Source: Octopus bimaculoides
Lineage: Eukaryota
Length of the DNA stretch: 64,000 bases
Reading direction: 5' to 3'
Assembly: GCF_001194135.2 (NCBI RefSeq)
Contig: NC_069008.1
Coordinates: forward strand, 16,286,354 to 16,350,353
Shown here piece by piece: positions 1 to 64,000 of this stretch. Made by a program: the position numbers and the translations under genes. The notes below the pieces were generated by a model. It did no database searches. It was given only the letters and a program-made list of their open reading frames with translations, and was not told the origin of the DNA. The number at the start of each line of letters is the position of its first letter. Positions within the stretch are counted from its first letter, which is position 1.

Positions 1-1
1 T

Positions 2-1100
2 AGACACATACGTATTCATACAGGAGAGAAACCACATCACTGTGTTATCTGTGGTAAATCATTCTCTGCAAAAGATAGCTTAATTATACACAAGTATATT
101 CATACAGGTGACAAGCCATTTCACTGTGATACCTGTGATAAATCATTCTCTACTAAAGGTGACTTAAGAAACCACATACGTGTTCATACAGGAGAGAAAC
201 CATACCACTGTATTACCTGTGGTAGATCATTCTCTTCAAAAGCTAACTTAACTAGACACAAAAATACTCACACACGTGAGAAGACTTTTTATTGTGATGC
301 CTGTGGTAAATCATTCTCTACAAAAGACAGATTAATTTCACACAAAAATACTCACACANNNNNNNNNNAAATCATTCTCTACAAAAGACAGATTAATTTC
401 ACACAAAAATACTCACACACGTGAGAAGACTTTTTATTGTGATGCCTGTGGTAAATCATTCTCTACAAAATGTAAATTAGCTAGACACAAATGTATTCGT
501 ACAGGCAAGAAGCGATATCACTGTGTTTACTGTGGTGAATCAGTTTCTACAAAAGCCATCTTAACTATACACATGCATATTCACACAGGAGAAAAGCCAT
601 ATCATTGTGATGTCTGTGGTAAATCATTCTTTCGAAACGATCACTTAACTACACACAAACGTATTCACACAGGAGAAAAACCATTTCAATGTGATGTCTG
701 TGGTAAATCATTCTCTAGGAGTGGTGACTTGACCGTACACAGACGTATTCATACAGGAGAGAAGCCATATAATTGTTATATCTGTGGTAAATCATTCTCT
801 TCAACCTCTTATTTAAATATACATAAACGCATTCATACTGGAGAAAAGCCATTTCACTGTGATGTCTGTGGTAAATCATTCTCTGGGATAGGTGTCTTGA
901 CTAAACACTATCGTACTCATACAGGAGAAAAACCACATCATTGTGATATCTGTGGTAAATCATTCACTGAGAGTAACAAATTAACCAGTCACAAACGTAG
1001 TCATACCGGGGAGAAACCGTATCACTGTGGTATCTGTGGTAAATCATTCTCTCAGAGTAGTAACTTAACTAGACATGTATCTATCCATGTAAAGGTGTGA
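2..1100 (+). CDS. C2H2 zinc-finger array gene A0 (5'-partial, crosses a 10-N gap)
   Basis: Continuous CxxC-12-HxxxH/TGEKP repeats from the window edge. 369-1100 is one open frame including the 573 ORF and ends [15 protein letters not shown]. One finger lacks its second His (HKCIRT). Confidence 0.9.
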
Positions 1101-1317
1101 TTTGTCAAAATTCATTAGAACACCCAATAAGAACCAATATTCTAAAACTATTTTCCCTGCTAAATCATGGCTTAACTTTTGTGCCCTTCACAATAATCAT
1201 TGAACCCTTGACAGTAAACATACATGTTTCAAGTATAAACAGAGACATATATCTATTCCATATAACATACCTGGAACAAGTATGCTATGACATATATCTA
1301 TCTATCCATCTATATAT

Positions 1318-1822
1318 GACCGGCTTCTTTCAGTTTTCCTCTACCAAATCCACTCACAAGTCTTTGGTCTGCCAGAGACAGTAGTAGAGACACATGTTCA
1401 AGGTGCTGCGCAGTGGAACTGAACCTGGAACCCTGTGGTTGGTAAGCTAGCTACTTTATTTCTTTTCTTTTAAATTGCCATAAAGGCATTACATAGAGGG
1501 GGGCACTACGACACATGTGGGGACATATAAGAATTAATATAAAAATGTGATGCTATGAATCATATTTAACAAGTTCAGTTTGCTGCACTGGTGGTTCAAA
1601 AACGCCCACTGGCAACAAACTGCACACGATCTGCTGGTAAAAACAAAATAACTGCCAAAGCGAAATGCCCCAGAGCTGGGCAGAATTTACTGTAAAAAAT
1701 AAACAATACACAAGAATTCCACCCAGCTCAAAAGACAAAATCATTTATCTTGACGGCGACACTCTTACGGAGCTGAAAAGCTCACGTCCCTTTAAAGCTA
1801 TTTACCACACAGCCACTCCCTG
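1318..1822 (-). mobile_element. tRNA-like SINE (GGAGTGGCTGTGTGGTAAG family) split by a ~340-bp insertion
   Basis: Body at 1318-1455 and head at 1795-1822 match the copies at 41098-41445. AGCTACTT/AGCTATTT is duplicated around the insert. Confidence 0.7.
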
Positions 1823-2189
1823 TGCCTATAGAGAGAGAAAAAGAGACATGTGCGTCTTGTCTATATACATATAGGAATGTGGATGTATGGAAGTACATAC
1901 GTAGGAGAGTATCCAGGATTAGCATGTAAGGGGGTGTGGGGGTATAGTATGTGATTTTCTTAAGGGGCTGGGCAGAGTGTGTATTATAGAAGTGTACAAA
2001 TTTGGAAGTTTAGTGGCAATGGTTTGGTGTGAGATGTAGATATTTGGAATCATAATGAATGTGTGAGGAAAGGAAAGGTGGTGGAATCGGGTCTGAGTGT
2101 TGTGCATGGTGGTGGGGTTAGTGATCCACTGTTTTCCAAAAAGTCCCTCTATATCTTACACTGTTGTTTCTCTTTTTTTATTACAGAAT

Positions 2190-2460
2190 ACAAGACCTTT
2201 GGAAATATGCTGTGCTCGAGAAGACCCGGCAAGCCAAGTGAGACCATAACCTGTGGCCTATGCCAGTGGTGTAACCAGCCCGCCCACTTAGGCGTACCTT
2301 TCTTTCATTGGACACTAAACTCTGCTTGTGAAGACTTGTTGAGACAAGTGAAATCAAAATCAAATTCGATGACAGTACTGCATGACTGGCATCCGTGCTT
2401 GTGGAGTGCGAAGAGCACCATCCGAGCGTGATCGTTGCCAGGGCTGTTCACTGGGCCCCG
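2190..2460 (+). mobile_element. RTE-type LINE 3' UTR fragment
   Basis: Matches sequence directly after the RTE ORF end at 33360-33500 and the repeat at 62922-63245. Confidence 0.6.
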
Positions 2461-3919
2461 TATCAAAATTCATTGCATTTCATAACAACCAACATTTCAC
2501 AACCTTTTCCCCTGATGAACTGTGACTTAGTCCTCTGGTCTTAACAGTAATCTGTAAAGCTTTCACTTTAATCATACTCCTCATTGTTCTTTTTGTGAAG
2601 TACTATTTTCTAACCACATTCTCTGTTTGTAGCCACTTTAGTAGCCTCTTGCAACATACAGGGATATGGGATTCTATCTGTATCCACTTCTGTTCTACAC
2701 TAGGGTTAATATAGTGTTGGAAAGCATTGAGGCATTGGTACTGCTGAACTGGATTGGATCTGATCACACTTTGCTAGGAAGAGAAGTAAGAGAGAACATT
2801 TTACAACCTTTTCCCCTTATGGACCCTGAGTTAGTCCTGTGGTCTTAACAGTAATCTGTAAAGCCTTCACTTTAATCATACTCATAGTTCTATCTTTGAG
2901 GTACTATTTTCTGACCACATTCTCTGGTTGTATTCACTTTGGTTGTCTCTTGCAACTTACAGAGATATGGTATTCTCTTTTTGAAATGCGTATCCGAAAA
3001 TATACAAAAAATATGTGGCCCATATGACATCAGGACAGTATTCTAGAGGAATACCACACTTTGCAAATATCTCCTTCGAGTAAAACCAGTAATAGAAGAG
3101 AATATGACCAAAGACTATGTGTGCTGTGTTCTATGCAGCTGTGGTAGGTGATACAAAGGCGAAACATGCCGTCTCCTCAAAATAAGGGTAGAGGAACAAC
3201 GCAAAACTGTGACATGAGGAGATATGTAGAATGAAGTTAAAATAATAGACAGAACACCACTGCAAAATATGAAAAGTAAAAGAAGCAGCACATATGCTAG
3301 GACACAACAACCTCCTGAGCAAATTGAGTACAGATATAAGCAACATATGGGAACCGGTATTAAGGAATGATAGGAAAATATTAGATTTATAAGGCCTAAA
3401 ATTTACTCCATAATTGCTCATGGGCATATGGCGTAGTGGTTAAGAGTGTGGGCAACTAACCACAACATTCCAAGTTCGATTCCTGAATAATAAGAATGAC
3501 ATAGAAAAATACGAAAATTCCCATGGAGACATGATGAGGGCTGGAGAGTATATCAGCCGTCAAATGTAAATGTTCTGCATAATTGCTCTTCCCTCAAATA
3601 CAGAACTGTAGTTGTAAATCTGTATATTTATGTAAAAAAATCAGTTCCTGCTAGTCTTTGGTCAAAGATACGTCTTCTCTGCAGCTCCATGCGACTAAGA
3701 TGTCTCTTCACCTCAGCACAAGATATGTGGTTCGTAACCGAAGATATTTTATGACAGACACATTCTCAAAATGACTGCATACATACTGTAATAAAAATAT
3801 TATATGTTACTTCTTTCAGTGCAAAACCAAAAAGGTGTACACAGAATAAACAATATATTTATACACAAAAATGTCTTATGGTGATTCATTTAATAACACA
3901 CACTTTAACAACCAGCTAT

Positions 3920-4340
3920 AGCTGCTATAAAATAGTATGTAATTATGGTTCAGCTTCTTGTCTCAGATATCATCGACCTCTCTTCACACAAGGGGAACAT
4001 TGGCTATGTATAGACAAATACTATGTATACTATACTATGTATAGACCAATACTTCTTGGTGACCGGGTCTTCACCTGAAATCAGTTAGTGGAAGCGTGCT
4101 ACAATATATATGCAACAATAGCGACGAAAATAATTTGTGTTTTCTATTTAAAGTCCAGATGAAAAAATTCCAGAAGGGAGAGGAAAGTGCATTGATTTGT
4201 TGTTGATTAAAAGCCATTTAACCCTTATCTGTAAAATAGGGGACAACCAATTAACGACGTAATGCTGTGATCAAATATTTAATCACAAAGGTGATGGTAC
4301 ACCGACCCTGGAATATGTAAGTTGCCCTGTCTTGGCGAAA
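3920..4340 (-). pseudogene. Ghost of a B-type gene upstream region (module B, mini-exon and intron)
   Basis: Aligns by eye to 50290-50990 and 59700-59970. Minus-strand CTAACTGATTTCAG acceptor at 4075-4088. Confidence 0.6.
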
Positions 4341-4344
4341 TTCT

Positions 4345-4510
4345 TAGAGGTATTTCGTCTGTCTTTACGTTGTGAGTTCAAATTCTGCCGAGGTTGATTT
4401 TGCCTTGCATCCCATCGGAGGTCGATAAATTAAATACCAGTTGCGTGCTGAGGTTGATCAAATCGACTGGCCCCGTCCCCGAAAATCGAATCTTTTGTTC
4501 TTAGAGCAAA
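4345..4510 (+). mobile_element. tRNA-derived SINE remnant (GAGCTGGCAGAA family)
   Basis: B-box-like GAGTTCAAATTC followed by GGTCGATAAATTAA body. Relatives at 9025, 18560 and 45765. Confidence 0.6.
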
Positions 4511-5425
4511 AAGGATATTTAATTATAAAAACACAATAGGAACTTTTTAATTATCGAACGGCCGTGATTATCCATAGGATTGAAACAAGAATCGAACGTA
4601 GTCTATATGTATTAAAAAGAGGGGTGGGGTGAGAATCACTGAGATAAACAATAAATTCGTATGCAGAAGGCTGTCTCGACATGGTCTCCGAACCTGCTAA
4701 AATAGCAGCCAAATGCCCCTGCTATTACGTAATTTTGGAAGGATTTCAATCGTATGTGTCTGTATTAAACTGACACATCCGATTAGCTCTGCTAATTAAA
4801 AGCACTGACAGTTGACAGTGGCGTTAATAATTCGATATGACATCAATGACATACGCCAAGAGATACAGACATCATTCATAAACGCCTTCCCTTCGGCCAT
4901 TTTTTTTTCCGTTTTATACAAACAGGATGAGTGACCACTTTTCGATTTTTCTATCGACATGTTTCTATGTATAGTTTTCCCTGTCGATATTCACTAAAGC
5001 TCTATGTTCGCGGAAGTTGTGCCAGAACACGGCATTTCATACGTGAAAATAATTTCCCATAGACTTTGATGTCTGAAGGGAGTCAACGAGACAGTGCAAG
5101 CTTGTGTGTTTAAAATATATTTCAGTGTGGGATTAATAGACTCGTGACAACGAACATAAAGTTAGTAATGTTAATCATAATGGTTTCAAATCTTCCGAGA
5201 AGGACAGCGATTTGTGGGGAGAGGACGAGTCGATTACATCGATGTCTGAGTTTCAATATTATTTCATCTACCCTGAAAGGATAAAAGGTTAAGTCGACTC
5301 CGGCGGAATTTGAAGTCAGGCAGTAGCGACAGGTGAAGTACTCCTAACCATTTCGTCCAGCACGCTAACAACGATTGTGTCAGATGAAGCAATATTAACC
5401 ACAGGGAAGTATTAGATTTCTTGCA

Positions 5426-5730
5426 TTGTTGGCACTCCGTCGCTTACGACGTCGAGGGTTCCAGTTGATCCGATCAACGGAACAGCCTGCTCGTGAAGGC
5501 TCCACAGACACGTGTACCCTTAACGTAGTTCTTGGGAGAGATTCAGTGTGACAAGGCTGGCCCTTTGAAATACAGGTACAACAGGAACAGGAAGAAAAAG
5601 TACAGCAGGGTTCGCCACCATCCCCTACCGGAGCCTTGTGGGGCTTTAGATGTTTTCGCTCAAAACACTCACAACGCCCCGGTCTGGGAATCGAAACCGC
5701 GGCCCTAACCACTGGGCCATTGCGCCTCCA
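5426..5730 (-). mobile_element. tRNA-derived SINE (GTGGAGGCGCAATGGCCCAGTGG family), internally deleted
   Basis: A box TGGCCCAGTGG and B box GGTTTCGATTCC on the minus strand. GAAGTATTAGAT at 5406-5417 and 5732-5743 is the likely TSD. Confidence 0.85.
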
Positions 5731-5812
5731 CGAAGTATTAGATATATCTCTTAGAACTAAACCTCCAAGGCCGCTATTGACACTAAGGAAGATTAGCCAG
5801 ATATTAACTACA

Positions 5813-6057
5813 GTAACCATGGTTACTTGCATCAAAACATTTTCTTTTTCACCACTTTATCTTAACATTTTTGGTTTTACTTAGTAGAGAGCGGTGGGTT
5901 TACTTTAGTCACATGACACACCATACTTCCGTTTCGATTACAACTTGCTTGACTCAGGAAAGGAACAATAGCGTGTTTTTGTTTGTTTTTTTCACAGACA
6001 TTTGGTGTGAGTAAACATATTTTAACACTAAATATCGATTTGTATAGCATAACAGGT
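5813..6057 (+). promoter_or_regulatory. Promoter cassette and non-coding exon 1 of A1
   Basis: Palindrome GTAACCATGGTTAC 5813-5826, GTCACATGAC 5908-5917, ACTTCCG 5925-5931, donor CAG|GTAAG at 6056. Matching acceptor TTTCAG ends at 6771. Confidence 0.7.
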
Positions 6058-6429
6058 AAGATACACACACCTATCTATCGATTGATTGTACGTACCGGAC
6101 CTCTTGTCCGGCTTGCAGAAATCCGAGAATACAGTTCCGTGCATTGAGTGCTCGTTTCCCCCTTGTCTCTGAAGGTGATCAGGTTTTCAGCTTTAAACTT
6201 TGTGGGTCCTTGCTGCCATCTTTTGTCTTTAGCTTCTCCGGTCATATCTTTGAGCGATGTTGAGCTGAATGTTCCTAAGTAGACTAAGTTTCACCAAAGA
6301 ACAGATGGAATGACACACTCAAGACAACAGGGGCTAATTTCCTATTTTACTTTCGGAAATGTCTTTCAGAGAGAAGTCGTGGGCCCAGCAATACGATAGA
6401 AGGATGATATTGAAGAAAGTGACCTAACA

Positions 6430-6610
6430 CCATTCAATTTTTTTTTTCTCCGTGTTTTTCTCCTTGTTTCTCCGTATTCTTTCTGGTGAAGAGCGTAGCT
6501 CGAAACGTTAAAGACTTTCTGTATTCCCGAGCGTCATACTAATACATCCTTTTGTTCTTTACACCACCTGTCCTCGTCTGTTGTTTTTTTTTTCGTACAT
6601 TCTCCTATAT
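6430..6610 (+). mobile_element. Penelope-like element 3' end in intron 1 of A1
   Basis: TGAAGAGCGTAGCTCGAAACGT motif typical of Penelope termini. Absent from paralogous introns. Confidence 0.4.
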
Positions 6611-7187
6611 ATATATACTCACACTCAATGTGGAGGTGTAGTTATAATTTACAAATCTTTAGATTTCGCCCAATGTTACATGATGTCATTTGTTAATCAA
6701 TAAAGAAATGTTAAAACATTTCCATTTTGATCTCTCCTCTGTATCTAAATGCTGTTTCTTTATTATTTCAGATTAACGGATGACATTGGCACAAAACAAT
6801 TTTTTTAGCATTGGATACATCTGGAATATTTACCATGTTTTTTGAAGATGAAAGGAAAATGTTTTAGAGAACAGAAATAATAACCCAACTGCTATAAATC
6901 TAGGGTTGAATTAATGTGAAATATTTGCTCTGATTGAAGATTAATAGCACCATTTCTCCCTCTCATTATCTGGTGCTTTTGCATTCTAATTAAACTTGAA
7001 TATGTTTGCAAAGCAGTTTACACAAATTTAGATATGAATAACTTGATAGCTGTAGAAATATCTCTACGGAATAAATTATAACAAAAACAAGAAAAAGGAA
7101 ATGCTGTGTTGAGAAAAGTTGGATAAGGGAAAAATTTAATATTTTGAGAAAGTTGAATGGTTGGATCCATTTTTATCTCTTAGAGAA

Positions 7188-8303
7188 ATGTCAAAAGCAT
7201 TAGGGAAATTAGGATATCATTGTAAAATTTGTGATAAGTCATTCTCTACACATAGTAATTTGGTTAAACACATTCGTGTTCATACAGGTGAAAAGCCATT
7301 TCGCTGTGTTACCTGTGGTAAATCATTCTGTCAAAATGGTAACTTAACTAAACACATACGTATTCATACAGGAGAGAAACCACATCACTGTGTTATCTGT
7401 GGTAAATCATTTTCTACAAAAGATAGCTTAACTAGACACAAATATATTCATACAGGTGAGAAGCCATTTCATTGTGATACCTGTGGTCAGTCATTCTCTG
7501 AAAAGAATAATTTAACTAAACACATACGTATTCACACAGGTGAGAAACCATATAATTGTGATGTTTGTGGTGAATCATTCTCTGAAAAGAATAACTTAAC
7601 TAAACACAAATTTATTCATACAGGGGAGACACCATATGACTGTGATACCTGTGGTAAATCACTTTCTACAAAAAGTAGCTTAACTAAACACATACGTATC
7701 CACACAGGAGAAAAGCCATTTCACTGTGATGTCTGTGGTAAATCATTCTCTGGGAGTAGTGACTTGACTACACACAAACGTACTCATACAGGAGAGAAAC
7801 CATATAACTGTGATATCTGTGGTAAATCATTCTCTACAACCTCTTATTTAATTCAACACAAACGTATTCATACTGGAGAAAAGCCATTTCAATGTGATGT
7901 CTGTGATAAATCATTCTCTCGAATTGGTGACATGACTCAACACAGACGTATTCATACAGGAGAAAAACCATATAATTGTGGTATCTGTGGTAAATCATTC
8001 TCTAGAATCTCTTGTTTAATTCAACACAAACTTATTCATACTGGAGAAAAGCCATTTCACTGTGATGTCTGTGGTAAATCATTCTCTCGAATTGGTGACT
8101 TGACTAAACACAAACGTACTCATACGGGAGAAAAACCATATAATTGTGATATCTGTGGTAAATCATTCTCTGAGAGTAGCAGCTTAACTAGTCACAAACG
8201 TAGTCATACAGGGGAGAGACCATATCACTGTGATATCTGTAGTAAATCATTCTCTCAGAGAAGTAACTTAACTAGACATGCATCTATCCATGTAAAAGTG
8301 TGA
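7188..8303 (+). CDS. C2H2 zinc-finger gene A1, 13 fingers
   Basis: ATG at 7188 (MSKALGK), aligned with paralog starts; the track's 7161 start is a TTG. Ends HASIHVKV*. Confidence 0.93.
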   Translation: MSKALGKLGYHCKICDKSFSTHSNLVKHIRVHTGEKPFRCVTCGKSFCQNGNLTKHIRIHTGEKPHHCVICGKSFSTKDSLTRHKYIHTGEKPFHCDTCGQSFSEKNNLTKHIRIHTGEKPYNCDVCGESFSEKNNLTKHKFIHTGETPYDCDTCGKSLSTKSSLTKHIRIHTGEKPFHCDVCGKSFSGSSDLTTHKRTHTGEKPYNCDICGKSFSTTSYLIQHKRIHTGEKPFQCDVCDKSFSRIGDMTQHRRIHTGEKPYNCGICGKSFSRISCLIQHKLIHTGEKPFHCDVCGKSFSRIGDLTKHKRTHTGEKPYNCDICGKSFSESSSLTSHKRSHTGERPYHCDICSKSFSQRSNLTRHASIHVKV

Positions 8304-8369
8304 TTATATCATTGTGAAAATTTATCAGAACACTGAACAACAACCAATATTTTAAAACCATTTCCTCGA

Positions 8370-8500
8370 AAACTTCCCCAAGAGACCTGATGAAGGCTGG
8401 AGACTATATCAGCCGAAACGTGTCAACAACAAACAAGATGAGGACAAATATGTCAAATGTAAATAGTGTACATAATTCCTCATCTCTCAAATATACGTGC
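8370..8500 (+). mobile_element. Penelope-like 3' end truncating the A1 3' UTR homology
   Basis: CTGATGAAGG...CCGAAACG motif. A shorter relative lies at 3520-3610. Confidence 0.45.
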
Positions 8501-9024
8501 GACTCACATGTCTAATCACCTAGACACAAGATATATGATTTGCAAACAAAGATAGTTTATAACACGCATTCTCAAAATGGTTCTTCTCCTTACACATATA
8601 CATACATACTGTAATACAAATATTATATGTTACTTCTTTCAGTGCAAAAGCAAAAATCAAAACTTTCTTTGTATGTAAACACATGTTTTTGTATCAAACT
8701 ACATGCTTCCACCACAAAAGGTGAACACAGAATAAAGAATATATTTATACACAAAAATGTCTTGTGGTGATTCATACTAACTGTTTTTCCATTTAATACT
8801 GCATAACATTGGATTACAAGGCACATTACATAAAGATAAATATATAACAGGCACTTTATTTCACATTGAAGTGTACCTGTAACTGAAAGGGCCAATCTTG
8901 TCACATTCTGCATCATCTCCCTGAGAACTACATTAATGTTACACATGTCTGTGGAGTGCTCAGCCAGTTGCTTGTTAATTCCATGAGCAGGCTGTTCAAT
9001 TGATCGTAACCAACAAAGTGCCAG

Positions 9025-9167
9025 TTATAAATACTTAATTTATCGACCCCGAAGTGATGAAAGGCAGTGTCAACCTTGGCTGAATTTGAACTCAGAATGT
9101 AAAGACAGACGAAATACTACGAAGCATTTCGCCCAGCATGCTAATGGTTCTGCCAGCTCGCTGCCTT
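9025..9167 (-). mobile_element. tRNA-derived SINE (GAGCTGGCAGAA family)
   Basis: Reverse complement reads GAGCTGGCAGAACC...CTGAGTTCAAATTC...GGTCGATAAATTAAG. Confidence 0.7.
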
Positions 9168-9295
9168 GTTTATTATTAAATGCTATTAGGGATTGTATTA
9201 AAATAAATTGCTGAAATAGTTTTCTCTATTGTAGAAGTAATCCATGTGGTTGTTGAATTTCATTAGAAATAACAGTCAAATCTCCTTTACACTTT

Positions 9296-9622
9296 CATCA
9301 TCATCGTTTAACATCCGCTTTCCATGCTAGCATGGGTTGGACGACTTGACTGAGGACTGGTGAAACCGGATGGCAACACCAGGCTCCAATCTAAATTTGG
9401 CAGAGTTTCTACAGCTGGATGCCCTTCCTAACGCCAACCACTCAGAGAGCGTAGTGGGTGCTTTTACGTGTCACCCGCACGAAGGCCAGTCAGGCGATAC
9501 TGGCAACGGCCACGCTCGAAATGGTGTCTTTTATGTGCCACCCGCACAAGAGCCAGTCCAGGGGCACTGGCAACGATCTCGCTCGAAAATCCTATGGAGG
9601 CCAGTCAGGCAGTACTGGCAAC
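9296..9622 (-). mobile_element. RTE LINE 3' UTR with (ATG)n tail
   Basis: Near-identical to 42571-42828, which follows an RTE RT C-terminus. CATCATCATC tail at 9296. Confidence 0.8.
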
Positions 9623-9769
9623 TTTGCTCTAACATTTTAAAAGTGAAGGACACATTAGATAACGTTGTCCTACATCTTCAATAAAAATACAGAATGGCTC
9701 ATTCTGGTCTCACCTGGGTTTAAACTGATCGGCATTTGTGAGTGTACCGCAGTAGTAATTGCCATGAAC

Positions 9770-10680
9770 GACTTTCTTACTCCTGTCAATCTGTCAAACA
9801 CGTACACTTACATAACACATCCAGCGCAGAATACCAGCTTCATTCCTTTCTAGCTTTTGCATGTATTCAGAGTGCATGTCTTACAACCATGTAGAATTGC
9901 TGTCTGTATACATGCATTATACAATCTTACTTTCACTTGGACAGAGAAACCTTTCTTGTAGTCAACACAGATCAAAGGTACCTGAATTTCCTCTATCCTA
10001 TTTTTATTCTAGCTATTCCATTCTTCATACATCTTACCTCACTACTAATTTGGTCTCCTAGGTAGCAGAAGTTATCTACTACCTCTGATGAGCTTCCAGG
10101 GCATTTGAGAAAATCAAATTCCCGAGTCTCTAAAGTTTCTATGGATCCTGTGCATCTTCCACATGTGAAAACTATCTTCTTGTGTAACGTTCCTATTATT
10201 CCTTTCCACCTCTTGTATGTCTGTAGCTTACACGGTGTATACCGTATGAAGCTCCTGCCTACATCTTCTCTACAAATCAAATGGGACTGTCTACCTGAGG
10301 TGATGGGTATGGTCCTATCAGCTTTCTTGCTTACTAGGTCCTTACTTTTTGCCAAGTTAAGCATCTTAAGGCTTTTAAACTCCAGGTTTTGCTTCCACAC
10401 CTGGAATTTCTCTTCTAGTTCTAATATGGAATCTGCTATGAAGGCAAGATCATCAACATTTAGTAGTTTCCAGGGGCTGCTGTTCTTAAATTCCTCTGTT
10501 ATGGCATGAAGGACAATGATGAAAAGGAGGAAACTGAGGACTGAGCCTCGATGAGACCCTATTTGTACACCAAATTCATTGCTGAACTCGTAATTGGTCC
10601 TCACCTTACGGATAGCATCTTTGTACATGGCCTATACAGCTTACATCAACTCATCTATCCCTAGCCTCCTCAGAAGTTGT
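9770..10680 (-). mobile_element. Degenerate RTE-clade reverse transcriptase
   Basis: Translation gives G.HRGSVLSFLLFIIVL, NVDDL (YADD site) and FCYLGD, then RLYNA...LERNEAGILRWMC, with stops and frameshifts. Confidence 0.85.
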
Positions 10681-11231
10681 GTTTAGGAAATAATTATATG
10701 TAACGGTGCAATAAAATATGATCTACAACTTTGACCACTGTTCTTGTTCCTTGAAGTCCAACACGACATCCGCACTCAAAAACGCCAAGAGTGAATGATG
10801 TTTTATGTGACACATTCTACCAGTATACGAATTTTGAAAGGGTGTAGTCATAAAAAATTATATTTTTAAATCTGCCTGCCAAAGGGTAAAGATCCCGTTT
10901 CTTTTCTTCAACACCCGATAGAAGGGAGTCTCGACATGGTCGCTGAACCTGCTAAAATAGCAGCCAAAAGCCCCCTATCTTCATGCAATATTGAAAGAAG
11001 GATTTTGACTGTATGCCTGTTTATTAAACTCACTGATCCAAAATAATTAGCTGAGCTCTGGTAATTAAAAACACCTACGGTTGGCAGTGGAGTTAATATT
11101 CCCTTCGTTTGAATGACAGTAGTGACATACGTTAAGAAATCCCAGCATCATTAATACATTCAGAAACAGATTTTATTTGATTTATACAAACAAAATGAGA
11201 AACCACTTTTCGACACCTCTATCGATGTTTC

Positions 11232-11371
11232 GGTAAATTTTCAGATTAACACCTGCACGATCTTCACTATCGTTTTAGGGTTTAGGGTTAGAGACAGAAT
11301 TCTCTGACCCGAAGACCCTAACCCTAACATCCTAGTGAAAATCGTGCGGGTGTTAATAGGGAAAATTTACC
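11232..11371. mobile_element. 140-bp MITE, GG...CC ends, 8-bp TSD (Merlin-like family 1)
   Basis: TIRs GGTAAATTTTCAGATTAACACC..GCACGAT. TSD GATGTTTC at 11224-11231 and 11372-11379. Empty sites in paralogs near 4958 and 18355. Confidence 0.85.
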
Positions 11372-12166
11372 GATGTTTCTCCATCGAGTTATTCCCGTCA
11401 CTAAAACTTCATGTTGCCGAAAGTTATGCCAGAACACAGCGGTTGATACGTGAGAATAATATCGCTTTGGCAAATGAGAGTGGGAGCTTGTGTGTTTGAA
11501 ATATATTTCATTGAGAGGTTAGCAGACTGGTGACAATGAGCATAAGGTTAGCAATATTGATCAAAATGGTTTCATATTTTGCCACAAGGACAGCGATTTA
11601 GGGGGAAGGGGTCGAGTCGATTGTATTGAGCCCGGAGTTTTCATGGTACTTACTTCGGTAGAGATGGACTATATGTAATCTGAACCTCCCCTCCCCCCTT
11701 ATTTATTAATTTTTTTACGGAATGGAGATTCCGATTCTGAAAAAAAAATTTTTTGAAAAATTTCAATTCCCCCCCCCCGACCAAGCAGGCTATTTACATG
11801 CTAGAAATAACAGCCAAATCTCACAAAGCTAGTGTTAGGGTTAGGGTGAGGGTTACAGTCAGGGTTNNNNNNNNNNNNNNNNNNNNNNNNNNNNNNNNNN
11901 NNNNNNNNNNNNNNNNNNNNNNNNNNNNNNNNNNNNNNNNNNNNNNNNNNNNNNNNNNNNNNNNNNNNNNNNNNNNNNNNNNNNNNNNNNNNNNNNNNNN
12001 NTTAAAGGGGGGGGGGTATACCCAGATTACATATACTCCATATCCACCCTTACTTCTTCCACTGCAAAAGGAGTGAATGAAATAAAGTACCTCCGCGGAA
12101 TTTGAACTCATAACATAGCGATGGGGGGAATTTACCTCTAATCTGGAGAGCGGGCGGATTACATTT

Positions 12167-12310
12167 GTCACATGACACACCCTACTTCCGTTTCCGCTAC
12201 AACCTGCTTGACGCGGAAGAGGAATAGCGTGTTTTTGTGTGTCTTCACGGAATTTTGGTGTGAGTAAATATATTTTCACACCAAATATTGATTTGTATAG
12301 CATTACAGGT
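12167..12310 (+). promoter_or_regulatory. Promoter cassette and non-coding exon 1 of A2
   Basis: GTCACATGAC 12167-12176, ACTTCCG 12184-12190, donor at 12309, acceptor ends at 13945. Locally CpG-rich. Confidence 0.7.
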
Positions 12311-13755
12311 AAGATATACACACCTATCCATCGATTGATCGTACGTGCCGGATCTCTTATCTGGCTTCCAGAAATCCGGGAATACTTATACCGTGTATTG
12401 AGTGTTCGGTTCCGCCCTTCCCGTCTCTCAAGATGTCCAGGTTTTCAGCTTTACCCTTCGTGGGTCCCGGGGGACTGTGGCCTAACGTGCTGTCATCCCC
12501 TCTCTTTAGCTTCTCTGGTCATATCTAATTCAGATTGCTTTACTCCAGAGCACACAACACTACGCTACAGTGAGCCATGTTGAGCAGAATGTTCCTAAGT
12601 AGAGCACTATCATGCTATTAGCTGTCAGAAGTGAAAGTGCTCACTGCGAGTGAAGTATCTGTCTGTCTGCCTGTCGATTCTTTGGCTACTGACAGCTAAT
12701 ACCATGACTGGCCGGAGCGAGCTATATGTCTGTCTGTCTCTCTATCTATCTATCTATCTATTACTCAGGAAATATGTTTTTATATTAAATTTGTGTTTNN
12801 NNNNNNNNNNNNNNNNNNNNNNNNNNNNNNNNNNNNNNNNNNNNNNNNNNNNNNNNNNNNNNNNNNNNNNNNNNNNNNNNNNNNNNNNNNNNNNNNNNNN
12901 NNNNNNNNNNNNNNNNNNNNNNNNNNNNNNNNNNNNNNNNNNNNNNNNNNNNNNNNNNNNNNNNNNNNNNNNNNNNNNNNNNNNNNNNNNNNNNNNNNNN
13001 NNNNNNNNNNNNNNNNNNNNNNNNNNNNNNNNNNNNNNNNNNNNNNNNNNNNNNNNNNNNNNNNNNNNNNNNNNNNNNNNNNNNNNNNNNNNNNNNNNNN
13101 NNNNNNNNNNNNNNNNNNNNNNNNNNNNNNNNNNNNNNNNNNNNNNNNNNNNNNNNNNNNNNNNNNNNNNNNNNNNNNNNNNNNNNNNNNNNNNNNNNNN
13201 NNNNNNNNNNNNNNNNNNNNNNNNNNNNNNNNNNNNNNNNNNNNNNNNNNNNNNNNNNNNNNNNNNNNNNNNNNNNNNNNNNNNNNNNNNNNNNNNNNNN
13301 NNNNNNNNNNNNNNNNNNNNNNNNNNNNNNNNNNNNNNNNNNNNNNNNNNNNNNNNNNNNNNNNNNNNNNNNNNNNNNNNNNNNNNNNNNNNNNNNNNNN
13401 NNNNNNNNNNNNNNNNNNNNNNNNNNNNNNNNNNNNNNNNNNNNNNNNNNNNNNNNNNNNNNNNNNNNNNNNNNNNNNNNNNNNNNNNNNNNNNNNNNNN
13501 NNNNNNNNNNNNNNNNNNNNNNNNNNNNNNNNNNNNNNNNNNNNNNNNNNNNNNNNNNNNNNNNNNNNNNNNNNNNNNNNNNNNNNNNNNNNNNNNNNNN
13601 NNNNNNNNNNNNNNNNNNNNNNNNNNNNNNNNNNNNNNNNNNNNNNNNNNNNNNNNNNNNNNNNNNNNNNNNNNAAGTTACACAACTTTTCATCTGAAAA
13701 TGTTTTGTTTTTTTAAACCTAAAAGGCTTCTCCTATAGTTATCTCTGCTAGTGTG

Positions 13756-13793
<38 letters not shown>

Positions 13794-14377
13794 GTGACAC
13801 AATGTAAAGGTATAGTTGTAGTTTAGAAATTTTTAGATTTCACCCAATGTTATATGATGTCATTTGTTAATCAATAAAGAAATGTTGTAACATTTCCATT
13901 TTGATCTCTCCTCTATATCTAAATGCTGTTTCTTTATTATTTCAGATTAATGGATGACATTGGCACAAAACAACTTTTTAAAGTTTGGATACATCTGGAA
14001 TATTTATCATGTTTTAAAGACTAACAGAAAATGCTTTAGAGAAGAGATATAATAACCCAACTGTTAGAAATCTATGGCTGAATTACTGTGAAATATTTGC
14101 TCTGAGCAGAGATTCATAGCAACGTTTCTCCATTTTATTATCTGGTGCTTCTGCATTCTAATTAAACTTGAATATATTTCTAAAGCGGTTTGCAGCATCT
14201 TTAGGTATTGATAAAGGTCACAGTTGATAGCAGTAGAAATATTTCTAAGGAATAAATTATAACAAGAGAAAAAAAAAAAGGAAATTATATGTTGTGGTGA
14301 GAGAAGAAAGATAAGGGGAAAATTTGAATATTGGAAGAAACTTCAAAGGTTGGATTTAGTTTTTATCCCTTAGAGAA

Positions 14378-15241
14378 ATGTCAAAAGAATTAGGAAAATC
14401 ACAACATTGGTGTGAAATCTGTGGTAAATCATTCTTTAGAAGTACTGAACTAGTTAAACACATTCGTGTTCATACAGGTGAGAAGCCATTTCACTGTGAT
14501 ACCTGTGGTAAATCATTCTCTCTAAGTCATCACTTAACTGAACATAAACGTATTCACACAGGTGAGCGACCACATCACTGTGATATCTGTGGTAAATCAT
14601 TCTCTGCAAGTAGTACCTTAACTAAACACAAACGTATTCACACAGGAGAGAAACCATATCACTGTGATATCTGTGGCAAGGCATTCACTGAGAATGGTCA
14701 CTTACACAGACACAAACGTTTTCATACAGGAGAAAAGCCATTTCACTGTGTTACCTGTGGTAAATCATTCTCTGAAGGTAATGCCTTAACAACCCACAAA
14801 CGTATTCATACAGGAGAGAGACCGTATTGCTGCAATATCTGTGGTACATCATTTTCTGAATGCGGAGTCTTAGTAAGACACAGACGTATTCACACAGGAG
14901 AGAGACCATATCACTGTGTTATCTGTGGAAAATCATTCTCTGGAATTAATGACCTGACTAGACACAAACGTATTCATACGGGGGAAAAACCATATCACTG
15001 TGACACCTGTGGTAAATCATTCACTGCAAAACAAAACTTAATTAAACATAGACGTATTCATACAGGGGAGAAACCATATCACTGTGACATCTGTGATAAA
15101 TCATTCTCTCAGAGGAATGGCTTAACTAGTCACAAACGTATTCATACAAGAGAAAAACCATATTACTGTGATGTCTGTGGTAAATCATTCTCTCAGAGAA
15201 GTAAATTAACTAGACATGCATCTATCCATGTGAAAGTGTGA
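14378..15241 (+). CDS. C2H2 zinc-finger gene A2, 10 fingers
   Basis: Intact 287-aa ORF, MSKELGKSQHWC...QRSKLTRHASIHVKV*. Confidence 0.95.
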   Translation: MSKELGKSQHWCEICGKSFFRSTELVKHIRVHTGEKPFHCDTCGKSFSLSHHLTEHKRIHTGERPHHCDICGKSFSASSTLTKHKRIHTGEKPYHCDICGKAFTENGHLHRHKRFHTGEKPFHCVTCGKSFSEGNALTTHKRIHTGERPYCCNICGTSFSECGVLVRHRRIHTGERPYHCVICGKSFSGINDLTRHKRIHTGEKPYHCDTCGKSFTAKQNLIKHRRIHTGEKPYHCDICDKSFSQRNGLTSHKRIHTREKPYYCDVCGKSFSQRSKLTRHASIHVKV

Positions 15242-15647
15242 TTGTCAAAATTCATCAGAACACCCAACAACAGCCAATATTTCAAATCCGTTTCTCCTGT
15301 CAAATCATGGTTTAATCTTTGTGCCCTTAACAATAATCATTGACCCCCCCTGACAGTAACCAAAGTTACCCTTTTGAGAGAATTTATTACAGCCAAATGC
15401 CTTTCCTTATGTCAACCACTTCAGTAGATTCTTCCATGGCATTCACAGAGTTTAGTTGGAGAAGAGTTGCTTCTTAAAATCCATTCTATTCAGAAAATAA
15501 CTTGTAAACATAAATTTATTCACATAATTAAAAAAAATACATGAGTGTGATAACAAGCTGCTATCACTACATTTTATGTAGCCACTACATTGGCAAGATA
15601 ACATATTGTGATATTTCAAGTATAAATATATATATATATATAACATA

Positions 15648-15738
15648 CAGGGGTTGGACAAAATAATGGAAACACCTTACAATTTCAAACAAATTCATTT
15701 TGATATGGGGTAGGACTGCTTTTGGCAGTAATTACAGC
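15648..15738 (+). mobile_element. Tc1-like terminal fragment
   Basis: TA|CAGGGGTTGGACAAAATAATGGAAACACC terminus, plus subterminal TTTGGCAGTAATTACAGC. Confidence 0.6.
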
Positions 15739-16859
15739 ATACAAAAGTGTAACTATATCAATGTCAAAATTCATTGAGTTTCTTAACAACCAACATTTTA
15801 AGATCTTTTTCCCTGTTCGACCCTTAGTTAGTCCTGAGGTCTTAACAGTAATGTGTAAAGCCTTCACTTGAATCATAGTCATCATGGTTCTTTCTTTGAG
15901 GTACTATTTTCTGACCACATTATCTGTTTGTAGCCAGTTTAGTAGCCTCTTGCAACATACAAGGATGTGGGATTCTATCTGCATCCACTTCTGTTCTAAA
16001 CTGGATACAACTACTATGTCAAAATTGCTTCTAAAAATATGTACCTTATGTAACCATAAATAAAAATGTCTTATAGAACTGTAAATGTACACAGAACAGA
16101 TGATGTAGTCTTACTATATAAAGTATGTTGTCAGTGTGTGTGTCCTGTATGCATGGCTAAACCTCTGGATCAGTCTGTACCATACTTGATGTACATGCAT
16201 AATTTGGCCTGGGAAATGGTACCATCTTGATTTATATTTTTATTAAAAATACATAATATTGCTTTATATGTATATTAAAGATTCACGTCTTGAAACCATT
16301 TTGTCATTGTTAACTTCCTGTGTCTGACGTTCTGATGTAGTAACTAAGTAACCAGCTATTTACACACACACACATGTATGTATACATAATTACAATTGTG
16401 ATGATTTCTGATAAAAAAGAATTTCTACAGGTACTTTCAGTTTTTATCTTCTTCTCCAGATTGCTATTTGCCTATCTTTATGTATCGGTTCATTTCTGTA
16501 AAAATTTTCCATTGTCAACAAGTCTGCTTCATATATAAGATGTATTTGTGTGTATGTAAGTAGAATCTACACGGAGATAGGCGCCTCTTTTTCATGTCAA
16601 CAGGTTTGTTTAGAGATATATTAATGTGAGTGTCTGAATGAAAATACATTCAATGCGTAGATAGACGACTTGTTTTTTCAAATGTCAACAGGTGGGTGCC
16701 ATGCAGTTGTACTGGAGTCCAACTGCATGGCACTTTGGAGAAGTGTCTTCAACTGTAGCCCTGGGCCATCTAAAAGCCTTGTGACTGGATTTGGATGGCA
16801 GAATCTTTGAAGAAGTCTGTTGTGTATGTGTGTGAGTATCTCATCATCATTTAAAAACT

Positions 16860-17700
16860 ATGCAGAGTCGGGTGGGAGCGGGTGTAAATCTATATTAGAA
16901 AACATTTGTGTTACAAGCAATTCATACTAATTCTCCAGGAATTATTTATAAGCTGACACGTTTGTAAAGATAAACAATCATGGTTCAGTCTCTTGTCTTA
17001 GCTATCACACTCCGCTGTTTACATATGTGGAACTTATGCTACGTAGAGGCCCATACATTTTCTGCTTACCATTAGAATACTTGTTGGTGACCAGGATCCA
17101 CCCCTGGAATCAATTCGTAGAAATGTGCAACAATATGTGTAACAATAGCGATGCGAATAATTTGTGCTTTCGATTTAAAGTCCAGAAGGGTGAGGAAGTT
17201 CATTGATTGATTTGTTGTTGATTAATAGCCATATCTCCTGTCTTGTAAAATGGGGGACAACCAATTCACGATGTAAAGCTGTGATCAAATGGAATTTTTA
17301 ATCATGAAGCTGATAGAACATTGACCCTGAAGTACGGGTATTACTAAAGCAGAGTGCTCCCGAACACTCTAGCTAGTCGTGAGTGGTCGATCCTACAAAA
17401 AGTGCGCGTGTGCAAATGAATACATGTAATTAATGTTAAAGTTGCGCGTTCGGGACCACTCTGCTTTAGTAGTACCGAAGTATGTAGGTCACCCTGTTTT
17501 ATTCAAAAACATTAACGTTCACCTTAAAACGAGATAATTACTATATATAATATAATGAGATTTCGTTCAACTAATTAGAAACACGCCTAATAGGCAGTTT
17601 CGTTGATAACTCTTCCTTTGTTTGAAGGACATCGGTGGCGTATATTAAAAGTCCCCAACGTAATATATGTCCATGAAGAAACACCTTACATTATATCATT
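16860..17700 (-). pseudogene. Ghost of a B-type gene start and upstream module B
   Basis: Aligns to the B1 start and upstream region: fossil ATG 16923-16925, acceptor 16953, donor 17069, module B 17180-17700. No finger array follows. Confidence 0.7.
17337..17476. mobile_element. 140-bp MITE, GG...CC ends, 8-bp TSD (Merlin-like family 2)
   Basis: 29-bp TIR GGTAYTACTAAAGCAGAGTGSTCCCGAAC. TSD GAAGTACG/GAAGTATG. Empty sites in other module B copies. Confidence 0.85.
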
Positions 17701-17758
17701 GTACATCTTTAATTGTTTCTTACCCGTGGTAAATGCCAAACACATCATCCAGATAAAC

Positions 17759-18019
17759 CAGTGGTTCTCAACCATTGTACACATGACTCTTGGCTATGTC
17801 CACGTATGATTTTGCTGTTAAAGTTTATGTGCAATAAACTGGTTAAACTTCTACAATACACAAACCATTTTAGCAATTTTTTAAAATACAATTTCTAATA
17901 ATATTTAATTATAAAAGCATAAGGGGAATTTTTAAATCATCGATTGGCTGTGAGTCTACACGAGTAAAACAGGAAACGAAAGGGGTCATACGTAAAGGAA
18001 AAAACGTTGAGAGTCACTG
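17759..18019. mobile_element. hAT/Charlie-like MITE
   Basis: CAGTGGTTCTCAAC...GTTGAGAGTCACTG ends. TSD poorly preserved. An internal piece recurs at 46610-46690. Confidence 0.6.
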
Positions 18020-18559
18020 GGCTAAGCAGTAATTTCTTATTAAGAAGGGAGTCTCGACATGGTCACTGAAGCTGCTAAAATAGCAGCCAAATACCTTCTA
18101 CCATCATGTAATATTGAAAGAAGGATTTTGGTCGTATGTCTGGGTACTAAACTGACTGATACAACATAATTACTTGAGCTCTGCTAATTAAAAACACCTA
18201 CAGTTGGCAATGGCGTAAATAATTTGATAATTTTTCCTTCGTTTCAAGATCTCAACATCATTCAATACATTCAGAAACGCCTTTCATTCGGAAGATTTTA
18301 TTCTATTTATACAAACAGGATGAGTGACCACTTTTCGACACTTCCTTCTATCGACATGTTTCTACGTCCAGTTATCCCCACCAACATTCACTAAAACTTT
18401 ACGTCCACGAAAGTCATGGCATTTAATACGTGAATTTAATTTGATGTCTGCAGGGAGTCAACGGAAGTGCAAGCTTGTGTGTTAGAAATATATGTCTGAT
18501 AGATTAATAATAGATCGGTGACTATGAACATAAGTATAGCAATGTTAATCATAATGGTT

Positions 18560-18768
18560 TCAAATTTTGCTACAAGAGCATCGATTAAGGGAGAAGGGGT
18601 GAGTCGATTACATAAGAGCCCAACGTTTCCATGGTATTTATTTCATCGATCCCCAAAAGATGAAAGATAAAGCCGACCTCAGCGAAGTTTGAACTCAGAA
18701 CGTAGCGATGGGAGAAATACCACTAAACATTCCGTCCAGTGCGCTACCGATTCTGCCAGATCGCCGTT
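18560..18768 (-). mobile_element. tRNA-derived SINE (GAGCTGGCAGAA family), old copy shared by duplication units
   Basis: Paralogous to 5190-5370 and 11585-11650 within a shared upstream block. Confidence 0.6.
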
Positions 18769-18880
18769 TTAAGCAATGTTATTCAGAATGAAATATCAAA
18801 TATATCTTTTAGAAGATCACCACCACGGCCGATGGAGACAATAATGAAGATTCGTTTATCAGAGCCAGATGTTAACCACA

Positions 18881-19133
18881 GTAACCATGGTGATTTGCAT
18901 CATAATATTATTATTATTATTATTTCCTTATTTCCCTTTATCTTAACATTCTTGGTTTTATTTACTAGAGAGCGGTGAGTTTACTTTTGTCACATGACAC
19001 ACCCTACTTCCGTTTCCGCTAGAATCTGCTTGACTCGGGAGATTAAACAACGTGTTTCTGTATGTTTCCACGGAGATTTGGTGTGATTGAATATATCTTC
19101 ACACTAAATATTGATTTGTATAGCATTACAGGT
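18881..19133 (+). promoter_or_regulatory. Promoter cassette and non-coding exon 1 of A3
   Basis: GTAACCATGGTG 18881, ATTTGCAT 18893-18900, GTCACATGAC 18989-18998, ACTTCCG 19006-19012, donor 19132, acceptor ends 20014. Confidence 0.7.
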
Positions 19134-19559
19134 AAGATATACACACCCATCCATCGATTAATCGTTCGTGCCGGATCTCTTATCTGGCTTCCAGAAATCC
19201 GGGAATACTTATACCGTGTATTGAGTATTCGGTTCCGCCCTTCCTGCCTCTGAAGATGTCCAGGTTTTCAGCTTTACACTTTGTGGGTCCTGAGGGACTG
19301 TGGCCTTCCGTGCTGTCACCCCCCTCTCTTTAGCTTCTCTGGTCATATCTAATTCAGATTGCTTTACTCCAGAGCACACAACACTACGCTACAGTGAGCC
19401 ATGTTGAGCAGAATGTTCCGGTATTCTTTCGATTTGACTCGAAATAAAGCAAAACATTACAATCGGTTGTTTCCGTGAAAAGCACGTTGTCTTGTCGACT
19501 TTCAGTTGACGAAACGGGAGGAGGAGGAGAACGCTAATGGGTTGTACGTGCGTGCTTGT

Positions 19560-19720
19560 TCTTGTTTGCATCATCATCCAGTGTTTTTAATCTGGGTCTT
19601 GTCCCTGTTAATTCGGGGGTAGCCGAATCTACCATAGAAACTATCCTCATACAATCTCGCCACTGTGTCCTGATTTGGGCATCCTCCTTTTGCAAACCAA
19701 TCCTTCCAGTCCCCTCCACC
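19560..19720 (-). mobile_element. RTE LINE 3' end fragment in intron 1 of A3
   Basis: Minus translation GLQKEDAQIRTQWRD resembles RTE ORF C-termini. Ends in GATGATGATG. Confidence 0.55.
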
Positions 19721-20433
19721 TTTTTCTCAGTTTACTATATCAGCTGTGCTGATTCTGCCCGTAAAAAAGGAACAAATAATACAATATGGCTGTAGGCCAT
19801 AACCATGTAGTGCCGGAATGAATTCCTAGTGTGTGTGTGTATACATTTATACACACACATGTGAAAACACAATGTGAAGGTGTAGTTGTAGTTTACAAAT
19901 TTTTAGATTTCATCCAATGTTATATGATGTCATTTGTTAATCAATATAGAAATGTTACAACATTCCCATTTTGATCTCTCCTCTATATCTAAAACTGTTT
20001 ATTTATTATTTCAGATTAATGGATGACATTGGCATAAAACAACCTTTGTACATTTGAGACATCTGGAATACTTATCATTGTTTCAAAAACTAAAGGAAAA
20101 TGTTTTAGAGGACAAATATAACCCAACTGCTATAAATCTAGACTGGAATTCCTGTGAAATATTTGCTCTGAACGAAGATTCATAGAAACATTTCTGCATC
20201 TCATTATCTGCTGCTTTTGCATTCTAATTAAACTTGATTTTATTTCTAAAGCAGTTTGCAACATCTTTAGATATTGATAAAGGTCACAGTTGATAGCAGT
20301 AGAAACATTTCTAAGGAATAAATTATAAGAAGAAAAAGGAAATTGTATCTTGTGGTGAGAGAAGAAAGATAAAGGAAAAATTTAATACTGTGAGAAACTT
20401 CAATAGTTGGGTTGATTTGTATCCTCTAGAGAA

Positions 20434-21234
20434 ATGTCAAAAGAATTAGGAAAATCACAACATTGTTGTGAAATCTGTGGTACATCATATCCTAGACGTA
20501 GTGAGTTGGTTAAACACATTCGTGTTCATACAGGTGAGAAGCCATTTCACTGTGACATCTGTGGGAGATCATTCACTCAGAACGGTAGCTTAAGTAAACA
20601 CAAACATATCCACACAGGAGAGAAACCATATCACTGTGATATCTGTGGTAAATCATTCTCCGCAAAAGCTAACTTAACCATACACAAACGTGTTCATACA
20701 GGAGAGAAGCCATTTCACTGTGTTATCTGTGGTAAATCATTCTCTGACTGCAGAATCTTAAGAAGACACAAACGTATTCACACAGGAGAGAGACCGTATC
20801 ACTGTGATATCTGTGGCAAGGCATTCTCTGGAATTAATAACTTGACTACACACAAACGTATTCATACAAGGGAAAAACCATATACTTGTGATATCTGTGG
20901 CACATCATTCTCTGATTCCAGAATCTTAAGAAGACACAAACGTATTCACACAGGAGAGAGACCGTATCACTGTGATATCTGTGGTAAATCATTCTCTAGA
21001 ATTAATAACTTGACTACACACAAACGTATTCATACAGGGGAAAAACCATATGCTTGTGATATCTGCGGTAAATCATTCACTGCAAATAGTACCTTAATTC
21101 AACACAAACGTATTCATACAGGAGAGAAGCCATATAACTGTGATATCTGTGGCCTCTCATTCTCTCGAAATAGTGCCTTAACTAAACACAAGCTTATACA
21201 TACAGGAGAGAAACTATATCACTGTGATTTTTGA
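20434..21234 (+). CDS. C2H2 zinc-finger gene A3, 9 fingers, terminal finger deleted
   Basis: 266-aa ORF ends LYHCDF* where the sequence jumps into a downstream fossil also seen at 38630. Confidence 0.88.
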   Translation: MSKELGKSQHCCEICGTSYPRRSELVKHIRVHTGEKPFHCDICGRSFTQNGSLSKHKHIHTGEKPYHCDICGKSFSAKANLTIHKRVHTGEKPFHCVICGKSFSDCRILRRHKRIHTGERPYHCDICGKAFSGINNLTTHKRIHTREKPYTCDICGTSFSDSRILRRHKRIHTGERPYHCDICGKSFSRINNLTTHKRIHTGEKPYACDICGKSFTANSTLIQHKRIHTGEKPYNCDICGLSFSRNSALTKHKLIHTGEKLYHCDF

Positions 21235-22029
21235 AGGCGGAGAATCTGGATGTTCTCTCTGTAGAAGTGAAATTTTGTCATAAACATGGTCATGCTGCAC
21301 AGTAACAAGGGACCTGGTTGAATGGAGAAGAACGCAGATGCCATGAACTGTACTGCGAATATCCTCGGTCAATGTAATAAGCTTTGCAATGACATCTTTA
21401 CCAAATTTGTTGAGACTGGAGAAATTTCGGTGCGGAAGATGGCTGGGAATCATAATCCAAAGACTTCAGTAGATCCTGATCTTCATCTAAATCTAAATTG
21501 GTGATTCAATACTGTTGCTCTTTAAATATTCACAGAGATTTTTCTCTGGTGGATATCTATACCACTGATATTGTTTGGAAGACCTTAGAAATTCTGTGAT
21601 GGTGATGGTGTTCAAAATACATGAAACCAATTCCAAGACAGACATTCATCGCAGTGGAATCCCCTCATTTCACCTGGACTGTCACTCATTAGTGTGTGTA
21701 TTAATTGTTCTCCACTGCTTGTTACATTAATCTCCCCCTCTCCCCCAATCAACCAAACTACACCTCTTCACACACTACAATCCCTTTCCCTCCACCTGCT
21801 CCCCATTTATTTACGTTGTTTAGAAAAAAAAAATTCATTTTGTTCACAAAAATTTAATTTAAAAAAAAGTGTATGTAGTTAACAAAAACTGGTAGTGTGT
21901 TATTTTTATTCGATTTGTTTTTTTTAAAATTTATTTACGTTGTTTAGAAAAAAATATTTATTTACTTTGTTTAAAAAAAATTATTGTTTAATTATTATAT
22001 TTGTTTACAAAAAAAAATGGTATTTTTGA

Positions 22030-22189
22030 TATATATTCAGCCGTAAAAACGCGCGCATGCACTAAATTGCATACGCGCACATGTATTCATTTGCATATGC
22101 GCACTCGCGCTTGTTGTAGGATCGACTACTCACGACTAGCTAGCGCGGAAGCGACTGCGCGTTGGGGACCACTCTTCTTTAGTAGTACC
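22030..22189. mobile_element. Partial copy of Merlin-like family 2
   Basis: Matches the reverse complement of 17337-17476 and ends ...CTTTAGTAGTACC. Other end not found. Confidence 0.6.
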
Positions 22190-22686
22190 CTACTGCAGAC
22201 CTTAGAAGCAAGGAAGTGTCTGGGATTGTAGTTAAATCCTGTCTATGAAGTGTTCGTGTCAAGGTGAATTGTTCGAGCCTCAAATGCTTTACATCTATTG
22301 TAGATCCATACATACATACATGTGCATGCACACTGACCCCCACACATGCGCACAAACAAAAAGAAAGCAGCTCGGATAACGGACATTCAATGACTATTGA
22401 AAAGGTTGCAAGACTCAACGAAAATTATAGGAGAAATAAATAAGTAACTGAGTGGAAACTTTAGCGGTGAGTGTGTTAATTAACAAAGCACTAAAATAGA
22501 ATGAGTCTCTCCAGACAAAACGAAATATGCTTCGACACACGAACTCACATAAAGAATCTTGCAAACCAAATCCAAAAACGAAATCACAATGAAGTATAAA
22601 ATATATCTTTCTTTCTAGAACATCACAACCAAGGCCGGTGCTGACAATAATAAAGATTCGTTTATCACAGCCAGATATTTACCACA

Positions 22687-22923
22687 GTAACCATGGTGAT
22701 TTGCATCAAAACATTACTATTTCCTCCCCCCGTTATCTTAATATTCTTGGTTTTGTCTACTAAAGAGCGGTGGGATTACTTTAGTCACATGACAAACCGT
22801 ACTTCCGTTTCCGCTATTTGATTCGGGAGGAAAACAATTACGTTTTTTTGTATATTTTCACGGAGACTTGGTGTGATTGAATATATCTTCACACTAAATA
22901 TCGATTTGTATAGCATAACAGGT
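22687..22923 (+). promoter_or_regulatory. Promoter cassette and non-coding exon 1 of A4
   Basis: ATTTGCAT 22699-22706, GTCACATGAC 22784-22793, ACTTCCG 22801-22807, donor 22922, acceptor ends 24750. Confidence 0.7.
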
Positions 22924-23752
22924 AAGATATACACACCTATCCATCGATTGATCGTACGTACCGGATCTTTTATCTGGCTTCCAGAAATCCGTGAATATTT
23001 ATACCGTGTATTGAGTATTCGGTTCCGCCCTTCCTGTCTCTCAAGATGTCCAGGTTTTCAGCATTACCCTTCGTGGGTCCCGGGGGACTGTGGTCTTCCG
23101 TGCTGTCACCCCCATCTCTTTAGCTTCTCTGGTCATATCTAATTCAGATTGCTTTACTCCAGAGCACACAACACTACGCTACAGTGAGCCATGTTGAGCA
23201 GAATGTTCCTAAGTAGACTAAGTTTCACCAAAGGACAGATGGAATGACACTCTAAAGACAATACGGGATAATTTCCTATTTTATGTCCGTAAAAATCAAC
23301 TCCTAGTTGAAATTGCACAAGTATTCTTGTTGTAGTTGACCTTATGAGAAATGTCTTTCAGAGACAAATCGTGGGCCCAGTAATACGATAGAAGGATGAT
23401 ATTGAAGAAAGTGAGATGGCTTTTTCGAACCAACTGCCTTGACGAATGCTGTTTTTTTTTTTTTTNNNNNNNNNNNNNNNNNNNNNNNNNNNNNNNNNNN
23501 NNNNNNNNNNNNNNNNNNNNNNNNNNNNNNNNNNNNNNNNNNNNNNNNNNNNNNNNNNNNNNNNNNNNNNNNNNNNNTTTGTGCATGTTTTATAGTCTTT
23601 CAGGCCTTCCGTACTTATAAGCCAACGGTCGGCACATATGAGGATTTTTCTCTTTAACTGTATGGTGCGTTAATATATTGGGAGGGGGGGGGGACATCTA
23701 CTCCAACAGATTGTGAAGTAACCATAGAAAATATGGCGAATCGTCAGCGATT

Positions 23753-23835
23753 GGTAAATTTTCAGATAAATACCCGCACGATTTTCGCTAGGGTGTTAGG
23801 GTTGCAGCGTGCGGGTGTTAATCTGAAAATTTACC
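23753..23835. mobile_element. 83-bp MITE, Merlin-like family 1
   Basis: Same TIRs as 11232-11371. TSD CAGCGATT/CAGCGATA. Empty site in the A5 intron near 31769. Confidence 0.85.
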
Positions 23836-25167
23836 CAGCGATATGTGGCCCACATGAGATGGAAATGATTGCTTCATTGAAAGAAAAAGATTGTTTTTCG
23901 AGAGATGAGTTTTTTTTCTTTAACCTCTTTCAGTCCAATCTCCGGACGCACACCCATGTGTACGTACGGACATGCGCGCATACGCGTTTGCTATGTCCTT
24001 TTTTACTCCTTTACAATTTATATTATTGTTTTATATTTTCTTTACACATTTTTGTGTATTTTACCTTTCACCCTGCTTGTTTTTTCATGTGCATGTGCGT
24101 ATATGAACCTTTTTTGGGCGCGTGTGTGGGAGTATGTCTTTTTTTTTGGCGAATGTGTGGGTGTGCATGTGTGTCTCTCAAGCGAGTGTGGATGAGTATA
24201 TGCATATAGGCACATGTGGTTGTGCGTGCGCGCATGTGTATGTATGGACATACGCGCATACGCGATTGCTATGGGCATAACGGTCATTCTAATAGCTCCT
24301 TTGTCTTAATAACAGCCAATCACATAGTAGTTTCCCTTCGTTTAACTATCATTTTCATGGCATATTTTGTTTTCCTCGGTAACGGAAGAGATGCCGGCAT
24401 GGGTTTCCGCTCCGACATCAAAAAGTCGGAGTTTTATCATGGCAACCAAATGATTGTCACATATTATATTTACAGATAAATTCCTCTATTTACATAATAT
24501 CGAGGTCATTCTTGTGTTGTCTTACAATTTCTATCTATCTATCTATATATATAACATCATTTATATATTTACGTTATATAAAACTACATACATATATGTA
24601 ATGTTAAACGGTGTGAAGGTGTAGTTGCAGTTTACAAATTGTTAGGTTTCACCCAATGTTTAATGATCTCGTTTGTTAATCAATGTAGAAATGTTACAAC
24701 ACTTTCATTTTGATCTCTCTATAACTAATACAGTTTCTTTATTATTTCAGATGACATTGGCACAAAACAACTTTTGTACGTTCGACGCATCTGGTATATT
24801 TATCATTTTTCTGTAGACAAAAGGAAAATGTTTCAGAGAAGTGATATAGTTAACCAACTGCTACAAATCTAGGCTTGAATTGCTATAAAATATTTGCTCT
24901 GATCTGAGGTTCATAACAACAGTTCTCCATCTCATTATCTGGTGCTTTTGCATTCTAATTAAACTTGAATATATTTGCAAAACGGTTTGCAGAATTTTAG
25001 ATATCGGTAACAACAGAGTTAATAGCCCGTGAAATATTTTGTAAGGAATAAATTATAAGAAGAAGAATAAGAACATTATATGCTGTGTTAAAGAGAAGAA
25101 AGATAAGGGAAAAATTTAATGCTGTGAGAAACGTAAATGGTGGGATCTATTTATATGCCATAGAGAA

Positions 25168-26990
<1,823 letters not shown>

Positions 26991-27143
26991 TTGATTGCAT
27001 CATTGTCAAAATTCATCAGAACACCCAACAACAACCAATATTTTAAAAACGTTTCTACTGCAAAATCATGACTGAGGCTTCATCAGTAATCATTGACCCC
27101 TTGACAGTAACCATACAGGTTTCAAGTATAAACATACATCTAT

Positions 27144-27782
27144 ATCGGTAAAGAAATTGTTGCTTGTGTCCATGAGTTGAGTGGTGACGAGCAAGCAAAC
27201 CAGCGGAGATTGTGGCTCATTGATTTTTGTTGTCACTTAAAGCGTGCGGAACCCATGCTCCATACTTCTGAACCTTTCCCATCGAGTGAAGCTGCTTCTC
27301 TATGGCAGTGTGGGAGCATTCCATTTTCTCTGCCAGTTCCTTTGTTGTTTGATGATGATTTTCGTGCAAAAGTTGGTTTAATCGCTCTTCATCGAACTCA
27401 ACTGGACGGCCAGAACGAGGTGCGTCTTTGAGGTCAAAGTTTCCATTTTTGAACTTGGCATACCAACCACGAGTGGTTCTTTCAGCTATGGCACCCTCTC
27501 CATACCCAGCAACAAATGTTGCAATCAGCTTTTGTGGCATTAGAACCACAATAATTAAATGCAAAAAAAAAAAAAGGTGTTGAAAATGCTCGTTTTCTTA
27601 ACTTGACATTCCATGTTAATAATCTGAAAATAAACAAAAATTAACTAGAAAACAAAAAAAAAAAAAAAGATTCCAAAATGAAGCAAAAATAGAATTCTTG
27701 AAAAAATAAATTCCAAAATTTAAAAACGCAATAAATTCCAAAATCAAAAAAAACCAGCAGGAACTTTGTTGCCAACTCAATA
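27144..27782 (-). mobile_element. Mariner transposon 5' half (TIR and transposase DNA-binding region)
   Basis: Translation has PRSGRP, WVPHAL and then KNQ*ATISAGLL. TIR TATTGAGTTGGCAACAAAGTTCCTG at 27758-27782. Catalytic part absent. Confidence 0.88.
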
Positions 27783-27815
27783 TATAGGAGCAACTATCAA
27801 CTTTGTATTTTATAT

Positions 27816-28309
27816 CAGAGGTCCCCAACCCTCAGGCTGCAGAAAGGTACTGGTCTTTGTAGCATTTGCTACCAGACCAGAAAGAAATTATTAACTTGTT
27901 TAAAATTATATAATATTTAAATTGAATATTTGACATTAATTGTTTAAATATACAATATTCACCTACTCAGTACAATCTCTCATAACTAAGTACATTTATA
28001 ATTAAAGTATATTTTTATAATTAGTATATATTTTACATCTACCTTTACTATCTGTCATAAATGTAAGTACATTTTGCAATTAATGTATATTTTTGTTTAT
28101 TTGTAATAATTTTCAGTTAATTTTATGATTTTAAAGAACTTTGCTATATGAGAGTGGAAAAATTATACATTTTATCTTTCTTTTAATGAATTACTCTTTT
28201 TATTATTGTTTTCATTATCAAAATGTACTGAAGTCACACAGTATTGGTCTGATGGAATATTGCTTGTCATGAAGCCAGTCCGTGGTATAAAAAAGCTTGG
28301 AGACCACTG
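27816..28309. mobile_element. hAT/Charlie-like MITE with exact 8-bp TSD
   Basis: CAGAGGTCCCCAAC...CTTGGAGACCACTG. TSD TTTTATAT at 27808-27815 and 28310-28317. Paralogous copies with shared flanks near 43.0 kb and 46.8-47.7 kb. Confidence 0.8.
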
Positions 28310-28427
28310 TTTTATATACATCCTATACACAACTGTGTCTTTGTAAGGAAGATAGCTTAGCACTGTGAAATATTTAATAAAATCTTCCTTTCGCAAAGGC
28401 TTTGTTATCTCATTCTGTCTAATATAT

Positions 28428-28817
28428 TGTTGGTGTTGGCACTCCGTCGCTTACGACGTCGAGGGTTCCAGTTGATCCGATCAACGGAACAGCCTGCTCG
28501 TGAAATTAACGTGCAAGTGGCTGAGCACTCCACAGACACGTGTACCCTTAACGTAGTTCTCGGGGATATTCAGCGTGACACAGAGTGTGACAAGGCTGAC
28601 CCTTTGAATTACAGACACAACAGAAACAGGAAGTAAGAGTGAGAGAAAGTTGTGGTGAAAGAGTACAGCAGGGTTCGCCACCATCCCCTGCCGGAGCTTC
28701 GTGGGGCTTTAGGTGTTTTCGCCCAATAAACACTCACAACGCCCGGTCTGGGAATCAAAACCACGATCCTACGACCGCGAGTCCGCTGCCCTAACCACTG
28801 GGCCATTGCGCCTCCAC
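28428..28817 (-). mobile_element. Full-length tRNA-derived SINE (GTGGAGGCGCAATGG family)
   Basis: A and B boxes, (CAA)n-like tail, TSD TGTCTAATATAT at 28416-28427 and 28819-28830. Confidence 0.9.
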
Positions 28818-29159
28818 TTGTCTAATATATATATGTGCATGCTAATACAAGACCCACATTAGACTCCTCACTCATATCACTATAGAACCAAGAATTTAAC
28901 TACAGTCTGTCCATAGCGCTTACCTAGTGTTTCCTGCCACTCTTTGGGTCCTCTGGATATTAATACCTTTCATATATATACATAGACATATATATTATAC
29001 ATTTCATATATATGCATAGACTACGACTTCAGGAAAAATATGTTCAGCATAAATATACACAATATAAATGTCAACATATTAATCCACATTGTTCATATAT
29101 TTTAATAACGAACCATGTAATTCACACTCTGGAAAATGTATTTCTGTAAAATGTTGGGA

Positions 29160-29735
29160 GTGGGTAAAATTTCTGAAAGTTCCATTTCACCCAACCCCGT
29201 TTTCTGGATTCCCAAAAACTGTATTGTGACATATTAAGAGGTCACTAGAATTCATTCAACGAAAAAAAGAAAAAATAATTCCAATGATTCCGGGATAAGG
29301 GATGTGGGGGGTTCGGTTTCCCACCTCGCATATATTCCGAACAAAAATAAGGGGTTTACAGCATATTAGAAAATTAGGGTACTTGATTCCAGGCCAAAAT
29401 CCAAGTTTTTCCTTTTCTTTTTTTTTCCTTAGTGAAAATTGCATGGGTGTACTTCCCTATGGGATGGGGGTGAAATTTCCGAGGCTTCCACCCTACCCTG
29501 CTCCACCCCGTTTTCTGGACCCCTCCCCCTAAAGGATTTTATGGCATATTAGGAGGTCACTGGAATTCATTCAACGAAAAAAAAATTTCCAATGATCCCG
29601 TGTTAAGGGGGTCGTTTCTCCTCCTCCCCTTTTTTTCCGAACAAAAAGTAGAGGTTTGCAGTTTATTAGGAGGTCAGGGTACTGGATTCCATGAAAAAAT
29701 CCGATTGTTTTTTTCTTAGTGAAAATCGTGCGGTA
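29160..29735. repeat. Two diverged ~290-310-bp tandem units
   Basis: CCCCGTTTTCTGGA and GAGGTCACT.GAATTCATTCAACGAAAAAAA each occur twice, about 310 bp apart. Confidence 0.65.
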
Positions 29736-30131
29736 TCAAATCTTCCACAAGGGCAGTGACCAGTGAGAAGATAAGGCGATTATATCAACCCTAGTGCTTC
29801 ACTGCTATTTATTTTATCGCCCCAAAAGGATGAAAGATAAAGAAAAACCCCAGCCAATAAGTATTTCGTCCAGTGCTCTGACGATTCTGACAGCTTGCCT
29901 CCTGAAGCAACGTTAATCACAACACATGCAAACACACACACACAAACACATGAATATGCAGAATACATACATACAAACGTACACACATACATGCATGAAG
30001 GCCAACTCTTCAATTAATAAATACTGTCATGATATCTTATATGACTAGTAAGTCCTGCTCTTGACAAACAAAATCTACTGCAGACGTTAGAAATATTTTT
30101 AAGCAGGAAAGTGTCTGGGATTGTAGTTAAG

Positions 30132-30712
30132 GGATCTATTTCAAAACGGGGGCACCAGTATTTTCTTAACGAAACACTAACGAAACACTTTGAAACTTGG
30201 GACACTGGTAGAATGTGTCATATAAAACATCTTTTACTCTTAGTCTTCTTAACAAAAAAACGTACATCGCAAGTTATTCCATGTTAAAGTTGTCGTAGTT
30301 CTGTAATTTCAACCAATCACTGACGTCTATTCAGCTGAATAGAGTTACTGCTGGGCAGTCATAAAAATGTTATTCCCTGTGACATATTTCATCCGGTTTA
30401 ATCGTAATTTATACGCATATATTCTTTATATAATAAATTACGCTGTGCGTAACAATTTTAGAGTTAGGGTTAGGGGATTAATACGATATACACCGTTACA
30501 GCGCTAACTGTTTTCAACTGAATAGACGTCAGTGATTAGTAGAAATTATCGAAATAAGACAATTTTTTACATGAAATAAATTCGAATACAAAAATTTTTT
30601 TCTGTTCTATAACACAAAATAGATAAGTATACGAAGTTTGAAAGTCTTTCGGTATCAAAAACACTACATAAAACATAAATGAAAACTGGTGCCCCCGTTT
30701 TAAAATAGATCC
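30132..30712. mobile_element. 581-bp non-autonomous element, GG...CC ends, exact 8-bp TSD (Merlin-like family 3)
   Basis: 28-bp TIR GGATCTATTTYAAAACGGGGGCACCAGT. TSD TAGTTAAG at 30124-30131 and 30713-30720. Empty site near 22219. Confidence 0.9.
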
Positions 30713-31068
30713 TAGTTAAGTCCTGCCTACGAAGTGCTCGTTTCAAGATAGATTGTTCAATTCTTCGAGCTTATATATACGCGCGCACAAACAAACAAAA
30801 AGAAATTAGCTCGGATAACGGACAGTCACCGACTATTGAAAAGGTTGCAAGACTCAACGAAAATTGTAGGAGAAATAAATGAGTGGAAACTTTAGCGGTG
30901 AGTGTGTTAAATAACAAAGCACTAAAATAAAAAGAGTCTCTCCAGACAAAACGAAATATGCTTCGACACACGAAATCACAAAGTATAAAATATATCTTTT
31001 AGAACATCATCACCAAGGCCGCTAGTGACTAATGAAGATTCGTTAATCAGAGCCAGATATTTACCACA

Positions 31069-31312
31069 GTAACCATGGTGATTTGCATTAAAATATTATT
31101 ATTATTCCCCTTTATCTCAATATAGTTTTACTTACTAGAGAGCGGTGGTTTTACTTTTGTCACATGACAGACTATACTTCCGTTTCCGCCACAATCTTTT
31201 TATTTTGACACGGGTGAGTAAATTACAGCGTGTTTTTATTGTGTTTTCAGGGAGTTTTGGTGTGATTAAATATATTTTCACACTAAATATTGATTTGTAT
31301 AGTATAACAGGT
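31069..31312 (+). promoter_or_regulatory. Promoter cassette and non-coding exon 1 of A5
   Basis: ATTTGCAT 31081-31088, GTCACATGAC 31159-31168, ACTTCCG 31176-31182, donor 31311. The acceptor presumably lies in the gap before 36171. Confidence 0.68.
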
Positions 31313-31944
31313 AAGATATACACACCTATCTATCGATTGATCGTACGTGCCGGACCTCTTATCTGGCTTGCAGAAATCCGGGAATACTGTACCGTGTATT
31401 GAGAATTCGGTTCCTCCTTCCAATAGTTGAAGATGACCAAGTATTCTTGTTGCAGTGGACCTTATGAGAAACGTCTTTCAGAGCGAAGTCGTGGGGCCAG
31501 CAATATGATAGAAGGATGATGTTAAAGAAAGTGAGATGGCTGTTTTCGAACCAACTGCCTTGACAAATTCTCGCTTTGTTTTTGTACGTATTACTGTAAC
31601 CAAGTTTTACCGTCGTTCATGTCTCCTCTATTTATATTGTCCACCTTATATTGGTCTGCACATGTGAGGATTCTTCTCTTTAACTGTATGGTGCGTAAAT
31701 ATATTGAGCGGGTGAGAGATCTACTCTAAGAGATTGTGGAAGAAACCATAGATAATATAGCGAATCGTCATCGATATGTGGCCCACATAAGATGGAAATG
31801 ATTGCTTCATTGAAAGAAAAATTTTTCGAGAAATGAGTTTTTTTTTCATTACCCACCACCGACTCCTAGAGCCGGACCTCCGGACCGATTTTGTAAGCAC
31901 TATTGCTTTTTCGGTAAAGAAAAAAACAAACAAAGGTAACTCAT

Positions 31945-32061
31945 TTCTACAGCTGAGTGAACTGGAGCAGCATGAAATTAAGTGTCTTGCTCAAGAACAC
32001 AACACAGCCTGGTCTGGGAATCGAACTCACTACCTCATGATTGTGAGCCAACGAGCTATGT
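31945..32061 (-). mobile_element. tRNA-derived SINE head (repeated at 32603-32712 and 33505-33564 beside gaps)
   Basis: Reverse complement has B box GAGTTCGATTCC and a CORE-like TTGAGCAAGACACTTAA segment. Confidence 0.65.
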
Positions 32062-35000
32062 NNNNNNNNNNNNNNNNNNNNNNNNNNNNNNNNNNNNNNN
32101 NNNNNNNNNNNNNNNNNNNNNNNNNNNNNNNNNNNNNNNNNNNNNNNNNNNNNNNNNNNNNNNNNNNNNNNNNNNNNNNNNNNNNNNNNNNNNNNNNNNN
32201 NNNNNNNNNNNNNNNNNNNNNNNNNNNNNNNNNNNNNNNNNNNNNNNNNNNNNNNNNNNNNNNNNNNNNNNNNNNNNNNNNNNNNNNNNNNNNNNNNNNN
32301 NNNNNNNNNNNNNNNNNNNNNNNNNNNNNNNNNNNNNNNNNNNNNNNNNNNNNNNNNNNNNNNNNNNNNNNNNNNNNNNNNNNNNNNNNNNNNNNNNNNN
32401 NNNNNNNNNNNNNNNNNNNNNNNNNNNNNNNNNNNNNNNNNNNNNNNNNNNNNNNNNNNNNNNNNNNNNNNNNNNNNNNNNNNNNNNNNNNNNNNNNNNN
32501 NNNNNNNNNNNNNNNNNNNNNNNNNNNNNNNNNNNNNNNNNNNNNNNNNNNNNNNNNNNNNNNNNNNNNNNNNNNNNNNNNNNNNNNNNNNNNNNNNNNN
32601 NNCAGCTGAGTGAACTGGAGCAGCATGAAATTAAGTGTCTTGCTCAAGAACACAACACAGCCTGGTCTGGGAATCGAACTCACTACCTCATGATTGTGAG
32701 CCAACGAGCTATGTGCCTTCACACCTGGTTGCCCTGTGCTTTCAGAGGCCTGTGTAATTGAAAATAAAATCCTTTCTATGAAAAGCCAGAAGATATGGTT
32801 CAATAATGTATTTGTGTAATCCATGCTGACATGGGGTGGGGGGATAAAAAGTTTCAAAGACAAATGAACAGTTATGTGTATTTGTTTCCGCCACCAATTG
32901 CTATATGTAAAGGGCCTACAACGCTTTTTAACATCCAAACCAGTCAAAATATTCTAGATGAATCCAATAAACGAACAATAACTGATATTATCCAATGGAA
33001 AGCTCACCTATTTCTGTCTTCACCCCTCACCCCCACTCTCTCTCTCTGGGTAACCATGTACCTTCCCTACGGCAAGACATCCTGTTTCTGTGCTTACTTG
33101 TCCTGTTTTCCATTTTTTTCTCATTTCTTTAAGTATTTCATGTTGTTTGCACCATTGATGACATCCTGTACGATATATTCATGTATATGTGTGTGTGTGT
33201 GTGTATTCATGTATATGTGTGTGTATACATACATACATATATATATAGTGCCACACCCTAACAGTTGAGGGAACCCGTGGAAGAGGTAGGCCCAGGAAGA
33301 CCTGGGCTGAGGTGGTGAGGCAAGACCATCGTACATTGGGCCTCACCGAGGCGATGACTACTGACCGAGACCTTTGGAAATGTGCTGTGCGTGAGAAGAC
33401 CCGGCAAGCCAAGTAAGATCGTTGCCAGTGCCCCTGGACTGGCTCTTGTGCGGGTGGCACATGAGATGCACCATTTTGAGCGAGGCCGTTGCCAGTACCG
33501 CCTGACTGGCTTGTGGTCTGGGAATCGAACTCACTACCTCATGATTGTGAGCCAACGAGCTATGNNNNNNNNNNNNNNNNNNNNNNNNNNNNNNNNNNNN
33601 NNNNNNNNNNNNNNNNNNNNNNNNNNNNNNNNNNNNNNNNNNNNNNNNNNNNNNNNNNNNNNNNNNNNNNNNNNNNNNNNNNNNNNNNNNNNNNNNNNNN
33701 NNNNNNNNNNNNNNNNNNNNNNNNNNNNNNNNNNNNNNNNNNNNNNNNNNNNNNNNNNNNNNNNNNNNNNNNNNNNNNNNNNNNNNNNNNNNNNNNNNNN
33801 NNNNNNNNNNNNNNNNNNNNNNNNNNNNNNNNNNNNNNNNNNNNNNNNNNNNNNNNNNNNNNNNNNNNNNNNNNNNNNNNNNNNNNNNNNNNNNNNNNNN
33901 NNNNNNNNNNNNNNNNNNNNNNNNNNNNNNNNNNNNNNNNNNNNNNNNNNNNNNNNNNNNNNNNNNNNNNNNNNNNNNNNNNNNNNNNNNNNNNNNNNNN
34001 NNNNNNNNNNNNNNNNNNNNNNNNNNNNNNNNNNNNNNNNNNNNNNNNNNNNNNNNNNNNNNNNNNNNNNNNNNNNNNNNNNNNNNNNNNNNNNNNNNNN
34101 NNNNNNNNNNNNNNNNNNNNNNNNNNNNNNNNNNNNNNNNNNNNNNNNNNNNNNNNNNNNNNNNNNNNNNNNNNNNNNNNNNNNNNNNNNNNNNNNNNNN
34201 NNNNNNNNNNNNNNNNNNNNNNNNNNNNNNNNNNNNNNNNNNNNNNNNNNNNNNNNNNNNNNNNNNNNNNNNNNNNNNNNNNNNNNNNNNNNNNNNNNNN
34301 NNNNNNNNNNNNNNNNNNNCAAGTATACTATTGGGAGGGTACCCAATTATTGCTACACTAGTGCTATCCTAGGTGCATTCAATGGGAGCGTGTAAAAGTG
34401 GAGGTTTTACCCAAAATTTGTGTAACAATTAGAAAATAGAGGATAATATGCTGAACCCGACTACTTGCAGACGATGTATCCCGTTGAATTCATTAATTTA
34501 ATTCATAGCAAAAGTGACAAAAAAAAGGTTGAAAAGAAATAGAAAGAACCAAAGCACAGGTGTCCATGGCAGACTATGTTATTTTGCCAACATGGTTTAC
34601 ATATAGAAGTACAAAGTACATAAGGAATTAGAGGATGTATCTATATTTGTGTGTGTCTGTGTTTGTCCCCCCCTCATTACTTGACAACTAACGTTGGTGA
34701 TAGAATAAATACTGGGCTTACAAAGAAGAAGTCCTGTGGTTGATTTCTTCAACTAGAACCCTTTAAGGCAGTGCTCCAGCATGGCTGAAACATGTAACAG
34801 AAGAAAAGCATAGATTCAGTTGAATTTTATTTATTCATCAATATTTCTTTTTCTTTGATCTATATATGGTCACTTCACCTGCTAGTAACAACAGCTAAAT
34901 TCCATCCAATTTAAACCTTCTGGTCCTGAGAATTGAAGATTACTTGCTGATGTAATCCTGGAAATATAATGCCAGATGGAAAAACAGGATAGTCATGGAT

Positions 35001-35124
35001 GGGGTGTCATTGATCATAAGTACACTCAGTCTTTACTGATCCGGTGGTAAAGAGCAATGACAGTATTTCTTATGAGAAAAGTATATGGTTGTCCACTCTT
35101 CTGGACTTCAATATATATATCATC

Positions 35125-35330
35125 ATCATGTCACATCCATTGTCATTGCTGGCATGGGCTGAATGGTTTGACCAAGGCTGGGAAGCTGAGGGGCTGCACC
35201 AAACTCCTGTCTGATTTGGCATGCTTTCTACGACTGGATGCCCTTCTTAACGCCAACCTCTCCGAGAGTGTAATGGGTGCTTTTATGTGCCACCGGCATG
35301 GGTGCTAGTTGTATGACACCAGTATCCACC
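35125..35330 (-). mobile_element. Older RTE-type 3' UTR copy
   Basis: CTGGATGCCCTTCTTAACGCCAACC block and CATCATCAT tail, as in 9296-9622. Confidence 0.6.
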
Positions 35331-35597
35331 ATGACTATAATTTGAATTGGCTTGGTGGGTCTTCTCCTCTAGCATGACATATTGCCAAAGGTCTTGGTCA
35401 TATATCATTGCCTCTGAGAGATCCAATGCTCCAAAGGTGCCAGCGGCACAGTTGCCTGTTACGTAACACCCCATTGGTCACATTTTTTCTGTGAGGCCCA
35501 GGGCTCGTCAGGTACCTTTTAAGTCCCACCTGCATTGGTCACATTGTCTCCATGATGCCCTACACTTGGCAGATGGTTTTTTACATGGAACTGACAC

Positions 35598-35629
<32 letters not shown>

Positions 35630-36563
35630 NNNNNNNNNNNNNNNNNNNNNNNNNNNNNNNNNNNNNNNNNNNNNNNNNNNNNNNNNNNNNNNNNNNNNNN
35701 NNNNNNNNNNNNNNNNNNNNNNNNNNNNNNNNNNNNNNNNNNNNNNNNNNNNNNNNNNNNNNNNNNNNNNNNNNNNNNNNNNNNNNNNNNNNNNNNNNNN
35801 NNNNNNNNNNNNNNNNNNNNNNNNNNNNNNNNNNNNNNNNNNNNNNNNNNNNNNNNNNNNNNNNNNNNNNNNNNNNNNNNNNNNNNNNNNNNNNNNNNNN
35901 NNNNNNNNNNNNNNNNNNNNNNNNNNNNNNNNNNNNNNNNNNNNNNNNNNNNNNNNNNNNNNNNNNNNNNNNNNNNNNNNNNNNNNNNNNNNNNNNNNNN
36001 NNNNNNNNNNNNNNNNNNNNNNNNNNNNNNNNNNNNNNNNNNNNNNNNNNNNNNNNNNNNNNNNNNNNNNNNNNNNNNNNNNNNNNNNNNNNNNNNNNNN
36101 NNNNNNNNNNNNNNNNNNNNNNNNNNNNNNNNNNNNNNNNNNNNNNNNNNNNNNNNNNNNNNNNNNNNNNCGTTCGACGCATCTGGTATATTTATCATTT
36201 TTCTGAAGACAAAAGGAAAATGTTCTAGAGAACTGAGATATAGTTAACCAACTGCTACAAATCTAGGCTTGAATTGCTATAAAATATTTGCTCTGATCTG
36301 AGATTCATAACAAGATTTTTCCATCTCATTATCAGGTGCTTTTGCATTCTAATTAAACTTCAATATATTTGCAAAGGGGTTTGCAGAATTTTAGATATTG
36401 ATAACTTCACAGTTGATAGCACTTGGAAAAATTTCTGAGGAATAAATTATAACGAGAACAAAAAGAAAGAAATTACATACTGTGGTGAGAGAAGAAAGAT
36501 AAGGGGAAAATTTAATGCTGTGAGAAACGTAAATGGTGGGATCTATTTATATGCCATAGAGAA

Positions 36564-38180
36564 ATGTCTAAAGAATTAGGAAAATCACGACATTGGTGTG
36601 AAATCTGTGGTAAATCATTCTCTAAAAGTAGTGACTTAATTAGACACATTCGTGTTCATACAGGTGAGAAGCCATTTCACTGTGATGCCTGTGGTAAATC
36701 ATTCTCTCAAAACAATACATTAACTAGACACAAACGTATTCATACAGGAGAGAAGCCATATCACTGTGAGATCTGTGGTAAATCATTCTCTCAAAACAGT
36801 GACTTAACTAAACACATACGTATTCATACAGGAGAGAAGCCATTTAAATGTAATATCTGTGACAAGACATTCAGTGAGAATAAACAGTTAAGCAGACACA
36901 AGCTTATTCATACAGGAGAGAATCCATTTCACTGTATTATCTGTGGTAAATCATTCTCTGTAGGTAGTGAATTAACAACTCACAAATGTATTCATACAGG
37001 AGAGAAGCCATATCGTTGCGATATCTGTGGCAAAGCATTCTCTAGCAGTAGAGTCTTAAAAGGACACAGACGTATTCATCCAGGAGAGAGCCCATATCAG
37101 TGTGATATCTGTGGTAAATCATTCTCTGGAATTAGTGACTTGACTATACACAAACGTATTCATACAGGGGAAAAACCATATAGTTGTGATATATGTGGCA
37201 AAGCGTTCTCTAGCAGTAGAGTCATAAAGAAACACAAACGTATTCACACAGGGGAGAGGCCATATCACTGTGATATCTGTGGTAAATCATTCTCTGGAAT
37301 TAGTAACTTGACTACACACAAACGTATTCATACAGGGGAGAAGCCATATAAATGTGATATCTGTGGTAAATCATTCTCTGAGAATTCGATCTTAACTAAA
37401 CACAAACATATACATACAGGACATAGACCATATCGCTGTGATGTTTGTGGTAAATCATTCTCTGGATTTAGTGACTTGACTACACACAAACGTATTCATG
37501 CAGGGGATAAACCATATAATTGTGATATATGTGGCAAAGCATTCTTTGACAGAGTCATAAGAAAACACAAACGTATTCACACAGGAGAGAGACCATATGA
37601 CTGTGATATCTGTGGTAAATCATTCTCTCGAAATAGTCACTTAACTACACACAAACGTATTCATACGGGGGAAAAGCCATACAATTGTGATATCTGTTGT
37701 AAATCATTCTCTGACAACTCAACCTTAACTAAACACAAACGTATTCACACAGGAGAGAGACCATATCACTGTGATGTCTGTGGTAAATCATTCTCTCAAA
37801 TTAGTGACTTGACTAGACACAAACGTATTCATACGGGGGAAAAGCCATATCATTGTGATATCTGTGGTAAAGTATTCTCTGACAGCAGAGTCTTAAGAAA
37901 ACATAGGCGTATTCATACAGGGGAAAGACCATATCACTGTGATATCTGTGGTAAATCATTCTCTGGAAGTAGTGACCTGATGACACACAAACGTACTCAT
38001 ACGGGAGAAAAACCATATCACTGTGATATCTGTGGAAAATCTTTCTCTGAAAACTCTAGCTTTACCACACACAAACGTATTCATACAGGAGAGAAACCAT
38101 ATCACTGTGATTTCTGTGGTAAATCGTTCTCTCAGAGAAGTAACTTAAATACACATGCATCTCTCCATGGAAAAGTGTGA
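36564..38180 (+). CDS. C2H2 zinc-finger gene A5, 19 fingers
   Basis: Intact 538-aa ORF, MSKELGKSRHWC...HASLHGKV*. Shares finger blocks with A4. Confidence 0.95.
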   Translation: MSKELGKSRHWCEICGKSFSKSSDLIRHIRVHTGEKPFHCDACGKSFSQNNTLTRHKRIHTGEKPYHCEICGKSFSQNSDLTKHIRIHTGEKPFKCNICDKTFSENKQLSRHKLIHTGENPFHCIICGKSFSVGSELTTHKCIHTGEKPYRCDICGKAFSSSRVLKGHRRIHPGESPYQCDICGKSFSGISDLTIHKRIHTGEKPYSCDICGKAFSSSRVIKKHKRIHTGERPYHCDICGKSFSGISNLTTHKRIHTGEKPYKCDICGKSFSENSILTKHKHIHTGHRPYRCDVCGKSFSGFSDLTTHKRIHAGDKPYNCDICGKAFFDRVIRKHKRIHTGERPYDCDICGKSFSRNSHLTTHKRIHTGEKPYNCDICCKSFSDNSTLTKHKRIHTGERPYHCDVCGKSFSQISDLTRHKRIHTGEKPYHCDICGKVFSDSRVLRKHRRIHTGERPYHCDICGKSFSGSSDLMTHKRTHTGEKPYHCDICGKSFSENSSFTTHKRIHTGEKPYHCDFCGKSFSQRSNLNTHASLHGKV

Positions 38181-38344
38181 TTGTATCATTGTCAAAATTC
38201 ATGGGAACACCCAACAACAACCAATATTTTAAAACCATTTCTCTTGCAAAATCATGGCTTAACATTTGACAGTAACCATACATATTTCAAGTACAAACAT
38301 ACTTGTATATCTATTCCATATAACATGCTTCAAGGATATAGGAA

Positions 38345-39090
38345 AGATACTGTCATTATATTTGATGTCGTTGGTAAATAATAAGACAGCAAACTGGCAG
38401 AATTGTTAACATGTCTGGTAAAATGCTTGTCAGCATTTCATCTGTTTTGATAAAGTTATGGAAAGAAATGAAGGAAAGGATCAAATTGAAGATTGTGTTT
38501 TGGAGCTGAGAAGAGAAGGAAACGTTGTTTATTACACTCCCAAGAAGAAGCATACAGCTGTGGATAAACCATTTTTTGAATCTGGAGAGTTTCATGGAAA
38601 AAAAAAAATTCAAGCTGGGATCGTTACGACAGTGGGTCATCTGGATATTCTCTCTGTAGAATAAACATGTCATAAAAAGATTGTTCTGCACTGTAGTAAG
38701 AGACCTGGGTGAATTTAGAAGAATGCAGATGCCATGAACCGTACTGCAAATGTCCTCGGTCAATGTAATAAGCTTTGCAACGACATCTGGACATCTAATT
38801 TGTTGAGACTGGAGGAATTTTGGTGCAGAAGATGGCTGGGAATCATAATCCAAAGACTTCAGTAGATCATCCTGATCTTCTTCTAAATCTAAATTGGTGA
38901 TTCAATACTGTTGCTCTTTAAATATTCACAGAGATTTTTCTCTGGTGGATATCTATACCACTGATATTGTTTGGAAGACCTTAGAAATTCTGTGATGGTG
39001 ATGGTGTTCAAAATACATGAAACCAATTCCAAGACAGACATTCATCTCAGTGGAATCCCCTCATTTCACCTGGACTGTCACTCATTAGTC
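38345..39090 (+). mobile_element. Decayed element carried in the duplication unit, possibly a Tc1/IS630 paired-like transposase
   Basis: Copies at 21232-21690 and 43660-44160 (minus). Fragment FTKFVETGEISVRKMAGNHNPK resembles the HTH linker of such transposases. Confidence 0.35.
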
Positions 39091-39528
39091 TTCTTTCGTT
39101 TATAATAATTTTTAAGTAAACATTCACTTTGAACCTTGCAGTTGCAACAAGTATTTTCACAAATAGTTGTATTCTTACTCTGTTCCACCTCAGTGCAATT
39201 TACTGCTTCATCTACATTCGAGAGGTTCGGATGGGATTTAACACGGGTTGTATCCCTTTATACACTAGACGTCCCAAATTTACTTTCATTTGTTATGGCA
39301 TAAACTAATATTACAATTATTATAAAAATTAGATAATTATTTTTTATTTTCATAAATGGAAGATATAATCTGGCCTAAATTATTAGATATAGCATAACCA
39401 ATTCTAAGAAGCCTGGGGTTAATAACATCACATCTATTTTCCTTTGTAAAATGTTTACAGAAAAGTTTGTATAAGGTTCCACTCAAATTACTCATAATTT
39501 GATTAGCAAATGGAACTGTTAACCAAAC

Positions 39529-39716
39529 GGAGGCACGATGGCCTAGTGGTTAGGGCAGCAGACTCATGGTCGTGGGACCGCGGTTTCAATTCCCAGACAA
39601 ATTGTGTTTATTGTGCAAAAACAACTTAAGCTCCACAGGGCTCCAGCAGGGGATGGTGGCGAACCCTGCTGTACTCTTTCACCACAACTTTTTCTCACTG
39701 TTTCTGTCGTACCTGT
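39529..39716 (+). mobile_element. Partial tRNA-derived SINE (GTGGAGGCGCAATGG family)
   Basis: Diverged head and first half of the body. Confidence 0.75.
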
Positions 39717-40509
39717 ATGTTAATTGAAGAGTAATAGCTGTCAATATCTATTTGCATGAATTCCTACTTTTAAATATAATTCTATTAAACCAATGTTACT
39801 TCAGAAGTACTAGACCAGAGTTGTAATCTATTTCTTTAAGAACTTGTATATACTTATCCAAAATAGCTTTACTAAGTTTACTCAGGTTTCATTTACCTGG
39901 GCAAATCAATCTTACTTTAGGGTAACTGTTAAAATTTTCTTTCAGATACTTTGAAATAATCCTTAGCCTTTTGGTCTTTTAGAAATAAAAAGTTCAATTG
40001 TCATCCAATTTGTAGTTTTCCATAACTTTTTAAACAATGCACATGTCTGAGTCTGTCGTAGGTTAGCCAACACATTAAAATGTAACTCCCTTTTGGGAAA
40101 ATTCTTCCCTGAAAAAATACCTAATTGATCAGTTTCAATATGAGAATTTAAATTCAATTAATTTCATTTTAATTTCTGTAATAGAATTGGATACAGAAAC
40201 AGCTGTAGGACTGGAATTTCATTACATGAATTCGAATGAAGTGATATCTGCATGTTAATGTCTCCATTTCCTTCCACACACATATATAATCATTATCATT
40301 TAATATCCATGTTCCATGATCTGATATGTCCAAGGTTTGCATCATACTTCAGTGTATGTTTTTGTATGTATTCTATGGCTGGATGCTCTCCCTAATGTTA
40401 ACCACTTTATGGCATGGATTGGGTACTGTTTTTTTTTTTTTTCTCCTGCATTTCTCCTATACTATTGAAGTCACCGTGCAGCTCGCAGAAATAAAAGCTC
40501 TGCAGAGTT

Positions 40510-41060
40510 GAGTGAAGGACAGTTGTAAATCTATATTAAATCTCCAGGAATTGTTTGTAAGCTGAGAAATGTTTTTAAAGATAAATAATTATGATTCAGT
40601 TTCTTGTCTTAGATGTCATAGACTTCTGTTCACACGTGTGGAACATTTGCCACGTATAGCCCAATACATTTTCTACATATCATTAGAATACTTGTTGGTG
40701 GCCGGGTCTTCACCTGAACTCAATTAATGGAAGCATGCTAGAATATGTGTAACAATAGCGATGCGAATAATTTGTGCTTTCTATTTAAAGTCCAGAAGGG
40801 TGAGGAAAGTTTATTGATTGATTTGTTGTTGATTACAAGCCATTTCCCCTGTCCTGTAAAATATGGAACAACCAATTAACGATGTAAAGCTGTGATCAAA
40901 TGGAATATGTAATTAGGAAGGTGATGGAACACCGACCCTGAAATACGAAGGTTGCCCTGTCTAATTCACAAACATTAATGTTCACCTTAACAAAAGATAA
41001 TTACTATATATAATTAGATTTAGTTCAACTAATTAGAAACGCACCTAATAGGTGGTTTCA
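40510..41060 (-). pseudogene. Ghost of a B-type gene upstream region
   Basis: Collinear with 16880-17600. Donor site lost, acceptor GAGTTCAG at 40714 retained. Confidence 0.65.
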
Positions 41061-41097
41061 AATGAAATAAGTGTGTATCAAATGAAATTAAAATCCT

Positions 41098-41445
41098 GGA
41101 GTGGCTGTGTGGAAAGTAGCTTGCATACCAACCCCATGGTTCCGGGTTCATTCCCACTGCGTGGTACCTTGGGCAAGTGTCTTCTACTATAGGCTCGGGC
41201 CGACCAAAGCCTTGTGAGTGGATTTGGTAGACAGAAACTGAAAGAAGCCTGTCGTATATATGTGTGTATATATATATATATATAGATACGACGGGCTTCT
41301 TTCAGTTTCCATCTACCAAATCCACTCACAAGGCTTTGGTCGGCCCGAGGCTATAGTAGAAGACACTTGCCCAAGATGCCAAGCAGTGGGACTGAACCCG
41401 GGACCATGTGGTTGGTAAGGAAGCTACTTACCACACAGCCACTCC
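41098..41445. mobile_element. Tail-to-tail inverted pair of SINEs joined by a (TA)n tract
   Basis: 41098-41256 is the near reverse complement of 41287-41445. Confidence 0.9.
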
Positions 41446-41715
41446 TACGCCTATATATATCATATGTAATATGATATAGAATAAGTCCTGGGGTCGATTT
41501 GCTCGACTAAAAGGCGGTGCCCCAGCATGGCCGCAGCCAAATGACTAAGACAAGTAAAAGAGTAGAAAAAGAGTATGTAATACGGAACCAGTGCCAACGT
41601 TATATTGCTTTAATCAAAATGAAAAGAAAAATTACATGGGTCTTAGTACTATGACCTTGTAAAATTTGATTTGATTTGGTCGAACCATTTGAGAACACAT
41701 AAGAAAATAGACAAT

Positions 41716-42828
41716 ATGCTCCGTTGGATGTGTAATGTCAATGTGAATACCCGTCAGAGTGTAAGTATCTTGAGAGAAAAGCTGAACATTAGAAGCATCA
41801 GTTGTGGTGTGCAAGAGAGACGATTGCGCTGGTATGGACATGTGGTGAGAATGGATGAGGATAGCTGCGTGAAAAAGTGCCACACCCTAACAGTTGAGGG
41901 AACCCGTGGAAGAGGTAGGCCCAGGAAGACCTGGGCTGAGGTGGTGAGGCAAGACCTTCGAACATTGGGCCTCACCGAGGTGATGACTACTNNNNNNNNN
42001 NNNNNNNNNNNNNNNNNNNNNNNNNNNNNNNNNNNNNNNNNNNNNNNNNNNNNNNNNNNNNNNNNNNNNNNNNNNNNNNNNNNNNNNNNNNNNNNNNNNN
42101 NNNNNNNNNNNNNNNNNNNNNNNNNNNNNNNNNNNNNNNNNNNNNNNNNNNNNNNNNNNNNNNNNNNNNNNNNNNNNNNNNNNNNNNNNNNNNNNNNNNN
42201 NNNNNNNNNNNNNNNNNNNNNNNNNNNNNNNNNNNNNNNNNNNNNNNNNNNNNNNNNNNNNNNNNNNNNNNNNNNNNNNNNNNNNNNNNNNNNNNNNNNN
42301 NNNNNNNNNNNNNNNNNNNNNNNNNNNNNNNNNNNNNNNNNNNNNNNNNNNNNNNNNNNNNNNNNNNNNNNNNNNNNNNNNNNNNNNNNNNNNNNNNNNN
42401 NNNNNNNNNNNNNNNNNNNNNNNNNNNNNNNNNNNNNNNNNNNNNNNNNNNNNNNNNNNNNNNNNNNNNNNNNNNNNNNNNNNNNNNNNNNNNNNNNNNN
42501 NNNNNNNNNNNNNNNNNNNNNNNNNNNNNNNNNNNNNNNNNNNNNNNNNNNNNNNNNNNNNNNNNNNNNNTGCCAGTGCCCCTGGACTGGCTTGTGCGGG
42601 TGGCACATAAAAGACACCATTTCGAGCGTGGCCGTTTTTGTGCGGGTGACACGTAAAAGCACCCACTACACTCTCTGAGTGGTTGGCGTTAGGAAGGGCA
42701 TCCAGCTGTAGAAACTCTGCCAAATTAGATTGGAGCCTGGTGTTGCCATCCGGTTTCACCAGTCCTCAGTCAAATCGTCCAACCTATGCTAGCATGGAAA
42801 GCGGACGTTAAACGATGATGATGATATA
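41716..42828 (+). mobile_element. 5'-truncated RTE LINE (RT C-terminus, gap, 3' UTR, (GAT)n tail)
   Basis: LRWMC...ERRLRWYGHVVRM...RGRGRPRKTW is a typical RTE ORF end. Tail at 42813-42825. Confidence 0.9.
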
Positions 42829-43445
42829 GAAGATAAAAAAATTAAAAAATACACTGTAAACTGTACTAACAGTTATGACAGTAAAGGTAAACGTAAAATA
42901 TACACTAATTACAAATGTACTTAGTTATGAGAGATTGTACTGAGTATTGTGTTGTATATTTAAACAATTCTTTTAAAATTAAAGTCAAATATTCAATTTA
43001 AATATTATATAATTTTAAACAAGTTAATTTCTTTCTGGCCTGGTAGCAAATGATACAAGAACTAGGGGTTTGGGACCCCTGATATAAAATACAAAGTTGG
43101 TCGTTGCTCTTATATACTATTACATTGTCTATAAAATTTTTTTTGTTTCTGTTTACATAAGATACATATTATTAGAAGCAATTTTCACATAGTAGTTGTA
43201 TCCAGTTCAGACCAGAAATGGATACAGATAGAATCCCATATCCCTGTATGTTGCAAGAGGCTACTAAAGTGGTTTACATACAGAGAATGTGGTCAGAAAA
43301 TAGTAGCTCAAAGAAATAACCATGATGAGTATGATTCAAGGGAAGGCTGTAGAGATTACTGTTAAGACCACAGGACTAACTCAGGGTAAAAAGATCTTAA
43401 AATGCTGGTTGTTATGAGATGCAATGAAGTTTGACATTGATATAG

Positions 43446-43620
43446 TTACACTTTTGTATGGATAGATATACATTCGGTTAAGAGAGAGAATGATTTACCA
43501 CAGAAATCACAGGGATATGGTTTGTCCCTTGTATGAATACATTTGTGATTCATGACATTATTATATGAGAATGATTTACCACAGACATCACAGTGAAATG
43601 GACTCTCTCTCGTATTAATA
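43446..43620 (-). pseudogene. Vestigial terminal zinc fingers with a second 3' UTR type
   Basis: [12 protein letters not shown]...CDFCGKSF...SIHTKV*, followed by sequence matching 15740-16080 and 2460-2960. Confidence 0.8.
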
Positions 43621-44339
43621 TATTTGTATTTAGGCAACGTTTCTGAGTAAAAGACTTTTTACAGATATGCTAATGTTGTGGTTTCCCATTCTTCTGCTCT
43701 GAAATTCCTCCAGTCTCAACAGACTTGGTCCAGATGTTGCTGCAGATCTCATTACTTAACTGAAGACATTTCCAGAATGGTTCGTGGCATTTGCATTCTT
43801 CTAAATTCATCCAGGTCTCTTATTACTGTGCAGCACGACATGTTTATGACAAAATTTGACTTCTACAGAGAGAATATCCAGATTCTCCTCCTTGGTCGAT
43901 TTTCTGTAATGAAACTCTCCACAGATTCACGAAATGGTTTATCCAGAACCTTATTCTTCTTGAGAGTGTAAGAAACAACACTTCCCTGTTTTTTGTTTCT
44001 TCTTGGCTTCAAAACACAATCTTCAAATTGGTCTTCATTTCCTTCCATAACTTTATAAAGACAAATGAAATGCTGATAAGCATTTTGCTAGACATGTTAA
44101 CAATTCTGCCAGTTCCTGCCTTATTTAAACATGACATCAAATATCTTTCCTATATCCTTGAAGTATGTTATATGGACTATATATAAAAGCATGTTTATAC
44201 TTGAAACATGTATGGTTGCTGTCAAGGGGTCAATGATTACTGTTAAGGGCACAAAAGTTAAGCCATGATTTAGCAGGGGGAATGGTTTTGAAATATTGGT
44301 TCATGTCTGGTGTTCTAATGAATTTTGACAATAATATAA

Positions 44340-44576
44340 TCACACTTTTACATGAATAGATGCACGTGTAGTTAAGTTGCTTCTCCACGAGAATGATTTA
44401 CCACAGAAATCACAGGAATATGGTTTTCTACTGTGTGAATATGTCTGTGTCCTTTTAAGATTGCACTGTCCAAGAATGCTTTCTCACAGATATCACAATT
44501 ATATAGTTTTTCTCCTGTATGAATACGTTCATGTCTAGTCAAGTTAGTAATTCTAGAGAATGATTTACCACAGATA
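44340..44576 (-). pseudogene. Decayed out-of-frame finger tail of A6
   Basis: C-to-Y change, second frameshift, ends TRASIHVKV*. Confidence 0.8.
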
Positions 44577-45281
44577 TCATAGTGATGTGGTCTCTCTCCT
44601 GTGTGAACATGTCTGTCTCAAGTGACTATTTCCAGTGAATGCCTTGACACAAAGATCACAATTATATGGTCTTTCTCCTGTGTGAATACGTTTGTGCCTT
44701 TTTAAGTGACTGCTGTCAGTGAATGCCTTGCCACAGGTATCACAGTGATATCGTTTCTCTCCTGTATGTATACATCTGTGTTTCGTCAAATTACTACTGT
44801 TAGAGAATGATTTACCACAGATATCACAATTATATGGTTTTTCTCCAGTATGGGTACGTTTGTGTTTAATCAAGTCACCAATTCCAGTGAATGATTTACC
44901 ACACACATCACAGTGAAATGGCTTTTCTCCAGTATGAATATATTTGTGTCTAGTTAAGTTAACTTTTGCAATGAATGATTTACCACAGATATCACAATTA
45001 TATGGTTTTTCCTCTGTATGAATACGTTTGTGTTGAATTAAGGTACTGTTTACAGAGAATGATTTATCACAGATATCACAGTGATACGGCTTCTCTCCTG
45101 TATGAATACGTTTATGTTTAATTAAGTCATTGCTTTGAGAGAACGATTTACCACAGATATCACAATGAAATGGCTTCTCACCTGTATGAACACGAATGTG
45201 TCTAATTAACTCACTACTTGTAGAGAATGATTTACCACAGATTTCACAACAATGTTGTGATTTTCCTAATTCGTTTGACAT
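44577..45281 (-). CDS. C2H2 zinc-finger gene A6 (inverted), 7 intact fingers, frameshift in the 8th
   Basis: ATG at 45281 ([12 protein letters not shown]). Frame breaks at HLRQTCSH. Confidence 0.82.
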
Positions 45282-46431
45282 TTCTCTAAGGGATACAAAG
45301 AAACCCAACCATTTAAGCTTCTAACAGTATTAAATTTCCCCCTTATCTTTGTTCTCTCACCACAGCATATAATTTCCTTTTTCTTGTTATAGTTTATTCC
45401 TTAGAAATACATCTACTGCTATCAATTGTGAGGTTATCGATATCTAAAATTCTGCAGACCCCTTTACAAATATATATTCAAGTTTAATTAGAATGTAAAA
45501 GCACCAGGTAATGAGAGGGAAAAATGTTACTATGAATCTCTTGTCAGAACAAATATTTCATAACAATTCAAACATAGATTTATAGCAGTTGGGTCATTAT
45601 ATCTCTTCTCTAAATCATTTTCCTTTTGTTTAAAAAAAAACATGGTAAATATTCCAGATGTATCCAATGAACAATAGTTTTTCTGTGCCAATGACATCTG
45701 AAATAATAAAGAAACTGTATAAGTTATAGAGGAGAGATCAAAATAACGAAAGTGTTTCAGCATTTCTAAATTCTCTTCTACTCTAGGTATAAGGGCCGAA
45801 ATTTTTTGGGGAGAGGGCCAGTCGATTAGATCAACCCCAGTAGACAACTGTTACTTAATTTACCAACTGTAAAATGTGTGGTTACTCTAATAGCTGCATA
45901 AACAAAGCGAGCATTCGTCAAGGCAGTTGGTTCGAAAACAGTCATCTCACTTTCTTCAATATCATCCTTCTATCATATTGCTGGGCCCACGACTTCTCTC
46001 CCAAAGACATTTCTCATAAGGTCCACTGCAACAAGAATACTTGTGCAATTCATTGGTGTAATTTCAACTGTGAATTTATTTTAGGGACGTAAAATAGGAA
46101 ATTATCCCGTGTTGTCTTTAGATCTATCCTTTGGTGAAACTTAGTCTACTTAGGAACATTCTGCTCAACATGGCTCACTGTAGCGTAGAGTTGTGTGCTC
46201 TGGAGTAAAGCAATCTGAATTAGATATGACCAGAGAAGCTAAAGAGAGGTGGGTCGGAAGCACGGAAGGCCTCAATCCCTCCGGACCCACAAAGTTTAAA
46301 GCTGAAAACCTGGTCGTCTTCAGAGACAGGAAGGGGGAACCAAATACTCAATACACGGTATAAGTATTCCCGGATTTCTTCAAGCCCGATTCTGCACGTA
46401 CGATTAACCGATAGATAGGTGTGTATATCTT

Positions 46432-46571
46432 ACCTGTTATGCTATACAAACCAGTATTGTGAAAATATATCTACTCACACCATATCTCCGTAGAAATATA
46501 CAAAAACACGTGGTTCTCCTCCCGATTCAAACAAGTTGTAGCTTAAACGGAAGTACGGTGTGTCATGTGAC
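46432..46571 (-). promoter_or_regulatory. Promoter cassette and non-coding exon 1 of A6
   Basis: GTCATGTGAC 46562-46571, CGGAAGT 46548-46554, donor 46433, acceptor 45698. Confidence 0.7.
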
Positions 46572-47104
46572 TAAAATAATCCTACCGCTCTCTAGTGAAT
46601 GAAACCAAAGATGTATGATTTTGCTGTTAATGTGCAATAAAGTGACTAAACTTATACAATACACAAATCATTTTAGTAATTTCTCTAAATTGTCTTGCAG
46701 TCCGACTGAAGCTGAAACGAAACGTCTTAAAGACAAACTCAAGATTAAAATAATGAAAGGTAGATTTTATTAAATAGTTCGCTGTGGTAAGTTATCTCCC
46801 TTACATGGAGTTGTGAATGGGATGTATAGAAATCTTGTCTCCAATCTTTTTTATACCATGGACTGGCTTCATGCCGGACAATATTCCTACGATGGCACAT
46901 GTGTAATTTCCGTGCATTTCGATAAAGAAAGCAATAATAAAAAGAGTAATTTATTAAAAGGATGACAAAGTGTATAATTCTTTCACTCTCATGTAGCAAA
47001 ATCTTAAAATTATTACAAATAAAATAATTGCAAAATGTACTTACAGTTATTATAAATAATGAAGGTATTTATTAACTATTAAAAGATACTTCATTTATAA
47101 ATGT

Positions 47105-47524
47105 ATCGAACCAAATTCGATGACTGGCACCTGTGCCAGTGGAGCGCTAACAGCACCATTCGAGCGTGATCCTTGCCAGTGGCACGTAAATAGCACTATT
47201 TGAGCATGATCGTTACCAGTGACGCCTTACAGGCACTTGAAGAAACATTGGAGCGAGGTCATTGTCAGTGCCGCTGGACTGTCTCCTGTGCAGGTGGCAC
47301 GTAAAATACACCATTTGAGTCTGGCTGTTGCCAGTACCGCCTGACTGGCCTTCGTGCCAGTGGCACGTAAAAGCACCCACTACACTCTCAGAGTGGTTGG
47401 CGTTAGGAAGGACATCCAGCTGTAGAAACTCTGCCAGATCAGATTGCATCCTGGTTCGCCATTCCTCAGTCAAACTGTCCAACCCATGCTAGCATGGAGA
47501 GCGGACGTTAAACCATGATGATGA
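47105..47524 (+). mobile_element. RTE-type 3' UTR with short internal repeats, inserted in the hAT MITE paralog
   Basis: Same body and (ATG)n tail as 42571-42828. Flanks align to 27816-28309. Confidence 0.75.
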
Positions 47525-48728
47525 CTTACAGTTATGATATATAGTATTGAGTAGATGAATATTGACTATTTAAACAAATCTTTTAAAATTTAAGTCCAAT
47601 ATTCAATTTAATTATTATGTAATTTTAAACAACTTAATTCTTTCTTTGTAGCCCGATAGCAAATAATCCACAGACAAGTTCCAGCCATGGCCCAATGGCT
47701 GGGGACCTCTGATATGAAATAGGTTGGTAGGTGCTCTTATATATTATCACGTCTTATATATTATCAATGAAATAATAAGCAGAAAAGAGAAGCCGTCATA
47801 AGAAAACTTACGTTAAAAATAACATGCACACGATTTTTTTTTTCTCAATAGAAGTAAATTCCAAAGTAAACGTTTCTAGTAGAGAAGTAGAAGAGAACAG
47901 AAGCAGCGTATTACTCCATTAGAAATCTACGGATGCACATAATAGACAAAAATGAAACAATTATGGACGACTTGCTCCGAAACACCACCGAGTGGGGAAC
48001 ACTTCTCAAAAATAACCTGCAGTTGTTTCCTTCAAAATTCCTACATGCTCGAAATGTACNNNNNNNNNNNNNNNNNNNNNNNNNNNNNNNNNNNNNNNNN
48101 NNNNNNNNNNNNNNNNNNNNNNNNNNNNNNNNNNNNNNNNNNNNNNNNNNNNNNNNNNNNNNNNNNNNNNNNNNNNNNNNNNNNNNNNNNNNNNNNNNNN
48201 NNNNNNNNNNNNNNNNNNNNNNNNNNNNNNNNNNNNNNNNNNNNNNNNNNNNNNNNNNNNNNNNNNNNNNNNNNNNNNNNNNNNNNNNNNNNNNNNNNNN
48301 NNNNNNNNNNNNNNNNNNNNNNNNNNNNNNNNNNNNNNNNNNNNNNNNNNNNNNNNNNNNNNNNNNNNNNNNNNNNNNNNNNNNNNNNNNNNNNNNNNNN
48401 NNNNNNNNNNNNNNNNNNNNNNNNNNNNNNNNNNNNNNNNNNNNNNNNNNNNNNNNNNNNNNNNNNNNNNNNNNNNNNNNNNNNNNNNNNNNNNNNNNNN
48501 NNNNNNNNNNNNNNNNNNNNNNNNNNNNNNNNNNNNNNNNNNNNNNNNNNNNNNNNNNNNNNNNNNNNNNNNNNNNNNNNNNNNNNNNNNNNNNNNNNNN
48601 NNNNNNNNNNNNNNNNNNNNNNNNNNNNNNNNNNNNNNNNNNNNNNNNNNNNNNNNNNCGTTGGTAACGAAATAATTAAAGGATGATGACAATTGATAAG
48701 TTTAGAATTATAAGAAAAAAGATTTGTC

Positions 48729-50273
48729 TCATGTTTTGTAATTAAAAGTCTTCTTTCCTCGAGAGTGGATTTCTTTATGTCTTTTTAAATGACTATTTCT
48801 GTTAAACGATTTCCCACAAACTTCACAATGATATGGCTTTTCTCCAGTGTGGCTAAGTTTGTGGACAATTAGACTAGAATTAGCACAGAAAGATTTCCCA
48901 CATGTCTCACAGTGATAAGGTTTTTCTGTGTGTATTCGTTTGTGAGTAGTCAAATCTCTATTGGACGCAAAACACTTGCCACACACTTCACAACTGAAAG
49001 GTCTTTCTCCAGTGTGCGTCCTTTTGTGTCTGTTTAAATCGCTGTTATTAATAAAAGATTTCTCACACATTTCACAGTGGAAAGGTTTTTCTCCAGAATG
49101 TATCAGCTTGTGCTTTGTTAAATTACTATTGGAGGCAAAGGATTTCCCACACATCTCACAATAATATGGCTTTTCTCCAGTGTGACTACGAATGTGTAAA
49201 ATGAGATAAGAGTTATTTATGTAAGACTTGCCACATATTTCACAGTGAAACAGTTTTTCGCCAGTGTGTAATATTTTATGTGTTTTTAATTGACTATTAG
49301 TAGTAAATGATTTCTCACAAATATCACAGTGGAAAGGTTTTTCTCCACTATGACTACGTATGTGTATAACAAGAGAATAGTTATTTATGTAAAATTTACC
49401 ACATACTTCACAGTGAAATGGCTTTTCTCCAGTATGACTTACTTTATGAGTTTTTAAGTGACTGTTAGTAATAAAAGATTTCCCACATATTTCACAGTGG
49501 AAAGGTTTATCTCCAGTGTGTATTCGTTTGTGTCTATTTACGTAACTATTATCAACAAAAGATTTCCCACATATTTCACAACGATAGGGTTTTTCTCCAG
49601 TGTGACTACGTTTGTGGATAACAAGATGAGAATTATTAAGAAACGATTTCCCGCATGTTTCACAATTAAACAGTTTCTCTTTGATATGCTTTCTTTTGTG
49701 TGCTGCTAAATCACTGTTATCAACAAAACACTTTTCACATAGTTCGCAATAAAACGGTTTTTCTCCACTGTGCATTCTTCTGTGTTTTGTTAGCTTGCTG
49801 TTATAGACAAACGATTTGCCGCAGATTTCACAATGAAAAGGTTTCTCACCAGTGTGAATTCTTCTGTGAACTGCAAGGTTGGAATTTTCAGAGAAGGACT
49901 TCCCGCATATTTCACAACTGTAGGGTTTTTCCCCTGTGTGGATTCTCATATGAACGACAAGATTAGAATTATCAGAGAATGATTTTCCACATATTTCACA
50001 ATGGAAAGGTTTCTCTCCAGTGTGTATTCTTGTATGTTTTGTTAATTTACTATTAGAAACAAAATATTTCCCACATATTTTACAATGGAAATATTTTTCC
50101 TTAGTGTGTATTTCTTTATGTTTGAAGACTTCATGTTCTGAAGAGAATGTCTTCACACAAATCTCACAGCAGTATTCAGGAACATTTTTCTCTAGAGCTT
50201 TCTTATCTCTAACTGTATCTATATTGTTAATAACATTTGTGTTTGAAGAGTCCAATTGATTAACCTTCTCCAT
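48729..50273 (-). CDS. C2H2 zinc-finger gene B1, 17 fingers
   Basis: Intact 514-aa ORF. One linker is shortened (HTEKPY). Confidence 0.95.
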   Translation of the reverse strand: MEKVNQLDSSNTNVINNIDTVRDKKALEKNVPEYCCEICVKTFSSEHEVFKHKEIHTKEKYFHCKICGKYFVSNSKLTKHTRIHTGEKPFHCEICGKSFSDNSNLVVHMRIHTGEKPYSCEICGKSFSENSNLAVHRRIHTGEKPFHCEICGKSFVYNSKLTKHRRMHSGEKPFYCELCEKCFVDNSDLAAHKRKHIKEKLFNCETCGKSFLNNSHLVIHKRSHTGEKPYRCEICGKSFVDNSYVNRHKRIHTGDKPFHCEICGKSFITNSHLKTHKVSHTGEKPFHCEVCGKFYINNYSLVIHIRSHSGEKPFHCDICEKSFTTNSQLKTHKILHTGEKLFHCEICGKSYINNSYLILHIRSHTGEKPYYCEMCGKSFASNSNLTKHKLIHSGEKPFHCEMCEKSFINNSDLNRHKRTHTGERPFSCEVCGKCFASNRDLTTHKRIHTEKPYHCETCGKSFCANSSLIVHKLSHTGEKPYHCEVCGKSFNRNSHLKRHKEIHSRGKKTFNYKT

Positions 50274-50291
50274 ATCAATTCTTGAACAATT

Positions 50292-50410
50292 CTTAAAGCT
50301 GACAAATTTTTGTGAGTTAATCTAGCATAGTTCAGTTTCTTGTCTTAGATACCACAGTCCTCTGTTTACATGTGAGGAACAGATGTAATGTAGATATATT
50401 TTCTACTCAC
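50292..50410 (-). other. Putative ~118-nt 5' UTR intron of B-type genes
   Basis: GTRAGT donor, GATTAAYTCAC branch-like motif and CTTT(T)AAG acceptor 18-19 nt before the ATG in B1, B2 (52503-52622) and B3 (59681-59797). Confidence 0.55.
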
Positions 50411-50789
50411 CAATAAAATGTTTTATTGCTGACTGGGCCATTTCCAAGTGGTTCACTGGGCCATTTCCAAGTAGTTCACACAATAGAAAATATAGACATC
50501 GTTAAATTATGTTATGTAGACTAAGGAATATACATCCATTAAAGGAATGACTGTAGTGTTTCGGTGAAATCTGAGAGATGCTGTAATGAAACGACCATGT
50601 AGCACTACTCAAAAGTATGAAAATATATGAATGTCTAACAGCGATGGCGAACCAAGAAAATAAGTGTGTGCGTATATAACATGTACTCGATAAGTAAGTG
50701 TATATATGCATACACCGGTATAAGTACTGTCCCAATAAATGAGGATTGCTTCCTAGGAATAACCGAAAAATATATAACAATGTAATAAA

Positions 50790-51140
50790 TGTTTTCAGTT
50801 TGAAAGATGAGAAGGGAAGCGGGATGAGGAAAGTTCATTGATTGATTTGTTGCTGATTAAAAGCCATTTCCACTAAACAACAAACTAACGATGTAAAGTT
50901 GTGATCAAACGAATCATTGAATCACGAAGGTGATCGAACAGCAATCCTGAAACATGTAGATCGCCATATCTTATCCACAAACTTTAACGTTCACCTTAAC
51001 ACGAGATAATTGCTATACATGATATATAATTAGATTCACACAATTAATTAGAAACACAACAAGGAGACGGTGTCGTTGATAATTTTTCCCTCATTTGAAT
51101 GACACCGGTGATATACTTTAAAAGGTTCTGACGTAATATA
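50790..51140 (-). promoter_or_regulatory. Module B upstream of B1 (candidate promoter or first exon)
   Basis: Conserved non-coding block upstream of all three B genes, always in the same relative orientation. Confidence 0.45.
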
Positions 51141-51793
51141 GTTTTTTTTTTTTTTTAACAGTACTTCCGATGCAATCGTAATCTGCATCTGAAAGGTATT
51201 TGTGGAAATTTTCATTAACAAAAATATCCATTTTTCTGAAAGTTATAAGGAAAAAAAAAAAAAAAACTCGAGTAGGGGAGTTACACTTATGAACATTTGC
51301 GAGAGAGTCGTTCTAACTGTTCAATAGGGCTTTAGACTATGGAAGGGGGTCACAGATCGACCTAACCAAAGTAGAATAATAAAAAAATAAACAAAAAATG
51401 ATAGACTTTCACAGACTGGTAAGCATACATTTGTGCACCTCTCCGTGTTTTTGTATGCTTTTATATTTATCCGTTAAGTATAATATGTTGATAGATAAAT
51501 TCCTTATTCTCTTGATTTATTAGAAGGAACGACGAAGAGAGAAATACAATTGTAATATTATCTGCCCCATTCACAAAATAAAATTCCTTGATGTAAAGGT
51601 CAATACGCGCAATCTATTGACAAAAGCAAAGACACTAACCATTAAATATGTTGATAGATAAACGTTTGACCATACACAAATACTATTGCATGCAGACACA
51701 CATGGTCTATCTTACAGACTGTACACGAAACACAAGCATACACGTTCTCGTTCTCTCCCTCTTTATCACACACACATTTCCATCTATCTTCGA

Positions 51794-52157
51794 TGTTGTT
51801 GGCACTCCGTCGCTTACGACGTCGAGGGTTCCAGTTGATCCGATCAACAGAACAGCCTGCTCGTGAAATTAACGTGCAAGTGGCTGAGCACTCCACAGAC
51901 ACGTGTACCCTTAACGTAGTTCTCGGGGATATTCAGCGTGACAAGGCTGACCCTTTGAATTACAGGCACAACAGAAACAGGAAGTAAGAGTGAGAGAAAG
52001 TTGTGGTGAAAGAGTATAGCAGGGTTCGCCACCATCCCCTGCCGGAGCTTCGTGGAGTTTTAGGTGTTTTCGCTCAATAAACACTTACAACGCCCGGTCT
52101 GGGAATCGAAACCGCGATCCCATGACCGCGAGTCCGCTGCCCTAACCACTGGGCCAT
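51794..52157 (-). mobile_element. tRNA-derived SINE (GTGGAGGCGCAATGG family)
   Basis: Near-identical to 28428-28817. The first bases of the head are missing at the module B junction. Confidence 0.9.
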
Positions 52158-52159
52158 CG

Positions 52160-52500
52160 TAAGGTGTTTTTAAATGTATTGAATTATGTTGGGAACTTTT
52201 AATATATGTCACCGGTGTAATTCAAAAGAAGGGAAAATTATCAATGACACCGTCCACTGTGTTTCTTATTAGTTGAATCTAATCTTACTAATGCACAATA
52301 TAGTAATTATCTCGCGTTAAAGCGAACATTAATGTTTGTGTATAAAATTGGGTGAACTATATTTGATCACAGCTTTCGTTAATTGGTCGTTCCCTATTTT
52401 ACGGGACAGAGGAAATGGCTTTTAATCAACAACAAATCAATCAATGAACTTTTCTCATAATTCTTCACTTTTCATTTGGACTTTATATCAAATATTCTAC
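52160..52500 (+). promoter_or_regulatory. Module B upstream of B2
   Basis: Reverse-complement match to 50790-51140 and 17180-17700. Confidence 0.45.
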
Positions 52501-52641
52501 TGGTAAGTAGATAATATATCCACATTACATCCGTTCCACTCATGTAAATAGAAGTTTGTGACATCTGAGACAAGGAACTGAACCATAATAGATTAATTCA
52601 CAGGCATTTCTCAGCTTTTAAGCAGTTCGTCGAGAATTAAT

Positions 52642-54018
52642 ATGGAGAACGTTGATCACTTGGACACGTTTAACACAACTGTTGTTAACAATGTAGATAC
52701 AGTTAGAGAGACAGACGGAGGTGAGAATGTTGTAGAGAAAAATGTTGCTGAATATTCCTGTGAGATTTGTAGGAAGACATTCTCTTCAGAAGAGGAGGTC
52801 ATCACACACAAAAAAATACACAAGAAAGAAAAACAGTTCCATTGCGAAATATGTGGGAAATATTTTGCCTCAAACTGTTATTTAATAAGTCACAGAAGAA
52901 TCCACACTGGAGAGAAACCATACCATTGTGAGATATGTGGGAAATCTTTTACTCAGAATTCCAATCTTTTAGTTCACAAAAAAATACATACTGGGGAAAA
53001 AGCGTTCCATTGTAAATCGTGTGGGAAATCTTTTGCTCAGAATGGTCATCTTATCAACCACATACGCAGTCACACAGGAGAGAAAGCTTTCCACTGTGAA
53101 ATTTGTGGGAAATCCTTCACTCAGAATGGTCATCGGGTTAAACACATTCGTAGTCACACTGGAGAAAAACCATTTAGTTGTGACATTTGTGGGAAATCTT
53201 TCTCGGATAATTCTAGTGTTGTCGTTCACAAACGTAGCCACACTGGAGAGAAACCCTATCATTGTGAAATATGCGGGAAATCGTTTGTTTCTCATGGTAG
53301 TTTAACAAAACACAAAATAATACACACGGGAAAGAAAGTATTTCACTGTGAAATATGTGGTAAATCTTTTAATCAGAACTCACACCTTGTTAGTCACAAA
53401 CGTAGTCACACTGGCGAAAAAGCCTTCCATTGTAATATATGTGGAAAATCTTTCACTCAAAATTCTCGTCTTGTTATCCACACACGTAGCCACACTGGAG
53501 AGAAACCTTTCCACTGTGAAATTTGTGGTAAATCATTCTGTGACCATTCTAGTCTTGTAGTTCACAAACGTAGCCACACTGGAGAAAAACCATATTGCTG
53601 TGATACATGCGGCAAGACATTTGTTTCAAACAGTATTTTAACAAAACACAAAATGATCCACACTGGAGAAAAGCGGTTTCCTTGTGAAATATGTGGAAAA
53701 TCTTTCATTAATAATCCAAGCCTTCTTAGTCACAAACGTATTCATACAGGAGAAAAAGCCTTTCACTGTAAAATATGTGGGAGATCTTTCACTCAGAATT
53801 CTCATCTTGCTATCCATACTCGTAGTCACACTGGAGAAAAACCTTTCCATTGTGAGACATGTGGTAAATCATTCTCTGATAAATCCTGTCTTATAATTCA
53901 CAAACGAAGCCATACAGGAGAAAAACCATTTCACTGTGAACTATGCAAGAAATCTTTTGTCTCTAACAGTAGTTTAACAAAACACAAACAAATACACACA
54001 AGAGAAAAACTTACCTAG
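52642..54018 (+). CDS. C2H2 zinc-finger gene B2, 15 fingers
   Basis: Intact 458-aa ORF. Confidence 0.95.
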   Translation: MENVDHLDTFNTTVVNNVDTVRETDGGENVVEKNVAEYSCEICRKTFSSEEEVITHKKIHKKEKQFHCEICGKYFASNCYLISHRRIHTGEKPYHCEICGKSFTQNSNLLVHKKIHTGEKAFHCKSCGKSFAQNGHLINHIRSHTGEKAFHCEICGKSFTQNGHRVKHIRSHTGEKPFSCDICGKSFSDNSSVVVHKRSHTGEKPYHCEICGKSFVSHGSLTKHKIIHTGKKVFHCEICGKSFNQNSHLVSHKRSHTGEKAFHCNICGKSFTQNSRLVIHTRSHTGEKPFHCEICGKSFCDHSSLVVHKRSHTGEKPYCCDTCGKTFVSNSILTKHKMIHTGEKRFPCEICGKSFINNPSLLSHKRIHTGEKAFHCKICGRSFTQNSHLAIHTRSHTGEKPFHCETCGKSFSDKSCLIIHKRSHTGEKPFHCELCKKSFVSNSSLTKHKQIHTREKLT

Positions 54019-54112
54019 GGAAGAAAAAAAGAAATTTATCTCTGTTTAGCTTTTCAATATATAAATGTTGGTGCATACATATTTGTTTATCCAATATGTA
54101 AAAATGGAAGCG

Positions 54113-54296
54113 GTGGAGGCGCAATGGCCCAGTGGTTAGGGCAGCGGACTCGCGGTCATAGGATCGCGGTTTCAATTCCCAGACTGGACATTGTGAGTGT
54201 TTATTGAGCAAAAAACACCTAAAGCGCCATGAGGCGCCGGCAGGGGATGGTGGCAAACCCTGCTGTACTCTTTCACCACAACTTTCTCTCACTCTT
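54113..54296 (+). mobile_element. tRNA-derived SINE running into a gap
   Basis: GTGGAGGCGCAATGGCCCAGTGGTTAGG head. Confidence 0.85.
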
Positions 54297-54599
54297 NNNN
54301 NNNNNNNNNNNNNNNNNNNNNNNNNNNNNNNNNNNNNNNNNNNNNNNNNNNNNNNNNNNNNNNNNNNNNNNNNNNNNNNNNNNNNNNNNNNNNNNNNNNN
54401 NNNNNNNNNNNNNNNNNNNNNNNNNNNNNNNNNNNNNNNNNNNNNNNNNNNNNNNNNNNNNNNNNNNNNNNNNNNNNNNNNNNNNNNNNNNNNNNNNNNN
54501 NNNNNNNNAAAAAAAAAAAAAAAAAAGTCAATTTAACACCAAGTATCTTGATTGGTCGCACAACACAAGGCACAATGGAACCTACTGAAGCAAGCCGAT

Positions 54600-54800
54600 A
54601 CACTTGCGGTATTATCACGGGCGATGGCAAGACTAAGATGTTGGAAAAGCCAAGCACCCTTATGGGCATCACTTGACACCTCAGTAACGCGAGGTGCCAA
54701 TGATGACGAGAACTTCGTTGTTAGCAGCCCAGCCCTTCCAAACATCTCAAATGCCACAGGCTGGAAGACATGGTCCACTAATAGATTCCTATGAAAATAT
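54600..54800 (-). mobile_element. C-terminal fragment of an RLE-type non-LTR retrotransposon (CRE-like)
   Basis: HVFQPVAFEMFG...GAWLFQHLSLAIARDNTASV resembles the F.P.A.ET.G...FL.QRLS.AIQRGNAASV end of CRE-clade ORFs. Confidence 0.6.
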
Positions 54801-55439
54801 AACTCAACTCCCTCCCACTCTCTCTCCAGCAAACTGAGCATATATGTAAGAAGGCATTCATCACTTACAGTCTCTTGGAAATGCCCAAATACAGAGAGAT
54901 AGAGAGAGAGCCTTGTAACTGAAATATGAGGAATCGTTTTCCTACAACTGTAAACTTCTCCACCAACATGTACACATCGAAGAACATTTGGCAGAATTTT
55001 GGTTTAAGGACCCCATATAACTCTTCATAGCTTTTTCTATTTCTGTAATCTTCACAAAGCTTTTGTGAATTTGTCTTCTACACACGAATAAATATGATTA
55101 TAAAAAAAAGTTTCTTTTTTAGTTTTTTAAACCTTTTTTCCCCGAGTTCCAATTGTTTAATTATTTTTGTTAATGAGAGATTGAAATACGGACAGCCTGA
55201 ATTTTTTGCTTAAATCCCAGCAATGGACCACTCTTGGGTGTATCATCATTCCATTAAATGTGTTTATGGGGAGAAAAAAGTTTGAGTAACATCCATACAT
55301 ATCAGAGTGACAAAGAAATGAAGAAAGTATCAGGTGGTCGTGAGATGTGCTCAAAACAACAGCTAAATCACCTTTTGTATGCATGAATTCCCATGTGCTT
55401 GAGAAGAAGAGCAATTAAGCCAAGTAAATCATAATTGTA

Positions 55440-55640
55440 GCAGATACTGGTGTCATGCAAATGGCCCCTGTGCCAGTGGCGTGTAAAAGCATCCATTACA
55501 CTCTTGGAGTGGTTGGTATTAGGAAGGGCATCCAGCTGTAGAAGCCATGCCAAATCAGACAGGGGTCTGATGCTGCCATCCCTGGTCAAACTATCCAACA
55601 CCTGCCAGTATGGACAACAAATGTTAAATGATGATTATGG
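55440..55640 (+). mobile_element. RTE-type 3' UTR copy
   Basis: GGAAGGGCATCCAGCTGTAGA block and ATGATGAT tail. Confidence 0.65.
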
Positions 55641-55929
55641 TGGGGTTATATGGGGTGCTTAAAGAAGAATTCCGCTGAATATTTATTATAGTGAGACAAT
55701 GCTTCACCATTGTGTTTGAATTTTCATATGGTTGTTTACAAACCTCTCATTTAACCTTTTTGTTACCATATTTCTGTTGAGATGTTTTGTGTCTTTTTCA
55801 ATTAGTTTTAAATATAAGAATTTAGTAAAATAACTTAGTTATCATTAAGCTAGTGTTAGGAACATAAATTGTGACTTAGGCTTGGTGGAAAATTTTAATT
55901 CAGAACTTTTGAAAACAAGACATTTGTAC

Positions 55930-56035
55930 TCAGAGCCCTCCAGTTTCTTTTCAATACTTTTGATTGTTTTCCAACATTCAGATCCATAGAGATGAATGCT
56001 CACTATGTTGCTTTTGTAAAATCGTATTTTGGTGC
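55930..56035 (-). mobile_element. Short RTE RT fragment
   Basis: LYGSECWKTIKSIEKKLE motif. Confidence 0.55.
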
Positions 56036-56355
56036 TCTTGGGGTCTGGATAGCTACATGTCAAACCGCCCAACTCATGCCAGCATGGAAAGCAGACGTTA
56101 AACAATGATGACAACAATTATGATGATGTCATGTAATGAATTCAAATCAACTTAAATCCTACCATAAATTTATTTGTAACGGACCAACCAATGAGTGGGG
56201 TCACCAAATGGAACAGATTGATGTGTCTAAATTGGGGGTTACCAAATTTAGTGGTAAGATAGGATTCTTACATTGAAGTTACCAAAGTAATGTACAGGTT
56301 CACCATATGGAATGTAAGGTTTTCATATTGGAATTACCAATTGTATCATATTGGT

Positions 56356-56515
56356 CAGTGGTTCCCAAAGTGGGCGGTACTGCCCCCCTGGGGATGGTGG
56401 AAAGGTCCAAGGTGCATTGATGGAAAGTGGGATGATAGATGTAAAAAAAAATATATTAATAAGTTAATTAGGTTTGAGTTTTATTTACGAAATACATTTT
56501 ATTGTGTCTGGTGAG
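56356..56515 (+). mobile_element. hAT/Charlie-like terminal fragment
   Basis: CAGTGGTTCCCAAAGTGGG terminus. Other end not found. Confidence 0.4.
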
Positions 56516-56550
56516 ACACATTCTCTTTTAGTGCCTTATTAATTTAACAC

Positions 56551-56897
56551 GTGGAGATGCAATGGCCCAGTGGTTAGGGCAGCGGACTCGCGGTTTCGAT
56601 TCCCAGACCGGGCGTTGTGAGTGTTTATTGAGCGAAAACACCTAAAAGCTCCACAAGGCTCCGGCAGGGGATGGTGGCGAATTTCTTTCACTCTTACTTC
56701 CTGTTTCTGTTGTACCTGTAATTCAAAGGGTCAGCCTTGTTACACTGTGTCACGCTGGATATCCCCGAGAACTATGTTAAGGGTACACGTGTCTGTGGAG
56801 TGCTCAGCCACTTGCACGTTAATTTCACGAGCAGGCTGTTCTGTTGATCGGATCAACTGGAACCCTCGACGTCATAAGTGATGGAGTGCCAACAACA
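56551..56897 (+). mobile_element. tRNA-derived SINE (GTGGAGGCGCAATGG family) with internal deletions
   Basis: Head, body and CCAACAACAA tail present. Confidence 0.88.
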
Positions 56898-57061
56898 ATA
56901 TTTTACTTTATTCTATCTGAAGTTCAATAGTTCACGTTATCCTAAAGAACATCTTTAAAAGTGCAGCAGAAATATGGTAATGAAAGGGCTAAAGGTGTTT
57001 TGTGAATGTAAATTCTGATTGAGACAATTGTCTCAAAAAGAGGATTGTTACATGCAGATTT

Positions 57062-57370
57062 CACTTACCCACCTGTGACATTAAATTATATGTCTTACCT
57101 GTTATGGTATATCAATCAATGTTTAGTGTAAAAATATCTTTAATTACATCAAACCTCCTTCCAACATCACCCGACACATGTTTAAAGTAAACAAAATGGC
57201 TGTAATGGAAATGGAAGGTGTATTATGTGAACTTTTCGTTAAAAATGTGTGCGTGTGTGTGTGTGTATTTCTTACCTGTTATGGTATATAAATCAATGTT
57301 TAGTATAGAATAACTTTAATTATGTCAAAGGTGGCTGTGATGGAAACAGAAGTAAGACGTGTCATGTGAC
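57062..57370 (-). promoter_or_regulatory. Orphan, tandemly duplicated promoter/exon-1 cassette
   Basis: GTCATGTGAC 57361-57370, decayed ETS site CAGAAGT 57347-57353, donors at 57275 and 57098 with the ATTGAT...ATAACAG|GTAAG context of the other cassettes. Confidence 0.6.
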
Positions 57371-57609
57371 TTTTACGTTAAATACTGATTTTGTTGTTGA
57401 AACTTTTACCAAGAGTGACGAGGCATTTATAATGATGATATATATAGCATAAAAATGAGAAGAGGACAAATACTATCATTTGATAAAGCCTTTTATTTTC
57501 ATTGTTACACTGCAAGATACAAATTCATTTAGTAGTTGTTATATAATGATTATTTGCAGTTCTGTTATCCATTCTGCAGGTAGTTAACTTCATCTTATGT
57601 TGACTGCTA

Positions 57610-58342
57610 GAAGACAATAAATTTCTCATGTTTCACAATGAAAAGTCTTCTTGCCTCTGCTTTGCATTTGTGTATTTTTAAGTGACTATTAATCATAAAT
57701 GATTTCTCACAATTGTTGCAGTGACGGGGTTTCTTCTGTATGGCTACATCTATGAATTCAAAGATGAGAATTGCTAATGCAGGAGTTCCCATAATAAATG
57801 ATGGAGTTTTCTCTCAACAACATAATTGTCAAAGTATCATTTCCAAAATATTTCTTAATGAAACAGTTTTACGCCAATGCATAGTCATTCATGATTTGCT
57901 AAGGCAATGTTATTAAAAAGTAATTCCCATATTTTTCACAGCTGAATCTTTTCCTCTAGTGTAGCCACTAATGAGGTGTGAATTATTAACAAAAAGGTAA
58001 TCTGCATATTTCACAATGGACGGGTTTTCCTCCAGCAAATATTTTTTTGATGAACTACAAGATTAGAATTTTTTGATAAAGATTTCCCACATATTTCAGT
58101 GGGAAGGTTTTCCCACAAGCTGTGGTGCTGGTGCTATGTAAAAAGCACCCAGTATACTCTGTAAAGTGGTTGGTGTTCAGAAAAGCATCCAGCTGTGGAG
58201 CATCAAGACAGACTAAGGAGCCTTGTGTGACTCCTAGCCCTTCCAGCTCCTGTCAAACTGTTCGAACCATGCCAGCATGGAAAACAGACATTAAATGATG
58301 ATGATGATGTTAAAATTTTATGGGAAAGATTTCCCATATATT
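57610..58342 (-). pseudogene. Decayed finger tail of B3, about six fingers, interrupted by an RTE-type tail at ~58118-58308
   Basis: Degenerate TGEKP/CxxC units with stops, e.g. HCNNCEKSFMINSHLKIH. Confidence 0.8.
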
Positions 58343-59662
58343 TCACAGTGGAAGGGTTTTCCTCCAGCATATATTCTTTTGGTGAGCTGCAAGATTGGAA
58401 TTTTGTGAGAAAAATTTCCCACACATCTCACAGTGGAATGGTTTTTCTCCAGTGTGGCTACGTTTGTGGATAACAAGATGGGAATTATTGACAAAAGATA
58501 AACCACATGTTTCGCAGTGGAATGGTTTTTCTCCAGCATGTAGTTTTTTGTGAACAACCAGATTAGAACTTTGAGAAAAAGTTCTCCCACACATGTCACA
58601 GTGATAAGGTTTTTCCCCAGTGTGTAATCTTTTGTGAGCCACAAGATGGGCGTTTCTAGTGAAAGATTTCCTACATATTTCACAGCGAAATGATTTTTCT
58701 CCAGTGTGCATTGTTTCATGTCTTTGCAAATTAGTTTTAGACACAAAAGATTTCTTACACATTTCACACTGGAATGGTTTTTCTCCAGTGTGACTACGTT
58801 CGTGAACAACAAGATGGGAATTTTTAATAAAAGATTTCCCACATATTTCACAAGGATATGGCTTTTCTCCAGTATGTATTCTCTTGTGTATTGTTAGATT
58901 ACTATTTGAGAGAAACGATTTCTCACAGACATCACAGTGGAACGGTTTTTCGCCAGTATGGCCACGTTTATGTATAGAAAGGTGTGAATTAGAAATGAAA
59001 GCCTTGCCACAAATCTGACAATGATAAGGTTTTTCCCCAGTATGGTTACGCTTGTGGACAACAAGGTGTGAATGGTTAAAGAAAGATAATCCACATATTA
59101 AACAGTGATATGGTTTTTCTCCTGTATGCGTTCTTTTATGAACTACAAGATTAGATTTCTGACTGAAAGATTTCCCACATGTTTCACAATGAAATGGTTT
59201 TTCTCCAGTGTGACTTCGAACATGGTTAACAAGATGAGTATTATTCACAAAAGTTAAACCACAAATTTCACAGTGGAAAGGTTTCATTCCAGTATGTATT
59301 TTCTTATGAACTGCAAGATTGGAATTTTGAGCAAATGTTTTCCCACATATCTCACAATAAAACGGTTTCTCTCTCGTGTGTATTCTTTGATGACTTGTTA
59401 GATAACTGTTATGAGCAAAATATTTACCACATATTTTGCAATGAAACGGTTTCTCCTTACTGTGTATTTCTTTGTGTTTAAAGACTTCGTCTTCGGAAGA
59501 AAAGGTCTTCCTACAAACATTACATTTATATTCAGTAATATTTCCCTGTAACGATCTTTCTTTAGTAAACGTTTCACTATCAGCTCCGTCTGTCTCTCTA
59601 AAAGTATCTATATTGTTACACACCTTGGTGTTAGAAATGTCCAAGAGATCAACGTTCTCCAT
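58343..59662 (-). CDS. C2H2 zinc-finger gene B3, 13 intact fingers, frameshift in the 14th
   Basis: ATG at 59662 (MENVDLLD) aligned with B1 and B2. A 1-nt insertion near 58381 shifts the frame. Confidence 0.88.
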   Translation of the reverse strand: MENVDLLDISNTKVCNNIDTFRETDGADSETFTKERSLQGNITEYKCNVCRKTFSSEDEVFKHKEIHSKEKPFHCKICGKYFAHNSYLTSHQRIHTREKPFYCEICGKTFAQNSNLAVHKKIHTGMKPFHCEICGLTFVNNTHLVNHVRSHTGEKPFHCETCGKSFSQKSNLVVHKRTHTGEKPYHCLICGLSFFNHSHLVVHKRNHTGEKPYHCQICGKAFISNSHLSIHKRGHTGEKPFHCDVCEKSFLSNSNLTIHKRIHTGEKPYPCEICGKSFIKNSHLVVHERSHTGEKPFQCEMCKKSFVSKTNLQRHETMHTGEKSFRCEICRKSFTRNAHLVAHKRLHTGEKPYHCDMCGRTFSQSSNLVVHKKLHAGEKPFHCETCGLSFVNNSHLVIHKRSHTGEKPFHCEMCGKFFSQNSNLAAHQKNICWRKTLPL

Positions 59663-59849
59663 ATTAATTATTGTACAACTCTTAAAAGTTGACAAACGTC
59701 CGTGAGTTAATCTATTATTGTTTACTTCCTGATTTTATTCTCCATAGACTTCCGATTACATGTTTGGAAAACATGCCACACAGATATATCAACTTACCCC
59801 AAGAATGCTTACCGTTGCACAAAGCTTATTGTAAACAAAAACAAAAACG

Positions 59850-60030
59850 TAGATCTGTCCTGTAAAATAGGGAACAACCAATTAACGATATAAAGCTGTG
59901 ATCAAATGAAATATTTAATTGGTGATGGAACACCAACCCTAAAATATATAGATCACCCTGTCTTATCTACAAACATTAACGTTCACCTTAACATGAGATA
60001 ATTAGAATATAATTATGACATGATTAAATT
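59850..60030 (-). promoter_or_regulatory. Module B upstream of B3 (shortened)
   Basis: Matches 40850-41030 and 50880-51040. Confidence 0.45.
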
Positions 60031-60477
60031 AAATCAAGGCGATGTTTACCAAATCAATTTTGTCCCTTCTCTTCTTCCGTACATGTTGTTGATATTTTGT
60101 TCTCTCTTTTGAATTATACCGGAGATATAAGTTAATAGTCCTTATCAGAATTTATTACATTCACAAAACGCTTTTAATTATACGAATTTGATTCTTTAAC
60201 CGTTACTAATTTATTTGTTTTCCGCTATAACTAAATTATAATTGAAAAATTCTCTATTACTTTACGTTAGCTAATTATCCTAATAACATTCACGTTGTTA
60301 AATATTCTAATATTTTTACTTTTATGAAGATATTTTTTTTTCGAAACTTCGAGAGACATGGAATAGATCGTCTTAGCAATGGATCTCAAACTAGATAAAG
60401 CTAAAATAATAGCACGTAAAATGCTGGATTAAAAAAAAAACGCTTTGGATAAACAAAAGAATATTACAGTCGACATC

Positions 60478-60588
60478 CATGGCTGTGTCAAAAAGCTTCT
60501 TTCCCAACCACATGGTTCCGGGTTCAGTCCCAGTGCGTGGCACTTTGGGCAAGTGTCTTCTACTATAGCCTCGGGCCGATCAAAGCCC
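60478..60588 (+). mobile_element. Truncated SINE (GGAGTGGCTGTGTGG family)
   Basis: Matches 41100-41210. Confidence 0.8.
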
Positions 60589-60761
60589 AATGTCACTCAC
60601 TTATCATTGATTATATAAAATATACTGCTAGGAGATTGTCACTACACTGTTGTATCTTCTTTGTTATTTTGTGTTAATACATTTGTGGTCTATATCTTTT
60701 AGCATACAATGAGGTTTTTTTTTTTTTTAACCATGATATATAGTTAAATATATAGTTAGTC

Positions 60762-61604
<843 letters not shown>

Positions 61605-62921
61605 TCACCAACCGTCTCTCCCATTCTGCTATTCTTCATATTTCCATTCTACATTTTATTCCTAAAAAATATTTCTCCTGCTCCATTTGCATCAACTATC
61701 ACCACTGTTGGTATTTGGAGAAGGTGCAAATTTCTTTTTTAAAATTATCCAAGTATAATTTGAAGACATTTTGAACTGTGAAGCAGAGCAATGTTGCTAC
61801 TATTCTTACTTCAGAAGAAATATTTCACAGTTATTGACCATAGATTTATAGAAATAGGATTATATATCTCCTCTGTTTCACATTTTCCTTTAGACATTAA
61901 AAGGTGATGAATATTGATGAGATTATTTGATGGAAGCGATGTTTTGATGCCAATATCATCTGATTTTCTGAAACAAAAAGAAACAACAGTGTAAGACATA
62001 GAGAACATTTTAGAAATAGAGATGAAACAGTGAATATTTTACTGAATATATAGAGATATAGGTAGAATTCTGCTTTATAACCCCTCATAACTGTTTGGAG
62101 TTTTGGAATTTTCAGAAAATGTTTGCAAGTTTGTGTGCAACACATGGGAATTCAAACTACTACGCAAAAAAAACAACTTTTTTAAAATTTTTCAAAATTA
62201 AAAATTTTATTTTTTTAAACCGCAATTTAAAATAAGGACAGTCTAAAATTAATTTTTCAAACACTAATGTNNNNNNNNNNNNNNNNNNNNNNNNNNNNNN
62301 NNNNNNNNNNNNNNNNNNNNNNNNNNNNNNNNNNNNNNNNNNNNNNNNNNNNNNNNNNNNNNNNNNNNNNNNNNNNNNNNNNNNNNNNNNNNNNNNNNNN
62401 NNNNNNNNNNNNNNNNNNNNNNNNNNNNNNNNNNNNNNNNNNNNNNNNNNNNNNNNNNNNNNNNNNNNNNNNNNNNNNNNNNNNNNNNNNNNNNNNNNNN
62501 NNNNNNNNNNNNNNNNNNNNNNNNNNNNNNNNNNNNNNNNNNNNNNNNNNNNNNNNNNNNNNNNNNNNNNNNNNNNNNNNNNNNNNNNNNNNNNNNNNNN
62601 NNNNNNNNNNNNNNNNNNNNNNNNNNNNNNNNNNNNNNNNNNNNNNNNNNNNNNNNNNNNNNNNNNNNNNNNNNNNNNNNNNNNNNNNNNNNNNNNNNNN
62701 NNNNNNNNNNNNNNNNNNNNNNNNNNNNNNNNNNNNNNNNNNNNNNNNNNNNNNNNNNNNNNNNNNNNNNNNNNNNNNNNNNNNNNNNNNNNNNNNNNNN
62801 NNNNNNNNNNNNNNNNNNNNNNNNNNNNNNNNNNNNNNNNNNNNNNNNNNNNNNNNNNNNNNNNNNNNNNNNNNNNNNNNNNNNNNNNNNNNNNNNNNNN
62901 NNNNNNNNNNNNNNNNNNNNN

Positions 62922-63245
62922 GAGGCAAGTGAAATCGAACTAATTTCGAGGGCTGGCACCCATGCCAACGTCGTCTCCTTCATTGGACACGAAACTCGGA
63001 TTGCGAAGACCTGTTGAGGCAAGTGAAATCGAACTAATTTCGACGGCTGGCACCCATGCCAACGTCGTCTCCTTCATTGGACACTAAACTCTGCTTGCGA
63101 AGACCTGTTGAGGCAAGTGAAAGTGAAATCGTAATGGCACCTGTGCCCTGGCACGTGTAAAGACATTCGAGCGAGATCGTTGCCAGTGCCGCTGGACTGG
63201 CTCCTGTGCAGGTGGCACGTAAAATACACCATTTCGAGCGTGGCC
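62922..63245 (+). mobile_element. RTE-type 3' UTR with 94-bp tandem units
   Basis: GAGGCAAGTGAAA recurs at 62922, 63016 and 63110. Remainder matches 47150-47330. Confidence 0.7.
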
Positions 63246-63306
63246 TTCGGAATCTTATTCTGAAGGAATGTTTTTGTGAACTAGCATATGTCTTTTAAGT
63301 CTAGAT

Positions 63307-63308
<2 letters not shown>

Positions 63309-63354
<46 letters not shown>
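63309..63354. repeat. (GT)n microsatellite
   Basis: Direct inspection. Confidence 0.95.
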
Positions 63355-63356
<2 letters not shown>

Positions 63357-63643
63357 TAAAATAGAGTAGTTTTTGCGAAACATCGTGTGATATTATCTAC
63401 AAGAGACTTGCTGGTTAAGGCCAGAGCAATGCGAAGATACAAGGTATTTAGAATTCCGATCGTTGGGTAATGATGGTAGAAGGAAAATATAAGGGGGAGG
63501 GGTAGTAGAAAAGAGAAAGTGAAGATGAAGAGGTGGAAAAAGAGGAGTGTTTTGATGGAGGAAAATAAAATGTTGTACGCGGGTATAAGAAAAGAATCAA
63601 TGACATCTAAGACAAATACAACCACTGGCATAATGTATATCTT

Positions 63644-63783
63644 ACCTGTTATGCTATATAAATTAATATTTAGTAGGGAAATAGATGTAATTAGGTAAAT
63701 ATGCGTCCAAAGTTACAAAACACTCCGGTGTTATCGCTTTCAAGAATGGTTGCAGACGAAACGGAAGTACGGTGTCATGTGAC
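63644..63783 (-). promoter_or_regulatory. Promoter cassette and non-coding exon 1 of A7
   Basis: GTCATGTGAC 63774-63783, CGGAAGT 63762-63768, donor at 63645. Confidence 0.68.
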
Positions 63784-63795
63784 AAAAACACACAT

Positions 63796-63832
<37 letters not shown>

Positions 63833-63935
63833 AGTAGATAGAGAGATAGATAGATAGATGGATGGATAGACAGAGAGAGAGAGAGAGAGAGAAAGAGATA
63901 GATAGATAGAGAGAGAGAGAGAAGTAGATAGAGAG

Positions 63936-63967
<32 letters not shown>

Positions 63968-64000
63968 AGAGAGAGAAAGAGAGAGAGAGATAGAGAAAGA
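63796..64000. repeat. Compound (GATA)n/(GA)n microsatellite directly upstream of the A7 cassette
   Basis: Direct inspection. Confidence 0.95.

Follow-up and report, generated by a model that had tools for sequence, protein, structure and literature searches.

A family-specific N-terminal leader and an atypical, constrained first finger in a poly-C2H2 zinc-finger subfamily of Octopus

Three zinc-finger genes, designated B1, B2 and B3, within a 64,000-nucleotide stretch of Octopus bimaculoides DNA (contig NC_069008.1; hereafter the window) were found to begin with a leader composed of a 23-residue peptide and a spacer of variable length, which is followed by an atypical first finger (finger 1). 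Finger 1 was clearly under selection and is the best-supported functional element of this region. On balance, we lean towards the view that finger 1 is the functional element and that the peptide chiefly represents a translated leader that has been inherited. As the peptide is predicted to be disordered and is only weakly conserved, it is described here as an ordinary family-specific leader and not as a demonstrated new effector domain; the proposal of the preliminary description that it acts as a KRAB- or ZAD-like effector appeared to be favoured only weakly by the evolutionary evidence. The genes and their N-terminal segments are located in the window as follows.

48729..50273, minus strand: complete ORF of B1 (514 aa, 17 C2H2 fingers)
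50205..50273, minus strand: 23-aa N-terminal motif of B1, codons 1-23, MEKVNQLDSSNTNVINNIDTVRD
50175..50204, minus strand: spacer of B1, residues 24-33, which is shorter than in B3 and the Octopus homologues through an in-frame deletion
50091..50174, minus strand: finger 1 of B1, YCCEICVKTFSSEHEVFKHKEIH, with the glycine-less linker TKEKY
52642..54018, plus strand: complete ORF of B2 (458 aa, about 15 fingers)
52642..52710, plus strand: 23-aa motif of B2, MENVDHLDTFNTTVVNNVDTVRE
52711..52836, plus strand: spacer (residues 24-37) and finger 1 (residues 38-65) of B2, with helix SEEEVIT and linker KKEKQ
58343..59662, minus strand: complete ORF of B3, starting at the conserved ATG (439 aa; 13 regular fingers and a truncated last one)
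59594..59662, minus strand: 23-aa motif of B3, MENVDLLDISNTKVCNNIDTFRE
59447..59593, minus strand: spacer (residues 24-44) and finger 1 (residues 45-72) of B3, with helix SEDEVFK and linker SKEKP

The three N-termini, which proved to be exactly the peptides quoted previously, all fitted the pattern ME.V..LD..NT.V.NN[IV]DT.R[ED], with M1, E2, V4, L7, D8, N11, T12, V14, N16, N17, D19, T20 and R22 invariant among them. As had also been described, a variable spacer (10, 14 and 21 residues in B1, B2 and B3, respectively) leads to a finger with an S-E-[H/E/D]-E-V helix, and the longest spacer, that of B3 with ETFTKERSLQGNITE, represents a near-ancestral form. The region originally delimited in B1, 50090-50273, lies on the minus strand and corresponded to residues 1-61 (motif, spacer and finger 1), but its start was one base too far, the exact span being 50091-50273. 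B1 and B2 are arranged head-to-head, with 2368 bp separating their ATGs. Since the leaders of B1-B3 matched one another in tblastn comparisons inside the window with E = 4e-10 to 6e-7, their similarity reflects homology and not chance.

The fingers of B1-B3 are tandem C-x2-C-x12-H-x3-H units of 28 residues with an 84-nt period, and are connected mostly by TGEKP or a one-residue variant of it, both as in Krueppel-type poly-C2H2 proteins. A regular-expression search counted 17, 14 and 13 fingers in B1, B2 and B3, to which one degenerate finger in B2 (giving about 15) and the truncated last finger in B3 (giving about 14) were added, and the Pfam families zf-C2H2 and zf-H2C2_2 matched all three proteins with E = 1e-72 to 1e-122. 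An Rfam scan of the window gave no match. B1, B2 and B3 are regarded as paralogues in one poly-C2H2 zinc-finger subfamily. The proteins consist nearly entirely of fingers, the leader being the sole non-finger part; subfamily A genes of the same cluster have about 8-11 residues ahead of the first finger, and thus octopus-type ZNFs without any leader exist.

The conserved ATG of B1-B3 is likely to be the true start, as judged from its sequence context, with A or G at -3, G at +4 and in-frame stops 16-25 codons upstream. In a mechanical ORF list, the ORF of B3 opens with a TTG 11 codons further upstream; these codons do not represent conserved coding sequence. Immediately upstream of the three ATGs lies a conserved non-coding block, a relic of which was also found elsewhere in the window.

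50274..50420, minus strand: conserved non-coding block preceding the ATG of B1, carrying GGTGAGT at about 135 nt and TTTGTCAG / TTTAAG at about 20-27 nt before the ATG
52489..52641, plus strand: counterpart of this non-coding block upstream of B2
59663..59789, minus strand: counterpart of this non-coding block upstream of B3
16883..17078, minus strand: w17k, a relic of a B-type 5' end, whose upstream block is 63-77% identical to those of B1-B3

The distance from the acceptor-like site to the ATG was 25, 27 and 26 nt in the three paralogues, and a stretch whose length differs in this manner cannot be conserved coding sequence. An upstream coding exon was considered because the NCBI model XP_052833736.1 places 106 extra residues before the motif, and was ruled out both at that locus, where a 473-aa ORF runs without interruption from the ME.V start, and in the window, where in-frame stops and non-triplet length differences lie upstream. 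In w17k, a dead copy, the motif-coding DNA is still recognisable, but indels break its frame and a stop occurs early, and it is not followed by a finger array.

The preliminary description had named confinement to these recent paralogues, combined with conservation no higher than that of adjacent UTR, as a ground for abandoning the motif. The leader was, however, also present outside the window, namely at the XP_052833736.1 locus and in A0A0L8GTW0 of O. bimaculoides, in XP_029652431.1 and its neighbour in O. sinensis, and in a Logan contig. The leader-bearing homologues comprised P0002, P0061 and P0143 (O. bimaculoides), P0124 (O. sinensis) and P0152 (the Logan contig), along with two further intact genomic ORFs, L003:12161 (473 aa) and L002:20822 (471 aa). 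The leader was recovered in only about 10 genes. Across the family it measures 33-48 residues (motif plus spacer) and contains 0-1 Cys. Two O. sinensis members carry prolines and a deletion within the motif, and the annotation of one O. sinensis member begins at an internal Met and so omits the motif. As for the searches themselves, a word-indexed protein search with N-terminal alignments returned only an unrelated finger protein, P0001, and the Logan fragment P0152, missing the query's own octopus proteins; a search with full-length B3 gave no cephalopod protein among the best 120, which were mostly vertebrate ZNFs; and an exhaustive representative search, whose ranking was dominated by summed multi-finger matches, had the leader in only 4 of the best 150. 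A leader-only HMM scan of all retrieved proteins disclosed no carriers beyond those already found. The leader is a real feature of a poly-C2H2 subfamily; it was recovered only from Octopus in these searches and appears to be Octopus-restricted.

Selection acted differently on the three parts of this region, as estimated by the Nei-Gojobori method over seven DNA copies with a Fisher test of pN below pS. The median dN/dS was 0.23-0.24 for finger 1, 0.47-0.52 for the motif and 0.81-0.84 for the spacer, and the mean pairwise amino-acid identity was 0.67, 0.55 and 0.43, respectively. pN was below pS in finger 1 with p <= 0.002, and the spacer (p = 0.29-0.85) was close to neutral. For the motif, the test gave p = 0.23 over three independent close pairs (close-pair range 0.23-0.56) and p = 0.026-0.26 in deep pairs, the value of 0.026 coming from one deep pair of intact genes, O. 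bimaculoides L003 versus O. sinensis L002b. The motif is thus under at most weak purifying selection, its constraint being statistically unproven, and a real constraint could be missed because 23 codons give little statistical power. The expected order of motif below spacer (about 0.5 versus 0.8) was borne out in direction. Repeated deletions were observed in the spacer with the motif mostly spared, which had lost three codons only in the degenerate L001 copy and one codon in O. sinensis genes. Only M1, E2, V4 and N16 were invariant across eight family sequences.

As a comparator for the conservation of the motif, the upstream non-coding block of 135-150 nt was used; its identity was 69-79% between B1, B2 and B3 and 67-75% with respect to the O. 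bimaculoides gene. In the direct comparison within the window, the motif reached a nucleotide identity of 79-85% versus 71-79% for the block, with Fisher p = 0.07-0.19 per pair. Within the window, then, conservation of the motif was not significantly above that of the adjacent non-coding DNA, and the expectation that it would be better conserved did not hold. Conservation among recent tandem paralogues needs flanking non-coding DNA as a yardstick before function is read from it.

Structure prediction for the motif had been proposed as a further check, and no structure was predicted for it by AlphaFold2. In the B3 model, residues 1-43 were predicted to be disordered, with no secondary structure before residue 45 and a pLDDT below 50 for residues 1-3 and 6-37. 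The motif is acidic (net charge -2 to -4) and rich in Asn, Thr and Val. Among the best 25 of the 28-36 Pfam families matching each of B1-B3, only zinc-finger families were found, leaving residues 1-33/44 unmatched, and PDB sequence matches began at about residue 27-45 and covered only the finger, so that the leader had no solved-structure match. By eye, none of the known short motifs considered (EH1, WRPW, PxDLS, PxVxL, SIM and classical NES) fitted the leader. The leader and its distinctive first finger were likewise without description in the literature searched, in accordance with their earlier characterisation as undescribed. An amphipathic helix or short coiled coil was suggested by the 3-4 hydrophobic spacing of residues 4, 7, 11, 14, 18 and 21, and was disfavoured by poor helix-forming residues, prolines in two members and the absence of a helix in the AlphaFold2 model. 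An origin of the motif from antisense finger sequence was suggested by weak tblastn matches to the antisense translation of the finger array (e.g. 0.06), and was rejected at the DNA level, where the best 54-nt ungapped matches (30-33) equalled the maximum of shuffled motifs (30-33).

Finger 1 was modelled in B3 with a normal beta-beta-alpha fold at pLDDT 74-84. Its helices (-1 to +6) are SEHEVFK in B1, SEEEVIT in B2 and SEDEVFK in B3, with net charges of -1, -3 and -2, respectively; the pattern S-E-[HED]-E-V-x-x is constant across the paralogues, whereas the other fingers vary at base-reading positions. The linkers that follow finger 1, TKEKY (B1), KKEKQ (B2) and SKEKP (B3), form a consistent exception to TGEKP. 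The earlier argument that acidic residues across the helix disfavour DNA binding was found to be a weak one: Zif268 finger 1 binds DNA, and its helix RSDELTR, taken from the PDB match sequence, carries Asp in position +2 and Glu in position +3. The glycine-less linker would be a better reason than the acidic helix to see finger 1 as uncoupled from the array. Ser at -1, Glu at +3 and Lys at +6 of the helix, together with conserved Lys/Arg at backbone positions, are still compatible with DNA contact.

Sequence-specific DNA binding by Krueppel-type fingers is established for this fold, and it would be expected of the 13-17 such fingers with TGEKP linkers here. Ahead of this array stands an inherited leader of 33-48 residues, in a region whose three parts behave differently: a 23-residue acidic peptide carrying the start codon, predicted to be intrinsically disordered and subject to weak purifying selection at most; a deletion-prone spacer that evolves about neutrally; and finger 1, which is structurally intact by prediction and strongly constrained and has a linker without the TGEKP glycine. 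Going beyond the anatomy, the occurrence in two named Octopus species, the predicted disorder and the selection gradient, all of which were shown, we infer that finger 1 probably serves as an accessory finger without mechanical coupling to the array that reads bases, which would make a constant contact (with a protein partner or with nucleic acid non-specifically) and would not read a variable triplet, and that the peptide has no discrete effector function; at most, it may modulate, for example as an acidic tail.

A competing account, which we consider unlikely, holds that the peptide, alone or together with finger 1, is a genuine effector module, a short linear motif docking a co-repressor or co-activator; the finger array would carry it to target DNA, in the manner of TRIM28 delivery by KRAB or of what is suspected for FiNZ. 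Any cofactor recruitment via a non-finger surface must use the leader, since it is the only non-finger part, and the leader has been kept in at least five intact genes, from the two named Octopus species plus the window. The lower dN/dS of the motif than of the spacer, the single deep pair at p = 0.026, the sparing of the motif by the spacer deletions and the large retention of hydrophobic character at positions 4, 7, 14, 18 and 21 across the family point in the same direction, and an acidic, disordered motif resembles the short acidic FiNZ (PMC10547256), peptides of this short, acidic and disordered kind being capable of genuine effector activity. Against these stand the non-significant constraint in close pairs, a conservation no better than that of flanking non-coding DNA in the window, the four invariant residues, the prolines and deletion in two O. 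sinensis members and the internal-Met annotation of one, together with the lack of a predicted fold and of a match to any known effector family in the leader. The bolder version, in which the ME.V..LD..N..V.N..D.V peptide, perhaps with the constant acidic finger 1, would be an Octopus-lineage equivalent of KRAB or FiNZ, a very short effector recruiting a chromatin cofactor to the targets that the finger array selects, is more doubtful still.

Compatible with finger 1 as the functional element is an origin of the leader as the remnant of one or two N-terminal fingers, an idea that we hold only tentatively and think rather unlikely; by the same doubtful account, the spacer would be the relic of a TGEKP-like linker and of a beta-hairpin, and finger 1 would formerly have been finger 2 or 3. 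Such decay was suggested by the spacer sequences YNGEKPLCDETF in P0143, DGEKQLL in P0124 and DERPLHIETVIKQ in P0061, which all occupy the same alignment columns, that of P0061 being compared with the family finger start, and a 41-finger B-family profile scored the leaders of P0143, P0061, P0002 and B1 above shuffles (p = 0.009-0.022), but those of B3, P0124 and P0152 no better than shuffles (p = 0.18-0.65). Similarly, hhalign aligned the leader with a finger pair in a sensible register at p = 0.013, but with a probability of only 3.3%; DNA alignment to the finger consensus gave p = 0.2-0.9 for the motif, the B3 spacer alone reaching p = 0.03-0.05, and hmmsearch with the finger profile detected nothing in the leaders.

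It is improbable, even as a partial account, that what is conserved in the motif is its nucleotide sequence, with roughly the initial 70 nt of the ORF belonging to a conserved 5' unit that is copied and retained as a block; equally improbable is the proposed make-up of this unit, in which the promoter and 5'UTR would be joined by the context of the translation start and possibly by a short intron in the 5'UTR. The identity of the upstream block given above and the GGTAAGT donor-like and acceptor-like sites conserved in it would agree with such a unit, as would a motif pS of 0.11-0.35 in the window paralogues, below that of fingers 1-3 (0.31-0.71). With about 13 synonymous sites, however, this pS is very noisy, and in deeper pairs it rose to 0.5-0.75, like the fingers. 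Moreover, the gene-less relics w17k and w40k keep the upstream block about as well (63-77%) as live genes do, which points to a block that is simply young and not constrained. Acidic tails act as DNA mimics in DNA-binding proteins such as HMGB1, and an acidic leader and finger 1 might by analogy compete in cis with non-specific DNA for the basic array and sharpen its specificity, which would fit the negative charge of both the motif and the finger 1 helix, the disordered leader directly adjoining the array, and the weak sequence constraint, composition and not exact sequence being needed; with a short peptide of 3-6 acidic residues and other fingers also net negative (B1 F3, F4 and F6), there is little chance that it is correct.

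The effector claim, if true, would provide a new very short effector in an animal group whose ZNF expansion ranks among the largest outside vertebrates. For O. bimaculoides, 1,453 C2H2 zinc-finger sequences were used in one study (PMC12513265). Coleoid cephalopods have more than a thousand C2H2 zinc-finger genes, and the cephalopod ZNF literature searched described no effector domain for them. A family-specific N-terminal module would open up how cephalopod ZNFs act after DNA binding, as KRAB did in tetrapods and FiNZ may in cyprinids. The strongly constrained element was the atypical first finger and not the peptide, which may be little more than an inherited leader; the candidate is thereby narrowed to the first finger, and therefore experimenters are told which construct to test first.

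Among known N-terminal modules, the KRAB box spans about 75 residues, is encoded by separate exons and binds TRIM28. KRAB-ZNFs resemble B1-B3 in having an acid-rich non-finger region before a Krueppel-type array and in their clustered, fast-duplicating genes, but the motif here numbers 23 residues, or 33-48 when the spacer is included, and has a disordered prediction, and KRAB (PF01352) gave no match at E <= 1 among the best 25 of the 28-36 Pfam families for each of B1-B3. The ZAD, a dimerisation fold that coordinates zinc, comprises about 75-90 residues and has four invariant cysteines; insect ZAD-ZNFs likewise carry a lineage-specific N-terminal module ahead of the C2H2 array, whereas the leader here has 0-1 cysteine and no predicted fold, and zf-AD (PF07776) was absent from the best 25 Pfam families for each protein. 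The same was true of SCAN (PF02023) and BTB (PF00651), domains that cannot fit because the non-finger residues number just 33-44. SNAG, the basic MPRSFLVKK... sequence that mimics the histone H3 tail for LSD1, also occupies about 20 residues at the extreme N-terminus of C2H2 proteins (Snail/Gfi/Insm), where it works as an effector peptide with no fold of its own, but the acidic ME.V..LD motif bears no sequence resemblance to it and is not of the MP(R/K)SFLVK type.

Bearing on the favoured role of finger 1 are the dimerising CGx-Phi N-terminal C2H2 fingers of Diptera, which are single, lie at least 100 residues from the array and have an upstream Cys-Gly-x-hydrophobic strand (PMC12774644). They share with the present proteins an atypical first C2H2 finger near the N-terminus with a conserved upstream extension, and set a precedent for a first finger engaged in protein-protein contact rather than DNA reading (PMC12774644); finger 1 here differs in lying 5 residues from finger 2, with no CG motif and no extra strand in the AlphaFold2 model. 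The 28-aa FiNZ, a short sequence rich in acidic residues at the N-terminus of ZNFs, is highly conserved in about 700 zebrafish genes and in many cyprinids, and is encoded by its own exon upstream of the finger exon (PMC10547256). The motif described here is contiguous with the fingers in one ORF (B1-B3, L003:12161 and L002:20822), was recovered in only about 10 genes, with a dN/dS of about 0.5 and only four invariant residues, belongs to O. bimaculoides and O. sinensis homologues and not to cyprinid fish, and begins unlike the MAFIKEE... start of FiNZ (first 7 residues, deduced from a published morpholino). Both are nonetheless short (28 aa in FiNZ, 23 aa here), acidic and N-terminal, have no similarity to known domains and head lineage-specific, tandemly clustered poly-C2H2 families, the mechanism being unproven in both.

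The window proved to be a Krueppel-type C2H2 zinc-finger gene cluster, broken by assembly gaps (5,021 N in 64 kb), with 11 finger arrays, the majority of which are of the subfamily A type having 8-11 residues ahead of the first finger. Among the three subfamily B genes, B1 and B2 stand head to head, their start codons 2,368 bp apart.

48729-50273, minus strand: B1, subfamily B
52642-54018, plus strand: B2, subfamily B
58343-59662, minus strand: B3, subfamily B, counted from the conserved ATG
50274-50420 (minus), 52489-52641 (plus), 59663-59789 (minus): conserved non-coding block directly upstream of the B ATGs
7161-8303, 14378-15241, 20434-21234, 25168-26688, 36564-38180 (plus), 44577-45308 (minus): subfamily A genes, common start sequence
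3940-4717, minus strand: relic, B-type 5' flank, about 4 kb
16716-18095, minus strand: relic, B-type 5' flank, about 17 kb
39535-41441, minus strand: relic, B-type 5' flank, about 40.6 kb

The N-termini of B1-B3 were identical to those quoted in the preliminary description, and its consensus ME.V..LD..NT.V.NN[IV]DT.R[ED] holds; the interval it had singled out, read on the minus strand, comprises residues 1-61 of B1. The 23-residue motif is followed by a spacer of 10, 14 or 21 residues, which completes the leader, and then by finger 1, whose helices (positions -1 to +6: SEHEVFK, SEEEVIT and SEDEVFK) carry a net charge of -1 to -3. Glycine is missing from the linker that joins finger 1 to finger 2 (TKEKY, KKEKQ and SKEKP). 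Nearly all remaining linkers in the B arrays are TGEKP-like, and the other helices conform to x-N-S-x-L-x-x. The acceptor-like site lies 25, 27 and 26 nt from the ATG in the three genes, length differences by which this stretch is not conserved coding sequence. Considering also the purine at -3, the G at +4 and the upstream in-frame stops at 16-25 codons, the ATG is a credible start. In subfamily A, about 10 codons before the Met are kept in frame (F.SLRE), so that translation may truly begin a little further upstream, or a splice acceptor may be located there. The B2 array contains a four-finger higher-order repeat (53059-54008; 336 nt, 2.8 copies, 79% matches), which indicates a recent internal block duplication of fingers.

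The non-coding block was present directly upstream of every B-type ATG; outside the window it occupies L003:12011-12160 (O. bimaculoides locus) and L001:484-633 (locus of a degenerate copy). In B1-B3, 1-2-nt indels break any reading frame through its 135-150 nt. It has a donor-like GGTAAGT/GGTGAGT about 135 nt before the ATG, a branch-point-like TTAAC and, 19-27 nt before the ATG, acceptor-like sites (TTTGTCAG / TTTTAAG); the block may be a short 5'UTR intron. The three relics are homologous to the upstream regions of B1-B3 over about 750 bp. No finger array follows them, and their motif frame is broken; in the 17-kb relic the motif DNA is still recognisable despite frame-breaking indels and an early stop. 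Relative to an A-type gene on the other strand, each relic is placed 2-3 kb downstream, an arrangement that would fit a single dead B gene carried along in tandem duplications of the A unit. The 17-kb and 40-kb relics are 83% identical across 416 bp. An insertion of about 380 bp upstream of B1 (50427-50806), missing from B2, B3 and the relics, contains a 23-nt unit in 2.1 repeats (50432-50479). Interspersed among the zinc-finger genes are ORFs (9993-10628, minus; 41671-42678, plus; 27217-27564, minus) that, judged by eye, look like transposable-element fragments, including a reverse-transcriptase-like stretch, a retroelement tail (...RRLRWYGHVVRMDED...) and a putative mariner-type transposase N-terminus (...GRPVEFDEERLNQLL...).

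A profile search revealed Octopus homologues of the leader beyond the B1-B3 paralogues. Run exhaustively against 1.84 billion representatives, it returned four whole-leader matches among the 150 best hits, and a degenerate copy was found on a Logan contig. Genomic loci of the homologues yielded two uninterrupted ORFs and one truncated copy.

XP_052833736.1: Octopus bimaculoides
A0A0L8GTW0: Octopus bimaculoides
XP_029652431.1: O. sinensis
one UniParc entry: two tandem copies
L003:12161: O. bimaculoides, uninterrupted ORF, 473 aa
L002:20822: O. sinensis, uninterrupted ORF, 471 aa
L002:10001: O. sinensis, copy ending after 84 codons

Once these homologues are included, just four motif positions stay invariant: M1, E2, V4 and N16. 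The longer spacers have E.FTK.RSL..NI.EY in common, and thus the short B1 and B2 spacers represent in-frame deletions. The leader, for which no description was found in the literature searched or Pfam, is genuine and inherited within a zinc-finger subfamily that has so far been recovered only from Octopus. Public gene models of the family look unreliable: XP_052833736.1 (368 aa over 11 kb, L003:10001-21333, with 106 extra N-terminal residues) overlies the uninterrupted 473-aa ORF (L003:12161-13582), XP_029652431.1 (L002:10001-13092) spans 2.3 kb past an ORF stopping at codon 84, and the neighbouring gene (L002:20822-22237) is called from an internal Met at position 20930, skipping the motif, with the frame open from 20822. 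In the latter, the acidic finger, glycine-less linker and next finger are tandemly duplicated in the array (PSEHEVSAHKQIHSREKSF... then PSELEVSAHKQIHSREKSF...), so that this finger type can also follow a canonical TG.KP linker.

Within the window, the motif was more similar than the adjacent non-coding DNA (79-85% versus 71-79% identity), but not significantly so (Fisher p = 0.07-0.19 per pair), and would be barely conserved above expectation. Since the upstream block is nearly as similar and one dead copy keeps recognisable motif DNA, the motif's substitution-level similarity needs no selection; recency is sufficient. For greater power, Nei-Gojobori analysis was applied to seven DNA copies, drawn from the window, both named Octopus species and the Logan contig; it gave median dN/dS values of 0.81-0.84 for the spacer, 0.47-0.52 for the motif, 0.23-0.24 for finger 1 and 0.10-0.23 for finger 2, a gradient in agreement with amino-acid identity (finger 1 0.67, motif 0.55, spacer 0.43). 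The motif is thus lower than the spacer, but its constraint failed to reach significance across three independent close pairs (p = 0.23) and was borderline in deep pairs of intact genes (p = 0.026-0.26). That of finger 1 was significant (p <= 0.002). From these comparisons, the atypical finger 1 is clearly the part maintained by selection, the motif a weakly constrained acidic leader, predicted to be disordered, and the spacer about neutral.

As to origin, some family members contain a TGEKP-like relic in the spacer (e.g., YNGEKPLCDETF and DERPLHIETVIKQ). When leaders were tested against a finger profile, part of them reached p of roughly 0.01-0.02; hhalign of leader against fingers gave a probability of just 3%, and DNA-level scores for this resemblance were not significant; descent from decayed finger(s) is therefore possible but unproven. 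An antisense-finger origin, suggested by weak tblastn resemblance, failed at the DNA level.

The preliminary description had likened motif and finger 1 to cofactor-recruiting modules such as KRAB or ZAD, partly because acidic helix residues disfavour DNA binding. This argument is weak: finger 1 of Zif268 binds DNA with a helix, RSDELTR, that has acidic residues at +2 (Asp) and +3 (Glu). The conserved glycine-less linker seems a better sign that finger 1 stands outside the regular reading array. Zinc-finger families were the only Pfam matches among the 25 best listed for each B protein, and PDB sequence matches covered the finger alone. AlphaFold2, run on an 8-sequence alignment, placed residues 1-43 below pLDDT 50 without secondary structure, and finger 1 in a standard beta-beta-alpha fold (pLDDT 74-84); the leader is therefore predicted to be a disordered tail, not a KRAB- or ZAD-like fold. 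An effector role for the motif is considered rather unlikely, the modest dN/dS difference being all that speaks for it. The closest concept to the Octopus leader is the FiNZ domain of cyprinid zinc-finger proteins (PMC10547256). Unlike the leader, FiNZ shows high conservation, occurs in far greater numbers and has an exon of its own.
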